Below are positions 1 to 64,000 of a stretch of DNA of 64,000 nt, one piece after another. The position numbers and the translations under genes are program-made. Source of the DNA: an uncultured delta proteobacterium (GTDB lineage Bacteria > Myxococcota_A > Polyangia > Fen-1088); contig CAVRSU010000011.1 of assembly GCA_963723955.1 (NCBI GenBank), positions 25,509 through 89,508 of the forward strand. The letters run 5' to 3'. Position 1 is the stretch's first letter, and each line of letters starts with the position of its first letter. The notes beneath the pieces are model-generated. The model made no database searches, had not been told where the DNA came from, and saw nothing but the letters and a program-made list of their open reading frames with translations.

Positions 1-1602
1 AGTTCGGGTAGTCCCAGCTCCTTCAGAAACTCATTGTGCTTCTCGGTTGCCTTCGCGATTCTCTCCTGTGCATCGACCAACTGCTTGTGCGTTGCCAGCA
101 AGATCGATCTCGACTTCCTGCTGAGCGGTGCTGACGTAGCGGGAGATGTTGAGGTTGTAGCCTTCCTCGACGATCCTCTCCATCGGGATGCGTTTGGAAT
201 AGCGGGGCTCTTCCTTTCGGAACTGATAGGTCGAGACGATCTTCTCGATGTGCTCGTCGGTCAGGACGTTCTGGCGTTTGCCCTTTTCGAAGTGCTCGGC
301 GGCGTTGATGAAGAGCACGTCGTCGGGCTTCTTGCACTTCTTGAGCACCAGGATGCAGACCGGAATGCCGGTGGAGTAGAAGAGATTCGCGGGCAGGCCG
401 ATGACGGTGTCGATGTGGCCGTCGTCGAGTAGCTTCTTGCGGATCTTTTCCTCCGCGCCGCCGCGGAAGAGGACGCCGTGGGGCAGGATGATGGCCATCA
501 CCCCCTGGTCCTTCAGGAAATGGAAGCCGTGCAGCAGGAAGGCGAAGTCGGCGGCCGACTTGGGCGCAAGGCCGTGGTTCTTGAACCGAACATCCTGCGC
601 CATCGCCTCGTTGGGATCCCAGCGGTAGCTGAAGGGCGGATTGGCGACGACGGCGTCGAACTTCGGCACCTTGGCTGGGTTGGTCTCGCGCAGGAAGTCC
701 CAGTCGTTGGTCAAGGTGTCGCCGTGGTAGATCTCGAACTCCGAGTCCTTTACCCCGTGCAGCAGCATGTTCATGCGCGCGAGGTTGTAGGTCGTGATGT
801 TCTTCTCCTGGCCGTGGATCTTGCCGATCACGTGCTTGCCCATGCGCTTGCGCACGTTCAGCAGCAGCGAGCCGGATCCACAGGCGAAGTCCAGGACGCG
901 ATCGAGGCGCGCTAGGTGCCCGGTGGCGGGCTCTTGGCTGTCGAGGGTGACGATGGCTGAGAGAATGCTGGAGATCTGCTGCGGAGTGTAGAACTCGCCC
1001 GCTTTCTTGCCCGAGCCGGCTGCGAACTGGCCGATCAGGTATTCGTACGCGTCGCCGAGCGCGTCGACGTCGGTAGAGAACTCGTTCAAACCCTTGGCAA
1101 TCGCCTTGATGATCTCGCAGAGCTTCTTGTTCTTGTCGGCATGGGTCCTGCCGAGCTTTTCGGAGCCGAGGTTGATCTCGGAAAACAGGCCTTGGAAGGT
1201 GCTCTCGAAGGACTCGTTTTCGATGTACTTGAAACCGTCCCGCAGGGTATTGAGCAACTCGCCGTCATCGTTGCGAGCCATGGCAGCGATACTGCTCCAG
1301 AGATGGTCGGGCTTGATGACGTAGTGGACTTTACGCCGCATCTGCTTTTCGAAGTCGGCGACGTCACGCTTGTTGTCGGCATACCAGACGGCCAGCGGCA
1401 CGCGACTATCGGCCGCAGGCAGTTTGGGATAGTCGCGCCCCAGCTCCTTCTTTGCGGCAGCCTCGTAATTGTCAGAAAGGTAGCGCAGGAAGAGGAAGGC
1501 CAGCATGTAGTCGCGGAAGTCATCCGCATTCATCGCCCCGCGCAGTTGGTCGGCGATATTCCACAGGGTCTTGCCTAGTTGCTTTTGGTCGTTGTCGGTC
1601 AT
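1..1602 (-). CDS. hsdM: Type I R-M methyltransferase subunit M; apparent +1 frameshift near nt 95-102, true C-terminus probably runs off the window start
   Basis: ORF 31..1602 has motif I DFACGSGSLL, motif IV NPPF and the GEFYTP motif. The canonical tail (ATHKQLVDAQERIAKATEKHNEFLKELGLPE) is in a shifted frame at 1..95. Confidence 0.95.
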
Positions 1603-2765
1603 GATTGAGTGGTGGAGGGTGCGGGAGTTGGCGCTACGTTGGAAGCATAGCTTTCGTCGGGTGCTGGGTCGGTCCCGGGTTCGGTGGGGAACAATCTGGG
1701 GTTGAAGGGATAGTGGGAAACGAATTGGCGGAAGATCGTTCGGAAATGGCGCTTATTCTCCTCCATCATCTCCCTCGGTTCATACAGCGAGTAGTCGCCA
1801 TGGCTCATGAGGTCTATCAGTCGCTTGTACAGTGTCCTGTCAGGATCGTTGTCTTCGACTCTGATGCACGCCTTCCAGTCATCCAATCCGAAGAAGCTGG
1901 CTGTTTGCTCCATAGTCCGCCGCATCATGTTGAAGTGGTGGGTATACAGTGCGCCCGATCTTTGGGCCTCGTGTAGGTCGACCAAGTTCGAGAGATGATG
2001 CAGGAAGGGCTTCGCGGTTGTATCGCGAAGCTCGTAGCCTTCTAATGCTGCGCCCTTGTTCAAAAAATGCCGGAATGCTTTGCTCTTTAGCTCATTGCAG
2101 AGAACATTGAAGAAGAGCACATGGTGCGAAGAGATGACAATGCGGGGACCCTCATCGGATTTTGTGAACGTTTGCACCAAATGGTTGGCGACGGCGATAG
2201 CGTTGGGTTCGTCGAGGGACGAAATCGGGTCGTCGATGTAGATGTACTTGACCCAGCGGTAAGCCTCCGCGCGATCCAACACAAGCTGCACGATCGCGAG
2301 AAAGAAGCACCAAATGAAGATGTTCTCCTCGCCTCGGGAGATCTTGATGTCCTCCACCGTTGTGACCGTCTCGCCGCTCGGGACCTCGCGAGAGAAGCTT
2401 ACTTCCCATGCCGTCGTATCGATGCGGAAATCGAAATCCGCGTAGCGGCTCAAGAGCGGACGGATGCGGTTGTCCATCTCCATTTCGCCAAGACCGGCGA
2501 AGAAACGGGAAGCGGAATTGATCTTCAAGACCCGCTCGCGGTCGTTGTCGAGGTCATTGTCCCAAGAGAAGAGGTCTTCGGTGAAGGCATTGAAATAGAG
2601 AGTGTCGCGGTCGTCGCCTGTCTTGCCAAGGTCCTTGAATGCGGTGGAAAGGCGCGTCTTGCCCGTGCCGTTGTAGGCAAAGAGCAGAATAAACTTCTTG
2701 GTCTGCAACTCTTGGCGAAGCCGCGTGGCCAAGGCGCTCAAATCTGGAAATAAAGTCGCGCTCAT
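1599..2765 (-). CDS. prrC: PrrC-like anticodon nuclease (ABC-ATPase plus RNase domain)
   Basis: Walker A FAYNGTGKTRLS, PrrC box YFNAFTEDLFSWDND, ABC signature SRGEE, Walker B YIDDPISSLD, RxxxE (RRTME) and SH catalytic-type residues; lies inside the hsd operon. Confidence 0.88.
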   Translation of the reverse strand: MSATLFPDLSALATRLRQELQTKKFILLFAYNGTGKTRLSTAFKDLGKTGDDRDTLYFNAFTEDLFSWDNDLDNDRERVLKINSASRFFAGLGEMEMDNRIRPLLSRYADFDFRIDTTAWEVSFSREVPSGETVTTVEDIKISRGEENIFIWCFFLAIVQLVLDRAEAYRWVKYIYIDDPISSLDEPNAIAVANHLVQTFTKSDEGPRIVISSHHVLFFNVLCNELKSKAFRHFLNKGAALEGYELRDTTAKPFLHHLSNLVDLHEAQRSGALYTHHFNMMRRTMEQTASFFGLDDWKACIRVEDNDPDRTLYKRLIDLMSHGDYSLYEPREMMEENKRHFRTIFRQFVSHYPFNPRLFPTEPGTDPAPDESYASNVAPTPAPSTTQS

Positions 2766-3435
2766 TTCTCAGCTTCCGACGGCGACGGAAAGAGCTGTTG
2801 CATGAGCCCTTGCTTGTGGGTCTTGAGGACAGCGAGCCTGTCGCCTTGAGCGGCGATCAGCTCGTCGAGGGAAGAGAGACTGTTGGCAATCTGTCGCTGC
2901 TCCTCTCTCTTCTGGGGAACTAGAAGCGGCATCTCCGTAATCGTTGCCAGTACGATATATGGGGTGTTTCCGTCCTTCTTCTCCAAGCTGATTCGCGACG
3001 GCAAATTGCGCTCCAAGAAGTACCTCAGGTAAGGGACGTCGACATCAAAATCCTGCAAAACGTAGGTTCTTTGGTAGGCGTTGAATTTGCCATTGTAGTG
3101 ATGTACGTAACCCAGATAGGCACCATTACCCGCGATTAGCAGCGCCTCGCCATCGAAAGCGTATTTGTCTATCCTGTAGAAGTCCTTAGCGCATGTGTAG
3201 AATCGGTACTCTCCGTTCTCTACCATTGCATTTGCGTCGAGTTTCCCTGTCTTAACGCTTCTTACCACCTGGCTCAGGAGCTTCCTGTTCCACTCAGGGG
3301 AGTTTTTAAACTCGCGAAAGCGGAAGCGTGGGACCGTCTCGCCCTCACGGGGGAAGATCTGCTGCATCAGCCCCTTCTTGTGCGCCTCAAGTGCGTCCAG
3401 CTTCTGGCTTTCGACTCCGATCAGCTCATCCAGGG
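2762..3435 (-). pseudogene. hsdS: hsdS 3' half (central conserved region, TRD2, C-terminal helix)
   Basis: HKKGLMQQIFP..PRFRF, a TRD, then LDELIAAQ..HKQGLMQQLFP. Joins in frame with the 5' half once the IS and one TSD are removed. Confidence 0.9.
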
Positions 3436-4764
3436 CTGAGGGATCCCCTCATAGGCATCAAAGAATTCCAAACACTTGAGCAAAAGCCCGTTGCTCGGAA
3501 ACTAGGCGGCCAAATGCGGCCATTAGGGGCGCAAGCCACTCCTCCGGCATCATTGGAATGGCTCCATACCAATAGCTGCCTTGGGTGAATAGCGAATGCG
3601 TCCGGCGCTTCACCGTGTTGACCTTGAGCTTGCGGTCGAGTCCGGTTTCTTCCGCCGCGGCACCCAGAAGCGTGAGCAATGCCTGGGAGATGGCCGCCAG
3701 GAGAAGGAGTCGGTCTCGTCGTTCGGGATCCGCAATGTGCGTAGCTTTCAAACCCATTCCAAAGCGTGCGTCCTTGGCGTCGCGGAACGTTTCCTCGATG
3801 GTGAAGCGCTTGCCGTACGCCTTGACTGCCTGTGCGCCGCTGAGATCAGAGCGACTCGTCGCCAGATGCCAGGCATCCTTCATTCCGCGCGCGTGCACGC
3901 CTACCACCGCAGCCACCGGCGTCCGGTCGGAGGTGACCTTGACGTTCGCAAGCTTGACCGCTCGTCCGCTCGGTGAAAGCCATTGTGCCGCAGGTCGGAC
4001 TTCGCGGTTGGACGCCTCGACGTAGATGATTCCTCGAAAGCGGATGATGAAATCCAGGCCGAGCGAAACAAGGAAGGGATAGAGTTTCTGGTCCCCAAAC
4101 CCTCGGTCTGCCAGCACGGTCGCTCGCTTGGTATGCGCCGGACGCAGCTTGGCGAACAGGGCCAGGAGGTCATCCTCATGGTCGTTGCGCCAGCCTTCGA
4201 TGGTTGACTTTCTGACTGTTCGCCACAGCAACGGCGTCGCTCGTCCGTGGGACGTGATGAGATACAAGGCGATGGTGCAATGGTCGTCGGCATCGAACTC
4301 AGTCCAGTCGAGCGCGACGTAGACATCCTCACGCGCGCCCAGCACGAAAGGCACCCAGTTCTTAAAGAAGGTATCGCACGAGATACCCGCATTGCTCATC
4401 AGGCGATCGACCTGCTTGACTGCGTGCCTTGGATTCAGTCCCTGAGCCTGCGCCAACCCTTGTCCGATGGCGTGAATGCCCAGCGTGGCGCCGTGGATGA
4501 CGCCGGTTACCCCGTTGGCTAGCGAAAGCACTCTCTTCGCGTGGAAATCCTCTCCAATAAGCTTCTCAACAAACCGCTGTGTGTCCGCCGGGCGCAACCG
4601 ATTCTTTGCGAGTGGCTTGCGCAATCTAGTTCCAGGAGTCGTCGTCTCGTGGCTCATGGAATCCATGTACCAGAACTTGCTGTGGATAAGTCAATCCTCG
4701 ACGTTTTTCAATCGCCAGCAATATCAAGTGCTTATGAGTTGCGCGCGATGAGGGGATCGTTCAG
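3436..4764 (-). mobile_element. IS4-family (IS10-like) insertion sequence, 1329 bp
   Basis: TIRs CTGAGGGATCCCCTCAT (3436-3452) and ATGAGGGGATCGTTCAG (4748-4764), 15/17 match; 9-bp TSD CATCCAGGG at 3427-3435 and 4765-4773. Confidence 0.95.
3458..4666 (-). CDS. IS4-family DDE transposase (402 aa)
   Basis: VALDWT, VLADRGF and YGKRFTIEETFRDAK (YREK signature); lies between the TIRs. Confidence 0.95.
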   Translation of the reverse strand: MDSMSHETTTPGTRLRKPLAKNRLRPADTQRFVEKLIGEDFHAKRVLSLANGVTGVIHGATLGIHAIGQGLAQAQGLNPRHAVKQVDRLMSNAGISCDTFFKNWVPFVLGAREDVYVALDWTEFDADDHCTIALYLITSHGRATPLLWRTVRKSTIEGWRNDHEDDLLALFAKLRPAHTKRATVLADRGFGDQKLYPFLVSLGLDFIIRFRGIIYVEASNREVRPAAQWLSPSGRAVKLANVKVTSDRTPVAAVVGVHARGMKDAWHLATSRSDLSGAQAVKAYGKRFTIEETFRDAKDARFGMGLKATHIADPERRDRLLLLAAISQALLTLLGAAAEETGLDRKLKVNTVKRRTHSLFTQGSYWYGAIPMMPEEWLAPLMAAFGRLVSEQRAFAQVFGIL

Positions 4765-5299
4765 CATCCAGGGTGCTCAGGCACTCGGCAACCTTCTCTT
4801 GCTCGGCAATCGACGGATTCGGGATCAGCAGATCCGAGAATTGATCGTAACTGATCATTTTTCCATCGCGCAGCCCTTCCAGGTTCTTTGTGAGCTGCCG
4901 TATGAAGCGGTGGGATTTGAATAGGTGCTTGAAGAATAGGGCTGACAGTTCGGTCTTCTTGCGAAGGATCACGTACGCCGGGCTGCAGACTCCGTGGTAT
5001 CCGGAGTATTCGATCCCCCCTTGGAAGGATCTGAGGCTAATAATGAAATCGCCTGTCTGAACCTCTTTGTAGCTTTCGATGCTCTTTGGGGTCACCGAAA
5101 CGTGGTAGTCGATGTCATCTCGCGGAATTGCCCCATGCTCCTGGGTGATGGCGAGGATGGGGAGCCCCGCCCGCGCCTGGCGGTTATTGATCTGGTCGAA
5201 CAGCGCGTCTCCGTGCGTAGTGTTCCACCCAGGCTCGTCCCGCAACTCGGGAAACCGCAGTCTCGGCGTGAGCTTTGGATTGTTGCCGGTGGATTTCAT
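4765..5299 (-). pseudogene. hsdS: hsdS 5' half (TRD1), interrupted by the IS
   Basis: MKSTGNNPKLTPRLRFPE...PSIAEQEKVAECLSTLD, ending at the TSD; start overlaps the kilA-N stop codon. Confidence 0.9.
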
Positions 5300-6132
5300 C
5301 ACTTCAGCCGTTTGACGTTGGGATCGGACAGCAGGGTGCGCATCTGGGTGATGGCGATTTCGTTGAGTTTGAGGAGGCGATCCGACGGCGGGAGGCCCTG
5401 GCGAATGAGCACGGCGTTGAGGCTTTCGAGGTTGGTGAGGACGACGAGCTGATCGAGGGGTGCGTGGTCGCGAACGTTGCCCTCGGCTTCGGGATGGGCA
5501 TGGCGCCACTGCTTAGCGGTCTGGCCGAAGAGGGCGACGTTGAGTAGGTCGGCCTCGCTGGCGTAGACGAGGTTGGCTTGGGCCTTGGTGACGGCGGGAG
5601 GAATCAGGGACTCTTTGATGGCGTCGGTGTGGATGCGGTAGTTGATCTTGGCGAGGGTGCGCTGGAGGTTCCAGCCAAGCTTCAGGCGGTCGTTCTCATC
5701 GTCCTTGAGGCGCTGAAATTCCTTGATCAGGTACAGCTTGAATTCGACGGAGATCCAGGAGGCGAACTCGAAGGCGATGTCCTTGTGGGCGTAGGTACCG
5801 CCGTAGCGGCCAGCACGGGAAATAAGCCCCGTGGCGCCGGTCGCATCAATCCAACGTTTGGCGGTCAGGATGAAGCTGTTCAGCCCCGCCTGCTTTTTAA
5901 TCCCATCGAATTCGATGGGATTAAAACCGGGGTTATTCAGTTGTTCCCAGACGCCGAGGAACTCGATGGTGTTGCGATTGCGCATCCAGTTCGCGATGAG
6001 GTAGTCGGTGCGTTCGGCGTCCCTGTGGCGGGCGATGTCGGTGAGGCTGATGTAATCCTGCCGATCATGGGAGAGCACGGCCACATCGGTGCCCTTCACC
6101 GCGATGAGAGTTCGTTTCGGCTTATTGCTCAT
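5299..6132 (-). CDS. KilA-N domain DNA-binding protein
   Basis: YISLTDIA..NWMRNRNTIEFLGVWE..GRYGGTYAHKDIAFEFASWIS is typical of this KilA-N family. Confidence 0.9.
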   Translation of the reverse strand: MSNKPKRTLIAVKGTDVAVLSHDRQDYISLTDIARHRDAERTDYLIANWMRNRNTIEFLGVWEQLNNPGFNPIEFDGIKKQAGLNSFILTAKRWIDATGATGLISRAGRYGGTYAHKDIAFEFASWISVEFKLYLIKEFQRLKDDENDRLKLGWNLQRTLAKINYRIHTDAIKESLIPPAVTKAQANLVYASEADLLNVALFGQTAKQWRHAHPEAEGNVRDHAPLDQLVVLTNLESLNAVLIRQGLPPSDRLLKLNEIAITQMRTLLSDPNVKRLK

Positions 6133-9100
6133 AGGCGCTCAATCCCGAGATCTCGCGGCCACCGGCGCGCTTCTTGAGCAGGGGGACCAGATCATCCATC
6201 AGCGCAAGCTCCTTCACGCGACGGGCCTTCCAGTTCAGTCCCAGCGGCTCCAGCAGCTCGGTGAGCTGCTCGCCGTCGAAAACCATGCGCTGGAGAATGG
6301 CATCGAGGAAGGCTTGCAGCGTGGCGGTAGCAAGGCCGTGCTTTTCCGCGACGGTGCCGACCTCGGCGGCGTTCCTCTCGGTCTTGAAGCGCTCGTAGCC
6401 AGCGCGGATCTCCTTCTCATCGAGGCCCTGGCCGGCCTGGAGGCTGCGAACGTAGTCGGTGATGGTCTCCCGCTCGTCCATGAACTTCGCGTCGGCTTGG
6501 ATGAGGCCGATAAGTTGGTCGCGGTTCATCTTCAGCCTGCCCGGGGGCTCCTGCGAGTAGCGGGCAAGCAGGGCCATGATGTAGTCGTAGTCGATATCGG
6601 CGGAGGCAAAGAGAACGAACTCGAACTCGAGATCCTCCACGGCAGGGATGGGGACGGCGCCGGCCTTGGTCTGCTCGGCCCTGAGGCGCTGGGCAGTTTG
6701 CAGGTAGACACCGCGGAAGGCGTTGAGCTGATCCTGGGGAAGGAGCTGGTCAATGGTAGCTCGGGTCTCGGGGCCAAGGTCGGTGTATTGGTCGAGCTGA
6801 ATCTTGAGTCGCTGAATGTCGCGGAAGCGCTCGACAAAGGCGGCGCGAGCCTCGTCGCCGCGCAAAGCGGGCACGTTTTCGGGCTTGGGCTCGAGTCCCT
6901 GGGACTGCATGAAGTCGTCGAGCTTGCCGAGGGCGGCCTTCAGTTTCTCGACGACCTTGGGTGCGGGATCGACAAGCCAGAATCTCCCGGGCCTTGATGT
7001 TGTTCTCGACCCCAGAGAAGAGGGTGATGGCGGCATCGACCGCCTCCTGCTGCTCGCGAAAATCGAGGATCTGGCCATGGGGCTTAGTGGCGTTGAGAAC
7101 GCGGTTGGTGCGGGAGAAGGCCTGGATGAGACCGTGGTGCTTGAGGTTCTTGTCGACATAGAGAGTGTTGAGGAACTTCGAGTCGAAGCCGGTAAGGAGC
7201 ATATCCACGACGATGGTGATGTCGATCTTCTCGGCGCCCCTGTGCGGGAGGTCGGCGCCCTGGAACTGCTGGTCCTTGATGCGCTTCTGGACGTCCTGAT
7301 AGTAGAGATCGAACTTGCCGATGTCGTGGTTGGTGTGGAATCGGGCGTTGTAGTCCGCGATGATGGCCTTGAGGGCTTCCTTCTTCCTCTCGGGCTCCTT
7401 CTCGTTGTCCGCCTTTTCCTGGGGAAGGTCTTCCTGAATCTGCTTCACGTCGGCATCGCCTTCGGCGGGTGGCGAGAAGACGCAAGCGATATTGAGCCGA
7501 ACGAAGTCGGGATCCGCGGCGTGTCGCTCGCCCTGGATGGTTTGGAACAGTCCGTGGTATTCGATGGCGTCGTTGATGGAGGCGGTGGCAAAGAGGGCGT
7601 TGAAGCGGCGCGAATGGGTGGCGGCGGCGTGTTTGTCGAGGATGGCCTCGACGATGGCGCGCTTGGCGAGAGATTGGCCGGCCTTGGGCACGTCCTTCCC
7701 CGCGGGCTTGTAGTAGTCCACGTGGAAACGGAGGACGTTCTGCTCCTCGATGGCGTGGGTGATGGTGTATTGGTGCAGGCAGCGCTGGAACAGGTCGTCC
7801 GTGGTTCGATAGCTAGCCTGTTGGCCCTCAATCTGCTGATAGGAGGCGTTCGTTTCGAAGATGGGGGTGCCGGTGAAACCGAAGAGCTGGGAGTTTGGGA
7901 AGAACTCCTTGATGGCCTTGTGATTCTCGCCGAACTGCGAGCGGTGGCATTCGTCGAAGATGAAGACGAGGCGGTTGTTGCGTAGGGGCTCGAGAGCCTT
8001 CTTGTAGTTGCGCTTGTTGTTGCCGTCGAGCGCGAGGCCCAGCTTCTGGATGGTGGTGACGATGACTTTGTCGGACTTGTCATCGGAGAGGAGGCGACCG
8101 ACCAGGGACTCGGTATTGGTGTTCTCCTCGACGCATCCCTCCTGAAAGCGGTTGAACTCCTCGCGGGTCTGCCGGTCGAGATCTTTCCGGTCCACGACGA
8201 ACAGGCACTTGTCGATAGCGGGGTTGTCCTTGAGGAGCGTGGATGCCTTGAAGGAGGTGAGCGTCTTGCCGCTGCCGGTGGTGTGCCAGATGTACCCGTT
8301 GCCGCAGTTTTTCTCGATGCACTCGACGATGGCCTGGACCGCGTAGATCTGATACGGCCGCATCAGCATCAGCTTTTGCTCGCTGGCGATGAGCGCCATG
8401 TAGCGGCTGATCATCCGGCCGAGGGTGCACTTCTGCAGGAAGCGCTCGGCGAAGTCGTCGAGATGGTTGACGACCTTGTTGGCCTCGTCGGCGAAACGGT
8501 AAACCGGCAGGAAGCGCTCGTCCGCGTTGAAGGCGAAGTGGCGGGCGTTGTTGTTGGCAAAATAGACCGTCTCGGTGCGGTTGCTGACGATGAAAAGCTG
8601 GACGAAGCAGAGGAGCGTGCGGGTGTAGCCGTTGCCCGGATCGTTCTTGTAGTCGACGATCTGCTCCATGGCCCGGCGTGGGTTGACACCGAGGGTCTTC
8701 AGCTCGACCTGCACGACGGGAACGCCGTTGATGAGGAGGATGACGTCGTAGCGGTGGTGGCTGTAGTCGGTGTTGATGCGGAGCTGGTGGATGACCTCGA
8801 AGTCGTTCTTGCACCAGTCCTTGATGTTGACCAAGGTGTAGGCGAGTGGCGTGCCGTCTTCGCGGGTGAAGTCGTTGCGCTCGCGCAGGACGCGGGCGGC
8901 GGTGAAGACGTCGGGGGTGATCGAATCCTCAAGGAGGAGCTGGAACTCGCCGTCGGTCAGCTTGACGCGGTTGAGGGATTCGAACTTGTCGCGGAAGTTC
9001 TTCTCGAGCGATGCCCGGTCGCGAATGTCGTCCCGGTAGGTGTACTTGAGGGTGCGTAGCCGTTCGATGAAGTCCGTCTCGATGTCTTGCTCGTTGACGG

Positions 9101-9152
9101 AGTGTGGCCCACTATCCGGGGTGTACTCGTAGGGCGGTATCTCGGGCGGCAT
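6122..9152 (-). CDS. hsdR: Type I restriction endonuclease subunit R; +1 frameshift near 6981
   Basis: Nuclease motif DVILLINGVPVVQVELK, Walker A HTTGSGKT, DECH, FTGTP, MLLTGFD, QAFSRTNR. The C-terminus (WLVDPAPKVV...GLSAYEQ) continues in ORF 6122..7159. Start chosen at ATG 9152. Confidence 0.92.
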
Positions 9153-9346
9153 GAGAGGTCTCGCGTTCGCCCGGCAGCCTATCCCCTGACGTGGCGAACC
9201 CGCAACCACATAACATCCTGAGACGCCCGGCTGTTGCGCTACCTCCACATGGTGGAGGACGACGGTGAGGGGCAAACCCGCTTTCTCGCAGCCGTCCTCG
9301 CCGAGCGCGAGCGGGCGGGAAGGTGCGCTGGGAAGGTTTCGCTGCG

Positions 9347-9442
9347 AAGGTGCCAGAGGTTTCTGGGGAAGCACACGCGACCTTTCCCGCCTCCTGGCCG
9401 ATAGCAACGTATGTCCAGACCACTGCGATTCGTTCCGGAGCA
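9347..9442 (+). repeat. ~95-bp direct repeat, copy 1 (HUH transposase leader and first codons)
   Basis: AAGGTGCCAGAGGTTTC...GATAGCAACGTATGTCCAG.CCACTGCGATTCGTTCCGGAGCA, nearly identical to 10745-10839. Confidence 0.92.
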
Positions 9443-9641
9443 CGCCCTCGTCGAAATCACCACGCGGACCTTTCAGGGGAGGTTGCTGCTCAGACCGTCC
9501 CCCGAGCTCACCGACATCATCCTCGGCATCATCGGCAAGGCACAGGCCCTCTACAGCATGACCATCCATGCCTTCGTGTTCTTGAGCACCCACAGCCACT
9601 TTTTGCTGTCACCCACCAGCGCCGTCCAACTGTTGGGTTGA
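9411..9641 (+). pseudogene. Truncated HUH (Y1/RAYT-like) transposase
   Basis: MSRPLRF..VEITTRT..LLLRP..IHAFVFLSTHSHFLL carries the HUH motif; the ORF stops before any catalytic Tyr region. Confidence 0.75.
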
Positions 9642-9643
9642 AA

Positions 9644-9666
9644 TGGAAACCCTGGTAGGGTTTCCA
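9644..9666. repeat. Perfect 10-bp-stem palindrome (REP-like hairpin)
   Basis: TGGAAACCCT-GGT-AGGGTTTCCA, immediately after the transposase truncation point. Confidence 0.7.
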
Positions 9667-9833
9667 AACCTTCCCGCGATGGCTTGAGTACTACCTCGAG
9701 CGAATCGGGAAGGTGCCTGCACGCGTCGCTTACGCGTCAGACCAACGGCTGAGTGTGACCGGCGACACCACTCGCACCCTGGCGAGCATGCATGGGCGCC
9801 GCGATCGGTCTACTATTGGGGCGCGTGCAAATC

Positions 9834-10656
9834 ATGAGGCCGTTCGCCCCTCCCGTCCGTCCTGGTTCGCCTGTGCTATTGGCGCTCCTGGCGTGGGCGT
9901 GCAGTTCCAAGGGTACGTCCCGAGATGCGGCCTCGGATGTTGGCCAGGCCGACCTTGCGCCGATTGCCGATGTCAGCCATGCGGCAGATGCTCCTGGCAG
10001 CACCGATAGCACCCCCGACGGTGTGATGAATGTCCCGGATGCGAAAGGCGCCGACAGCGGCCAGGACGGCGCGAGCCCCGAGGCCGCTGGCGCGGGCGGC
10101 TCCGGAATCGGAGGAGCGGGGGCCGGCGGGAACGGTTCGGGGGGAGTGGGAGCCGGAGGGGGTGGGCAGGGCGGATCGGGTGGAGTCGGCTCGGGCGGAG
10201 CTGGCGGCAGCGGGCCTGGGGGGGCTGGAATCGGAGGAGCAGGGGCCGGCGGGAACGGTTCGGGGGGAGTGGGAGTCGGAGGGGGTGGGCAGGGCGGATC
10301 GGGTGGAGTCGGCTCGGGCGGAGCTGGCGGCAGCGGGTCTGGGGAGGCTGGAACGGGAGGAGCAGGTGGCGTCGGCGGCGGAACTTTTTACTGCGACCCT
10401 AGTTCGCGCTCGTGCGTTCAGGGAATAGAGTATTGCATCCACACCCACTGGGGAGGTGGCGTCGGCGGCGCTGGTGGCCCCCCCCCCGGTTAACGATAAT
10501 TATTCTTGCCACTCCTTTCCGCCGGAGTGCGCCAGCGAACCGGACTGTGCCTGCCTCAAAGCTCACCCCGGGGGCCTCAACAGCTCTGCTTCTTGCTCGG
10601 AGAACCTGGGCAACGTGTTCTTGTCTATGTTTTGCGGAGGGGACAGCGCCTGCTGA
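9834..10656 (+). CDS. Lipoprotein with Gly-rich linker and Cys-rich C-terminal domain; frameshift in C10 tract 10478-10487
   Basis: Lipobox-like LAWAC; removing one C joins ORF 9792..10493 to the Cys-rich ORF ending at 10656. Confidence 0.7.
10104..10349 (+). repeat. Intragenic tandem duplication, period 123 bp (41 aa)
   Basis: GGAATCGGAGGAGC...GGCGGCAGCGGG starts at 10104 and again at 10227. Confidence 0.9.
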
Positions 10657-10744
10657 GGACCGACGCGCCGGCACCACCGAGGACCCGCGGACGCAGCAGA
10701 CGCTGTACCGGTACGCGAGCTACGCGCGGGAAAGGTGCACGGGC

Positions 10745-10839
10745 AAGGTGCCAGAGGTTTCGTGGGAAGCACACGCAACTTTCCCGTCTCCTGGCCGATA
10801 GCAACGTATGTCCAGGCCACTGCGATTCGTTCCGGAGCA
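10745..10839 (+). repeat. ~95-bp direct repeat, copy 2
   Basis: Matches 9347-9442; retains only MSRPLRFVPE of the transposase. Confidence 0.92.
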
Positions 10840-11077
10840 GCAGGGTAGCCTAGGTGGACATGCAAAGCCCGATTCGACCGATGCCACTCGGACGCACTGG
10901 CTGCTTGCTCTCGGTTGTAGGGATCGCCTTGGCTTGTTGTGAAGGCTCGGCGCTGCGGGTTGGAGGCGGGGATGCGGGACCGGATGTGCCGTCGCGGTCG
11001 GCGCTGTAGACCGGATGGGAGCCTCTGGTTTACCGGGGCTGTCGGCAAGATCGGCACCTTCACGCCGTAAGCACCTT

Positions 11078-11488
11078 TCAGTGCAACTGTGCAGGCGTGC
11101 AGACTAGGACCTTTTGGTCGCCATACGCTTTCGTGTACGCGGGATCTCCCGAAGGCGTGACGAGGTAGTTCTTGCCCTTGGGGTAGTAGTCACGGAAGAT
11201 CTTCAGTGCTGAAGCGTCGAATGCGCTCGCATTCCATTTGCATTCGACGACGTCGACCTGGTCGCGACGTTGGGCGAGCACGAAATCGATTTCGCGACCG
11301 CCCTTGTCGCGCCAATAGACCATGTCTTCAGCGGCCGGCAGATCGCAGTTGACGAAGAGCGTCTGGTCCGGCCCAAGACTCTCGGCCAAAACCGTTTTGC
11401 CAGAGCGTCGTACCCCGCACAGCCAGACGATGGGGGCTTCCCGCCAGGCGGCTGCAATCCGTTGTAACCAGAAAGGTCGAGATAGCAT
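11078..11488 (-). pseudogene. Internally deleted AAA_14/DUF4143 ATPase
   Basis: N-terminal Walker A GVRRSGKT is joined in frame to the DUF4143 end YWRDKGGREIDFV..VECKW; only 136 aa and no Walker B. Confidence 0.75.
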
Positions 11489-11688
11489 GCTACCGTACTA
11501 TACGTTTGGTAAGAGAATACGTAAAGTGCGATAGCGCGCCAGGTGAGCAGCGGACGATCCCGTAGGCCTTGGTCCGCTCGGAACAGCGGCGGGTTGCCGT
11601 CGCGGTCGGGGCTCGACAAGCGACGACGACTTGGCCGGCTCGTCTGCGTCGTTGCTGGTCGCTGCCGGGTGGGCTATCGTTTTGGCCC

Positions 11689-12918
11689 ATGGCCGAGAAA
11701 ACCGTCACGCTGGGGGAGCTGGTCGCGGGCGTGGAGCTCACCGCTGGCGACAGCTACACACTCAAGGTTGCGATTCACGATCGCGCCGAGATCGAAGACG
11801 CGTTCTTCCACCACGACAGCGCGGTCTTTTTGCCCGACGCGCCCGAGCCCGAGACACCGGCCAGTGGGACCGCGACCGATACGCCGTTTGCCAACAGCGA
11901 CTTCTGGAAGGCCTTGCAGGCCTCGCACCCGGACTTTTGCGAGGATGTGCAGGAGCCCTACGATCCCGAGGCCGACGGCGGGGGCGGCGGTCGGCGAGAT
12001 GGCATCCCCTTGCTGCTCGAGGTTCTCCACTACGCGGACGCCCACCCCAAGCGCCGCCTGCTGCTGGCGGGGCACACGGATACGGTGGGAGACGCCGCGT
12101 ACAACGAGAAGCTTTCCGGCTTCCGGGCGTCGAGCGTCGCCGCCTTGCTGGAAGGGGATCGCGACGGTTTCGTCAAGGCCGTGAAGAACAACCACTCGGC
12201 CAAGGACGACGCCGTGGTGCTTCGCTATGCCGCGCGTACGCGAGGTTGGCCATGTGACGTGCCCGAAGGGGAATCGCCGACGGTCGAACAGATCAAGTCC
12301 TTCCAGCGTCAGTACAACCAGGAGCTCGGCGGCGCGGGCCACGCCAAGCTCACCGTGGACGGGGACGTCGGTCCCAAGACGCTGGGGGCCTACTTCGACA
12401 TCATGGAGGACGACCTGGCCGCGCAGGCGGGTGACGCCGACGCCCTCGCTTCCTTGCGCGGAAAGCTTGCTTACGTCGACGACGGTCACAAGACCTTGGC
12501 TTGCGGCGAGCGCTGCCCCATCGAGGGCGCGGGATCGGACAATTTTCAGTCGCAGACCAACCGCCGTGTCGAGGTCTTGTTCTTCGATCCAACCGACCTG
12601 CCCGACCTGGCGGCGGCGGATGCGGCCGACCGCATCTACAAGAAGAAGCTGCACCTCATGAGGCCGCTGTCGCTGCAGGGGGACTCTCTTGCCGCGCGCA
12701 CCGCAAAGAGCCAGCAAGGTGACTTTGAAATCGCGCAAGCCGACACCCCGCCCGACGGCGTGGGAGAACCCGCGGAGGAGCTGGCCACCGAGATGGCCCT
12801 GCACTCCGAGGCCCAGGATCCAGGCGACGCCTGGGCCTTTCTCGAACCACTCGACGAATCGCGAACCGCCGTCGCGCAGGCCGGTGGCCCCGGGCCCAGG
12901 GACGAAACCGTCGTCTAA
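11689..12918 (+). CDS. OmpA-like domain protein with an inserted peptidoglycan-binding domain
   Basis: AGHTDTVG..YNEKLS..RA and NRRVEVLFF (OmpA C-domain); IKSFQRQYN..LTVDGDVGPKT (PG-binding). No signal peptide seen. Confidence 0.8.
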   Translation: MAEKTVTLGELVAGVELTAGDSYTLKVAIHDRAEIEDAFFHHDSAVFLPDAPEPETPASGTATDTPFANSDFWKALQASHPDFCEDVQEPYDPEADGGGGGRRDGIPLLLEVLHYADAHPKRRLLLAGHTDTVGDAAYNEKLSGFRASSVAALLEGDRDGFVKAVKNNHSAKDDAVVLRYAARTRGWPCDVPEGESPTVEQIKSFQRQYNQELGGAGHAKLTVDGDVGPKTLGAYFDIMEDDLAAQAGDADALASLRGKLAYVDDGHKTLACGERCPIEGAGSDNFQSQTNRRVEVLFFDPTDLPDLAAADAADRIYKKKLHLMRPLSLQGDSLAARTAKSQQGDFEIAQADTPPDGVGEPAEELATEMALHSEAQDPGDAWAFLEPLDESRTAVAQAGGPGPRDETVV

Positions 12919-12933
12919 GCGAGAAAACACGCC

Positions 12934-14418
12934 GTGGGAATCATCAACTACAGTGGGAAACTCCCCGTCGCCGTCGTCCTGGTGTGGAAGGGCGAGACCA
13001 TCGCGAACGCGCTGACCAACACCCTCAAGAATCATGTTTATGCCATCGCCAACGAGTCGGTGACGGAATTTACCATCACGGCCACGGGCGGTGCCCCGCT
13101 GGTGATTTCGCGCAAGGCGACCGCGAAGGCCAGCTTCTACGATTCGAAGCTCAACACCTTCACGACCAGCCCAGTCCCCGGCGATGCCCTCGATGCCTTC
13201 CTCGCGCTGAGCACGCCGAGTGGCACCATCGATCTGACGTTTTCGTATCGAACGTTTTTCGACAAGATGCTCGAACAAGACACGCGCACCGACAGCGATC
13301 TGCACAACCTTGCCAACCCCAACAATTCAAGCGCCATTCTCGACACCTTCACCCATTCCAATGCGGGCGGCGTGGTTCGCATCACGTACAAGTCGGCCAC
13401 GGAGAAGCTGGTCGCGCTTCCGTTCAAGCTCATCGACAAGCAGGTGACGCCGGGGAAAAGTGGCAAGCCCCCCGCCGTCAAGCTGGTTCTCGAGCTCGAT
13501 TTCCTAACCGGTATAAACGACGCGCGCCGGGAGGCCATGCGCAAGCTGGTGGCCATGGACTGGTCGAAGCTCGCCCGCTATGGCAGCTCACTCACGCAGG
13601 ATTTCGTCAAGGTTTGGCGGCAGAATCTGTACGCCTACCTGGCCAACCACACCGACAAGGCGCGCGGCGAGCGATTTCGCCAAGGCATCTTGGCCCGGCA
13701 TCGCATCAAGGCGCCGGACGTGCTGGCCAAAGATCTTCGCGACGACATCGATCTGCACATCATCACCGCCAACCACTGGGGCGAAGCGCGTGAGAGCATG
13801 ACCACGGAACGCCACCAGCGACTGATCTCGGATCTCTTCGGGACGCTTCACCAGTCGGCCTGGTACGCCTCGCCCGTGGCATACATCCGCGATCTGGGCG
13901 ACAACCTTGGACTCGCTCTCAAGGAAATCGCGGCCCTGGTTCTGCAATACGGGGCCGGTCACTGCGGCGAGCACGCCCAGACTTCCTTCTCGATCCTGGG
14001 CGACATCATCGATTCTCCCGCCGGCAAGGTCAAACATGCGATCTTCACCGGCAATGCCAACATCGACCACGCCTTCGTGGTCTACAATCTGGATGTGACC
14101 AAGGTCATCCTGACCAAGGCCACCGCCGCCAACAACACGCGGGTATCCAAGGGGGCAGACATCGAAGTCTGGAACTTGCGCGAGACCATGGCGGCCAATA
14201 GCAATCCTGGATACGTCATGGATCCCTACCTCGATCCCTCGGTCATGAAACCGACGGCGGCTGAGCTTTTGGCGGCCCTCAATAGCAGCAAACGCAAGGC
14301 CCAGGGCAAGGACACCGACTTTCTAGCCTTTGCCGGCGAGCACCCAAGCGCGTTTGCGGAAGATGATATCCGAGCCAAGAGCGAGCCTGAACGAAGCAAA
14401 CTCGTCAAACACGTATGA
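12934..14418 (+). CDS. Hypothetical protein with C-terminal Cys-His-Asp (HopX/transglutaminase-like) domain
   Basis: GAGHCGEHA...DHAFVV...VMDPY; 494 aa, no signal peptide. Confidence 0.6.
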   Translation: MGIINYSGKLPVAVVLVWKGETIANALTNTLKNHVYAIANESVTEFTITATGGAPLVISRKATAKASFYDSKLNTFTTSPVPGDALDAFLALSTPSGTIDLTFSYRTFFDKMLEQDTRTDSDLHNLANPNNSSAILDTFTHSNAGGVVRITYKSATEKLVALPFKLIDKQVTPGKSGKPPAVKLVLELDFLTGINDARREAMRKLVAMDWSKLARYGSSLTQDFVKVWRQNLYAYLANHTDKARGERFRQGILARHRIKAPDVLAKDLRDDIDLHIITANHWGEARESMTTERHQRLISDLFGTLHQSAWYASPVAYIRDLGDNLGLALKEIAALVLQYGAGHCGEHAQTSFSILGDIIDSPAGKVKHAIFTGNANIDHAFVVYNLDVTKVILTKATAANNTRVSKGADIEVWNLRETMAANSNPGYVMDPYLDPSVMKPTAAELLAALNSSKRKAQGKDTDFLAFAGEHPSAFAEDDIRAKSEPERSKLVKHV

Positions 14419-15083
14419 TGCCTTTTCACAGATCGCGGATTGCCACCACTGCGTGTCTTGGTGTGCTGACAGTTACCGTCGCTGCGTGCGCCAGGCCGCA
14501 GGCAGCCACGGGCGCTCGCGACGAAAAGGCCGCCGCCGTGGCGAGGCCGAAGCCCGCTGACAGCGGATCGCTGGCGCAAACAGATGCGCGAGCACCCATC
14601 GCCGCTGCATGTGTTCCCGTGGAACACGCGGAGGACATTCAGCGCAGGCTGCGGGCGGAGGCCGGCGAGGCATTTTCCTTTCGACGAGCCACGCCGCTTT
14701 TGGTGGATTGTTGGCCCGACCCGACCGCGCTGGTCGTGTACACCTACGAAAGCCGCGCCTTGCCCACCGGCCGGGTCACTTACGAAATCAGGAGCCCGGA
14801 GTGGCAGCTGCGCATCTCGCCGCTCGGAGCGCGCGTTGTCGCCACGCACATGCGCTCGGTGGAAAAGCTAGGCCGCGAGGACGATCACGCAATGGCTGAC
14901 GATCCCACGTCCCGTCTTCGCGATGCCGAGGAAGCTCTTGTCGAAGTCGTCGGTGGTTGCCGGACGGCCGCGCAGGCGTGCAAGGCACTTGAGCCGTACA
15001 AGACCTGGTACGCGGCGAATCCGGTCATCGGGCGCCACCTGACCGGCCACCTCGGCGTCGCGGTTCCCTGCCTGCGCCCGTAG
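14415..15083 (+). CDS. Hypothetical lipoprotein
   Basis: Hydrophobic N-terminus with lipobox VAAC; ATGA overlap with the upstream stop codon. Confidence 0.65.
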   Translation: MMPFHRSRIATTACLGVLTVTVAACARPQAATGARDEKAAAVARPKPADSGSLAQTDARAPIAAACVPVEHAEDIQRRLRAEAGEAFSFRRATPLLVDCWPDPTALVVYTYESRALPTGRVTYEIRSPEWQLRISPLGARVVATHMRSVEKLGREDDHAMADDPTSRLRDAEEALVEVVGGCRTAAQACKALEPYKTWYAANPVIGRHLTGHLGVAVPCLRP

Positions 15084-15098
15084 GCAAAATGCCCTCGC

Positions 15099-16701
15099 TC
15101 ACCGCGGGCCGCGGCGACGTCGCGCCGTCCGGAGTGCGACAGCGACCAACCCCAGCAGCAAGACGTGCGAGCGACTGGGCGAGTACGACGTCCGTCCGAC
15201 CGTGCACGAGCAGCCGGAGCTTTGCTCTCCTCCGGCGTTGGGCAGACGAGTTGTTGCAGCCGAGGTGGAGCCTCCAGAGCCGGCGCCACCGCTTCCACTC
15301 GCGGCCGTGCCCGAGCCTCCAGAATCCCGCGCCGCCGCTTCCACTCGCGGCCGTGCCCGGGCTGCCGCCACCCGAGCTCGCTGACGAGGACGTCCCTGCG
15401 CCGCCTGCAGCAGATGTGATGCCACCGTACCCGGCTGCCGCTCCACCCGTGGCAGCCGCTCCGCCAGCCCCGGACTGCCCGGTTTGCGCGCCGCCGGCTC
15501 CGCCGGCTCCGGCATCTGCGCCGCCCCTCCCAAGATTTGCGCCACCGGCTCCACCGGGATTGGAGCTCGCTCCCCCACTGCCGCTTCTGCCGCCTGCGCC
15601 AGAGGCTCCTGCCGCGCCTCCCGCGCCTCCCGCAAGCGCCCCGTCGCTGCCAGCCGCGCCCCCGGCGCCTGCGTCGGCGCTCGGCGCGGGACTGGTCCAC
15701 GAATTCTGGAGTTGCGCCAAGCCGGACTGATTCGGAATGGACAGCGTGATGTTGGCACCCGTGCCGGTCTTGATGGTCATGCTGTACCAGTCTCCATCCT
15801 TGAGGCCAACCCAGTAGAAGCTGCCCATGTTCCAGGCTCGCAGTTGACTGCTCATCCCGCGTATGTAGGCCTCGAAGTAGTTCGTAGGGGTCTGGCTGTA
15901 GTCCAGAGAGTCATAGTTCTTCCCGTTCTTACTGCCAGGGCTCATGGGGCCGCCCCATTCGGTGCAAACGGTACGGTCGGAATAGTTGCCGACTTCGCCC
16001 TTGAACGCGCTTACCCACTGAGATTCGCTGGTCATCGATTCAGAGCCAAAGAAGCTGTACTCGTGCACGGCCAGGAGGCAGCCGTCCAGTCGGGAGTCAG
16101 AGCCGACATCGGAAACGTTCTGGGCATTACCCGTTCCGTCGAGGATGACCCTGCCCTTCGGAATCGTCGGGAATTGAGTCAACCAGCTGTTGTACAGGTT
16201 CGTGAGGTCGGTCTTGCTGTACATGTTCGGCTCATTGAAGATTTCAAAATAGGCATTGTCGTTGCTGCCATACTTGTCGACCACGATCTTCCACATGGCC
16301 CAGAAGGCGTTCATGTCCGCGGGTTTGTTGCTCTTGGCGCTGTCCCAGTAGCCGAAGACGACCATGCCCTTCGAAAGCACCGCATCGATGGCGCCGGTGT
16401 AGGTAGTCCAGAATTGCGAGACGGTGGCCTCGTTGATGGGAAGCCTGACGGCGTTGGCCCCCAACTTCGAGATGAACTGCGACATGACGGCATTGCCCAC
16501 CGCCAACGCCGAATCGTACGTGTCGGACGACGAGAGGCCCGAGATGTAGAGAACGCCGGACTGGAAGTTGTCCCCAGGATCGGCCCAGTTGACGCCTCGA
16601 AACTGGTTGGTGGCAGCTGATGCACTCGGTGTCGCCAAGCCGACCGCTGCCAATAGCAATACGACCGAAATCCATGCTGGCAATGGGTGTCTCTTCCACA
16701 T
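15099..16701 (-). CDS. GH5 glycoside hydrolase with Gly linker and MYXO-CTERM tail; +1 frameshift near 15323
   Basis: Signal peptide, VRLPIN, FEIFNEP, VHEY, CTEWG. The tail GCSC..VLLLGLVAVALRTARRRR is in ORF 15099..15758. Confidence 0.85.
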
Positions 16702-16805
16702 TGTGGTTCGATCCATTCGAGATGATGCGGCTTCTCTTATCATCGCGCTATTCTAACCTCAGTGCCCCATCAGCGTAAGACAACTCACCTCAGACGGCGT
16801 GGCCA

Positions 16806-16827
16806 CTTCGCATTTCTTGGGATTCCT
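16806..16827 (+). promoter_or_regulatory. Putative operator between the divergent GH5 genes
   Basis: CTTCGCATTTCTTGGGATTCCT, identical to 22857-22878. Confidence 0.65.
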
Positions 16828-17107
16828 TCGGTCGACACCTTGAAATGGCCAGTGTCAATCATGCATGACTCAAGCATGACAATGCTCCGTCCGATGAAGA
16901 GAGAGTGCCGTCGTGGCTCTGAGCTTCCGTGATTCGACGCGCTTTTGGCTGGGAGACCTTCCCACCTCGGCGTCACGATTTGTTAAGTAGTTGCGGGTTG
17001 GGCGAGCCGGTCGAAACGCATGCGCACCTGAGCGCGTTCGATACCAGAAGACCGGGCTTACGGGTATCTGTCCGATCAACCAACGCACCTGCCGCGAGAA
17101 CTTCCCG

Positions 17108-18562
17108 ATGAAAAGATTTCTATTCGCTCCTGTCCTGACTGTTGCCGCGGTCTTGCTTGGAGCCTGCGGAGACACCACGCCAACCACGGATGCAGGGGGA
17201 GGGCACCCAGGGGCCGGCGGCGCACTCGGAACCGGCGGCAGAGTCGGCGTGGGCGGCAGCGTCGCCGCGGGCGGGAGCATCGGCGTGGGCGGCAGCATCG
17301 GCGTGGGCGGCAGCGTTGCCGCGGGTGGCACCGTGGCCTCGGGGGGACAATCGGTAACCGGAGGTACGCACGCATCTGGCGGAGTCGTCGCTTCCGGAGA
17401 TGCCGGTGGAATTGCTGCGGGTGGCACGACGGCCATGGGCGGCAACGGTGGCGCAGTGTCTTCGGGCGGTTCCGGCGGCAGCACAGGCGGTACGACGGGA
17501 ATCGGCGGCGCTGCTGGGCAGCTCACTCCCCAAGACGCGGCCAAGCTCATGGCCCCGGGCTGGAATCTGGGCAATTCGTTCGACGCTACTCCCAACGAAA
17601 CGAGCTGGGGGAATCCAACACCGACCCAGACCTTGATCAACGCCGTTCACGCCGCAGGCTTCAAGACGTTGCGGCTACCGGTGACCTGGACCAACCACAT
17701 CGGCTCGGCGCCCTCTTACACGATCGATTCTGCGTGGATGAGCAAGGTCAAGCAAACAGCCCAGTGGGCGATCGATGCCGGCATGTACGTCTTTCTCAAT
17801 ACCCATCACGAGGCAGATGGGAACGGCGGCTGGGTGACGTTTCCGTCGACGACCTCTGCCGCACAGAGTGTAGCTACCGAGGTCACCGCCGTGTGGAGTC
17901 AGGTCGCCACGACCTTCAAGTCGTTCGACGCGCGTCTGATGTTCGAGTGCTTCAACGAGCCCAACGAAGCCGGCGGAGGCAACACCCCGCAGGCGCAAAC
18001 GGATCTCAACCTGTACCTCGAGGCGTGTTTCAAAGCGATCCGCGATACCGGTGGCGCCAACGCCACCCGCATCGTCATGATTCAACCGGTAGGCGCCAGC
18101 CCCATCCAGTCGGGCATCCAGGCCATGCAAAAGGTCAGCTTTATCAACGACCCCAACCTCGTGATCTCGCTTCACACCTACTACCCGACGAATTTCGGGC
18201 TCAGCACCACGCCTTACGCCTGGGGAAGCGCTTCCGACTACAGCAGCATGCAGAGCTCGATTTCGCAGCAGATCCGAGTCTGGCTGCCGACGCAGGTCAT
18301 TTTCATCGGCGAGTGGGGCTCGATGGAGGCGCAGGCGCTCAGCAACCGTGCCGCACACGCGTTGGCCTACGCGCAAGACACCACGACAGCCGCCATCGTC
18401 CCCATCTGGTGGGACAACGGCGGCTCGGGCAGCGAGTCGTTCGCGCTCTTTGACCGTAACGCCGGCGCTGCAACTCAACCAAGCATCGTCAGCGGTATCA
18501 TGACGGGCGTCAAGAACGGTCTTGCCGCGCCAAACTCGTGGGCAAAGCCCGGCAGTCCGTGA
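17108..18562 (+). CDS. GH5 endoglucanase lipoprotein
   Basis: Lipobox LGAC, Gly linker, GWNLGNSFDA, ETSWGNP, LRLPVTW, NTHHE, FECFNEP, HTY, IGEWG, WWDNG. Confidence 0.92.
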   Translation: MKRFLFAPVLTVAAVLLGACGDTTPTTDAGGGHPGAGGALGTGGRVGVGGSVAAGGSIGVGGSIGVGGSVAAGGTVASGGQSVTGGTHASGGVVASGDAGGIAAGGTTAMGGNGGAVSSGGSGGSTGGTTGIGGAAGQLTPQDAAKLMAPGWNLGNSFDATPNETSWGNPTPTQTLINAVHAAGFKTLRLPVTWTNHIGSAPSYTIDSAWMSKVKQTAQWAIDAGMYVFLNTHHEADGNGGWVTFPSTTSAAQSVATEVTAVWSQVATTFKSFDARLMFECFNEPNEAGGGNTPQAQTDLNLYLEACFKAIRDTGGANATRIVMIQPVGASPIQSGIQAMQKVSFINDPNLVISLHTYYPTNFGLSTTPYAWGSASDYSSMQSSISQQIRVWLPTQVIFIGEWGSMEAQALSNRAAHALAYAQDTTTAAIVPIWWDNGGSGSESFALFDRNAGAATQPSIVSGIMTGVKNGLAAPNSWAKPGSP

Positions 18563-18590
18563 CAAACGGCGAAGTCTTTGACCCATAGTT

Positions 18591-18770
18591 GTGACGTCGA
18601 CGCCAGACGGCGTTCGGGTCTACGCCAGTCGCAACCAGGCGGACGATGCCACGCAGTTGGTCGTCATGAACTGGAACCAGGCCTCGGCGATTCTCACGTT
18701 CCAAATCGATGGTTTGGCGACCACACCCGCCGCAACGATGCGGGTGGAGGGCGTCCGGCGGGATTGCCCT
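18591..18770 (+). pseudogene. Possible remnant of a glycoside hydrolase C-terminal beta-sandwich
   Basis: VRVYASRNQADDATQLVVMNWN..LTFQIDGL resembles GH C-terminal domains; no convincing start. Confidence 0.35.
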
Positions 18771-18774
18771 ATTC

Positions 18775-20196
18775 CTATTTCCCGTAGCCCGCAGCGACGA
18801 TGTTCGCCTGCACGAGGTCGTCGGTCGCGTCCGACGGATTGCCGCTGGTAATGGCGCCTTCGAAGAAGGTTCCTTTGGCGTTGTTGCTGCCGTCGCCACC
18901 CGTTCCCAGGATGATGGCACCCTGCTTCTTCATGGGGCTGTAGCCCGGGGGACGTTTGCCATCGAACTTGGTATCGAGCTTTCCGCTCTGTGCATTGCCA
19001 GCCTTGATGCCCATCGCGTTTCCTGACGGGCCCTTGAGCATGCCGACTACGTAGGACATGCCGGTGACGGAAGTATTGGTGGGGCAGGAGGTAGAGGAGT
19101 CGCACTCGAACATGCCGTTCTCGAGATCCGCCGCCATCCACGGACCGCTGCCGGATCCCTTGGTCCACTGCGTGGAATTCCCCCAATAGAGGGCCTCCAT
19201 GGTGGCGCTGCCGCTGTCGGTGCCGGTCGTCTCAGCATTTCCGTAGTCGAAGCAGCACCATTGGTTGTAGCGCTTTCCGTCCGCCACCATGTACATGGCT
19301 TCTGGGTCGTCGTTCTTTGCAAGTCCCTTGGTGGCGTTGTTCCTGTACCCGACGCCGGTCGATCCTCCGCTGTTGTCGACGTAGATGCCGTAGGCGGTGT
19401 GGCCATTGATGGTGATCTTTCCCAGTGTCGCATTCGCTTCGTCGCCGCCATTGGGCAGCCACAACGCCTTCGGCGACTTCACGAGATCGTTCTTGTTCGG
19501 AGATTGGTCGTAGATGACCGAAATCGTGCATCCGCCACCGGAGCAGAACGAATCCTGCTGGGACGCGTCGACGTAGCCATCTGTGCCGACAGGGATGTCT
19601 TTGGTAGTGCCCCCTTTCCTGACTTGGTAGAGGGGACCCGTGTACGCTCCGTAGAGTGCCCGAACTGTGCTGTGTGCGGAAGCGCAGGGGGTGCTGGCGG
19701 CCTGATAGATGTCGCAAGGTCCCGTGCGTCCGCTCGTTGAGCCACCCGTACCCGCGGCTCCGCCCGAGCCAGCGCTGGTTCCGCCTGCCGTGCCGCCGAC
19801 GCCTGGAGCGCCGCCGGTCGCGCTGCCGCCGGAACCGCCGTTCGTCTGACCGCCCGAACCGCTGCCAGTCGTGCCGCCGCTCGCCTGCCCACCCGAGCCG
19901 CTGCCGGTCGTGCCGCCGCTCGCCTGCCCACCCGAGCCGCCGCTCGCCTTGCCCGCCGCGCCGCCACTTGAACCGGACGATGCACCGCCGGCGCCCGATC
20001 CTCCGGAGCCCGTGGCACCGCCCAGGCTTCCGATGCCGCCACTCCCAGCTCCGCCCGCACTTTGACCGCTGCCCCCCGACGCCAGCGAGCCGCCTGTGCC
20101 GGGACTTCCCCCCGCAGGCGAGGTTCCGGTGTTCCGGCTGGGCGCGCCACAACCCAGAATGGCCGACACTCCAATGATCGACAATACGAGCTTCAT
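18775..20196 (-). CDS. GH54 alpha-L-arabinofuranosidase B catalytic-domain lipoprotein
   Basis: Lipobox ILGC, Gly linker, GPCDIY, AHSTVRALY, CCFDYGNAE, MEALYWG, ADLENG, GAIILGTGGD, GTFFEG. Confidence 0.92.
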   Translation of the reverse strand: MKLVLSIIGVSAILGCGAPSRNTGTSPAGGSPGTGGSLASGGSGQSAGGAGSGGIGSLGGATGSGGSGAGGASSGSSGGAAGKASGGSGGQASGGTTGSGSGGQASGGTTGSGSGGQTNGGSGGSATGGAPGVGGTAGGTSAGSGGAAGTGGSTSGRTGPCDIYQAASTPCASAHSTVRALYGAYTGPLYQVRKGGTTKDIPVGTDGYVDASQQDSFCSGGGCTISVIYDQSPNKNDLVKSPKALWLPNGGDEANATLGKITINGHTAYGIYVDNSGGSTGVGYRNNATKGLAKNDDPEAMYMVADGKRYNQWCCFDYGNAETTGTDSGSATMEALYWGNSTQWTKGSGSGPWMAADLENGMFECDSSTSCPTNTSVTGMSYVVGMLKGPSGNAMGIKAGNAQSGKLDTKFDGKRPPGYSPMKKQGAIILGTGGDGSNNAKGTFFEGAITSGNPSDATDDLVQANIVAAGYGK

Positions 20197-20380
20197 ACCA
20201 ACTGCTCCTATGGTTTGAGGGCCTGCTGATTCCGCAACGATAAGAGAAAGGCTTGAACGAGAGTCCAACTGCTCTGCACCCGTCTGAGGCTTGTTGACGG
20301 GCTTTTGGGCGGCCGCAGCGAACACAGCATTTAAGCGCAGTCCCGTCCAGTATGTCCTTCTTCGATAGATGGCGCGCTAT

Positions 20381-20515
20381 CTTTTGGCAAGAAATGCGAA
20401 CTGATCTAGCTCCTCGCTAGAAGCACGCGCCGTGAGTAACGCGAATGCCAAAGTCGGCCAACTCCCCGCGTTGCACCCTCCCGGGTCGTCACGAGTTCGC
20501 ATTTTTTGCCAAAAG
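20381..20515. promoter_or_regulatory. Inverted pair of 22-bp operator-like sites between GH54 and araC
   Basis: CTTTTGGCAAGAAATGCGAACT (20381-20402) and AGTTCGCATTTTTTGCCAAAAG (20494-20515) are 21/22 reverse-complementary and share the TTCGCATTTYTTG core. Confidence 0.65.
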
Positions 20516-20613
20516 AATTCGCGGGCATGGCGGTCAGCGAACAGGCAGTGCGTTTTCCTGACCTGCGGAGCGGGAGCTAGGACTCTCTAGTGCTACAATT
20601 GGACAAGGCTGAC

Positions 20614-21447
20614 ATGACATCCGTCGGGCGCGCGATCTATCAAGCCTTTCTTCCTCCAAGGGGACAAACGCGCGCCTTTGTGTGGAAGTATTCGCCAGTC
20701 AACTGGGGGCGGCGTCCTCGTCACTTCCACATCGAGCCCGAGTTTAATCTCATTGCATCGGGACGCGCCACCTTCGGTATCGGTGAGAGCGTGGTCACTG
20801 TTTCCGAAGGCGATCTTCTCGGCCTCCCGCCTGCCCAGGACCACGTCCTGCTGCAGGCCTCGCCGGACCTGTACTTATTTGCCGTCGGTATGGAGCCGGC
20901 GTTCTCGTCGGACGTCCTGCGCGCGGAGCCCGACGACGTCATGCTCCCGATTTGCTTTCGCCTGGCGCTCGACGATTTCCGCTCGCTCGTCAGGCGCGCT
21001 TCAGCCATCGTGGATCGGGATGGGGTCGAGCAGCCGTGCGCGGAGCTGTGGGAGCAAGCCCACTGGCTGGCGTCGCGCAATACCAGTCGTCCCATCACCC
21101 CTACGCACGTCCTCACGCGGCGTGCGATATCGGCCGTGAATCGCGCGCCGGATATCGAGTTGCAATCGCTCGCGGCGCGGCTCAGGACCGCCGATTCCGA
21201 AATCAGCCGCTATTTCCACCGCGACCTCGGCATGACGTTCGCCCACTACCGCACGCGCTTGCGCATATTGCGCTTGATTCGTCTCATGGATGCTGGTGGC
21301 ACCACGCTCAGGTCGGCCGCGAAAACGTCAGGATTCGGATCGTACTCGCAGTGTAACCGCATCTTCCAGGCTCGGCTCGGCTGCTCCCCAAGGCAGTTCT
21401 TCCATGCGGGACTGCGAGAGCAAATGCAGCAGGCTTACGATCCTTGA
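20614..21447 (+). CDS. AraC-family transcriptional regulator
   Basis: Cupin HFHIEPEFNLI; HTH region ISRYFHRDLGMTFAHYRTRLR..SGFGSYSQCNRIF..GCSPRQF. Confidence 0.92.
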   Translation: MTSVGRAIYQAFLPPRGQTRAFVWKYSPVNWGRRPRHFHIEPEFNLIASGRATFGIGESVVTVSEGDLLGLPPAQDHVLLQASPDLYLFAVGMEPAFSSDVLRAEPDDVMLPICFRLALDDFRSLVRRASAIVDRDGVEQPCAELWEQAHWLASRNTSRPITPTHVLTRRAISAVNRAPDIELQSLAARLRTADSEISRYFHRDLGMTFAHYRTRLRILRLIRLMDAGGTTLRSAAKTSGFGSYSQCNRIFQARLGCSPRQFFHAGLREQMQQAYDP

Positions 21448-22841
21448 CCCGGTCACGGCTTCGCCCGCTCGAGAAGGCCGCCTACGCCTTCGGCGGAACC
21501 GTGGACATCTTTGGCCACTGGCTCTACTTCGGCCTCATGCAGCCGGTGTTCGTCGGTTTTCTTCACCTGTCGCCATCTCTGCTCGGTCTTGCGCAAGCGA
21601 CTGCCCGCCTGACCGACGCGTTCACGGATTCGTACTTTGGGTGGCGTTCGGACAACACCCGCACCCGTTGGGGAAGGCGACGACCCTTTGTTCTCGTCGG
21701 CTCGCTCCTCGCGGGCACAGCGCTGCCTTGCTTGTTCGCCGCCTCACGAACCTGGAGCGTATCCACGCTGTTCTGGTTCGTCCTCCTCACCGCGTGCGGC
21801 TACGCCCCCATCCTCAGCTGCTACAACATGCCCTATCAGAGCTTGGGGACCGAGCTGACGCCGGACACCGACGAGCGCACGGCCGTGATGTCGTGGCGAG
21901 GCGTGGTGCAGACGCTGGCTGGCGTCGCGAACGCCTGGGCCTGGTGGTTCACTGCCCGGCCCTGGTTCGCAGACGCCGACGGCGTGCCCAACCTCGCCCG
22001 CGGCTCTCGGTGGGCGGCCATGCTCGCCGGAGCCATGATGATCCTAGCCGGAATCGGCTGCGTTCTCTTCGTCGGCGAGCGCTACTACCCGCTTGCGCGT
22101 CAGCAAGAGCGGATTGGTTTCTGGGCGATGACCCGGCAGGCGTTCCAGTGCCAACCGTTCCGCATCCTTTTGCTAGTGCTCGTCCTTTTCGCCGTGCCGA
22201 CCTCGATGGTGGGCGCCTTGAGCTGGTACGTTCTCACCTACCACGTGCTCGCCGGGAGCCTAGGCACCGCCGCGCTCTACGGCGGCCTTGCGGGTACGAC
22301 CTACAGTATGCTGGGGGCTGCCTGCATTCCTTTCGCGGTCTGGTTGTCGCGCAGAATTGGAAAACGCCGCGCTCTGCAATGGGCGCTCTACAGCGGCAGC
22401 CTCGCCTTGGCTTCGAGCTTCCTGCTCTACACCCCGACGGCGCCCATTCTCTCGGTTGCCTGTCATGGCCTGTTTGGCATGGCAGCCTCGGGCTTCTTCT
22501 GGGTGCTCTTGCCTTCTATGCTGGCCGACGTCGTTGATTTCGACGAGCTTGAGGGCGGGAGGCGTCGCGAGGGCGCCTTCGCCTCGATCCTTTCCTACGT
22601 GCTGAAATTCGGTACCACCCTGACGTTGCTCATCACCGGTCCTCTGATCGAGCTGACCGGCTTCGACGCGCACAGGGTCCTTCAGGGCCCAAGGACCATC
22701 CTGGGCCTGCGCATCCTATTCGCGCTGGTGCCGGCAACGGCCGCGCTGCTCGCAGCCTTCGCCTTGCGACGGTATCCGCTCACGCGCGCCCGCATGAACA
22801 CGATCCGCGCGCGCCTGGAGGCCAGGCGCGGCGCCGTGTAG
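21444..22841 (+). CDS. GPH/MFS_2 sugar-cation symporter
   Basis: SDNTRTRWGRRRPF, PYQSLGTELTPDTDERT, MLADVVDFDEL..RREGAF; multiple TM segments. Confidence 0.92.
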   Translation: MTRSRLRPLEKAAYAFGGTVDIFGHWLYFGLMQPVFVGFLHLSPSLLGLAQATARLTDAFTDSYFGWRSDNTRTRWGRRRPFVLVGSLLAGTALPCLFAASRTWSVSTLFWFVLLTACGYAPILSCYNMPYQSLGTELTPDTDERTAVMSWRGVVQTLAGVANAWAWWFTARPWFADADGVPNLARGSRWAAMLAGAMMILAGIGCVLFVGERYYPLARQQERIGFWAMTRQAFQCQPFRILLLVLVLFAVPTSMVGALSWYVLTYHVLAGSLGTAALYGGLAGTTYSMLGAACIPFAVWLSRRIGKRRALQWALYSGSLALASSFLLYTPTAPILSVACHGLFGMAASGFFWVLLPSMLADVVDFDELEGGRRREGAFASILSYVLKFGTTLTLLITGPLIELTGFDAHRVLQGPRTILGLRILFALVPATAALLAAFALRRYPLTRARMNTIRARLEARRGAV

Positions 22842-22856
22842 GGACTTGGCTCCAAG

Positions 22857-22878
22857 CTTCGCATTTCTTGGGATTCCT
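22857..22878 (+). promoter_or_regulatory. Putative operator upstream of the GH16 pair
   Basis: Identical to 16806-16827; 47 bp upstream of the ATG at 22926. Confidence 0.65.
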
Positions 22879-22925
22879 GCGCGGGCCTTCTTGGAAAGCT
22901 CGGGCCAGACGTTCATGGTGTCAGC

Positions 22926-24296
22926 ATGAATTCAAGATCGGCGATGCTCGCATGTGTTGCTGCGACTATCCTCGTCCCTGCCTCGGCCATGGGCATGGCG
23001 AGCGCAGAGTTGTACGGTACAACGGCCTACGACTATGGGCGCTTCGAAGCACGCATCCAATTCGCCCCGGGCGACGGTGTCGTCAGCTCGTTCTTCCTTT
23101 GGAAGGAGGGCTCCGACGCGGCCAATGCCTATTGGAACGAGCTGGACTACGAGAAGGTCGGCGCCGACTGTCACATGCAGATCAACAACATCTACGGGAA
23201 CCCGAAGAGCCAGCACCAGCAGACACCTTCCCTGAGTAGCATTTGTACCGCATACCACGACTACCTATTCGAATGGACTCCGACGTACATCGCCTGGGTC
23301 GTGGATGGCAAGGAGATCCGCCGGGACACTGGCGCCGCCGCAACTGCCTACGCCCAAAATGCTTCCGCCGGCATGACGTTCCATTTCAACATCTGGCCGG
23401 GCAATTCCAGTTTTGGAGGAAACATCAATAACACCACCTTGCCAGTGCACCAGTACATAAGCTGGGTGCAATACTCGTCGTACGACAACGGCAACTTCAC
23501 TGTGCAGTGGCGCGAAGACTTCCAAGCTTCCGGGGTGCCCTCCGGCTGGGCCGTGGGCAACTGGTCGTCACCCTACAATCTGTCGACACACAATCCGGCG
23601 AACGTCGCCTTCGTGAACGGCATCGCCGTACTTTCACTGACCGCTGACAATGCGACGGGCACCCCCGGCACACCACCTGTGGACGACTCTACCGGCGGCA
23701 CTGGCTCGGGCGGAGCCACCGGCAGTGGTGGCATGAGCGTCGCTGGTGGCACCGGTGGCGCTGGCGGGAGCGCGAGCAGCGGCGGCGCCGTGGGGACGGG
23801 TGGCACGACCGGGTCCGGCGGCGCGACGGGCTTGGGCGGCCTGCGCACCTCCGACGCGGGGATAGGCTCGGGCGGGACGACGGCTATCGGCGGGGCGACA
23901 GCCATCGGCGGGTCGGTTGGGCCAGGAGGTGGGGGAAATTCCGGTGGAGCCACCAACGGTCATGGAGGTACCTCGACCTCAGGCGGAGGAACATCTGGCG
24001 GCACAACCGGTGGTGGCGGCAGCCATGACGACACTGGCGGAAACAGCGGAACAGGCGGAAGCAGCCAGCCCGGGAGCGTCGGCGGCGCTTTGGTGGCGTC
24101 TGGCGGTAACGGCGGCACGGCGAGCGTCGGCCCAGTCGCCGGGAGCACGCAAACGAATGCCAGCACCAGCGGCGGCTGCAGTTGCAGCACGAGCCGAGCA
24201 CCGGGCGGAATAACCATGTGGGTCGGTATGCTGCTGGGCGCGCTCGCGCTCCGCAGGCTCGGCCGCGTTCGGCGCAGCAGCCCACCCAAGACCTAG
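22926..24296 (+). CDS. GH16 beta-glucanase (circularly permuted type) with MYXO-CTERM
   Basis: SAELY..YGRFEARI, catalytic ELDYE, Gly linker, tail GGCSC..MLLGALALRRLGRVRR. Confidence 0.9.
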   Translation: MNSRSAMLACVAATILVPASAMGMASAELYGTTAYDYGRFEARIQFAPGDGVVSSFFLWKEGSDAANAYWNELDYEKVGADCHMQINNIYGNPKSQHQQTPSLSSICTAYHDYLFEWTPTYIAWVVDGKEIRRDTGAAATAYAQNASAGMTFHFNIWPGNSSFGGNINNTTLPVHQYISWVQYSSYDNGNFTVQWREDFQASGVPSGWAVGNWSSPYNLSTHNPANVAFVNGIAVLSLTADNATGTPGTPPVDDSTGGTGSGGATGSGGMSVAGGTGGAGGSASSGGAVGTGGTTGSGGATGLGGLRTSDAGIGSGGTTAIGGATAIGGSVGPGGGGNSGGATNGHGGTSTSGGGTSGGTTGGGGSHDDTGGNSGTGGSSQPGSVGGALVASGGNGGTASVGPVAGSTQTNASTSGGCSCSTSRAPGGITMWVGMLLGALALRRLGRVRRSSPPKT

Positions 24297-24307
24297 GAGA
24301 CAAACGC

Positions 24308-25309
24308 ATGATCCGCAGATTGACCATCCTCGCCCTGTTGGGCCTGTCCACGCTAGTTCCCGTGCAGGCCATGGGCATGGCGAGCGCAGAGTTGTACACG
24401 ACGAACTCCTATCTCTACGGGCGCTTCGACGCACGCGTCCAGTTCGCCCCGGGTGACGGAGTGGTTAGCTCATTTTTTTTGTGGAAGAACGGCTCCGACG
24501 CGGCCAACGCCTATTGGAACGAGCTTGACTACGAGAAAATCGGCGCCGACTGCCACATTCAGCTCAATAACACCTACGGGAGCCCGAGTACCCAGCACCA
24601 GTCAACGCCTTCCCTGGGCTTCGACCTTTGCGGGGGATATCACGACTACCGATTCGAATGGACCCCGACGTACATCTCCTGGGTCGTTGACGGCCAGGAG
24701 ATCCGCCGGGATACAGGCGCCGCCGCGACCGCCTTCGCCCAAAATGCTACCGCCGGCATGACCGTCCACTTCAACATCTGGCCGGGCAATTCGAATTTCG
24801 GAGGAAACATCAATAACACCACCTTGCCAGTGCACCAGTACATAAGCTTGGTGGAATACTCGTCCTACGACAGCAACACCGGCAACTTCAATCTGCAGTG
24901 GAGCGAGGACTTCCAGTCGTCTGCTGTTCCGTCCGGCTGGGCGGTTGGCAACTGGAGCTCGCCCTACAACCTCTCAACCCACAACCCGCAGAATGTTTCC
25001 TTCGTAAACGGTATTGGGGTGCTTTCGCTTACTTCAGATACCGCAATCGGCTACACCGGCTCGCCACCGGTCGACGAAAACGCAGGGGAAATCTTGGGCG
25101 CTGACGGTGGCGCGGGAAGCATCACGAGCTCGACGGGCGGCGCTTCGGGCACGGGCAGTGGTAACACCAGCGCCTGCGCCATGATGTCCTTTTCAAAGAA
25201 AGATAGCCCAGGGCTCGTTTGTATTCTGGTGGCGGCAGCCTGCCTGCTCGTCCTTGGCCGGACGCGGTGGCGCCAGTTCCTGAAAAGCTCGGGGCGGCGT
25301 TCTTGTTGA
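24308..25309 (+). CDS. GH16 beta-glucanase paralog with short linker and C-terminal anchor
   Basis: Catalytic domain nearly collinear with 22926..24296; ELDYE; Cys, TM and basic tail. Confidence 0.9.
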   Translation: MIRRLTILALLGLSTLVPVQAMGMASAELYTTNSYLYGRFDARVQFAPGDGVVSSFFLWKNGSDAANAYWNELDYEKIGADCHIQLNNTYGSPSTQHQSTPSLGFDLCGGYHDYRFEWTPTYISWVVDGQEIRRDTGAAATAFAQNATAGMTVHFNIWPGNSNFGGNINNTTLPVHQYISLVEYSSYDSNTGNFNLQWSEDFQSSAVPSGWAVGNWSSPYNLSTHNPQNVSFVNGIGVLSLTSDTAIGYTGSPPVDENAGEILGADGGAGSITSSTGGASGTGSGNTSACAMMSFSKKDSPGLVCILVAAACLLVLGRTRWRQFLKSSGRRSC

Positions 25310-25359
25310 GCGCGGCACCCCGTTTGGATTCGGAGACACAGCACGAAAGAGGTGCCGAC

Positions 25360-27330
<1,971 letters not shown>

Positions 27331-27680
27331 CGCAAGCCAGGCAGGAACCTCCACGAGATCGAGTACGCTGACACGCGAAGCCCCGAGTGGTGACCAACCT
27401 GGCTCCCGAGGTCGGGGTTCGGGATAGGCTATGTCCATGGCGGCATTCCTCGCAAGAATGGGCTTGTTTTCCCCGGATATAGGGACATATAGGTGGATAC
27501 GGCTAACGTAGTCGCATGTTCGGACTTTCTATGCTCAAGCAGAAGGCCTGGATTTTTTGGGTCTCCGTGGACCAGTTTTGAGCGTTTCGGTGACTGTTAG
27601 ATACGCCTTGGAGCCAAGGTAACCAACCGTCTTCCCCACGCTGGAGCAGACGACATTCGAAACAAGCAAGGAGGCTGACC

Positions 27681-28955
27681 ATGAATTGTCGATCGAGTTT
27701 GGTTTTTCACATTGCAGTGGGATTTCTCACGGTGGGCTCGGTTGGCTGCTCGTCATCGAGCATGGGGATTGGTGTGGGAAGTGGTGGGAGCACTGCTTCC
27801 AATAGCGGCGGCCACCCTGGCACAGGCGGCATGACGGGAACCGGCGGCGCCAGCGGAACAGGAGGAACCACCGTGAGTGGAAATGGTGGAGCCGCCACGG
27901 GTGGCAGCAGCGCCCAAAGCGGCGGCACTAGCGCCACAGGTGGATCGACAAGTTCTGGCGGCCAGCCAGGAACAGGTGGCGAGAGCGCTTCCGGTGGGAC
28001 AACCGGCCAACCCGTGACGGGTGGCGCGATGGGTGGCAATTCGGGCCGGGACGGTGGCCCTGCGACGGGCGGTGCCGGCGGCGGTACGGCCATTGATGGC
28101 GGTGGAAGCACTCCAGCCGGTCAAAGCGCGGGCTGCGGCAAGGCGCCCACCATCGCGAGCAGCAACTACAACAACGGTCACCACATTGCAATCACGGCCG
28201 CCGGCAAGGCGCGCGAGTACATCCTGAACGTACCAACCAACTACGACAACACCAAGCCGTACAAATTCGTCATTGCCTATCACGAGCTCAATGGAAACGA
28301 CGACGAGATGTACAAGAATCAGTACTATCACCTGCTCAATCTGTCTCAAAACAGCACAATCTTTGTGGCCCCCAACGGGCAGCAAAACAACGCGAACTGT
28401 ACGCAGGCTTCGGGATGCGGATGGCCCAACACGAGCGATTCGGACATGGCTCTTGCCGATGCCGTCGTGGCCCAGATCGAAGAGAACTTCTGTATCGACA
28501 CGAATCGGATCTTCGCGACCGGTTGGAGCTATGGGGCCAGTATGTCCGAGCAAACCGCGTGCGAGAGACCGCTCAGCGGGCTGGGCAGCGCAACATGGGG
28601 GCTTCGCGCCATCGCTGTCTACTCCGTCGCCTATCTCAGCAACACAGACAATTGCAAGGCCAGCTCTAGCAAGCCAGTGGCCTACTACGCCTCGCACGGT
28701 ACGAACGATTCGGTGCTGCCCTACAGTGGGGGTGTGTCGATTGCTCAAACCTGGGCCGCGGCCGACGGCTGCACCGCGGCTACTCCTACGCAGGCGACTG
28801 GCAATCACGTGTGCACGAACTACGCAGGCTGCAAGACTGGGTATCCAGTGGAATTTTGCTCCTTCGTTGGTCCGCACACTCCTGATCCGACGGATTCTGG
28901 CGGAGGGACGAGCTGGGAATATCAAAATGTCTGGACCTTCTTGAGCCAGTTCTAA
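27681..28955 (+). CDS. Alpha/beta-hydrolase esterase lipoprotein (feruloyl esterase/LpqC-like)
   Basis: Lipobox SVGC, Gly linker, CIDTNRIFATGWSYG (GxSxG), HGTND, C-terminal His. Confidence 0.82.
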   Translation: MNCRSSLVFHIAVGFLTVGSVGCSSSSMGIGVGSGGSTASNSGGHPGTGGMTGTGGASGTGGTTVSGNGGAATGGSSAQSGGTSATGGSTSSGGQPGTGGESASGGTTGQPVTGGAMGGNSGRDGGPATGGAGGGTAIDGGGSTPAGQSAGCGKAPTIASSNYNNGHHIAITAAGKAREYILNVPTNYDNTKPYKFVIAYHELNGNDDEMYKNQYYHLLNLSQNSTIFVAPNGQQNNANCTQASGCGWPNTSDSDMALADAVVAQIEENFCIDTNRIFATGWSYGASMSEQTACERPLSGLGSATWGLRAIAVYSVAYLSNTDNCKASSSKPVAYYASHGTNDSVLPYSGGVSIAQTWAAADGCTAATPTQATGNHVCTNYAGCKTGYPVEFCSFVGPHTPDPTDSGGGTSWEYQNVWTFLSQF

Positions 28956-29071
28956 GCGTTCGGCCTGGCTTGAATCGCCCGGCGAGGGCCACGCGAGTTG
29001 AGGGGCGTCCGAGGGAAGAGGAATGGCGAAGCGCCTGCGGTCAAAGCGCGTGCGGCAACAGTAGCTTGACT

Positions 29072-29160
29072 TCAGTACTTGCCCGGACGCAAGAGCGACG
29101 TTGGAACCTCGCCAGCGTACGAATACCCGTACGCTTCCCAGTAGCCGGCAACCGCGGGCT
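29072..29160 (-). pseudogene. C-terminal remnant of a molybdopterin-dependent oxidoreductase (sulfite oxidase/MsrP-like)
   Basis: Minus strand reads PAVAGYWEAYGYSYAGEVPTSLLRPGKY*; GYWE..GY is typical of that family's C-terminus. Confidence 0.45.
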
Positions 29161-29181
29161 TCGGCCTCAAGTCCTGCGCTT

Positions 29182-32055
29182 TTAGGCAACCGGTTGCGCA
29201 ACCCCGATCGACACAGCTTTGGATGGCTCGGTCTTGCGCGAGGCGGTTCGCAACTCCCCGGCGGGCGGAAGCTCGACCAGGACGTCGTCTCCTTCGACCT
29301 TGACCGCGAATGTCGCGATGGCTGGCAAGTCACCGTTCAAGCAGGCGCCGCTTCGCAGATCGAAGGTGTTCTTGTGCAGCGGACAGGCGACTTTGGGCTT
29401 TCCGTTCGTGTCACCCACAATCCCGCGTGCCAGAACCATCTGTTGTTTGTGCGGGCAAAGGTTCTCGCTGGCAAGCCACTCGCCGCGCGCGGCGAGATTG
29501 AAGATGGCAATTTCGCTGTCTCCGTAGCGGGCCGCGATGCCCCCGTTGCGCGGCACCTCGGAAACCTTGGCCATGCGGATCCACGTGCGTTTGGCTGCCG
29601 GTTGCTTGGCCTTCTCGACGAGCAGCGCCGCGGTCTCGGCATACTGCTTGAATTGCGCCCGCCGCTCGGGATCGCGCAGGACGCCGGCCCATTCACACTC
29701 GTAGGTGTCGACCAGATATTGCAGGTCGCGTTCCAGATCGGCCGCGATGCCAAGCGCATCGTCGACGATGATTTGGCGTAGCCGCTCGATACCCCCTTCC
29801 ATCTTGTCGAGCCAGACCGAGGTGCGGGTCAGACGATCCGCCGTGCGGATATAGAACATGATGAAGCGGTCGAGGTAGCGAATGGCGGTCTCGGCGTCGA
29901 CATCCTTGACCAGCACATCGGCGTGGCGCGGGTGGGCGCCGCCGTTGCCGCACACGAAGACGTTCCAGCCTTTCTCGGTGGCAATGAGCCCGAAATCCTT
30001 GCCCTGGGCCTCGGCGCACTCTCGAATGCAACCACTCACCGCGCTCTTCAGCTTGTGCGGGGCGCGGATGCCTTTGTAGCGTTCTTCGAGTCGGATGGCC
30101 ATGGCGGTCGAGTCCTGCACGCCAAAGCGACACCAGGTGGTGCCCACGCAGCTCTTGACCGTGCGCAGGGCCTTACCGTAGGCGTGGCCGCTTTCGAAGC
30201 CGGCGGCCACCAACTCCTCCCAGATGCTGGGCAGATCCTCGAGATGCGCGCCCAGCAGGTCCACACGCTGCGCGCCGGTGATCTTGCTGTGCAGGTCGAA
30301 CTTGCGCGCGACCTTGCCCAGGACGACCAGCTTCTCGGGCGTGATTTCGCCACCCGGAACACGCGGAATGACCGAATAGGTTCCATTCCTCTGCATGTTG
30401 GCTAGAAACCGATCGTTGGTGTCCTGCAAGGTGCGATGCTCTTCCTTCATCACCGGCTCGTTGAACAGACTGGCCAGGATCGAGGCCACGGTGGGCTTGC
30501 AGATCTCGCAGCCGCTGCCCTGGCCGTGCTCGCGGATCAGCTGCTCGAAGGTGTGAAGGCGCTTGCTGGCGACGATCTGAAAGAGATCCTGTCGGGTGTG
30601 GGCGAAGTGCTCGCACAAGCGCGGACGGACGGCCTTGCCCAGGGCCTTCAACTGGGCGCCGAGCAAATCGGTCACCACGGGCAGGCACCCGCCGCAGCCG
30701 GTGCCCGCGCGCGTGTGTTTCTTGAGCGCGTCGACGGTCAGACAATCCTCGTCGCGAACGCAGGCGCGGAGGTTCCCAGCCGAGACGTTGTTGCACGAGC
30801 AGACCTGCGCTTCGTCGGGCAGGACGAACGTCTGGGCCGCGCTCGATCCAGGGGTCATGCCGAGCTCGTCGAAGCCGTCGGAAAGCGTCGTGCCGGAGCG
30901 TGTGAGGTATTGCAGCCGCGCGTAGTCCTTCGCGTCGCCAACCAGAATGCCCCCGAGCAAGCGCTTGCTCTCGGCATCCACCACGAGCTTCTTGTACGTT
31001 CGTTTGATCTGGTCCTCGAACGCAAGCACGCGGACGCTGGGCGCCGACACGAAGGGATCGCCGAAGGACGCCACGTCCGTACCCATCAGCTTGAGCTTCG
31101 CCGACAGGTCGCCTCCGGTGAAGGACACGCTCTCGCCGGTGAGCGACCTGGCCAGGGTGTCCGCCATTTCGTAGCCGGGCGCCACCAAGCCGTAGATCAT
31201 CCCCTGGTGAAGCGCCACCTCGCCAATGGCGAAGATGCGCGGGTCGTTGGTGCGCAGCTGGTCGTCCACGACCACACCGCCACGCGGTCCCACTTCCAGG
31301 GCGGCCTTGCGCGCCAGCTCGTCGCGCGGCCGAATGCCCGCCGAAACGATGACCAGGTCGACGTTGATGATCTCTCCATCTGACAATTCGACGCCGGTGA
31401 CCGTTTCGTCGCCCACGAAGCGGGACATGCGTCGGTCGATGTGCACTGTTACCCCGAGGTCGCGAATGGATTGTTCCAGCATGGCCGAGGCGGCGCTGTC
31501 GAGCTGGCGAGGCATGAGTCGGGTGGCTACCTCGATGACGTGGGTTTCCAGGCCGCAGTCCTTCACGGCGCGCGCTGCCTCCAGCCCGAGAAGCCCTCCA
31601 CCGATGACGGCGGCTCGACGTGCGGAGGAAGCACGCGCGAGAATCGCCTCCAGATCCTCGATGGTTCGGTAGACGAAGACGCCCTTTTTGTCGACGCCGG
31701 GGACCGGGGGAACGAAGGGCGACGAACCCGTGGCTAGCACCAGCCAGTCGTAGCGATGTTGCTCGCCGGTCGCGGTCGTCACCTGGCCAGAGCTGCGGTC
31801 GATGTCCACGGCCAAAGTCCCGGTAAGAAGCTGGATGCCGCGTTCGGCGTACCAGTCCTTGGTTCCGAGGGCGAGATTGTCGGCCGAGCGATCCTTGAAG
31901 TAGTCGGTGAGGTGTACGCGGTCGTAGGCTGGCCGCGGCTCTTCGCCAAGAACCGTTACGCGCAGTCCGTGGGCGCGGTCGTATTCGACCACCTTCTCGC
32001 AAAAGCGATGGCCGACCATCCCGTTGCCGAGCACCAGCAGTGCTCCGGAATTCAA
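29182..32055 (-). CDS. nirB: NADH-dependent nitrite reductase, NirB-NirD fusion
   Basis: GNGMVG and GGGLLGLE, two BFD clusters, CVGTTWC and SGCIRECAE siroheme/FeS ligands, C-terminal Rieske CPH..CPLH. Confidence 0.95.
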   Translation of the reverse strand: MNSGALLVLGNGMVGHRFCEKVVEYDRAHGLRVTVLGEEPRPAYDRVHLTDYFKDRSADNLALGTKDWYAERGIQLLTGTLAVDIDRSSGQVTTATGEQHRYDWLVLATGSSPFVPPVPGVDKKGVFVYRTIEDLEAILARASSARRAAVIGGGLLGLEAARAVKDCGLETHVIEVATRLMPRQLDSAASAMLEQSIRDLGVTVHIDRRMSRFVGDETVTGVELSDGEIINVDLVIVSAGIRPRDELARKAALEVGPRGGVVVDDQLRTNDPRIFAIGEVALHQGMIYGLVAPGYEMADTLARSLTGESVSFTGGDLSAKLKLMGTDVASFGDPFVSAPSVRVLAFEDQIKRTYKKLVVDAESKRLLGGILVGDAKDYARLQYLTRSGTTLSDGFDELGMTPGSSAAQTFVLPDEAQVCSCNNVSAGNLRACVRDEDCLTVDALKKHTRAGTGCGGCLPVVTDLLGAQLKALGKAVRPRLCEHFAHTRQDLFQIVASKRLHTFEQLIREHGQGSGCEICKPTVASILASLFNEPVMKEEHRTLQDTNDRFLANMQRNGTYSVIPRVPGGEITPEKLVVLGKVARKFDLHSKITGAQRVDLLGAHLEDLPSIWEELVAAGFESGHAYGKALRTVKSCVGTTWCRFGVQDSTAMAIRLEERYKGIRAPHKLKSAVSGCIRECAEAQGKDFGLIATEKGWNVFVCGNGGAHPRHADVLVKDVDAETAIRYLDRFIMFYIRTADRLTRTSVWLDKMEGGIERLRQIIVDDALGIAADLERDLQYLVDTYECEWAGVLRDPERRAQFKQYAETAALLVEKAKQPAAKRTWIRMAKVSEVPRNGGIAARYGDSEIAIFNLAARGEWLASENLCPHKQQMVLARGIVGDTNGKPKVACPLHKNTFDLRSGACLNGDLPAIATFAVKVEGDDVLVELPPAGELRTASRKTEPSKAVSIGVAQPVA

Positions 32056-32447
32056 GACTGACCCCGTCCGCTTTTGGATCCGTCTGGGCTTCTGGGGTAA
32101 AGACCAAGCGCTTCAATGGCCTGGTTGCGCACGTATCTGGCCATCTCGTCGCTGTCGTCGGCGTCCTGGCAGCGGGTTAGTACCAGAACCAGGGCATCAC
32201 GAGCCTGCCGCAGCTCGTGCACAAGCCACATCACGTCCGAGAAAGCCTCGTGGTGGGCCACGCGGTAGGTGCGCTCCAATTCGCGTAGCCGCCACTCCAG
32301 TTTATTTCCGCCGCTCGCGGCCTTGCCGTCGCCGTAGCAGTCAGGGCAACTGACCGCTCCGTGCTCGGTGACGATTTCGCCGGTGCCGTAGCAGGTCTGG
32401 CAGTCGTGGCTCAAGTCCGGCATTGACCCTCCTCTTTGATTCATCAT
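32052..32447 (-). CDS. Hypothetical protein with a CxxCxGxG x2 zinc finger
   Basis: CQTCYGTG and CPDCYGDG; stop overlaps the nirB start. Alternative start at 32423. Confidence 0.7.
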   Translation of the reverse strand: MMNQRGGSMPDLSHDCQTCYGTGEIVTEHGAVSCPDCYGDGKAASGGNKLEWRLRELERTYRVAHHEAFSDVMWLVHELRQARDALVLVLTRCQDADDSDEMARYVRNQAIEALGLYPRSPDGSKSGRGQS

Positions 32448-32628
32448 TCCTCGCAGCTTGTGATGCTACTAGCACGCGCCAGGTTTCGTATCTGTTTCGT
32501 CCCCGGAAATCCTTGGCACCTCCGTCGAGGAATCGGCGACGCGATATTACCCAGATGAAACCTCCTCGATACAGGTAAACGGATAAATTCAGTCCGGTAT
32601 CAGTTGTGCCAATGACAAGGAGAACCAG

Positions 32629-33861
32629 ATGAACTTCACCTCTTTTCGAAAGACCGGGAGCTGGAAGAGTCTGCTCTCGGCCTTTCTGTACTTCGACGTT
32701 AGCTTCATGATTTGGGTCCTGTGCGGTGCGGTGGCGCTCTACATTTCCTCGGATTTCAAACTCAACGACGCGCAGAAGGCGCTCATGGTGTCGATCCCGA
32801 CCTTGGGTGGTGCCCTGCTGCGCATTCCCATGGGAATCCTCGCGGATCGTATCGGTTGCCGAAACACCGGACTGCTAGGCATGGCCATCACCTTCGTGCC
32901 GCTCGCCTGGGCGTGCTTTGCGGGCACGAGTTTTCACCAGGCCCTGGGATTTGGGCTGGTGCTCGGCGTGGCCGGCGCCAGCTTCGGCGTGGCGCTGCCG
33001 CTGGCCAGTCGCTGGTATCCGCCCAAGTACCAAGGCATGGCCATGGGCATCGCCGGGGCTGGCAACAGCGGCACGGCGCTTTCCACCTTCTTTGCCCCGC
33101 ACATCGCCGAGAAATTCGGATGGCACGCCGTCTTCGGTTTCGCGATGATTCCGCTGGCGCTCGTCTTCATCGCCTACTTCGTGTTGGCCAAGGACGCTCC
33201 CGACCGCCCAGCGCCCAAGAAATTGTCCGAATACCTGGCCATCTTCGGCCAGCTCGACATCGCCTGGTTTTCTCTGCTCTATGCGGTCACCTTTGGTGGC
33301 TTCGTCGGCCTCTCGACCTACCTCGGCATCGTCTTCTTCGACATCTACGGCGTGAAGGCCGTGGTGGGGGGACTTACCAAGGTTCAGGTCGGCTATCTGG
33401 TAACAGCGACGGTCATCGCCGGAAGTTTCTTCCGTCCCGTGGGTGGCTGGATCGCCGACAAGATCGGCGGCATGCGCCTCCTCACCGTGCTTTACGCCGT
33501 GGTGGCACTATGCTCGTTCTTGATCGCGAGCATGCCACGCTCGTTCTTGCTCATGTTGCTCATTGCCAGCGTGATGATGGCCTGTCTCGGCATGGGGAAC
33601 GGCGCCGTCTTTCAGCTCGTCCCTCAGCGTTTCAAGAAGGAGATCGGCGTGGCCACGGGCATCGTCGGCGCGGCGGGCGGCTTCGGCGGTTTCGCCTTGA
33701 CCAATTTCGTGCTGGGCCCGCTCAAGCAGGGCACGGGAAGCCACGTGGCGGGATTCTTGGCCGTGGCCTTCGTCGTGCTCTTGGTGCTCGGGATCTTCTC
33801 TTTCGTCAGCATCCGCTGGCGGCGAGGCTGGGCCGCGCAGACCGAAGCTGTTAGATACTAA
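32629..33861 (+). CDS. narK: NarK/NasA-family nitrate/nitrite MFS transporter
   Basis: LRIPMG, GIAGAGNSG, TFGGFVG, FRPVGG, GMGNGAVFQLVP nitrate-transporter signatures; AAGGAG RBS. Confidence 0.93.
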   Translation: MNFTSFRKTGSWKSLLSAFLYFDVSFMIWVLCGAVALYISSDFKLNDAQKALMVSIPTLGGALLRIPMGILADRIGCRNTGLLGMAITFVPLAWACFAGTSFHQALGFGLVLGVAGASFGVALPLASRWYPPKYQGMAMGIAGAGNSGTALSTFFAPHIAEKFGWHAVFGFAMIPLALVFIAYFVLAKDAPDRPAPKKLSEYLAIFGQLDIAWFSLLYAVTFGGFVGLSTYLGIVFFDIYGVKAVVGGLTKVQVGYLVTATVIAGSFFRPVGGWIADKIGGMRLLTVLYAVVALCSFLIASMPRSFLLMLLIASVMMACLGMGNGAVFQLVPQRFKKEIGVATGIVGAAGGFGGFALTNFVLGPLKQGTGSHVAGFLAVAFVVLLVLGIFSFVSIRWRRGWAAQTEAVRY

Positions 33862-33868
33862 ACACTGT

Positions 33869-36800
33869 ATGGGCATTGCCGCGACCCCAAGTACCCATCG
33901 AACAACCTGCTGCTACTGTGGCGTCGGCTGCGGAATTCTTGTTCGCAAGAATCGGGCCGGCGCCCTATCTGTTGAAGGAGATCCCGACCACCCGGTCAAT
34001 CGCGGCAAGCTTTGCTCCAAGGGACTGAACCTGCACACCACGGTGGACGACCGTTCGGACCGGTTGCTCCATCCAGAGTTACGCGAATCACGTTTGGCGC
34101 CGCGCAGGCGGGTGGGCTGGGACGAGGCGCTCGACAAGGTGGTCAGCGTCTTTCGCACCACGATGGAGAAGCACGGTCCGAGCTCGGTCGGCCTCTATGT
34201 GTCGGGGCAGTGTTTGACTGAGGAGTATTACCTCGCCAACAAGATCGCCAAGGGCTTCCTCGGCACCAACAACATCGACACCAATTCACGCTTGTGCATG
34301 AGCTCGGCGGTGGCCGGCTACAAGCTGGCGCTTGGCGAGGATTGCGTTCCTGGAACCTACGAAGACCTGGACCTCGCCGATTTGTATTTTGTTGCCGGCG
34401 CCAATCCCGCCTGGTGCCATCCCATCCTCTTTCGCCGCATGGAGGATAGGCTGCAGCGCGAGCCCAAGTCGGCGCGCATGATCGTCGTGGATCCGCGCCG
34501 TACCCAAAGCGCGGCCATGGCGGATCTGCACTTGCAGATCCAACCGGGCACGGACATCACGCTTTTCCATGCCATCGCGCGCAGGCTGATCGAGTCTGAT
34601 TTCGTCGACAGCGATTTCGTTCACGACCACGGCGAAGGCTTCGACGAGTTGCGCACGCGCGTTTGCGGCAGGACTCTGACCGAGGCAGCCGCCATCTGCC
34701 GTGTCGATGCCGCGGCCATCGAAACTGCGGCCAGGTGGATCGGCGAGTCGAAGGGTTTTGTCTCGCTTTGGGCCATGGGGCTCAACCAGAGCATGGTGGG
34801 CGTGAACAAGAATCTCGCCCTCATCAATCTGCACCTCTTGACCGGCAAGATCGGCAAACCCGGTCACGGCCCCTTCAGCCTGACCGGGCAGCCCAACGCC
34901 ATGGGTGGCCGTGAAGTGGGCGGCATGGCGAATCTGATGAGCGCCCACCGCGACATGAAGAACCCCATCCATCGCGACGAGATCGCGCGCTTTTGGGGCG
35001 TGCCCAGCGTGCCTGAGGCGCCGGGGCTTACGGCGGGCGAGATGATGGATGCGCTCTGCGACGGGCGACTCAAGGCCCTGTGGGTGATCTGCACCAATCC
35101 CCTCGTGAGCTGGCCGGATCTGACGAAGGCCGAGCGCGCGCTTGCGAGTGCCGAGTTCGTGGTGGTGCAAGACATTTCGATGCGCTCCGATACCCTGCGC
35201 TTCGCCGATGTGGTGTTGCCTGCCGCGGGTTGGCTCGAAAAAGAAGGGACCATGACCAACTCTGAGCGGCGCATCACCTACCTTTCGCCGGTGGTGGCGC
35301 CACCCGGAGAAGCCCTTCCCGACGGAGAAATTTTGCTACGCTTTGCCCGTAAGATGGGCTGGCACAAGCACTTCGACTACCAAGGCATGGCCGACGTCTA
35401 CCGCGAGCACGCGGCCCTGACCCAGGGCACGTCCATCGACATCAGCGGGCTCGACTACGGCCGGCTGAAACGGGAAGGCTCGGTGCAGTGGCCGGTGCCG
35501 CACGCCGAGCATCCGGGCACGCCGCGGCTTTTCACCGACGGCCGCTTCTATCGGCCGAACGGGCGGGCCAAGCTGCACGCCGTCCCGGATGACAACACCT
35601 CGGCGCCACCCAGCCCGGACTTTCCGCTCGTGCTCACCACCGGGAGAATTCGAGATCAGTGGCACACCATGACCCGGACTGGAAAGGTCGCCAAGTTGCG
35701 CAGCCACGATCCCCAGGCCCGCCTCGACATGCACCCGGGCGACGCTGCGGCTCGCGACATCGGCGAAGGCAACCTGGTGACGGTTTGCAGCCCGCGCGGC
35801 GAGGTGCGCCTGCGCGCGCGGTTGACCGAGGACATCAAGCCGGGCGTGGTGTTCCTGCCCATGCACTGGGGTCGCATCCTCGACCGCGACGACGTGCGCG
35901 CCAACAACCTCACCGAGGCGCGCTGGGATCCCATTTCCAAGGAGCCCGATCTGAAATTCACCACCGTCGAGGTGGTGCGCTTCCAGTCGCCGCGGCGAAA
36001 GATCGTGGTGGTCGGGGCGGGCGCGGCGGCGCTGGCGTTTCTGCGCGCGTACCGGCAGGACAATCAGGACGACGAGATCGTCGTGTTCAGCAAGGAGGAG
36101 ATCCCGTTCTACGACCGGGTTCGCTTGCCCGGGATCGTGGAGAGCAACGCTGACTGGCAATCCCTGGTCGTGCTGGGGCGGGACGAGGCCGAGTCCCTGC
36201 GCGTGCAGGTATCCAGCCCATGCGCCATCGTCGAAGTGGACCGCGCGCAGAAGCGCGTCCTCGATTCGCGCAGGCAGTGGCACGGCTATGATGTGCTGGT
36301 GCTGGCCACCGGCAGTCGGGCCGCGTGGCCCAAGGACACGCCCAAGAATCAGCGCGGCTTGCATGCCTTGCGCAGTTTCGCGGATGCGCAGGATATCTTG
36401 CGCTCGGTGGCCACCGGCCGAAGCGTGGCGATCGTCGGCGGCGGGCTTATCGGCATCGAATTGGGCGCCGTCCTGCGCGCCAAGGGACTCGATGTCCACA
36501 TCATTCAGCGTTCGGCCCAGCTGATGAACAAACAGCTGGACGAGGTCGCGGCCGAAATCCTGCGCGACGAGCTCGTCGACCGCGGCATCCACATCCACTT
36601 TCTCGAGCAGGTCGTCATGTGGAAGGGTGAAGGGTGGATCGACGAAGTGTTCCTGGCCTCGGGCAAGATCCTGCGCGATGTGACGTTGATCTACGCCATG
36701 GGTACGGTCCCGAACGTCGAGCTGGCCGGCGCCTGCGGTCTGATGGTCAATCGCGGCGTTGTGGTAGACCTGGCCATGCGCACGAGCGATCCTGACATCC

Positions 36801-37411
36801 TCGCCTTGGGCGAAATCGCCGAGCTCGACGGTCAGCTTCATGGCATCACCGCCGCCGCCGAAGAGCAAGCGTGGGTGGCGGCGGCGGCCTTGGCCGGAGA
36901 CGCGCAGGCCGTGTACCAAGGTTCGATGGCGCAGAACTTGGTCAAGGTGGACGGGCTCGCGGTGGTGAGCCTGGGCATTGCGCGGCCACCCGCCGATGAC
37001 TTGAGCTACGAGGAGATCGTCTACCTGGACCGAGCATCCCGCGTGTATCGAAAGTGCGTAATTCGCAACGACCGGTTGGTCGGCGCCCTACTGGTGGGCG
37101 ACAACAGCGACTTCGTTCAGTTGCGTGACCTTATTCGCAGCGGCGAAGAGCTCGGAGCTCGGCGCGCAGCCCTGTTGCGCGGGAATTCGAGAACCTCGCC
37201 GCGTGTTGGAGGCAAGATCGTGTGCAGCTGTACCTCCGTCGACGAAGGCGCCATTGGCCAGGCCTGCGAGCGCGGCGCCACGACCCTGCGAACCCTCATG
37301 GACGCCACGGGGGCGGGGACCGGCTGTGGCAGTTGTCGTCCCGAGATCGCCTCCATTCTGAAAACGCGCACGGCGGCTCCCGTCCAAGTCATCACGCGGG
37401 AGGCGTCGTGA
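33869..37411 (+). CDS. nasA: Assimilatory nitrate reductase fused to an FAD/NAD(P)H oxidoreductase and a BFD domain
   Basis: CCYCGVGC..LCSKG, NSRLCMSSA, GQPNAMGGRE, TTGRIRDQWHTMTRTG; then GAGAAA, GGGLIGIE and CSC..GTGCGSC. Confidence 0.93.
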   Translation: MGIAATPSTHRTTCCYCGVGCGILVRKNRAGALSVEGDPDHPVNRGKLCSKGLNLHTTVDDRSDRLLHPELRESRLAPRRRVGWDEALDKVVSVFRTTMEKHGPSSVGLYVSGQCLTEEYYLANKIAKGFLGTNNIDTNSRLCMSSAVAGYKLALGEDCVPGTYEDLDLADLYFVAGANPAWCHPILFRRMEDRLQREPKSARMIVVDPRRTQSAAMADLHLQIQPGTDITLFHAIARRLIESDFVDSDFVHDHGEGFDELRTRVCGRTLTEAAAICRVDAAAIETAARWIGESKGFVSLWAMGLNQSMVGVNKNLALINLHLLTGKIGKPGHGPFSLTGQPNAMGGREVGGMANLMSAHRDMKNPIHRDEIARFWGVPSVPEAPGLTAGEMMDALCDGRLKALWVICTNPLVSWPDLTKAERALASAEFVVVQDISMRSDTLRFADVVLPAAGWLEKEGTMTNSERRITYLSPVVAPPGEALPDGEILLRFARKMGWHKHFDYQGMADVYREHAALTQGTSIDISGLDYGRLKREGSVQWPVPHAEHPGTPRLFTDGRFYRPNGRAKLHAVPDDNTSAPPSPDFPLVLTTGRIRDQWHTMTRTGKVAKLRSHDPQARLDMHPGDAAARDIGEGNLVTVCSPRGEVRLRARLTEDIKPGVVFLPMHWGRILDRDDVRANNLTEARWDPISKEPDLKFTTVEVVRFQSPRRKIVVVGAGAAALAFLRAYRQDNQDDEIVVFSKEEIPFYDRVRLPGIVESNADWQSLVVLGRDEAESLRVQVSSPCAIVEVDRAQKRVLDSRRQWHGYDVLVLATGSRAAWPKDTPKNQRGLHALRSFADAQDILRSVATGRSVAIVGGGLIGIELGAVLRAKGLDVHIIQRSAQLMNKQLDEVAAEILRDELVDRGIHIHFLEQVVMWKGEGWIDEVFLASGKILRDVTLIYAMGTVPNVELAGACGLMVNRGVVVDLAMRTSDPDILALGEIAELDGQLHGITAAAEEQAWVAAAALAGDAQAVYQGSMAQNLVKVDGLAVVSLGIARPPADDLSYEEIVYLDRASRVYRKCVIRNDRLVGALLVGDNSDFVQLRDLIRSGEELGARRAALLRGNSRTSPRVGGKIVCSCTSVDEGAIGQACERGATTLRTLMDATGAGTGCGSCRPEIASILKTRTAAPVQVITREAS

Positions 37412-38457
37412 TTTCGCTCTCGCGGCGAAGCCATGCCACACCCGCACCGGAAAGCACGGTGCTGGATGCACGCGATCGTCCCTTGCGCGACATTCGTATC
37501 TCGCTCACCGACCACTGCAATTTGCGTTGCACCTACTGCATGCCCAAGGAAACCTTCGGACCTGGGTATGCCTTCCTGCCCGACGACAAGCTGCTGACCT
37601 TCGAGGAAATCGCCAACCTGGTGCAGATTCTTGCCGGGATGGGCGTGCGCAAGGTGAAGCTGACTGGTGGCGAGCCGCTGAGCCGGCCGTTTCTCCCCCG
37701 GCTCATCCAGATGTTGCACGCGGCTGCGCCTGACTTGGAGGTCAATCTCATCACCAACGGCCTCTTGCTTGCGCCTCTGGTCGAGCGTTTGCGCGAGTCG
37801 GGCCTCGACCGGCTGACCGTGAGTCTCGACACCCTATCCGCCGAACGCTTCGCGACCATCAGCGGCCGCGGCCGGCAGCTCGACAAGGTGCTGGCCGGGA
37901 TCGCCGACGCGCGACAGGCTGGCTTTCGCCCGCTCAAGATCAACATGGTGGTGATCCGTGGCGTCAACGACGACGAGGTCGAGGCCGTGGCGGACGCTTT
38001 CCGCCATCCCGATACCATCGTGCGCTTCATCGAATACATGGATGTGGGCACGCGCAATGGTTGGCGAAGAACCGATGTGGTGCCCGCGGCGGACATCCTC
38101 GCCCGTTTACGCAAAGTCGCCGCGCTCGTGCCAGTCGATGCCTCCTATCGAGGCGAAACCGCCAAACGCTACCGCTACCTCGACGGCTCGGGCGAAATCG
38201 GATTCATCGCCAGCATCACGCAACCGTTTTGCGGCGACTGCAGCCGGCTGCGCCTATCCGCCGACGGCAAGCTCTACACGTGTCTGTTTTCCAAGGATGG
38301 CTTCGACGCCAAGAGACTGCTCCGAGGCAAGACCGATCCGGGCGATGTGCGCGCCGCCCTCGTCGACTTGTGGAAAGGGCGTAGCGACCAGTATTCCGTC
38401 GAGCGTGCCCATGCTCCGGCGCACAAGAAGATCGAGATGTTCTACATCGGAGGTTGA
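37408..38457 (+). CDS. moaA: GTP 3',8-cyclase
   Basis: CNLRCTYC, TGGEP, FCGDCSRLR..C, C-terminal IGG; GTGA overlap with nasA. Confidence 0.95.
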   Translation: MISLSRRSHATPAPESTVLDARDRPLRDIRISLTDHCNLRCTYCMPKETFGPGYAFLPDDKLLTFEEIANLVQILAGMGVRKVKLTGGEPLSRPFLPRLIQMLHAAAPDLEVNLITNGLLLAPLVERLRESGLDRLTVSLDTLSAERFATISGRGRQLDKVLAGIADARQAGFRPLKINMVVIRGVNDDEVEAVADAFRHPDTIVRFIEYMDVGTRNGWRRTDVVPAADILARLRKVAALVPVDASYRGETAKRYRYLDGSGEIGFIASITQPFCGDCSRLRLSADGKLYTCLFSKDGFDAKRLLRGKTDPGDVRAALVDLWKGRSDQYSVERAHAPAHKKIEMFYIGG

Positions 38458-38458
38458 A

Positions 38459-38965
38459 TTGGAAGCCGACACACCCGCGCTCAGCCACCTCGACCCGCAG
38501 GGCAACCCGCGGATGGTCGATATTTCGGACAAGACCATCACGCACCGGAGCGCCCGTGCGCGTGCCGAGGTTTGGTTTCCACCCGAGGTGGCCGCTCGGC
38601 TCGGCTTGGATCGCGTCTCGAGTGCAAGCGACGTACGCGGGCCAAAAGGATCGGTCTTTCACACCGCCAGTCTTGCCGGCGTGATGGCAGCCAAGCGCAC
38701 GCACGAGCTCATCCCACTCTGCCATTCTCTGCCTCTCGACAATGTGAAGGTCGACCTGCGCGCCGCGGGCGCAGGCGTTGTGGAAATTACCAGCGATTGT
38801 CGCGCCATCCACCACACGGGCGTCGAAATGGAAGCCCTCACCGCCGCCAGCGTGGCTGCGCTGACGGTCTACGACATGTGCAAGGCACTGTCGCACGCCA
38901 TCGAGATTCGTTCGGTTTTTCTATTGGCCAAATCCGGCGGCAAACACGACTATGCACGACTCTGA
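38459..38965 (+). CDS. moaC: Cyclic pyranopterin monophosphate synthase
   Basis: LSHLD..RMVDIS, LIPLCH, TGVEMEALT, YDMCKA, KSGGK; TTG start after GGAGG. Confidence 0.95.
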   Translation: MEADTPALSHLDPQGNPRMVDISDKTITHRSARARAEVWFPPEVAARLGLDRVSSASDVRGPKGSVFHTASLAGVMAAKRTHELIPLCHSLPLDNVKVDLRAAGAGVVEITSDCRAIHHTGVEMEALTAASVAALTVYDMCKALSHAIEIRSVFLLAKSGGKHDYARL

Positions 38966-40136
38966 TCACCATTCACGCTCATCTGCTGCGCGCATCCGTC
39001 GCTCCTGGCGGTTCAATCCTTTTGAAATCGCAGTGTGCGGCTACAAGAACAGTGGCAAGACCACACTGCTCGAAGGCGTGACCGGCCACCTCGCGCCAGA
39101 CTTGAGTCTGGCCTATCTGAAACACGACGCGCACGACTTCGCCATGGATCATCCGGGGAAGGACACCGATCGCCTTAGCAAAGCAGGAGCAACGACGGTT
39201 GTCATCACGGGGAGCAGCGGATTTGCTCGTCTCGACGGCCACTGCGACACAGAACAGCTGTCGCCCTATAATCTGCTAGCGGCCGACGCCCTATTGGTCG
39301 AAGGGTACAAGGCGAGCGATCTTCCCCGCATCATGGTCCTCGATGAGAATCTGGCGATTGTCGACGATGCGGCGTGGTTGGAAGCGCCCCCGGTGGCTGT
39401 CGCGCATCCCTTCCCTCCGCACAGTGCGGACGAAACCCGCGCCCTCGCGATCGTGCAATGCCATTTTGGGGAATTGCCTTGGTTCGACCGGAACGACATC
39501 GAAGCCATTGCGAGTTTCATTCGCCAGTTCTGGCTAGACCGCCGACCCGTGGTGCGTGGATTGCTTCTGACGGGTGGATATTCCAAGCGCATGGGGCGAG
39601 ACAAAGCACTTGTCGACTACCATGGGTGTACGCAAGTCGAGCATGGGTTCCGATTGCTTTCCCGCCACTGCACCGATGTTCTGGTTTCGTGCCGGCCGGA
39701 CCAAGTCAACGAATCCGTGCGCAGCACCTACCCCTGCCTTGTCGACCGGTTCCTCGGCGTGGGTCCGACCGGTGGAATCTTGAGCGCCTTGGCCAGTGAT
39801 GAAAGCCATGGCCAGGCCTGGCTGGTCATGGCCTGCGATCTGCCACGCGTCGATGGGGACGTCTTGAATCGCTTGCTGGCCGGGCGCAACCCATTCAAGT
39901 TCGCCAGCGCATTCCAAGGCAGCGACGGATTTCCAGAACCCCTGTGCACGATTTGGGAGCCCAAATCCTACCCTCGGCTGCTGCAGTTTCTCGGCATGGG
40001 ACATTCGTGTCCGCGCAAGTGCCTCATCCATTCGCCGATCGCGCTCATCGACGCTGCCGCCCCGAGCGCTCTTGAAAACGGCAACGACCTGCAAGATTTC
40101 CGCCGGATTCGCCATGATCTCCACATCCGAAGCTGA
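38952..40136 (+). CDS. mobA: MobB-MobA fusion (Mo cofactor guanylyltransferase)
   Basis: GYKNSGKTT, KHDAH..DHPGKDT, VEGYK (MobB); LTGGYSKRMGRDKA, ACDLP, EPLC (MobA). Confidence 0.9.
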   Translation: MHDSDHHSRSSAARIRRSWRFNPFEIAVCGYKNSGKTTLLEGVTGHLAPDLSLAYLKHDAHDFAMDHPGKDTDRLSKAGATTVVITGSSGFARLDGHCDTEQLSPYNLLAADALLVEGYKASDLPRIMVLDENLAIVDDAAWLEAPPVAVAHPFPPHSADETRALAIVQCHFGELPWFDRNDIEAIASFIRQFWLDRRPVVRGLLLTGGYSKRMGRDKALVDYHGCTQVEHGFRLLSRHCTDVLVSCRPDQVNESVRSTYPCLVDRFLGVGPTGGILSALASDESHGQAWLVMACDLPRVDGDVLNRLLAGRNPFKFASAFQGSDGFPEPLCTIWEPKSYPRLLQFLGMGHSCPRKCLIHSPIALIDAAAPSALENGNDLQDFRRIRHDLHIRS

Positions 40137-41361
40137 CCGACTTATCGACCAGACCCTTGCCCAGCACTGGAAGTCAAGGAAGTGCGTGGACGTGCCGGTG
40201 GCGCTGTCCATTGGTCGCGTCCTGGGGAGTGACATCTTTGCGGACAGCGATCAGCCGCCCTTCGATCGAGTTGCCATGGACGGCGTTGCCATCGTGTTCG
40301 ACGAAGGGGAAACCGAAGCCTGGCGGACGGTTTTCCCCATCGCAGGCAGGTTGCCCGCTGGCGTGGCCCGACCCGAGGGCATGGTCCGCCCCGGATCCAG
40401 CGCCGTTATCGAGGTCATGACCGGCGCGGCCCTGCCTAAGCCGTGGAATGCGGTCGTGCCTTGGGAAGATGTTGAACCCACCGGCGATGGCGGATGGCGA
40501 CTGCGCCAGGATGTTCGCGTCGCGCGCGGCATGAATATTCATGTCCGCGCCACCGACTACCGTAGGGGCGACTCACTGCTCGCGAAGGGGACTCGCATCC
40601 ATGCGCCCGACGTTCACATCCTCGCCAGTGTGGGCTGCAGTGCGGTTCCCGTCGTCCCATTCCCGGGTGTGTTTCTGGTGGCGACAGGCGACGAACTGGT
40701 CGACGTAGCGGCCACGCCGTCTCCCTACCAGATCCGCATGTCGAACATGGTCGCGCTCGAAGCCTGCCTGCGCCGCGCTGGGTTTCCCGTTGGCAAGGCC
40801 ATGCATCTGCCAGATCGAGAAGAGCCTTTGCGCAGCGGCCTAGTCGAAGCGTTGGCGGAAAGCGACGTGCTCTTGATCAGCGGAGGCGTCTCGAAGGGAA
40901 GCAAAGACCTTGTTCCGCCTGTCCTGCTTTCTTTGGGATGCACGCGCGTGTTTCATGGGGTTGCGCACAAGCCTGGCAAGCCCATGTGGTTCGGCTTTTC
41001 CGCGCAAGGCTCGATCATCTTCGCCCTACCGGGAAATCCAGTGTCGTCGCTGGTGTGCTTTCTTCGTTATGTGTTGCCACGACTGCGTTCTTGGGGCGAG
41101 CCGCGCAATGCTCGCGGTGCGTTTGCGAGCAGTCATGTCCTGCCATTGGTTGGCCCCGCGGAGGCCCGGGAGGGATACGCACTGTTCTTGCCAGCACTGC
41201 TCGAACCTCGACCCGACGGAAGCGCGGGCGTGCGTCTTCGCAAAAGCGGAGGCTCGGGCAACTTCGCCGGGCTCCATCCGTCGGATGGCATCGTCGAGCT
41301 TCCCGCTGGAACCGGAGACCTGCCCGCGGGAGCACCTGTACGATTCTTTCCGTGGCCTTGA
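40114..41361 (+). CDS. moeA: Molybdopterin molybdotransferase
   Basis: PPFDRVAMDG, MTGAALP, TGDELV, SGGVSKG, KPGKP, LPGNPVS. Confidence 0.95.
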   Translation: MISTSEADRLIDQTLAQHWKSRKCVDVPVALSIGRVLGSDIFADSDQPPFDRVAMDGVAIVFDEGETEAWRTVFPIAGRLPAGVARPEGMVRPGSSAVIEVMTGAALPKPWNAVVPWEDVEPTGDGGWRLRQDVRVARGMNIHVRATDYRRGDSLLAKGTRIHAPDVHILASVGCSAVPVVPFPGVFLVATGDELVDVAATPSPYQIRMSNMVALEACLRRAGFPVGKAMHLPDREEPLRSGLVEALAESDVLLISGGVSKGSKDLVPPVLLSLGCTRVFHGVAHKPGKPMWFGFSAQGSIIFALPGNPVSSLVCFLRYVLPRLRSWGEPRNARGAFASSHVLPLVGPAEAREGYALFLPALLEPRPDGSAGVRLRKSGGSGNFAGLHPSDGIVELPAGTGDLPAGAPVRFFPWP

Positions 41362-41378
41362 ATAGAGGAGAATGACCC

Positions 41379-41618
41379 ATGCACATCCAAGTGGGCTACT
41401 ACGCGATTCTGCGCGAACAGCGAGGGCTCGACCGCGAGATCCTGCAAGTTGAAAGCCCGGACCTGCGTCAGCTCTATCGCGACCTCGTCCGCAGGCACGC
41501 GCTATCGCTTGGCGAGAGGCACGTTCGTCCCGCCGTCAACGACGAATTCTGCGACTGGGATCGCGCACTGGCCGATGGGGATTTCGTCGTGTTCATACCT
41601 CCGGTCGCGGGCGGCTGA
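41379..41618 (+). CDS. moaD: Molybdopterin synthase sulfur carrier
   Basis: YYAILRE, AVNDEF, C-terminal PPVAGG. Confidence 0.95.
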   Translation: MHIQVGYYAILREQRGLDREILQVESPDLRQLYRDLVRRHALSLGERHVRPAVNDEFCDWDRALADGDFVVFIPPVAGG

Positions 41619-41630
41619 CGGAGGGATGCG

Positions 41631-42059
41631 GTGGAATCCCTTTTTGCCCTGTCGGTCGACCCCTTGCCGGCGGCACCGCCGTTTAGCGTTCCCACCAGCG
41701 TGGGCGCCATTGCGTGCTTCGAGGGCATCGTGCGCGACAACAACGAAGGCAAGTCGGTTGTGCGCCTCGAGTACTCGGCCTACCCGAAGCTCGCCGAACG
41801 TGAAGGCGCGCGCATTGTACGCGAGGCCATCGTTCGTTTCGGCCTGGCGAGCGCGGCCTGCATGCACCGAATCGGCGTGCTTGAAATTGGCGCCGTCGCG
41901 GTCAAGGTCTGGGCGGCCGCTGCCCACCGAGGGCCCGCGTTCGCGGCCTGCGCGTTCATCATCGACGAAGTGAAGGCAAGCGTGCCCATCTGGAAGAAGG
42001 AGGACTACCGCGACGGCGGGCAAGCTTGGGTGCGCTGCCAGCACACCCTCCTTGGGTAG
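41631..42059 (+). CDS. moaE: Molybdopterin synthase catalytic subunit
   Basis: GAIACFEGIVRD, LEYSAY, HRIG, AHR, VPIWKKE. Confidence 0.95.
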   Translation: MESLFALSVDPLPAAPPFSVPTSVGAIACFEGIVRDNNEGKSVVRLEYSAYPKLAEREGARIVREAIVRFGLASAACMHRIGVLEIGAVAVKVWAAAAHRGPAFAACAFIIDEVKASVPIWKKEDYRDGGQAWVRCQHTLLG

Positions 42060-42089
42060 AAACTGCAGATGTCCTGATCCGTCGCTGAG

Positions 42090-42737
42090 CTACTTCTTGC
42101 CGCTCTTCACTTCTTCCAGCCAGCTGGCAATCTTCTTCTCGCGTTTGTCCATCTCGGCGCGCACCTCGGCCAGGGGCTTCGTCTGGCCTTGGAAGAAGGC
42201 CACGATGGCTTCGGGGTAGTCGTTGGCCAGGAGGTTCAGGATCACGTCGTGATCCGTGCCGATGTTCGAGCTGCCGCCCTTGGGATCCATTGCGCGCAGG
42301 CTCGCGGCCTGGGCCTCGATGGCCTTGCGTTGCGACGTGGCCAGCTTGGTGAGCGTTTCCTCAGCCTCGATCTTGCCATTCAGCTTCTCGGCCGCGTGGT
42401 CGAGCGCCTCGCGCGTCTTCTTCTCGAACGCGACCAGGGCCAGGTGCTTGGGCAGCTTACCCTTGTCGAACTTGAGCAGGCGCGCATGCTCCTCGGCGGC
42501 GTTCTGCGCGGCCAGCTTCTCGTCGGCCTCCTTCTTCGCCTTCCAGATGGCGTACTTTTCCATCATGCCCAGGTGGGCATCGGCGGATCCCGCATCGACC
42601 GCCGGGCCGGGGGCTGCGGGCTTGGTCGGCTCTGGTTGGGCCGGAGTGGGCGCGAGCGGCTCTGACGGGGCGTTGTCCTTGCACCCGGTGGCCAGAAACA
42701 TCGCCGAGGCTGCCAAGAGGATTGTGGTCCGCTTCAT
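42090..42737 (-). CDS. Hypothetical helical lipoprotein
   Basis: MKRTTILLAASAMFLATGC lipobox; GGAG RBS; GC3-rich codons. Confidence 0.75.
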   Translation of the reverse strand: MKRTTILLAASAMFLATGCKDNAPSEPLAPTPAQPEPTKPAAPGPAVDAGSADAHLGMMEKYAIWKAKKEADEKLAAQNAAEEHARLLKFDKGKLPKHLALVAFEKKTREALDHAAEKLNGKIEAEETLTKLATSQRKAIEAQAASLRAMDPKGGSSNIGTDHDVILNLLANDYPEAIVAFFQGQTKPLAEVRAEMDKREKKIASWLEEVKSGKK

Positions 42738-43007
42738 GCTGTTCTCCCTGTGCTGTAAAGTTGAGGTTGCGCATGGGCCACCGCGAACTCGGCCCGACAC
42801 CACTGATTGTCGAGAGCAAGGCGCCGGGAGTCAACCCGAAGTTTGCTGTCGAAGTTTGCTGCCGAAGTGAAGCCACGGTCCGCCGGCGCGAGCGATGGCA
42901 GCATCACCCTCGATGGGCGGCCCTGTGGTCGCCTAAAGCCGAGCGTACAAATCGCCGATAGTGCGATGAGTTGGCCCGGTTGCACCCAGCCGGATGAACC
43001 AGGATCG

Positions 43008-44339
43008 ATGATCATGAAAACGACAGCCGGTACCGCCAAGACGAAGTCAGATGCGGGAGGAAACCTCCATGTTGCCGGACTGTGTTGCGTGGCGATCCTG
43101 GTTACAGCGTGCTCGGTCGACATCGACAAGTTGCGGGTGCCGGCATCCGCCGCTCCCGACACGGCCATCGATTCTTTGGTCGAGGCCCGCGCCGCGGATG
43201 CTGGTGGCGCCAGTGCGGACAGCAGCACCGGCCCCAGCGGTGTGGACAGCGCGGTGGCGCCTCTTGACCTGCCCGGGGCCGAGGCGATTGCAGAGCGTGA
43301 TGGCGCCACCGATCTTCCCAGCCAGGATGCGGCGGGCGACGCCGCTGCTCTCGGCATTTTCTCGGACTCTTCCGATCTGCCCCTGGTGACGGAGGACAGC
43401 GGCGACTCTTCGAGCGGAAACGAGGTCAGCGCCGGCGATGTAGGCGCCGGGGGTGGCGCTGGCGGCAGCGGCCAAGCGGGCGGCGGCGGCGGCGGCGGCG
43501 AAGGAGGTAATGGCGGGAACGGAGGCAGTTGCGGAACTGCCATCGACAGTGGCGAAGGCTCGGGGGACACTGGGGGCGCAGGTACCGGCGGAGTGACATG
43601 CAGCGGTGGCGCCATTGGCGCTGGCGGCACTGGCGGAGGGGGTGCTGGTAGCGGCGGCGCGACCAGCGGGCTTGCTGCGGGCCTTGTCGCCTACTACCCG
43701 TGCGACCAAACCGCCGGCCCGATGCTCTGGGATCTGTCGAGCAACGGTCGCAACGCCGGCTTGGTGACTGTCACAGGCGTCAGCGGTGGGTATAGCTTCC
43801 AGCCCGGCAAGCTGAACAACGCCCTCTACCTCGTCCAGGCCAACCAAGGCTATGCAAGCATCCCCCAGGGCGTGCTGAGCGGTGCGACCGAGATGACCAT
43901 CGCGACCTGGGTGTATCTCAACGCTGGCGCAGACTACCAGCGCGTGTGGGACTTCGGCAATGACACGAACGTCTACATGTTTCTGAGCCCCAGGAACGGC
44001 TACAGTCAAAAACTCTACTTCGGCATCACGGTGAGCGGCAATGGCAACGAGCAGATGCTGAACGGCACCGCCGAATTGCCCGTCGGGGTATGGAAGCACG
44101 TAGCTGTCGTCCTGGGCAGCGGGGGTGGATTCCTCTACGTCGACGGGCAACTGGTCGATAGCAACCCCGGGATTTCCCTTGGCCCTGCCAATCTGGGCAC
44201 CACACTAAACAACTACATCGGAAGGTCGCAGTTTCCCCCGGACCCTTATCTCGACGGGAACATCGACGATTTTCGCATGTACAACCGCGCCTTGTCTGCG
44301 GCGGAAATCCAGGCGCTCTACACCTATGCCGGCCCCTGA
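43008..44339 (+). CDS. LamG/concanavalin-like domain lipoprotein
   Basis: Lipobox VTAC, acidic/Gly linker, GLVAYY, TIATWV, WKHVAV, LYVDG, IDDFRMYNRALS. Confidence 0.85.
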   Translation: MIMKTTAGTAKTKSDAGGNLHVAGLCCVAILVTACSVDIDKLRVPASAAPDTAIDSLVEARAADAGGASADSSTGPSGVDSAVAPLDLPGAEAIAERDGATDLPSQDAAGDAAALGIFSDSSDLPLVTEDSGDSSSGNEVSAGDVGAGGGAGGSGQAGGGGGGGEGGNGGNGGSCGTAIDSGEGSGDTGGAGTGGVTCSGGAIGAGGTGGGGAGSGGATSGLAAGLVAYYPCDQTAGPMLWDLSSNGRNAGLVTVTGVSGGYSFQPGKLNNALYLVQANQGYASIPQGVLSGATEMTIATWVYLNAGADYQRVWDFGNDTNVYMFLSPRNGYSQKLYFGITVSGNGNEQMLNGTAELPVGVWKHVAVVLGSGGGFLYVDGQLVDSNPGISLGPANLGTTLNNYIGRSQFPPDPYLDGNIDDFRMYNRALSAAEIQALYTYAGP

Positions 44340-44397
44340 TTTACTACTGTTCGATTCCTTCGCTGTGCGCAAGGATTCTCAAGCATCCGTGTCATGG

Positions 44398-44517
44398 GGC
44401 TGCAGGCTCCAGGCTTCAGGCTTCAGGCTGAAGTGCTGGCTCATGCGTCGAGGTCCAGGAAACCGATCGCTGCTCTCGACGGAGCAAGCTGCAGCCTGGA
44501 GCCTGCAGCCTGGAGCC
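44398..44517. repeat. Inverted heptamer arrays between convergent genes
   Basis: GGCTGCA-GGCTCCA-GGCTTCA-GGCTTCA-GGCTGAA (44398-44432) faces TGCAGCC-TGGAGCC x2 (44490-44517). Confidence 0.8.
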
Positions 44518-44567
44518 ATCTTGGGTCGTGGATGAAGCCCGCGCTATGTGGAATCCCCTTTGCCGTG

Positions 44568-45797
44568 TCAGGCACGGTTGGACTCGCTGGGATCTTCCTT
44601 GGGTAGAAACTGCAACACCACCAAGGCCGGCGCTGCCATGGCCATGGTGGTGGCGAAAAAGACGGGCCAGCCCGCGGCCGAGATCAGGTAGCCAGCGCCC
44701 ACGCTGAGGGTGCGGCCCACGACCGTGGAGGCACTCGATAGCAAGGCGAACTGGGTGGCCGAAAACGACTTGTTACACAGGGACATGAGGAAGGCCATGA
44801 AGGCGGTCTCGGCCATACCGCTCGACAGGTTGTGGATGCCGATGGCTCCGGCCAGCAGGGCGTGATTCTTGCCAAGGATAGCCAGGGCGAGGTAGCCGCT
44901 GTTGGTGACCGAGGCGAGAACGCCGAAGAGCAGGAGCGCCTTGCGCACGCCAAGCTTGGCCACCATGCCGCCGCCGAGCAAGACCCCGACCGTCATGGCG
45001 GTGAAGCCCACGAGCTTGTACCAGGCTGCGATCTCGGTGCCCGAGAATCCCGTCTTGATGAGAAACGGCTGGATCATGCCGGACGCGACGAAGTCGCCGA
45101 GCTTGTAAAGCATGATGAACGCGATGCCAACGCCGGCGCCCCTGCGCGCGAAAAAATCAAGAAACGGTTTGGTGAAGGCGTCGGCCAAGGTGCGCGGCGG
45201 CCGAACCGCCTCGGGCTCGGGCGCATACCAGGTAATGACGATCATGGGCAGCATGAGCAGGGCCATGATTTTGAACACCGTGGGCCAAGCCAAGTAGTCC
45301 GACAGGGCTAGCGCAGCGGCGCCGGAAACGAGCATGGCGATGCGGTAGCCGAGAACGAAGGTCGAAGTGCCCGAGGCGCGCTCTTCGGGGGGCAGGACGT
45401 CGGTGCGGTAGGCGTCGCTCACGATGTCCTGGCTGGCGGAAAAGAACGCGACCACCAGTGCCGCCGCGGCCATGGCCACGGGTGCCGCGCGCGGATCCAC
45501 GGTGCTGGTGGCCCAGATGCCCAGCGCGATCCCGAGCTGGGTGAGCGCGATCCAACCGCGCCGCCGCCCGAGAAAGGGTAGGCTGAAACGGTCGAGCAAC
45601 GGCGCCCACAGAACCTTGAATGAGTAGGCCAACCCCACCGCCGAGAACAAGCCTATCGTCTTCAGGTTGACGCCGGCCTTGGTCATCCAGGTGCCCAGCG
45701 TCGAACCGGACATGGCAAGCGGCAGACCGGACGCGAAGCCCATGCCGATCATGATGAAGACCCGCTTGCTGCGGAATGCGCCGAGGAACGCCCCCAT
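44568..45797 (-). CDS. ampG: AmpG muropeptide MFS permease
   Basis: GFASGLP, KVLWAPLLD, GRRRGW, SASQDIVSDAYR, YKLGD, SATQFALLSS. Confidence 0.92.
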   Translation of the reverse strand: MGAFLGAFRSKRVFIMIGMGFASGLPLAMSGSTLGTWMTKAGVNLKTIGLFSAVGLAYSFKVLWAPLLDRFSLPFLGRRRGWIALTQLGIALGIWATSTVDPRAAPVAMAAAALVVAFFSASQDIVSDAYRTDVLPPEERASGTSTFVLGYRIAMLVSGAAALALSDYLAWPTVFKIMALLMLPMIVITWYAPEPEAVRPPRTLADAFTKPFLDFFARRGAGVGIAFIMLYKLGDFVASGMIQPFLIKTGFSGTEIAAWYKLVGFTAMTVGVLLGGGMVAKLGVRKALLLFGVLASVTNSGYLALAILGKNHALLAGAIGIHNLSSGMAETAFMAFLMSLCNKSFSATQFALLSSASTVVGRTLSVGAGYLISAAGWPVFFATTMAMAAPALVVLQFLPKEDPSESNRA

Positions 45798-45940
45798 GCC
45801 CTCACATTCACCTGCTTGTGCAAAAGGCGCCAGTTTTCGCGTGGACAGTTTTGTGGGCGCGAGCGAGGCGGAATGGCGCCAAGAGCGCGTCGCGCTTTCC
45901 GAAAAGAACGGATTCGCGGGCTGTTTTGCCGGCGATGCAA

Positions 45941-45956
45941 TGGCATGCCGAGTGCA
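45941..45956 (+). promoter_or_regulatory. Putative sigma-54 (-24/-12) promoter
   Basis: TGGCATGCCGAGTGCA has GG-N10-GC spacing, 46 bp upstream of the ATG at 46003. Confidence 0.5.
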
Positions 45957-46002
45957 ATTGCCTCATTCCGAGACCCGCAACACACCCAAAGGAGAAGCCA
46001 CC

Positions 46003-46275
46003 ATGTTGAAGAACATCCTCGTCATCCTCGGAATCGCCGCCATCACCAGCAGCTCTGCTTTCGCGGCCAGCGAGGCGCCGAAAACCCCCAAGACTCCGCC
46101 CGCCGCGCACAAGGTCGCGCAGGCCAGCGAAACCAAGCCGGCTGCGGCCAAGGCCGACAAGAAGATGAAGAAAGAAGCCAAGACGACTACGCCTGCTGCC
46201 GCCACCGAGAAGGCTCCCGCGGCCGCGAAGGCCCCTGCCGCCACCGAGAAGGTTCCCGCGCCCGCGAAGAAGTAA
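46003..46275 (+). CDS. Small secreted Ala/Lys/Pro-rich low-complexity protein
   Basis: AAAGGAG RBS, signal peptide ending AFA, AATEKAPA repeats. Confidence 0.75.
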   Translation: MLKNILVILGIAAITSSSAFAASEAPKTPKTPPAAHKVAQASETKPAAAKADKKMKKEAKTTTPAAATEKAPAAAKAPAATEKVPAPAKK

Positions 46276-46322
46276 TCAGCCCGCCGCCAATCAGGCGACC
46301 CAGCAGCAGCGTTGAAACCGCA

Positions 46323-46348
46323 CGGAGGCCAGGAACGCCTGGCTTCCG
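46323..46348 (+). terminator. Hairpin downstream of the small secreted protein gene
   Basis: CGGAGGCCAGG-AACG-CCTGGCTTCCG; weak U tract. Confidence 0.4.
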
Positions 46349-46492
46349 ATGCTTTGCTACCCGCGAATTCAGCCGGCGATTGACGCGAATGTCGACCAAC
46401 CCACCCCTTTTTCCGGTTGCAAGCAAACGGCCGGAGCGGCAGGGTCAAGCGCTCAAACCTTGAGCCTCCTTGACGGTGGCGAGGTCCCCCGC

Positions 46493-47878
46493 ATGGCCGA
46501 CACACATACCCGACTTGCCCTGGACGATTTGCCCCCTGAGGTGCAGGCCATCCTCGCCAGCGAAATCCATCGCGGACAGCGCAATACCTTCGTCATCCGC
46601 ATCCTCTTCGCGGTCTTGGGAATCTCCAGCGCCTTGCAGGTTGCGAGCTCGAACTCGCCACAGACCACCCGAATCACAGTGGCAATGGGCGTGTTCTACC
46701 TGATCTTTTCGGTGATTGGATTCTACCTGGTTCGGAAACATATCGGCTTGGTGTGGTTGCGATACCTTGGGATCACGGTGGACACCACCAGTGTCACGGT
46801 GACCGCGCTCGCGAGCCTATTCAATCCGTCAGGCGCCTATGAAGTCCTGATTAGCTCCATTCCCCTCGTGCTGTACATGATGTTCAACATGCTTACTGCC
46901 TTGCAGTACAGCGTGAGGCTTTCCCTGTTCGCGGCGTTGATGGCTGGACTGCACCGGGCAGGCGTCCTCGTCTTCTGCGCGAAGAACCATCTGGTGGTTC
47001 TGTCGCCAACCTCCATCTACAGCCAACAGGCGCTAGGGCTGGACGACCAGGTGACCAACATCGTCTTCATCATGGTTGCCGGCGTTATCGCCGCGTGGGT
47101 ATCGCATACGTCCCGCCGACTGCTCTTGCAATCGGCCGAGGCCACCGTCCGAAAGCGTCGCCTAGAGAAGAACCAGGACGTGTATCGCCGGTACCTTTCC
47201 CCGCACGTGCGCGACCAGGCCATGAGAAATCCCGAGGTCCTGCACCTTGGGGGGCTGCGGCGGGTGGCGGTTGTTCTCGCTACCGAAATTCGAGACTTCG
47301 CGAAACTGGCCGATCGGCTTTCCCCCGAGGAAGTCGTGGAGATCCTGAACCACCACTATTCCATCCTGGTGGAGATCGTTTTCCGCCACGGTGGCACCTT
47401 GGACAAGTTCACGGAGGGAGGCCTCAGCGCCATTTTCGGTGTTCCCCACGACATGCCCGACGCGGCAGGCGCGGCGGTTCGTGCTGCCCTGGAAATGCAG
47501 GAGTCCGTGACCGAAGCCAGGGGCCGTGGCGACGAAAGGAAGCGCCAGCTGCGTATGGGGATCGGGATAGCACAGGGATTGGTCGTGGCCGGGAACATTG
47601 GCTCCAGCGAGCGTATGGAATACACGGTGGTGGGCAAGGCTGCGAACCTCTCCATCCGACTGCGGGCCTTGGCGCACAACCTCGATGCCGACATCCTCAT
47701 CAACGCTGCGGCCTACGACGCCGTCCGGGGCGTTTACCGGGCAGAGCGATTGCCGGCCGAGTTGGTCAACGCCATGCACCTGGATTCGGCGGTCTACCGC
47801 GTGGACCACAAAGACGCTCTCCTTGGGGACATGGATCCCAGCTCTTCGTCCTCGGGGTCGGGAACAAGCGTGCCGTGA
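46493..47878 (+). CDS. Membrane class III nucleotide cyclase-like protein with degenerate metal-binding sites
   Basis: About 6 TM segments, then ATEIRDF, DKFTEGG, MGIGIAQG, GNIGSSERMEYTVVG, NLSIRL. Confidence 0.85.
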   Translation: MADTHTRLALDDLPPEVQAILASEIHRGQRNTFVIRILFAVLGISSALQVASSNSPQTTRITVAMGVFYLIFSVIGFYLVRKHIGLVWLRYLGITVDTTSVTVTALASLFNPSGAYEVLISSIPLVLYMMFNMLTALQYSVRLSLFAALMAGLHRAGVLVFCAKNHLVVLSPTSIYSQQALGLDDQVTNIVFIMVAGVIAAWVSHTSRRLLLQSAEATVRKRRLEKNQDVYRRYLSPHVRDQAMRNPEVLHLGGLRRVAVVLATEIRDFAKLADRLSPEEVVEILNHHYSILVEIVFRHGGTLDKFTEGGLSAIFGVPHDMPDAAGAAVRAALEMQESVTEARGRGDERKRQLRMGIGIAQGLVVAGNIGSSERMEYTVVGKAANLSIRLRALAHNLDADILINAAAYDAVRGVYRAERLPAELVNAMHLDSAVYRVDHKDALLGDMDPSSSSSGSGTSVP

Positions 47879-48855
47879 ATTGCTACCAAGCCAACCGTCG
47901 CCGCCTGGATGGGATCATGGACAGGATCGTCCGCCGCATGCGCGCGTACCCACCGGCCCTGCGCCAGTTGGGCCAGGAATGGCTTGCGACCCTGGGTTCC
48001 GATCCCCGTGGTTATCACTCGGCGCCGGACGCTCCGCCGCTGTTGCACTTGCCGATCTGGATGGTGGAAGGGCGCCGGGGCAATGGCGCAAAGTTCGGCG
48101 AACCGCCGTTGAACGCCATCCTGGAGGCCACGGCACTGCTCTATTTCCACACGCGCATCCAAGACAACGTGGTGGACGAACCGCAGACACGCGGTCGGCC
48201 GCCCCAGCTGCTCTTGGGCAACATGTTCTTTCTGGAGGCATGGGAGCGTCTGCGATCCTTGCCTCTCTCGGATCGCTTCTGGTCTCGGACGAACGAGGCC
48301 TGGCGGATCTTTTGCAACGAAACGGAAGCGGAGCGTCGGCAACTGCAGCGCCAAACACCCTATTCGTCCGCGCTGTTCCGTCGCCACGCTCGCAAAGTGG
48401 CCCTGGCACGCATTCCCTTGTACGCGGTTGTAGATGGCGACAAGAGCGGCGACAAAACTGCTATCGACACCTTCATCGACCGCCTCGGCCAAGCCTATGG
48501 ATTGGTGAATGATGTGCTCGGCGTGGAACGGGATCTGTCGGCGGGCATGCGCACCTACTTGATCGCCGCCGTGGAAGAAGCCCTGCCCAAGCGGCGTCGC
48601 ACCGATCCCGTGGCCGTGCGCAGGGAACTATTGAGGAACCCACATTTGGAGCGTTTCTTGGAACAAGTCATCGCTCTTCACCGACGGATACGACTCCTCG
48701 GTGAGGCCTTGGGGATCGCTCGCATGGGGCCCTACACGGACGAACGCATCGAGCGGATCCGTTTCCACCACGCCCGCGCCCTCGACCTGCGCCTGCGCTG
48801 GGCACTGTCTGGAAAGGAATGGCCCCGTGGCGGCGCGGCTGCTAAACATCGTTAG
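47875..48855 (+). CDS. Class I isoprenoid synthase-fold protein
   Basis: RIQDNVVDE (DDxxD-like), ARK, LVNDVLGVERD (second Asp-rich/NSE-like motif); GTGA overlap with the cyclase gene. Confidence 0.7.
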   Translation: MNCYQANRRRLDGIMDRIVRRMRAYPPALRQLGQEWLATLGSDPRGYHSAPDAPPLLHLPIWMVEGRRGNGAKFGEPPLNAILEATALLYFHTRIQDNVVDEPQTRGRPPQLLLGNMFFLEAWERLRSLPLSDRFWSRTNEAWRIFCNETEAERRQLQRQTPYSSALFRRHARKVALARIPLYAVVDGDKSGDKTAIDTFIDRLGQAYGLVNDVLGVERDLSAGMRTYLIAAVEEALPKRRRTDPVAVRRELLRNPHLERFLEQVIALHRRIRLLGEALGIARMGPYTDERIERIRFHHARALDLRLRWALSGKEWPRGGAAAKHR

Positions 48856-48896
48856 CCGTCCCTGAAACCATGAACTGACGGCAAGGAGTGAGGACG

Positions 48897-49145
48897 ATGG
48901 CGAAAAAAGGAATGAACGTTCCGCAAGCGGACAGCAAGAAAGTGCAAGAGATCATTGGTCGCGCGCTAACCGACAAGAAGTTCCTGACGGCCTTGAAGAA
49001 GGATGCCCGGAAGACACTGGTGGGTTACGAGCTGGAAACGGCCACCTTGGTGCAGATCGAGAAAGGCCTGAAGCTCCAGGCGCAACTTGAGGGGCTGGAG
49101 GATCAACTCGCGGAGGACTTCGGCATACACGTCGAGATGGGCTGA
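48897..49145 (+). CDS. Small protein with NHLP-clan (Os1348/Franean1_4349-like) leader
   Basis: VQEIIGRALTDKKFLTALKKDARKTLVGYEL fits the IIGRAxxDxxFxxxLxxDxxxxLxGYxL pattern; strong RBS. Confidence 0.65.
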   Translation: MAKKGMNVPQADSKKVQEIIGRALTDKKFLTALKKDARKTLVGYELETATLVQIEKGLKLQAQLEGLEDQLAEDFGIHVEMG

Positions 49146-49164
49146 CAAACGGTACGCCTTTACC

Positions 49165-49195
49165 AGAGGGGCGGGGCCACAGGTTCCGCCCCTCT
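49165..49195 (+). terminator. Strong intra-operon stem-loop
   Basis: AGAGGGGCGGGGCC-ACA-GGTTCCGCCCCTCT (14-bp stem including G-U pairs). Confidence 0.65.
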
Positions 49196-49286
49196 CCAAT
49201 TTCGGCGCGGGGAAACCGACCTATCGATATTCCCAACGGCCGCTGGCGGCGGCTGATGGGATTAGCGCTGAGTAGGCCCGACCGGC

Positions 49287-50270
49287 GTGGTACGCTGCTG
49301 CTGCTTGCAGAGACAGGTCACGAGCTCGGTTCGGCTTTCGTCGTCCATCCTGTGGGACGCAGTGGATCGCGCGCTTGCCTACTTGCTGACCTGCCAACTT
49401 CCGTCGGGCGCCATCAACGATGTCATTGCCAATCCTCTCGCCGCCCTGGCGCGGGCGCGCCCGTCGCGACGGGTTGCCTTTCGCTTGAGGGGCGGCGCCG
49501 ACATTTGGCACACGACCCAGGCAATTTTGGCCTTTACTGCTGCCGGAAAACCCAATTCAGCAGCCCAGCGCTTCGTGCGCACCCGTATCTCCCGACGAGG
49601 AGAATTGTCCTACTGGAGTGGGCACCCGAGCCTGTGCATCGAAACCTGCTCGGCGGCCTGGCATGCCCTGCCGAGCCTGCGCGTCCGCCTAGCCGCGACG
49701 TTGGTCCGGCATGCCTTGCCCGGTGGGCGGTGGCCCAACTTCATCTTGCCTGGCCGAGGCGGCTACGATTCGTACCTTGCCGGCCCTTCGGTCACCGCGT
49801 GGGCCATCGGCACACTGGGTGCCAGCCATCCGCTGGCCGCCCCAGGCCGGGCGTACTTGCGAGAAACGCTTGCCTCCGACGGGCTGTGGCGCGCGCACCC
49901 GGCCTTCTATGCAACACCCTACTATCCAGCGCACTTGGCCGTGGCTCACGTCGGTGAAAAGCGGAACGCGGTGGTGCGCGCGACCCTGCGCCAGCAAAGT
50001 CCCGCAGGCGGGTGGGGCTTCGCGGGCTTTGCGGACCGTCCTAGTCCTCTTCCAACCGCGTTCGCCATTCGCACCCTGGTCGCCGCAGGTGCACGGATAC
50101 CTCAATGCGAGGGGGCGCTCGCGCGGGGCGTCGGATGGCTGCTGACTGCACAGTCGGCAAACGGGGCGTTTCGGCTTGCGCCGGCCCCCGCAGCGCTTTT
50201 CTACGCCGGTGACGTCTACGCGACGTGTGTTGCCATTTCGGCCCTGATTTCCGTCGAGAAGGCGCTTTGA
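49287..50270 (+). CDS. Prenyltransferase/squalene-oxidase-repeat (alpha/alpha barrel) protein; start uncertain
   Basis: QW-like repeats RALAYLLTCQLPSG, LRQQSPAGGWG, GVGWLLTAQSANGAF; no DXDD motif seen. Confidence 0.72.
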   Translation: MVRCCCLQRQVTSSVRLSSSILWDAVDRALAYLLTCQLPSGAINDVIANPLAALARARPSRRVAFRLRGGADIWHTTQAILAFTAAGKPNSAAQRFVRTRISRRGELSYWSGHPSLCIETCSAAWHALPSLRVRLAATLVRHALPGGRWPNFILPGRGGYDSYLAGPSVTAWAIGTLGASHPLAAPGRAYLRETLASDGLWRAHPAFYATPYYPAHLAVAHVGEKRNAVVRATLRQQSPAGGWGFAGFADRPSPLPTAFAIRTLVAAGARIPQCEGALARGVGWLLTAQSANGAFRLAPAPAALFYAGDVYATCVAISALISVEKAL

Positions 50271-50274
50271 AGTA

Positions 50275-51975
50275 TTAGTCGCTGTTCCCGGTCAGGGCGG
50301 TGAATTCGACGGCGGCGTCCTCCGCGTCGGCGGAACCTCGCTTCACGGCAACCCGGTAGGGGCGTCCAGTCGATCGGGCCGCGTGCTCGATCACTCCGGC
50401 AAGCCAATCGTGCAGCGACGGAGGGGTGCGGGCAAAGCCGGTGACCTCGATGCGCAGCGATTCTGGGGCGCCTTCCAGACTCCACCTTCCAAAGTCGAAC
50501 AGGCCCGAAAGGATGGGTAGCACCGCACGAAGTGCAGCGTAACCATTGGCCTGGTTGCGCGCCGAACGCAGCAGGGTGAGCAGATCCGTCTCAACCCCGG
50601 CGTAGCCAAGCGCGCACCAGCGTTCAGCGTCGTCGTGGACCGCGACTTGGTTGCTAATTTGGAGGTAAGCCGCAATCTGCGGAAGGCTGTACCACGCTTC
50701 GGCCGACGGAGCGCCCGTACGGAAGATGTCACGGGTTTCGCGGGGCAAGGCACCCACGATTTCCTCGCGCACGTCGCCACCGTAGCGCGTGGCGATCGCG
50801 CGATCCATCGCCAAGAGCACTGCACCCTGCACGCTTCCGGCGGCGGCTTGGTTTGGGCGGCGTCTTCCGACGATGGGCAGATCCGAAAAGGTCTGCGAGA
50901 GCTTGCGCTTCGCTGGCTCGGCACGAGTCGGCGAGCCTTGTGCAGTGACTTTGGGCTCGGCAAAGAGCTGCTTGGAAGTGTCGCCGCGTGTGGTGGGCAG
51001 GCCGGTCTTGCTGCCCGCGCGCGGTGTCGGCGGGCTCGGCGGATTCCAGCTCTCAGATCCGCTCGGCGAATGCACGTCGAGGTCGCGCAAGGCAGCCTCG
51101 CGCGCGGAAGCCTCGGGCGCAATCTTCTCCAGGTGGTACGCGAATTCGGCGGCCGAAGAGAAGCGTTCATCGCGCTTTTTGCAAAGCGCTTTCGCCAAAA
51201 TTTGTGCCACAGCCGGATCGTCTAGGCCACCGGACTCGGCAAGCGACGGCACGGGTTCGTGGACGATTCGATAGGTGGTTGTGACGAATGTCGGGCCATG
51301 AAAAGGCCGCCTTCCAGTGAGCAGCTCGAACATCAGCGAGCCCGCGGCAAAGAGGTCGCTGCGCCCGTCGACTTCGCCATCGGCTGTGATCTGTTCCGGC
51401 GATAGGTAGTCGGGAGTTCCCAAAATCATCCCCGATTCAGTCCTGATCGACGATTCGCCGTCTTCGTGGATCTTGGCCACACCGAAGTCGAGCAGCTTGA
51501 CTCTCGGCGGGGCTCCTGCGCAAGCCTGCAGAAAGACGTTGGCCGGCTTGAGGTCACGGTGAACGATATCGGCCTTGTGGGCCGCCGCCAGCGCATCGAG
51601 AACCTTCAATAGGATCGCGGCCACGCACGCGAATGGCAGTTTCGGGATGCGGTCGAGTACCTGGGCCAGCGATTCGCCACTGAGGTATTCCATCGCGATG
51701 TATGGGATCGCATCCGCGTAGCCAGCGTCGAAAACCGAGACGATGTTCGGGTGGCCGACACGATTGATGGCCCGTCCCTCGCGGAAGAACCTTTGCACCA
51801 TTTCGGAGTCGCGTCCGGTTTCCTCGATAAGAAGCTTCAACGCGAGCACATTGCCGGCCAAGATGTTACGAGCGCGAAACACTTCCCCCGACGCGCCACG
51901 GCCCAGCAAGTGTAGAAGCAGATACTTCTGCGCAATGAGATCCCCAGCGGTGAAACTGCGAGTCACAAAAGGCAT
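50275..51975 (-). CDS. Ser/Thr protein kinase with a C-terminal myxobacterial (DUF2378-like) domain
   Basis: LGRGASGEV, ALK, HRDLKPAN, DFG, GTPDYLSPE; C-terminal SVQGAVL..AWYSL.. Confidence 0.9.
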   Translation of the reverse strand: MPFVTRSFTAGDLIAQKYLLLHLLGRGASGEVFRARNILAGNVLALKLLIEETGRDSEMVQRFFREGRAINRVGHPNIVSVFDAGYADAIPYIAMEYLSGESLAQVLDRIPKLPFACVAAILLKVLDALAAAHKADIVHRDLKPANVFLQACAGAPPRVKLLDFGVAKIHEDGESSIRTESGMILGTPDYLSPEQITADGEVDGRSDLFAAGSLMFELLTGRRPFHGPTFVTTTYRIVHEPVPSLAESGGLDDPAVAQILAKALCKKRDERFSSAAEFAYHLEKIAPEASAREAALRDLDVHSPSGSESWNPPSPPTPRAGSKTGLPTTRGDTSKQLFAEPKVTAQGSPTRAEPAKRKLSQTFSDLPIVGRRRPNQAAAGSVQGAVLLAMDRAIATRYGGDVREEIVGALPRETRDIFRTGAPSAEAWYSLPQIAAYLQISNQVAVHDDAERWCALGYAGVETDLLTLLRSARNQANGYAALRAVLPILSGLFDFGRWSLEGAPESLRIEVTGFARTPPSLHDWLAGVIEHAARSTGRPYRVAVKRGSADAEDAAVEFTALTGNSD

Positions 51976-52159
51976 AGGCTAGGCAAGCACTCCACAACAG
52001 TGAAGTCGTTGGGATCCTCGTCGGAACGATGATTTCGTGTCATGCACGTTGCGTACTCGATAGCATACCCGCAGCTTGGCTGACCGGGTAGGACAACCGC
52101 TACCGGAGCCCTGGCTACTTCCGCCATCCGGGAGTGAGCCCAAACTGATTCTTTGCTCG

Positions 52160-52729
52160 CTATCCGCGGATCGCTGACCAAGCTGATGCGATCCCGAATA
52201 GGAAGAACAGACAAGCGGCGCTGACACGCAGCCAACGTCCCTGGACCTTCGCGGCCAGCCGGCCGCCCAGGAATACCGCCAGCCCGTCGGTCGCCAGCAT
52301 GCCCAGGGTGGTTCCCAGCGTGACGGTCATGGCGCTGTGGAAGCGCGCGCCCAGCGCCACGGTGGCGAACTGGGTCTTGTCGCCCATTTCGGCCAGGAAG
52401 AACAGCACCACCGTGGTCAGCAGCGGACCGAGGCGCGTGGGTCGGTCATCCTCGTCGAGGGTGTCGGGGCGCAGGGTCCACAGCCCGAAGCCGATGAACG
52501 TGGCGGCCAGGATTCCGGCCATGGCTCTCGCGGGAATGTGCGCGGAAATCCAAACTCCGACGGAGGAAGCCAGTGCATGGTTGGCCAGCGTGGCCAGCAG
52601 GATGCCGGCCATGACCGTCCACGGACGACGGTATTTGCTGGCCAACGAGAACGCCAAGAGCTGGGTCTTGTCTCCCATTTCGCTGGCCGCGACCAGAGTG
52701 AAGCTGCTGAAGACCGCTTCCCAGCTCAT
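52160..52729 (-). CDS. GDT1/UPF0016 (TMEM165) Mn2+/Ca2+ transporter
   Basis: Two EMGDKTQ motifs. Confidence 0.93.
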   Translation of the reverse strand: MSWEAVFSSFTLVAASEMGDKTQLLAFSLASKYRRPWTVMAGILLATLANHALASSVGVWISAHIPARAMAGILAATFIGFGLWTLRPDTLDEDDRPTRLGPLLTTVVLFFLAEMGDKTQFATVALGARFHSAMTVTLGTTLGMLATDGLAVFLGGRLAAKVQGRWLRVSAACLFFLFGIASAWSAIRG

Positions 52730-52776
52730 TTTGTTGAAAGTCTATCCGACGGTGTTGGGGCGTGCCTGACCAAACT

Positions 52777-54060
52777 TTAGTACCAGGCCAAGGCCCGTGG
52801 CGGAAGGCTCTGCGATGGATTGGCATTGACCGTCTTGCTTGACGTGAAGACGCCCGCGGCAAAGTCGAACACTCGCAGAAACGCTGGCGTCTTCGTGGTT
52901 CCGTCGGTCAGCAGAACGCGGCTCGTCTCGACATCGGCCAGAACCGCGCCAAGCACGAAGGACTCGGTGGACTCGAAGACTTTGCTCGGCAGGGTGCCGT
53001 TAAGGGGCAGCGACCACAATCGATCCGGCGGCAGGTGCGATGGGTTGCCGTTGGTCACGGCGAGGGCAGTGTTACCATCCAATGTCGCAACCGTCGCATT
53101 CGTAAAAGGAAGTCCTCCGACGGCCGCTGCGGCTATCTGGGCAATCACGACGGCGGGCGAGACAGCAAGGTCGATGACCACGATAGCCGAGCTGTCCGCT
53201 TGCTGCGGTCCATCGCTGTAGGCGCCTCCGCAAGCAACCACGAGCTTCCTTTCCGTGGCAAGGTAGGTCATCGCACCGCAGTTCTTCGCTCCTGGCAAGT
53301 CGATGGTGCCCAAAACGTGATCGGTGACCGGATCCACCATGACGATGCGGCCCGTGCCGTAGGTCATGTAGTCCAGGCTGATGGCGTTCAAGGAAACGAA
53401 GACCTTTCCCTCGGCCAGGAGAGCGCGATCCGCGCGCGGCAGGACACCGACGGGGGTGTAGGGTTTGAGGTCGATGTGGCCAAGTATCTTGGTCTGGGTA
53501 GGATCGATGATGAGCACGTCGTCGCCGTCGTCGAAATCATTTGGGTCCGGCGTGGCTGCGCCATTCTCTGCGTAGCGCGTGACATAGGCCTTGCTTGCCG
53601 ACAGTACGACCACGTCGTGCGGATCGGAATCAAAGCCCGTGCCCACTGCAAGTTGGCGCAGGAATGTGCAGGTCGTCGGGTCTAGCCAGGTCAAGGAATT
53701 GTAGCCCACGCCTCGGTCGATGATCACCACAGGACCGCCCGGCGTTACTTGCGTGGGCAGCACGACGTCGGAGGATAGTTTCGGGGTGCTGAAGCAACCG
53801 TCGACAACGAGATTGCCATCGCGGTCGAGGAACGAAATTGAGGTTGTGTCGAGATTGTTGCTGTTCACAACGGCGATCCCGCTCGGTGAGCCGCCCGCCC
53901 CGTCCGCGGAGGAATCAACCGACTCGGTGCCGGGCGCCACCTCGGAGACCGAGGCGTCCGCCACCGGCGCTCCGGTGTCGCTGCCGCAAGCGCCCAGGCC
54001 GTAGCAAGCCAAGAGTGCGATGCCATAGATGGAAGTTGCCCAATGACGTCTCATGTCCAT
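52777..54060 (-). CDS. Beta-propeller-like surface lipoprotein of the B12-uptake operon
   Basis: Lipobox LGAC; DPHDVVVLSASKAYVTRY and IIDPT..GHIDL; directly downstream of the TonB-dependent receptor. Confidence 0.7.
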   Translation of the reverse strand: MDMRRHWATSIYGIALLACYGLGACGSDTGAPVADASVSEVAPGTESVDSSADGAGGSPSGIAVVNSNNLDTTSISFLDRDGNLVVDGCFSTPKLSSDVVLPTQVTPGGPVVIIDRGVGYNSLTWLDPTTCTFLRQLAVGTGFDSDPHDVVVLSASKAYVTRYAENGAATPDPNDFDDGDDVLIIDPTQTKILGHIDLKPYTPVGVLPRADRALLAEGKVFVSLNAISLDYMTYGTGRIVMVDPVTDHVLGTIDLPGAKNCGAMTYLATERKLVVACGGAYSDGPQQADSSAIVVIDLAVSPAVVIAQIAAAAVGGLPFTNATVATLDGNTALAVTNGNPSHLPPDRLWSLPLNGTLPSKVFESTESFVLGAVLADVETSRVLLTDGTTKTPAFLRVFDFAAGVFTSSKTVNANPSQSLPPRALAWY

Positions 54061-56129
54061 TATTCCTTTGGTTTGTTGTTTGCAGAGGACCACGCGAGTG
54101 TCAGATAGATCTCGCGTCCTGGTAATGGGTAGTTGGCCAAATCGTTGATAGGGGAATTGCCGAGGTTCTGTCCGCTTACGCGAAGAGAAAAATGGCCGGG
54201 AAGCTCGGCGTAGGTGCCGGCTCCGACCAGAAATCGCGCCGGAACCCGATCCGTATTGGTTACGTTGCGATAGTTGCCGGCGGTGGTATCCAGCTCGACA
54301 TAGCATCCGAGCGCGACGCGCGTCCCGATCTGCACCGCACGCCATTCTGGACGGGCGTAAAAGCGATAGCGCGGCCTCAGAGGCAATTGCTTGCCGTTCT
54401 GCGCTTCCACCGGCGATGTGTCGCGGGCGTCGGTGAAGGTTCCTGCGGCCACCACGCGCGCATGGCGGCCGAATTCCAGCGTGGCCTCGCTCTCGACGCC
54501 CAGGATACGCGCGCTGCCGAGATTCTGCGGTCTGGCCCGGCCGGCGCCGACGTATTGGTATTGGATGAGGTCGCTCACCAGGCTGGCGAAGGCCGCGGTG
54601 GACCAAAGAACCTTGCTTGATCCGCGCTTCCAGGAAACCAGCGATCCAGTATCGGCGTTGAAGCCCGTTTCCGGCTTGAGCGTGGGATCGCCAAGCAAGT
54701 AACCGGTGTTGCCGTAAAGCTCGATGGTCGAGGGCAGGCGTGCATAGCGCCCGCCGTTCGCGCGCAGGGTGAGCCAGCCTGACAGCTGCTTTGCCAGCGA
54801 CAGTCGCGCGATGGGCAAGACGTGGTTGACAGGGCCCGAGGTGGGCAGGAACTGGTCGAAAGAGTTACGGCCCGAGGTTTCCTCGCGTGCGGCCTCCAGA
54901 CGCAACGATGCGATGATGTCGAAATGGATCGGCTGGATCCAGAAGTCGCTCTCGACGCCCGTGGCGCCGAAGAGTCGCGTGGCCGGGGCGCCGCTGGCAA
55001 CTGCATCCGCGGGGCGAAATCGATCGTAGCGGGTGTCGAAGACCCCAGACAGCGTCAGCCAAGGGCGCTCGACCCGCCGCCAATCGAGCGTACCGCCCAG
55101 GGTGTCGGTGCGATCGCTCGTTTCGGCGGGGCTGGCCGCAATCTGGTGTGCCCGGTCATCGAAATAGGTGAGGTCGCGAGTGCCGTAAGCCGTGGCCCGC
55201 AGGCGCCCACCGGGACCAAGATCCTGATGCGATTCGTAGGCGAGGATTCCCGTTGTCCGCATGGTTCCGAGGCGCGCGGTTGGGTTGGCTAGGCTCGCCT
55301 GGCCGGGCAGTCCCTGGTCTCGGCCAAAGAATAGAACCGAGGCGCTGAGTCGCCGGTCACGATCCATGTCCAGCACCGCCCGCACCGTCCCGTCGAGCTG
55401 GTGCAGATTGTTGTTGCGGCGGAGGGCGGCCTTGTCGTCGCTTGTGGTCGAGGTTGTGCCGTGCGTGTCCACATACGGGAAATCGCCGTCGCTGGTCAGG
55501 GCGTGGAGGCCGCTGTAGAGGTGAAATCGCCCACGGCGCAAGGCGCCCCGCATGCTTCCGTAGTAGGTACCAAACGATCCACCGCCGGCCTCGCTCTCGG
55601 CGCGGTTGTCCTTGGGCATCGCCGTCGTGATGGAAACCACGCCACCAATGGCCGAAGCCCCGAAGCCAATCGGGCTCATGCCGCGATAGATCTCGATGCG
55701 TTCCACATCGCCAATCGGAATAGCTCCGAGATCGACGCCGCCACCGGTAGCGGTGTTGAAGGGCACCCCATCCACGTAGACCAGCACCTGATTGGCCGTG
55801 GATCCGCGCAAGGACACCGTCCCGGTCGAGCCCATGCCGCCGAGGCGCGTGACCACTGCGCCCGCTTGCTCGGACAGAAGCTGCGGCACCGACTCCGCCG
55901 CACGCGGAGTTCGATCCTGGGTGACCACCGAACACGAGGCCGCGCTGTCCTCACGCGGGGTCTCCTCGGCTGCGGGCGTCGCTGTTACGACGGTCTCATA
56001 GGCCGGCGCGCCGCCGGCCTGCGCGAACGCCGAGCGCGGACAGAGCGCCCCGGTGCTGCAACCAAGCAGCAGGGCGAGCAGTCGGAAAGAATGTGAAGGC
56101 CGTCGGCGAGCGTGCCACGCGCTCGTCAT
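54060..56129 (-). CDS. btuB: TonB-dependent receptor, probably for cobalamin
   Basis: TonB box ETVVTA, plug SLRGS..VLVYVDG, VERIEIYRG..GGVVSI, LKPETG, YPLPGR; riboswitch upstream. Confidence 0.85.
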   Translation of the reverse strand: MTSAWHARRRPSHSFRLLALLLGCSTGALCPRSAFAQAGGAPAYETVVTATPAAEETPREDSAASCSVVTQDRTPRAAESVPQLLSEQAGAVVTRLGGMGSTGTVSLRGSTANQVLVYVDGVPFNTATGGGVDLGAIPIGDVERIEIYRGMSPIGFGASAIGGVVSITTAMPKDNRAESEAGGGSFGTYYGSMRGALRRGRFHLYSGLHALTSDGDFPYVDTHGTTSTTSDDKAALRRNNNLHQLDGTVRAVLDMDRDRRLSASVLFFGRDQGLPGQASLANPTARLGTMRTTGILAYESHQDLGPGGRLRATAYGTRDLTYFDDRAHQIAASPAETSDRTDTLGGTLDWRRVERPWLTLSGVFDTRYDRFRPADAVASGAPATRLFGATGVESDFWIQPIHFDIIASLRLEAAREETSGRNSFDQFLPTSGPVNHVLPIARLSLAKQLSGWLTLRANGGRYARLPSTIELYGNTGYLLGDPTLKPETGFNADTGSLVSWKRGSSKVLWSTAAFASLVSDLIQYQYVGAGRARPQNLGSARILGVESEATLEFGRHARVVAAGTFTDARDTSPVEAQNGKQLPLRPRYRFYARPEWRAVQIGTRVALGCYVELDTTAGNYRNVTNTDRVPARFLVGAGTYAELPGHFSLRVSGQNLGNSPINDLANYPLPGREIYLTLAWSSANNKPKE

Positions 56130-56145
56130 GGGCCGGTGTCTTTGC

Positions 56146-56182
56146 ACAAAAAAACCCCTTGCCTGCGCGAGAAAAGGGGTTG
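56146..56182 (-). terminator. Intrinsic terminator of the riboswitch expression platform
   Basis: Minus strand AACCCCTTTTCTCGCGCAGGCAAGGGGTTTTTTTG: hairpin plus U tract. Confidence 0.7.
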
Positions 56183-56227
56183 GTTCACACCAGCAGACCT
56201 TCTCCGCGGAAGGACATCGAGAGTTCG

Positions 56228-56394
56228 GCAATCGCGAGTGGATATCCTGGCTCAGGAGCGACGCGACCAAGTCGCGCGGGCGTCGGTTCTCGCCTTCCCA
56301 GGGCTTTGCCCCAGTGGCGATACGAGAACCTTCTTCTCCTTTACAGTGGCGGGACCGCGCCGGATTCACACCGGCTTCCCCATTTCGCGATGCT
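56228..56394 (-). ncRNA. Cobalamin riboswitch
   Basis: GGGAAGCCGGTGTGAATCCGGCGCGGTCCCGCCACTGT...GCCACTGGG..CTGGGAAGG...GAGCCAGGATATCC (B12 box); P1 GCATCGCGA/TCGCGATTGC. Confidence 0.93.
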
Positions 56395-56492
56395 ATTCAG
56401 TTGTCAGCGCGCACCCTAGTGAGCCGGCGCAAAGCTGTCAAGGTCAGCCGTGAATCCGTCAACAGCTTCTTGCTGGGTGGAGGTTCCCGCGT

Positions 56493-58142
56493 TCACGGAG
56501 CCGCGGGTGCCGTGCCCTCGCTGGCCGTGCCGGTCATTTCGCGCAAGAGGGACAGAATGCGCTCGGCCACTTCTGGCCTGCCCTCCGTGGTGAACCGGCG
56601 AAGCATGCTGGTCGCTGCGTCGCGATCCACCTGGAAGGCGCGCGCCAGGGCGTACTTGGCTTCACGGGCACGGCCTTCCTGGTCGTAGCACACACCAAGA
56701 TTGAGCCAGGCTTCTACATAGTCCGGGCGATGCGCGACCACCGACTCGAAGAGGGCACGGGCCTGCAGCATGTGACCGCTTGTTCCGAGTTGAGTGGCCA
56801 GGCTGTACTCGGCGTCCGGGTTCATCCGAGTGTCCATGGGGCCTTGGCCGCGATTCGCCACGACAAAGAGAACCAAGGCGCACACGCCGGCTATTAGACG
56901 TTGTCTTTTGTCAGCTCCTGCCACGAACCAGCGAACCGCCTGCGCTGCGAATATGAGGAGGAAGGGAACCAGGACCATTCTGTAGCGCGCGGTCACGAAG
57001 AAGGCCATGATCGTGAGTGATAGGGCAAGCACCAGCGCGGCCAGAAATCGGGCACGCCGCCAGCCGACCCACAGTCCCACGGCGGCAAGCGGCAGCAACA
57101 GCCCGAAGGGAAACGCGAGGAAAGGCATTTTCCACAGAAGCAAACGGAGAATGGGCGACTCCAGGCGGGCCGGGTAGATGGCTTGGTTGCGGAAGATTTC
57201 GTCGCCGGAAATCAACTGCCTGAACTTGTGCGCTTGCAAGCGCGCGAACGCCCACGGTTCTGCCGCCGCCCACGCGAGCGATTTGTGGACGAAGTAGCGC
57301 GAGGAGGCCGCCTGGCCGTTCACGCCGGCGCGCGCCGGCTCTTGGGTGAGGCGTTGCCATTCGACGTCCGGCCGAATGCCCACCATTTGGTCGTACCTGG
57401 GATTGTTGCCGATCCAGAAGTTGATGCCGCCATTCGACGAGAGAGGGATGAGCTCGTGTCCATGGATGAAGTTGCGGGCCGTCACCGGCGCGATGGCGAG
57501 CGCTATCCCCAGCAGCACCCACGGAGCGCGTTTGCGCGCGACGACGGCGGCGAGAACCGGCACGACCAGGGACGTGGCAACGATGGTTCCCGAAAGTCCA
57601 CCTAGCACCCCCGTGCAAACCCATGCTGCGCGCCGGTTGGTCTGCGCGGCCAACACGGCTGCGATCACCGTGGCTAGGATCGCGAGAATGGCCAGCGTAG
57701 GGGTGAGCAATTCCCCGTCGAAGTAGATGAGCATGCCGTAGACGGCCGCTGCGGCGCCGCTGGCTATGCCGACTGCACGCCCGAAGAAGCGTCCGCCCAA
57801 CCAGGCGACAAGCACGACGTTCACTGCGCCCAAGTAGGCCTGCACCAGCCGCGGCGCCAGAAAGGAATCTCCCGCCAGCCACCAGATTGCGCCAAGGAAA
57901 CAGGGATAGCCGGGCGGATGCCAGAAAATGGCTTCGGGGTAGCCATGGCTCCGCGCAAGGGCCCATCCAATGATTGCGTAGTCGCCCGCGTCCACGACGG
58001 GATGGGTGAAGTAGGGGCTGGCGGTCATGGCCAGGACATGGACGAGTCGAATCACCAGCGCGCAGGCGAATAGAATGCCCAGGCTGCGCCCTGAAACAGG
58101 ATTGGCGAGGGCGGTTCGCAGGCTTCGCAGCGCCTGTCTCAT
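56493..58142 (-). CDS. GT-C (PMT/ArnT-like) membrane glycosyltransferase with C-terminal TPR
   Basis: VDAGDY, HPPGYP, SNGGINFWIGNNP, many TM segments, TPR PDYVEAWLNLG. Confidence 0.82.
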   Translation of the reverse strand: MRQALRSLRTALANPVSGRSLGILFACALVIRLVHVLAMTASPYFTHPVVDAGDYAIIGWALARSHGYPEAIFWHPPGYPCFLGAIWWLAGDSFLAPRLVQAYLGAVNVVLVAWLGGRFFGRAVGIASGAAAAVYGMLIYFDGELLTPTLAILAILATVIAAVLAAQTNRRAAWVCTGVLGGLSGTIVATSLVVPVLAAVVARKRAPWVLLGIALAIAPVTARNFIHGHELIPLSSNGGINFWIGNNPRYDQMVGIRPDVEWQRLTQEPARAGVNGQAASSRYFVHKSLAWAAAEPWAFARLQAHKFRQLISGDEIFRNQAIYPARLESPILRLLLWKMPFLAFPFGLLLPLAAVGLWVGWRRARFLAALVLALSLTIMAFFVTARYRMVLVPFLLIFAAQAVRWFVAGADKRQRLIAGVCALVLFVVANRGQGPMDTRMNPDAEYSLATQLGTSGHMLQARALFESVVAHRPDYVEAWLNLGVCYDQEGRAREAKYALARAFQVDRDAATSMLRRFTTEGRPEVAERILSLLREMTGTASEGTAPAAP

Positions 58143-58149
58143 GGGTCGG

Positions 58150-59031
58150 TTACGGCGCGTGCGTGGGCTGTCCCGCTGGGGCAAGTCCTGGAGCGCTGCC
58201 CTGCATGTAGTCCTCGATCACCTTGCGCACGTTGGCGTCCTTGGGCACGACCGAGATCTCGATGCGGCGGTTCTGCTGGTAGGCCGCCTCGGTCTGCTCG
58301 CGGTTGACGGGACGGAACTTCGAGTAGGCGCTGGCGGCGAAGTAGCTGCCGTAGGTGTCGGCCAGCGTCTTGTTGGTTTGGAAGATGTAGTCGAGCACGG
58401 CGGTGGCGCGCTTGGCCGAGAGATCCCAGTTGAAGGTGGCCGAGCCGCGCTCGTCGGTGTGCCCCTGGATGACGATGGTGTCGATGTTCTCGCGCACCGT
58501 CTCGTCGGCGAGGAGATTGCCAAGCGCCTTGGCCAGCGAATCGAGGAAGGGCTTGGCCTGCTTCTTGATCGAATGCGAGTTGTACTCGAAGACCAGGCTC
58601 TCGTTGACCGCGATGTCGCCGTTGTCGCCGATGGTGACGATCTGTCCGCTGTCCGAGCTGCCGCGCCCGAGCTGGGCCTCGATGGCGGTCTTCAACTTCT
58701 CGAGCACGGAGACGCGTAGGACCGCGATGCTCTGCAGTTGGGCTCGCAAATTGCCGAGTTGGCGATTGCTGTCGGCCACCACCGCCTGCTGATCCTGCAA
58801 ACGGCGTTGGGAGGCCGCAAGCTCGGCCCGGCCAGCTTGAACCTCGGCCTGCACGGATCTGAGCTGGCGCTCCGAGGCGGCGATTCGCTGCTGGAAATCG
58901 TTCAGGCGCTTTTCGCTGATCAGATTCTTGACGTAGGCGAGCAGCACGAGGACGAACATGATGAGCGCCATGGTCGACATGACGTCCGTGAACGCGGGCC
59001 AGATCTCGCGCGTGCTGTCGTGATCGGACAT
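58150..59031 (-). CDS. MotB/ZorB-like protein (TM with Asp, coiled coil, OmpA domain)
   Basis: WPAFTDVMS TM segment, coiled coil, IQGHTD..NWDLSAKRA..NRRIEI. Confidence 0.85.
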   Translation of the reverse strand: MSDHDSTREIWPAFTDVMSTMALIMFVLVLLAYVKNLISEKRLNDFQQRIAASERQLRSVQAEVQAGRAELAASQRRLQDQQAVVADSNRQLGNLRAQLQSIAVLRVSVLEKLKTAIEAQLGRGSSDSGQIVTIGDNGDIAVNESLVFEYNSHSIKKQAKPFLDSLAKALGNLLADETVRENIDTIVIQGHTDERGSATFNWDLSAKRATAVLDYIFQTNKTLADTYGSYFAASAYSKFRPVNREQTEAAYQQNRRIEISVVPKDANVRKVIEDYMQGSAPGLAPAGQPTHAP

Positions 59032-59063
59032 GAGCGGTCGTCGGGAGCGCACGAGTCGTCCCC

Positions 59064-59923
59064 CTAGACCTTGCGGCCGGAACCAAAAGTTGCGAGCTGG
59101 GTCTTCAGAGCATCTCTCATGTCGGCGAAGGTCAGGCTCAGCCGCTGCACATTGTCCTTGAGGTGCGCGTTGAATTCGTGAAAGTCCTTGGTCGTGCTGG
59201 CGAAGCCTTGCAAGGAGGATTCGAAGCGTGCGATGGCGCCGTCGAGGAGTGCGATGGCGGGGCCGAGGGCCGTCATGTCGGCAGAGCTGCCGACGCCCGG
59301 CCGCTGCGCGCAGATGCGGTCGAGGTAGGTCTCGATCTGGACCATGACTGCTGTTCGCCGGTCAGACACATTCGAAAGGATTCCGAGCACGGTAAGTATG
59401 ACCGCGGACAGGATGCCGACGAGCGAGTTCGAGAAGGCCACCGCCATGCCGGATAGGGCGTTGGTCAGGCCCTGGCTCACCCCTTGGGCCACGTCGGTGG
59501 CGCCCGTGGTCTCGGCGCCGACCAGATGAACGATCTTTCCGATCGAAAGCGTGAGCCCGTAGAAGGTGCCGAGCAGACCCAGGATGATGACCAAGCCGGT
59601 GGCCGAGCGGATGAAGCGTTCGGCAAGCAGCATGGGGCGAAGATCGGATTGAAAGCAGCTCATCAATGATGGCTTGAGCATTGACCTCTCGCGACCTCCT
59701 CGCCGCATCGGTGGCGTCGCGCACGATGTGCCTGAGCACAGGATGCGAAAAGGCCGCCTCGCCATCGGGCGCGTGGCGGAGTTCTTTCTCCAAGGCCGCG
59801 TAGCGAGCGCGCAGCCAGAAGTTGGTCGACGATGCCCAGCACGAGCGCGGTGACCGTCGTGGCAAGGATGGCTAGACCTGTGGAATCGATGAGCGACAGC
59901 CCACCGAGCATTGTGTTTGTCAT
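59064..59923 (-). CDS. MotA/ExbB/ZorA-like proton-channel protein; two apparent +1 frameshifts (~59827, ~59657)
   Basis: LGLLGTFYG and GMAVAFSNSLVG; three overlapping frames join into about 285 aa with a short helical tail. Confidence 0.8.
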
Positions 59924-60038
59924 GCAGCGTCCTCTCGCAATGTCCTCTTGGCGCGAATCATCGTCGTTTTCCCTCCCCATGGGTATGGGAAAACGTCCTG
60001 GTCGGCGCAAGACAGGTCTTCAGACGTCGCGAGGCGGC

Positions 60039-61325
60039 CTAAGACGGAACTTCGTCGCCGAGGTGGATGTCCACGCAAACCACGTAGGACTCTCCCGTAG
60101 AAAGGCTCACCCGATTCGAGATGGTGACGCAAACATTGCCCGTGGCGACCGAAACATAGGGCCGGGTCACGTAATGGCGCTGGTTCTTGCCGAGGTACAT
60201 GAAATAGTCCTTGGCGCTTTGGTTGCCCCCTGCGGGCGCTGGCCCGAAGAGAGCCGTTCGCTTGCGTTGGTTGCACGATGGACTGAACACGGTTCGCGTG
60301 ATTTGGCGACCCGACTCGTGGATGACGTAGGCGCATTCGGCGGAGGGGAAACGCTTGAGCGCGTGTTCGAGCATGGTCTCGTACTGGGCAGGATCGCTCA
60401 TCTCCACCACGGCGGTGATCCGGCTGGCGATGTCGTTGTAGCTCTTGTACATCAGTTTCCGCTGGGTGAATCTTTGCACCAGGTGCTCTGTCAGAATCGA
60501 GCGCAGTCGGCTGGCGTAGTCGAGCCCACTCTCCAAGCAGGTTCGCGCGGGTAGTTGCGGATGAGCAAAATAGTAGCCTTGTACGAGATCCGCGCCGCGC
60601 TCCAAACACGAAAGAGCTTCGGCCTCGGTCTCGATACCTTCCACGATGACGAAAACGCCAATCCGGTGGGCCAATTTGATGAAGAAATCGAACACTTCCT
60701 GCTTGTGGTATTCCTGATCGATATTCTGAATCAGCGATCGATCGAGCTTGATGATGTCTGGCTTGATACTCGGGATGCGCTCGAGGTTGGAATGGCCGGC
60801 ACCCATGTCGTCGAGAGCAATGAGAAATCCACGTTTGCGGTGATTGGCGATGAAGCGTTGCAATGCCGACGCGTCGTTGATTTTGGATTCGATGATTTCG
60901 ATAGCCACGCGCTCGGAGGGAATGCCGTATTCCTCTGTGAGCTTGATAAGGGCGTTTGACTCGACAGCTGAACGGCTGAGATTGGACACATCGACATTGA
61001 TAAACAGAATGAGCTCGGGATCGAGCCCCGCCAGCGAGGCGAAGCCCGAGATCGCGGATTCCCTGCACAGGCGGTCCAGTTGCAGCGATTGTTTGTGCCG
61101 GCTCGCCGCATCGAAAAGGTAGTTGGGCGAAATCGGCTTTCCGCCGTTGGGGTTGGTCGCGCGAACAAGCGCCTCAAGTCCAATCACTCGCTTTTCGCGA
61201 ATGGAGATGATCGGCTGAAAGTGGCTCAACATGCTGCGGGCCTGTAGCACGGCGTGAATGTCGAACTCCGCATCGACGATGCGAGCCCGCTCTGCGCTGG
61301 ATTCAACGTCTTCTGAAGGCGTCAT
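60039..61325 (-). CDS. EAL c-di-GMP phosphodiesterase with a YkuI_C-like domain
   Basis: FQPI, EAL, LFIN, DDMGAG, IKLD, EGIE, QGYY; C-terminal TRPYVSVATGNVCVTIS. Confidence 0.92.
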   Translation of the reverse strand: MTPSEDVESSAERARIVDAEFDIHAVLQARSMLSHFQPIISIREKRVIGLEALVRATNPNGGKPISPNYLFDAASRHKQSLQLDRLCRESAISGFASLAGLDPELILFINVDVSNLSRSAVESNALIKLTEEYGIPSERVAIEIIESKINDASALQRFIANHRKRGFLIALDDMGAGHSNLERIPSIKPDIIKLDRSLIQNIDQEYHKQEVFDFFIKLAHRIGVFVIVEGIETEAEALSCLERGADLVQGYYFAHPQLPARTCLESGLDYASRLRSILTEHLVQRFTQRKLMYKSYNDIASRITAVVEMSDPAQYETMLEHALKRFPSAECAYVIHESGRQITRTVFSPSCNQRKRTALFGPAPAGGNQSAKDYFMYLGKNQRHYVTRPYVSVATGNVCVTISNRVSLSTGESYVVCVDIHLGDEVPS

Positions 61326-61874
61326 GGTAGGCCTAACCTTGGTCGTGCATGAGTTGCTATTGAGGCATGTGCACGCATGCCCTGTTACTCACAATCGTGA
61401 CGCACACAAAAGGATTCAATTGCCACGGATCTCTTGCCCATGTGCCCGGTGGATGTTCTATCTGGGTGGGCCGAGCCCCAAAATGATACGGCAATCATCA
61501 AGAAGTGGGTAGGGGCGACAACACATTTTTCAGCGATTGCCAGACGCGTAACTACCTTGTTGCGCGATTGTTGTTGACGCGTTCAATGGTGGCACTTTGT
61601 TGGTACCAGCAATCAACTGTGACAATCGGCGGCGTTCCCAAAGTGGTCTTGCGGCATTGCGCGCTGGCATCGCATCTACGCACATCGCCTCGACTTTGGC
61701 TGTGCGCGATTATCCTGCAAAGTGGAGGAATGTGGCTTTTAGACCTGCATCGTCGTGACGGCGTGGGGCCTCTTGTTGTACGGGCGAGGCGTCAGGCGAG
61801 GCGTCGGCAGTTCGCGAGTCCCGGTTCCGTGGTACCGTGGCATCCGAGCTGGCCCTTCGCGTTGCTGCACCTCT

Positions 61875-64000
61875 ATGTTTTTCTCCGGAACCTCGAGATT
61901 CAGGCCCATTCGCCTTCTGGGCACGGGCGGAATGGGCAGCGTTCACCTGGTTTACGACGAACAACTTGAGACCGCGGTCGCGCTCAAGACGCTCAAGTTG
62001 TCGAGTGGCACGGATCTCTATCGTTTCAAGCGCGAGTTCCGCGTGCTGGCCGACGTCAAGCACACGAACCTGGTGACCCTCTACGAGCTCATCTCGGAAG
62101 GGCCACTGTGGTTCTTCACAATGGAACATGTGGTGGGCGTGCCCTTCGATCGTTTCATTCTCGGTCAGCAAGCCGCGTCGAACGCGCAACCTTGCGAAGC
62201 GTCGGCGGACGTCCAGGACAGTGCGCAGGCAACGTCCGATCGCATTCTCCAGTCGGTACAACAACTGTGCGTGGGGGTTCATGCCATGCACGAAGCCGGT
62301 TGTATCCACCGCGACCTCAAACCCTCGAATGTGCTTGTGACCGAACAGGGCCGGGTGGTGATCCTGGATTTCGGGCTCGCCAAACAGACGGGCAGCGGCT
62401 CGATCTCGTCCGACGGTCTGTCGGGGACGCCGGCCTATATGGCGCCCGAGCAAGCGCTGGAAAAACCAAGCATGCCCGCGGCCGACTGGTACGCGGTCGG
62501 CATCATGATCTACGAGGTGCTCACGGGGCGTTGTCCTTTTGAAGGTGCTCTGTTCGATGTCTTGCTGAGGAAGCAGACCGAGGATCCGCCCGCGCCCGTG
62601 CAGATCAATCCCCAGGCCGACGAGCTGCTCAGCGAACTGTGCATGCGCCTGATTCATCGCGATCCGCTGCAGCGCCCCTCGGGCGCCGAGATTCTGGTTC
62701 GTCTTGGCGCCTTCCACGACAGCAGCGCCAGGCCGCGCCTGCGCCGGCATACACCGGTGGCCGTGCCCGCCCAAAGAGTTCTGGGCCGAGAGCAGGAACT
62801 GACCGCCCTATATCGCGCCTACTCCAAGATGCGCAAGGGAGAGCTGGCGGTGGTTGCGGTCGAAGGGAGCTCGGGAATCGGAAAGACCTGCCTCGTCGAG
62901 TCTTTTCTCGATGATTTGCTGAACGGAGGCGCGGGCGCCTCGGCGCCGCTCGTGTTGCGCGGGCGATGTCACGAGCGCGAGACCTTGGCCTTCAAGGCAC
63001 TTGACCATGTGGTGGATGGCTTGAGCTACCGCCTGTCCAACCTGAGCGCGGACGACCAAGCCTATGTTCTGCCCGATGGCATTTTGTACCTGAGCGAGAT
63101 CTTTCCGGTTCTGCGCCAGCTCAAGCTCACCGAACACAAGCGTTACTTCCTGCCCGCGTTGCGCGACGCCAGGGAACTGCGCAACCAGGCCTTCGTCGCC
63201 TTTTGCGAGCTGCTCAAGCGCATGGCGCGCACGCAGCCCTTGGTCATTTTTATCGACGACCTCCAATGGGCCGATCGCGACAGTTTCTCTCTCCTGCGCG
63301 CGCTCAGCCAGCAGCCTGGCGCGCCGGCCATGCTGCTCATCGCGAGCTTGCGTCGATCCGCCGACGGCACCGTGATGGATCCGCTGCTGCGCGAATTCGT
63401 CGAACAACCGGGCGTGGAAACCATCAAGCTGGCCCCGCTGTCGCCGGAAGACACGCGTGCCTTGGTGGGCAACCTCCTCGACGAAGAGAAGATTGCACCC
63501 GCGGTAGAGCGCCGTATCGCGGACGCGGCGGTTCAAGAAGCTGGGGGTAACCCATTCTTCGTCGTCGAATTGGTTCACCACCTGCGCACCCTGACCTCGC
63601 CCGGGCAGGGCGCCGAATCGACCCTCGACGGCAACGCCTTTCGACTCGACGGCATGATTCTCGACCGGGTCGGCAGCTTGCCCGCGGAAAGCCAGCGTCT
63701 GCTGCAGGTCATCGCGCTGGCAGGCGATCCCTTGCCCCAGCGGGCGCTGGCCACGGCCGCTGGGCTCGTTCTTGGGTCCGAGGAATGGGAACGCGGGATT
63801 TCCGTGTTGGTGGAGGAGAGCCTGGTTCGGCGTCGGGGGCGCCAGGGCTCGGACGTGGTCGAGCCCTACCACGACCGTATTCGCGAGGCCGTGGCGGACA
63901 GCCTGGACGAGGCAACCTCGCGCCAGCTGAACGTGCGACTGGCCCAGGCGGTCGAGCAATGGGACCACGAGCGCACCGACATGCTGGCCCGCTACTGGCT
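61875..64000 (+). CDS. Ser/Thr kinase-AAA ATPase fusion, truncated by the window end; start uncertain
   Basis: Read manually in one frame: LGTGGMG, ALK, HRDLKPSN, DFG, GTPAYMAPE, Walker A GSSGIGKT, DDLQWAD, GNPFF, HDRIRE. Confidence 0.92.
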   Translation, partial: MFFSGTSRFRPIRLLGTGGMGSVHLVYDEQLETAVALKTLKLSSGTDLYRFKREFRVLADVKHTNLVTLYELISEGPLWFFTMEHVVGVPFDRFILGQQAASNAQPCEASADVQDSAQATSDRILQSVQQLCVGVHAMHEAGCIHRDLKPSNVLVTEQGRVVILDFGLAKQTGSGSISSDGLSGTPAYMAPEQALEKPSMPAADWYAVGIMIYEVLTGRCPFEGALFDVLLRKQTEDPPAPVQINPQADELLSELCMRLIHRDPLQRPSGAEILVRLGAFHDSSARPRLRRHTPVAVPAQRVLGREQELTALYRAYSKMRKGELAVVAVEGSSGIGKTCLVESFLDDLLNGGAGASAPLVLRGRCHERETLAFKALDHVVDGLSYRLSNLSADDQAYVLPDGILYLSEIFPVLRQLKLTEHKRYFLPALRDARELRNQAFVAFCELLKRMARTQPLVIFIDDLQWADRDSFSLLRALSQQPGAPAMLLIASLRRSADGTVMDPLLREFVEQPGVETIKLAPLSPEDTRALVGNLLDEEKIAPAVERRIADAAVQEAGGNPFFVVELVHHLRTLTSPGQGAESTLDGNAFRLDGMILDRVGSLPAESQRLLQVIALAGDPLPQRALATAAGLVLGSEEWERGISVLVEESLVRRRGRQGSDVVEPYHDRIREAVADSLDEATSRQLNVRLAQAVEQWDHERTDMLARYW

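Follow-up and report, generated by a model that had tools for sequence, protein, structure and literature searches.

The window, as we call the whole analysed stretch of 64,000 nucleotides, comes from a soil or peat myxobacterium, which is the carrier of a conserved gene set. Four co-oriented open reading frames lie at positions 46493–50270 of the forward strand, all as described in an earlier reading that used the letters alone (hereafter the sequence-only reading). They encode a membrane cyclase-type protein (46493..47878), a 326-aa synthase-fold enzyme (47875..48855), an 82-aa small protein of the NHLP clan (48897..49145) and a 327-aa QW-repeat alpha/alpha-barrel protein (49287..50270). A 566-aa Ser/Thr protein kinase gene (50275..51975, reverse strand) is convergent to this cassette. 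As the sequence-only reading had noted, no YcaO, LanM, radical SAM or peptidase gene adjoins the cassette within the window. It had overlooked, however, an MFS transporter gene on the other strand (44568–45797), about 700 bases upstream of the cassette; none of the related loci searched has kept this transporter next to the cassette. The window also contains type I restriction genes, 37 kb from the cassette.

The product of the first gene has the predicted architecture of a membrane cyclase, with five to six hydrophobic spans by hydropathy at about residues 30–205 ahead of a class III cyclase homology domain (Pfam Guanylate_cyc, 54 bits, cut-off 21.9). Its catalytic residues are degenerate. 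In an alignment of 14 cassette cyclases, the catalytic D, D, D, N and R are kept in all 10 sequences from outside the window's clade, whereas the window's clade has lost the metal-binding aspartates. In the window protein, metal Asp1 is replaced by Glu, metal Asp2 by Gly and the adenine-specifying Asp by Lys, while Asn and Arg are retained. Judged by these residues, the cyclase domain of the window is probably inactive. All loci have homologous membrane domains (26–88% identity), which are only modestly more diverged than the catalytic part, and gene neighbourhood makes this domain a candidate receptor. The cyclase and enzyme trees have their supported groups in common, with no supported conflict.

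The neighbouring kinase (Pkinase, 145.8 bits) is kept beside the cassette only in the window's clade, where its homologues are likewise convergent to the cassette (loci L004, L005, L011 and L021). Its C-terminal domain of roughly 200 aa belongs to no known family, has no relative in the PDB, and was found only in these four loci.

The synthase-fold enzyme starts at GTG 47875, overlapping the TGA of the cyclase gene at 47876–47878. In support of this start, 31 of 33 aligned homologues share the N-terminal stretch read from it, and the remaining two are shorter gene calls. The protein matches no family of Pfam or NCBIfam. Its AlphaFold2 model (pLDDT 91.2, pTM 0.88) yielded 31 PDB matches at E <= 0.001 in Foldseek; among the matches listed are polyprenyl, GGPP or octaprenyl synthases and the prenyltransferase Ord1. 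According to this confident model, the enzyme has a trans-isoprenyl diphosphate synthase fold, in agreement with the class I fold that had been read from its motifs. Both of these motifs could be located, DNVVD within a FARM-like motif RIQDNVVDEPQTRG and NDVLGVERD within a pseudo-SARM YGLVNDVLGVERD, and both lie in invariant alignment columns. Invariant residues of the 33 sequences include D83, D87, R92, K160, N198, D199, G202 and D206, and relatives at 26–35% identity retain both motifs. The first Asp-rich motif is thus kept and the second degenerate, as in ComQ, which the available text of PMC10853753 describes with a FARM and without a SARM. In keeping with isoprenoid chemistry, some members of the superfamily are fused with a geranylgeranyl-reductase-like domain or with a QW barrel. 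The genome has four canonical PF00348 genes, a possible donor supply.

The small gene is preceded by GGAG. The NHLP-clan-like leader suspected in its product was borne out by profile search, as the protein matches NF038399 (Os1348 family NHLP clan protein) with 40.4 bits against a cut-off of 40 (E 2.3e-10), and the peptides of L027, L031 and L014 also score at or over this cut-off. The Pfam Frankia_peptide match stays below its cut-off (24.9 bits). Searched against the PDB, the family profile matched nitrile hydratase alpha chains (E 2.8e-5) and also an NHLP leader chimera. The leader-like domain extends to an invariant Phe75, behind which only the 7 residues GIHVEMG remain as a tail. The sequence-only reading remarked on the absence of Trp and Cys from the putative core, and both residues are in fact missing from the entire protein. 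Among 53 homologues, Trp occurs in three, and in one of them it is terminal. Tails take clade-specific forms (FG.HVEMG, FLARGEY.. or D[RK].AA), and the clades do not share any candidate acceptor; what recurs is only an acidic or amide residue, 3–6 positions before the C-terminus. The tails have a fixed length and, rather than being hypervariable, are conserved within clades. The small protein is the presumed precursor, but these tail features would be compatible with a folded accessory protein as well.

Directly after the small gene, on the same strand, lies a perfect 14-bp G+C-rich hairpin without a T-run (49165..49195). An 80-nt stretch containing it has a folding energy of −38.1 kcal/mol (z −3.69), and none of 200 shuffles was as stable; the terminator scan did not flag it. 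In L004, L005 and L027 the small gene has a comparable hairpin behind it, whereas L011 and L031 lack one. Contigs at least 99% identical to the small gene in two peat metatranscriptome runs of one study give a weak hint of its transcription.

The last gene of the cassette encodes the QW barrel. As a single sequence it matches SQHop_cyclase_C only weakly (22 bits, under the 26.1 cut-off), but the profile of its family of 27 proteins finds squalene-hopene cyclase (E 1.9e-12) and other class II cyclases in the PDB. By this profile match it belongs to the terpene-cyclase/prenyltransferase superfamily. The reported lack of a DXDD motif extends to its relatives, since D.D[DE] is absent from all 20 family members inspected. 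Invariant residues include C36, D72, C117, E119, H216 and the GGW at 241–243. One protein, P0216, is a natural fusion of a barrel with a synthase-fold domain (hhalign 96%, E 3.9e-9).

Conservation across genomes identifies the core of the cassette. Of 13 related loci on genome contigs, 11 have the peptide gene immediately behind the enzyme gene. In a phylum sample of 401 genomes, some of which repeat loci of the 13-locus set, the enzyme profile matches 24 genomes, the peptide profile 23, and both match 17; the two genes are adjacent on one strand in half of the enzyme-positive genomes (12/24). A homologous membrane cyclase accompanies the pair. Co-occurrence across genomes and an NHLP-clan match, whose absence would have spoken against the sequence-only reading, are thus both observed. 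The conserved unit, however, is cyclase, synthase-fold enzyme and peptide. The QW barrel is an accessory member, present only in some clades, either upstream or downstream, and not found in the genomes of five relatives.

Relatives without the barrel carry instead an RRE-fused intramembrane protease, so that the remark about a missing peptidase is true of the window but not of the family. This 348-aa protein is encoded 1–4 bases after the peptide gene and has an invariant HExxH; M50 matches all eight members of its family and PqqD, as an N-terminal domain, four of them. It resembles the HExxH proteases of daptides and epipeptides (NF041824 and NF058609; E 4.6e-11, for the daptide intramembrane metalloprotease model, and 4.6e-4), although it falls far short of the equivalog cut-offs (42.5 vs 300). 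The RRE-M50 profile has no match in the window's own, 86%-complete genome, and neither a protease nor an exporter was found for the window's clade.

Among known systems, PalP/PalX/PalQ of Paenibacillus alvei comes closest, followed by ComQXPA of Bacillus. As far as described in the available parts of PMC10853753, PalP is a histidine kinase, PalX a precursor of the NHLP type whose C-terminal core has 8 residues, and PalQ an isoprenoid-synthase-fold prenyltransferase that acts on PalX and strictly needs a C-terminal Trp. The suggestion in the sequence-only reading of peptide prenylation, or of a signal system with its own receptor, fits this system. Both have an NHLP-type precursor of roughly 80 aa with a very short C-terminal core (7 residues after Phe75 in the window peptide), an adjoining isoprenoid-synthase-superfamily prenyltransferase or candidate for one, and a membrane signalling protein; neither has a YcaO, LanM or radical SAM enzyme. 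In contrast to PalX, the window peptide lacks Trp, and the Gln before the SARM that characterised trans-IDS-like peptide prenyltransferases share, and that is tied to Trp recognition, is Gly195 in the window enzyme; PalQ was compared by its description only. The window further differs in having a multi-span cyclase-type protein and a Ser/Thr kinase instead of a histidine kinase, and in its additional QW barrel.

With ComQXPA, the cassette has in common a trans-IDS-like enzyme with the FARM kept and the SARM lost (available text of PMC10853753 and PMC13290415), an adjoining small precursor gene whose product is the C-terminal few residues, and a polytopic membrane sensor encoded alongside. However, ComX does not belong to the NHLP type and carries its prenyl group on Trp, and ComP is a histidine kinase with ComA as regulator. 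ComQ/ComX pherotypes are hypervariable, whereas the window-type tails are conserved within clades. ChrPC and NctPC, reportedly presented by Hubrich et al. in 2024, are prenyltransferase-cyclase fusion maturases and recall the barrel–synthase-fold fusion P0216. Yet, the enzyme and barrel of the window are separate genes, the barrel is dispensable across clades and its family lacks DxDD, and the acceptor of ChrPC and NctPC is Trp (as given in the available text of PMC13290415). The six-helix membrane anchors of class III adenylate cyclases have been proposed as orphan receptors (PMC4821796, PMC11606603 and PMC12414865, in their available parts). The window protein likewise has a polytopic membrane domain directly before its cyclase homology domain and is genetically linked to a candidate lipidated ligand, but the catalytic domain is degenerate in its clade, with the canonical site only in sister clades.

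Our preferred, though tentative, explanation, to which we give slightly less than an even chance, is that the cassette is a Myxococcota version of ComQ/ComX and PalQ/PalX that makes a prenylated-peptide signal. From the observed folds, motifs, family memberships and co-inheritance, we infer that the peptide is the substrate, that it is prenylated in its tail and that the product is sensed. The enzyme would bind an allylic prenyl diphosphate via its retained first Asp-rich motif, with the donor supplied by the ordinary polyprenyl synthases of the cell. The NHLP-like leader would dock on the enzyme, and the isoprenoid would be transferred to a residue, or a carboxylate, in the short fixed-length tail. 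Where present, the QW barrel may bind or further process the isoprenoid, probably not as a classical DxDD cyclase. In sister clades, the intramembrane protease would free the modified tail. The multi-span membrane domain, co-inherited with the enzyme, would link the lipidated peptide to signalling. Sister clades would produce cAMP as output, whereas in the window's clade the output more likely runs through the conserved neighbouring kinase, because the cyclase domain there has lost the metal ligands.

An alternative that we consider unlikely, yet deserving of some weight, is that the enzyme prenylates or otherwise modifies the peptide without the product being a signal sensed by the cassette. 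Instead, the product might be a natural product that is secreted or acts on membranes, or a protein with a lipid anchor. Its production would then be under the control of the cyclase-type protein and kinase, a role proposed for kinase/cyclase proteins beside NHLP-type TOMM precursors. NHLP-type TOMM clusters carry TIGR03903 kinase/cyclase fusion proteins, and the window kinase and cyclase match this model in part (E 3.3e-41 and 3.3e-7), though at 141 and 28.5 bits, far below the cut-off of 705.75. An NHLP-clan precursor beside Ser/Thr kinase and cyclase-homology proteins is common to both, but the window has no cyclodehydratase and its modifying enzyme has an isoprenoid-synthase fold. Some relatives have kinase- or cyclase-AAA-TPR regulators of 1320–1350 aa beside the enzyme-peptide pair, and Archangium-type loci, with their added methyltransferases, P450 and S8 peptidase, look like a biosynthetic cluster. 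The lack of pherotype-like diversity in the tails also agrees with this explanation. Conversely, no exporter or immunity gene is conserved with the cassette in related loci, and co-inheritance of the cyclase membrane domain with the enzyme in all clades goes beyond the needs of a generic regulator.

Rather improbable, in our view, is that enzyme and barrel make a free terpenoid or an unusual prenyl diphosphate, with the small protein as accessory subunit or regulator instead of substrate. Heteromeric hexaprenyl and heptaprenyl diphosphate synthases likewise have small subunits, and component B of a heterodimeric hexaprenyl diphosphate synthase is the best sequence-level PDB match of the enzyme (E 0.26, not significant) and seventh in Foldseek. 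Moreover, the pseudo-SARM NDxxGxxxD is presumably similar to the NSE/DTE motif that class I terpene cyclases carry, some superfamily members have sub-threshold Terpene_syn_C_2 or SQS_PSY matches, and the small protein combines fixed length and a conserved tail with the lack of a classical acceptor. Against this, it is a member of a leader-peptide clan, the RRE-fused protease of relatives, directly after the small gene, is of RiPP type, and the substrate of PalQ, the characterised analogue, is just such an NHLP protein (PMC10853753, available text). In addition, the synthase-fold domain of far relatives is joined to radical SAM/SPASM peptide-maturase-like domains in a single protein.

In these fusions, the synthase-fold domain occupies the place where radical SAM maturases usually carry their RRE. 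The enzyme might be mainly a leader-binding scaffold or pseudo-enzyme, or the acidic peptide tail might plug its active site, without prenyl transfer. The degenerate second Asp-rich motif and the recurring acidic or amide residue near the peptide C-terminus would suit this idea. We regard it as very unlikely, because the residues for diphosphate and metal binding (D83, D87, R92, K160, N198, D199 and D206) are invariant and both motifs persist down to 26% identity, which one would not expect of a pure scaffold. An anti-phage defence system around the cyclase and kinase is hardly credible: the PADLOC matches of the cyclase domain to PycC (Pycsar cyclase; best E 9.7e-16) and of the kinase to PD-T4-6 are generic domain matches, the enzyme, peptide and barrel have none, the cyclase domain lacks metal ligands, no effector typical of Pycsar is present, and the restriction genes are distant.

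Several of the above results count against the prenylated-peptide signal: the tail has neither Trp nor Cys, the enzyme has Gly195 in place of the Gln, the clades have no candidate acceptor in common, tail length is fixed, neither protease nor exporter was found for the window's clade, the barrel lacks DxDD, and the cyclase domain is probably inactive. Trp is the target of every characterised trans-IDS-like peptide prenyltransferase covered in the available text of PMC13290415. Because the window peptide lacks the residue that all known enzymes of this type modify, the product of this myxobacterial cassette would probably be a peptide signal with a lipid tag, of a type that has yet to be studied.

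The cassette consists of four genes on the same strand within 46493–50270, which confirms the co-orientation described in the sequence-only reading. The first gene (46493–47878) encodes a membrane protein of cyclase type, recognised from its hydropathy and from the Pfam model Guanylate_cyc. Its TGA overlaps the GTG start, at 47875, of the gene for the 326-aa synthase-fold protein (47875–48855; hereafter the enzyme), and the GTGA coupling noticed earlier thus holds as well. This start rests on start codon reading and on the alignment of homologues. The N-terminal residues encoded from it are kept in 31 of the 33 aligned sequences, the remaining two rows being shorter gene calls, and therefore GTG 47875 is the right start rather than the Met15 of some database gene calls. 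A gene for an 82-aa NHLP-like putative precursor (the small protein, or peptide) follows at 48897–49145 with a GGAG box upstream, and the gene for the 327-aa QW-repeat protein (the barrel) occupies 49287–50270. The latter is abutted by a convergent Ser/Thr kinase gene (50275–51975). Candidate additional members of the cassette, namely the MFS, GDT1, LamG and Lys/Ala/Pro-rich secreted proteins, were rejected, since none is conserved beside the cassette in related loci. Just upstream of the cassette, at 46002–46275, lies the gene of an Ala/Lys/Pro-rich small protein with a signal-peptide-like start (MLKNILVILGIAAITSSSAFA), which has no conserved counterpart in related loci.

The enzyme matched no Pfam or NCBIfam family at E ≤ 1, including Pfam polyprenyl_synt. 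A word-based search retrieved 54 relatives, none with a Pfam domain or an informative name. Yet the family is not small: its profile matched 774 clusters (50% identity) among 1.84 billion representatives at E ≤ 0.001, 289 of them at ≤ 1e-10 and 33 at ≤ 1e-30. An isoprenoid-synthase Pfam match at E ≤ 1e-4 was found in only 6 of the 134 relatives scanned from the best 150 representatives. These were three matches to polyprenyl_synt (all below the cut-off), two to Terpene_syn_C_2 and one to SQS_PSY.

The fold is more informative. An AlphaFold2 model from the 33-sequence alignment (pLDDT 91.2, pTM 0.88) is all helical, and Foldseek returned 31 PDB matches at E ≤ 0.001. The matches listed are trans-polyprenyl, octaprenyl or GGPP synthases, prenyltransferase cores of bifunctional terpene synthases, and Ord1 (TM 0.46–0.62), in agreement with the class I isoprenoid-synthase fold proposed earlier. 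The family profile compared with PDB sequences was not significant alone (E 0.26–0.29, to hexaprenyl synthase component B and a GGPP synthase). Its alignments place RIQDNVxDEPxTRG on the first Asp-rich motif (FARM) and YGLVNDVLG on the second (SARM). D83, D87, R92, K160, N198, D199, G202 and D206 are invariant in the 33 sequences, and so are the first motif, D83-N-V-x-D87 followed by TRG, and the second, N198-D199-V-L-G202. Among relatives with as little as 26% identity, most have a full DDxxD as the first motif, and [NDT]Dxx[GD]xxxD persists as the second. Taken together, the fold model, the PDB matches and the conserved motifs indicate that the enzyme is a diverged protein of the trans-isoprenyl diphosphate synthase (trans-IDS) type, with a predicted allylic-diphosphate and metal site that is kept and a second motif that is altered. 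Four canonical polyprenyl synthases in the window's genome are a candidate donor supply.

Linkage of the genes was assessed across genomes. With one genome scanned per species, 13 loci with an enzyme relative were recovered, nearly all in Myxococcota MAGs, plus Archangium lansingense. At 11 of these loci the enzyme gene is followed, in the same orientation, by a small gene; the two exceptions are the most distant (26–27% identity) and are on short contigs. At 10 of the 13 loci, a homologous membrane cyclase gene lies upstream of the enzyme gene in the same orientation. Within a 401-genome sample of the phylum, which partly overlaps the 13 loci and whose related genomes are not independent observations, the enzyme profile was found in 24 genomes, the peptide profile in 23 and both in 17, with the two genes adjacent on one strand in 12. 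Trees of the enzyme and the cyclase have supported groups in common and no supported conflict, with enzyme branches ~2 times longer. Of the conserved unit expected in the sequence-only reading, the pairing of enzyme and peptide stood, but the barrel as a constant member did not, since the barrel profile had no match in five genomes of the sister clades. One locus (L006) comes from a record titled as a Klebsiella pneumoniae MAG. The G+C of this locus is 64% and both trees place it among the Myxococcota cassettes; the organism name on the record probably reflects a mistake in binning or labelling.

The small protein was matched by the model NF038399 'Os1348 family NHLP clan protein' over residues 15–73, at a borderline 40.4 bits (cut-off 40, E 2.3e-10). 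Small proteins beside homologous enzymes scored 61.4, 50.9 and 42.7 bits, and two fell below the cut-off (38 and 28.1). The family profile matched an 85-aa 'nitrile hydratase alpha chain' in the PDB (6lk7_A, E 2.8e-5), several nitrile hydratase alpha subunits (E 1.5e-4 to 5e-3) and an NHLP leader chimera (8tb1_A, E 0.01). The suggestion of an NHLP-clan-like leader is borne out by these matches. Classical NHLP precursors have a leader cleavage site of the Gly-Gly type, followed by a longer core rich in Cys, Ser and Thr. The small protein of the window had no match to TIGR03793 at E ≤ 1, and its relatives scored 22.6–29.1 bits versus a cut-off of 50.9. It has no GG motif, and its invariant Phe75 is followed by only 7 residues, GIHVEMG. 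Identity as a classical TIGR03793 precursor is ruled out by the missing model match, the missing Gly-Gly site and the 7-residue tail.

Among 53 homologues, the length of the small protein is fixed within clades, at 82 aa or at 76–77 aa. The tails are typical of each clade: FG[IVLM][HEQSK]V[EQ]M[GVA] in the window's clade (the one with the convergent kinase), FL[AS]RG[DE]Y.. in a second clade and D[RK].AA-like in others. As noted earlier for the putative core, Trp is lacking; the window's peptide has none at all, and it occurs in 3 of the 53 homologues, in one of them C-terminally. Two small proteins from members of the window's clade (L011, 6930–7265; L021, 1774–2184) carry a Lys/Arg-rich N-terminal extension of 35–60 residues, which is unusual for a leader peptide. 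The literature search found no paper on Franean1_4349.

In the sister clades, a gene for a 348-aa protein with an invariant HExxH starts 1–4 bases after the peptide gene. All 8 members matched Peptidase_M50, and 4 of the 8 matched PqqD. The protein also resembles the daptide intramembrane metalloprotease (E 4.6e-11), the YydH/LiaK epipeptide protease (E 4.6e-4) and the lasso PqqD chaperone (E 0.0096), with scores on all three models far below the equivalog cut-offs. As genomic context, such an RRE-fused protease next to the small gene argues strongly for a RiPP precursor in these relatives. The RRE-M50 profile had no match in the PDB, nor in the window's genome, where at 86% completeness absence is not proven. 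Downstream proteins of 541 and 592 aa in other clades are mutually unlike and matched no family; the 592-aa protein has a QW-like stretch with weak matches (hhalign 27.8%; PDB E 0.1–0.5).

A variant arrangement occurs in Archangium lansingense and a relative (L014 and L023), in the order methyltransferase, enzyme, methyltransferase and a longer peptide. The peptide tail there has 25 residues and is rich in Gly, Ser, Thr and Asp. The neighbourhood also encodes a convergent 1350-aa cyclase-AAA-TPR protein, a P450 and a kumamolisin/S8-type peptidase. This variant, which is present in a cultured strain, resembles a more complete biosynthetic cluster.

The barrel family is small, with 27 proteins. 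It is present in the window and in five related loci (L004, L005, L011, L021 and L022), with its gene placed upstream of the cyclase gene in some and downstream of the peptide gene in others. In the PDB, its profile matched squalene-hopene cyclase (E 1.9e-12), followed by further class II cyclases at E-values as weak as 2.8e-6. By these profile matches, the fourth gene is assigned to the QW-repeat alpha/alpha barrels of the class II terpene cyclase type. The general-acid motif DxDD is not kept: D.D[DE] occurs in 0 of 20 family members, as had been seen for the window's barrel. Protein prenyltransferase beta subunits share the alpha/alpha barrel, and they have an alpha-subunit partner and a zinc site of Asp, Cys and His. 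The barrel scored 12.6 bits on PF00432 (cut-off 26.5) with C117, C121 and H216 conserved, and no alpha-subunit-like gene was found in the cassette.

Fusion proteins elsewhere in the enzyme superfamily bear on the role of the barrel. In a 1075-aa protein (P0216), a QW barrel (hhalign 96%, E 3.9e-9, 256 columns) is fused to a synthase-fold domain, and in two others (P0170 and P0197) the partner is a geranylgeranyl-reductase-like FAD domain. These fusions argue that barrel and enzyme may work jointly on isoprenoids. P0216 carries a further 430 residues of unrecognised nature. Distant relatives of 665–815 aa have the synthase-fold domain N-terminally, followed by a radical SAM/SPASM maturase-like domain (L029, 6988–8988; L033, 5754–8201; L034, 130–2127; L035, 6875–8881). 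Their genes adjoin histidine kinases and response regulators with EAL or HD-GYP domains, and no adjoining NHLP-like gene was detected in these four loci.

The product of the first gene has hydrophobic spans over residues ~30–205, with five windows above a Kyte-Doolittle value of 1.5 and, by our reading, a sixth span near residues 88–110. A cyclase homology domain follows (Pfam Guanylate_cyc PF00211, 54 bits, cut-off 21.9). The catalytic positions of the family (two metal Asp, a substrate-specifying Lys/Asp pair and a transition-state Asn/Arg pair) were compared in 15 aligned cassette cyclases. The 10 from other clades are canonical (FxDIRxFT, KFxGDG, IGDTVNxAARL). All 5 from the window's clade, which is monophyletic with 100/100 support, are degenerate: the first metal Asp is replaced by E, E, Q, G and G, the second position reads G, G, S, D and Q, and the adenine-specifying Asp is replaced by K, K, K, P and Q. 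The window's protein has Glu, Gly and Lys at these three positions and keeps the Lys, Asn and Arg. With such degenerate residues, it is probably not an active adenylate cyclase. Possibly, signal output in the window's clade would run through the convergent Ser/Thr kinase (566 aa), which has a C-terminal domain found only in this clade. This domain matched nothing in the PDB, and PADLOC found only generic cyclase and kinase domain matches in the cassette.

Signs of expression centre on the small gene. A perfect 14-bp hairpin lies 3' of it at 49165–49195 (z −3.69), and a similar hairpin follows the small gene in L004, L005 and L027, whereas L011 and L031 have none there. The scan for promoters and terminators found 0 promoter-like sites and 6 terminator-like sites versus 4.7 expected; the hairpin, lacking a T-run, was not among them. 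Two peat metatranscriptome runs of one study have their sole contigs over the 3.9-kb stretch on the small gene (48926–49142 and 48869–49091). They differ from the window at 0–1 positions, and DNA runs cover other parts of the stretch. The contigs are weakly suggestive of an abundant precursor transcript; the runs consist of contigs, DNA carry-over in the RNA libraries may contribute, and missing contigs do not show that the other genes are silent.

Elsewhere in the window, type I restriction-modification genes at 31–9599 (HsdM at 31–1602, an AAA_13 protein, a KilA-N protein and HsdR at 6750–9599) begin with 6 kb of lower G+C (0.56–0.58 vs 0.62–0.65 elsewhere), which may be an island. A polysaccharide-use cluster at 15025–27330 contains two GH5 cellulase-family genes, arabinofuranosidase B, GH16, GH3, an AraC regulator and an MFS_2 sugar transporter. 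Assimilatory nitrate/nitrite reduction genes at 29182–37411 encode a 957-aa NirB-like protein with a Rieske-like C-terminus and a 1180-aa molybdopterin oxidoreductase fused to a Pyr_redox_2/BFD reductase module, with an MFS gene between the two.

Going by published descriptions, the closest known system is PalP/PalX/PalQ, with ComQXPA next. In PalP/PalX/PalQ, a histidine kinase is accompanied by a prenyltransferase of the isoprenoid-synthase superfamily and by an NHLP-type precursor, cleavage of which yields a C-terminal core of 8 residues (PMC10853753). In the same text, ComQ 'possesses the FARM ... lacks the SARM' (PMC10853753); likewise, the window's enzyme keeps the first motif and has an altered second one. 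According to a 2026 review, all characterised trans-IDS-like peptide prenyltransferases (ComQ, PalQ and the P domain of ChrPC) target Trp and have in common a Gln before the SARM (PMC13290415). Unlike these systems, the window's peptide has no Trp, and Gly195 takes the place of this Gln in ≥ 90% of the 33 enzymes, with the Gln kept in farther relatives. That review also describes ChrPC and NctPC, in which the prenyltransferase is combined with an MstE-like cyclase domain (PMC13290415); the window differs in that enzyme and barrel are separate genes and the barrel has no DxDD. By sequence, model and analogy, the window's system appears to be a variant of the prenyl-peptide cassette, with a putative chemistry and signalling role. 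The earlier reading as a prenylation or signal system is thus supported in part, by the NHLP match and the co-occurrence of the genes, but not in the fixed membership of the barrel. No paper describing the cassette was found in the literature search, although related genome mining may be treated in Hubrich et al. 2024 and in a 2026 review by the same author.

A bolder mechanism is conceivable, although we consider it improbable. The large, unannotated trans-IDS-like branch would prenylate NHLP-type peptides at a site other than Trp, for which a carboxylate or the C-terminus is a possibility. The polytopic membrane domain of a class III adenylate cyclase would have the lipopeptide formed in this way as its native ligand, and the window's clade would have been rewired to a pseudo-cyclase and a Ser/Thr kinase. 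The transmembrane domain of these cyclases has been called a 'blind spot' of signal transduction in the literature (PMC4821796, PMC11606603, PMC12414865). If the mechanism is true, a membrane anchor of this cyclase class would for the first time be paired with a natural ligand to which it is genetically linked.

An enzyme of a Trp-targeting type is paired here with leader-type peptides that are nearly free of Trp, and the cassette therefore points to either a new acceptor chemistry or a new role of NHLP-like proteins. The enzyme family comprises at least 774 sequence clusters without a Pfam model. Moreover, the cassette offers a candidate lipidated peptide that is genetically tied to the membrane domain of class III adenylate cyclases, whose ligands are an open question. 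Because the sister clades have kept cyclases of a predicted active type and carry a dedicated protease, they offer a direct route to testing the link between lipopeptide and cyclase.
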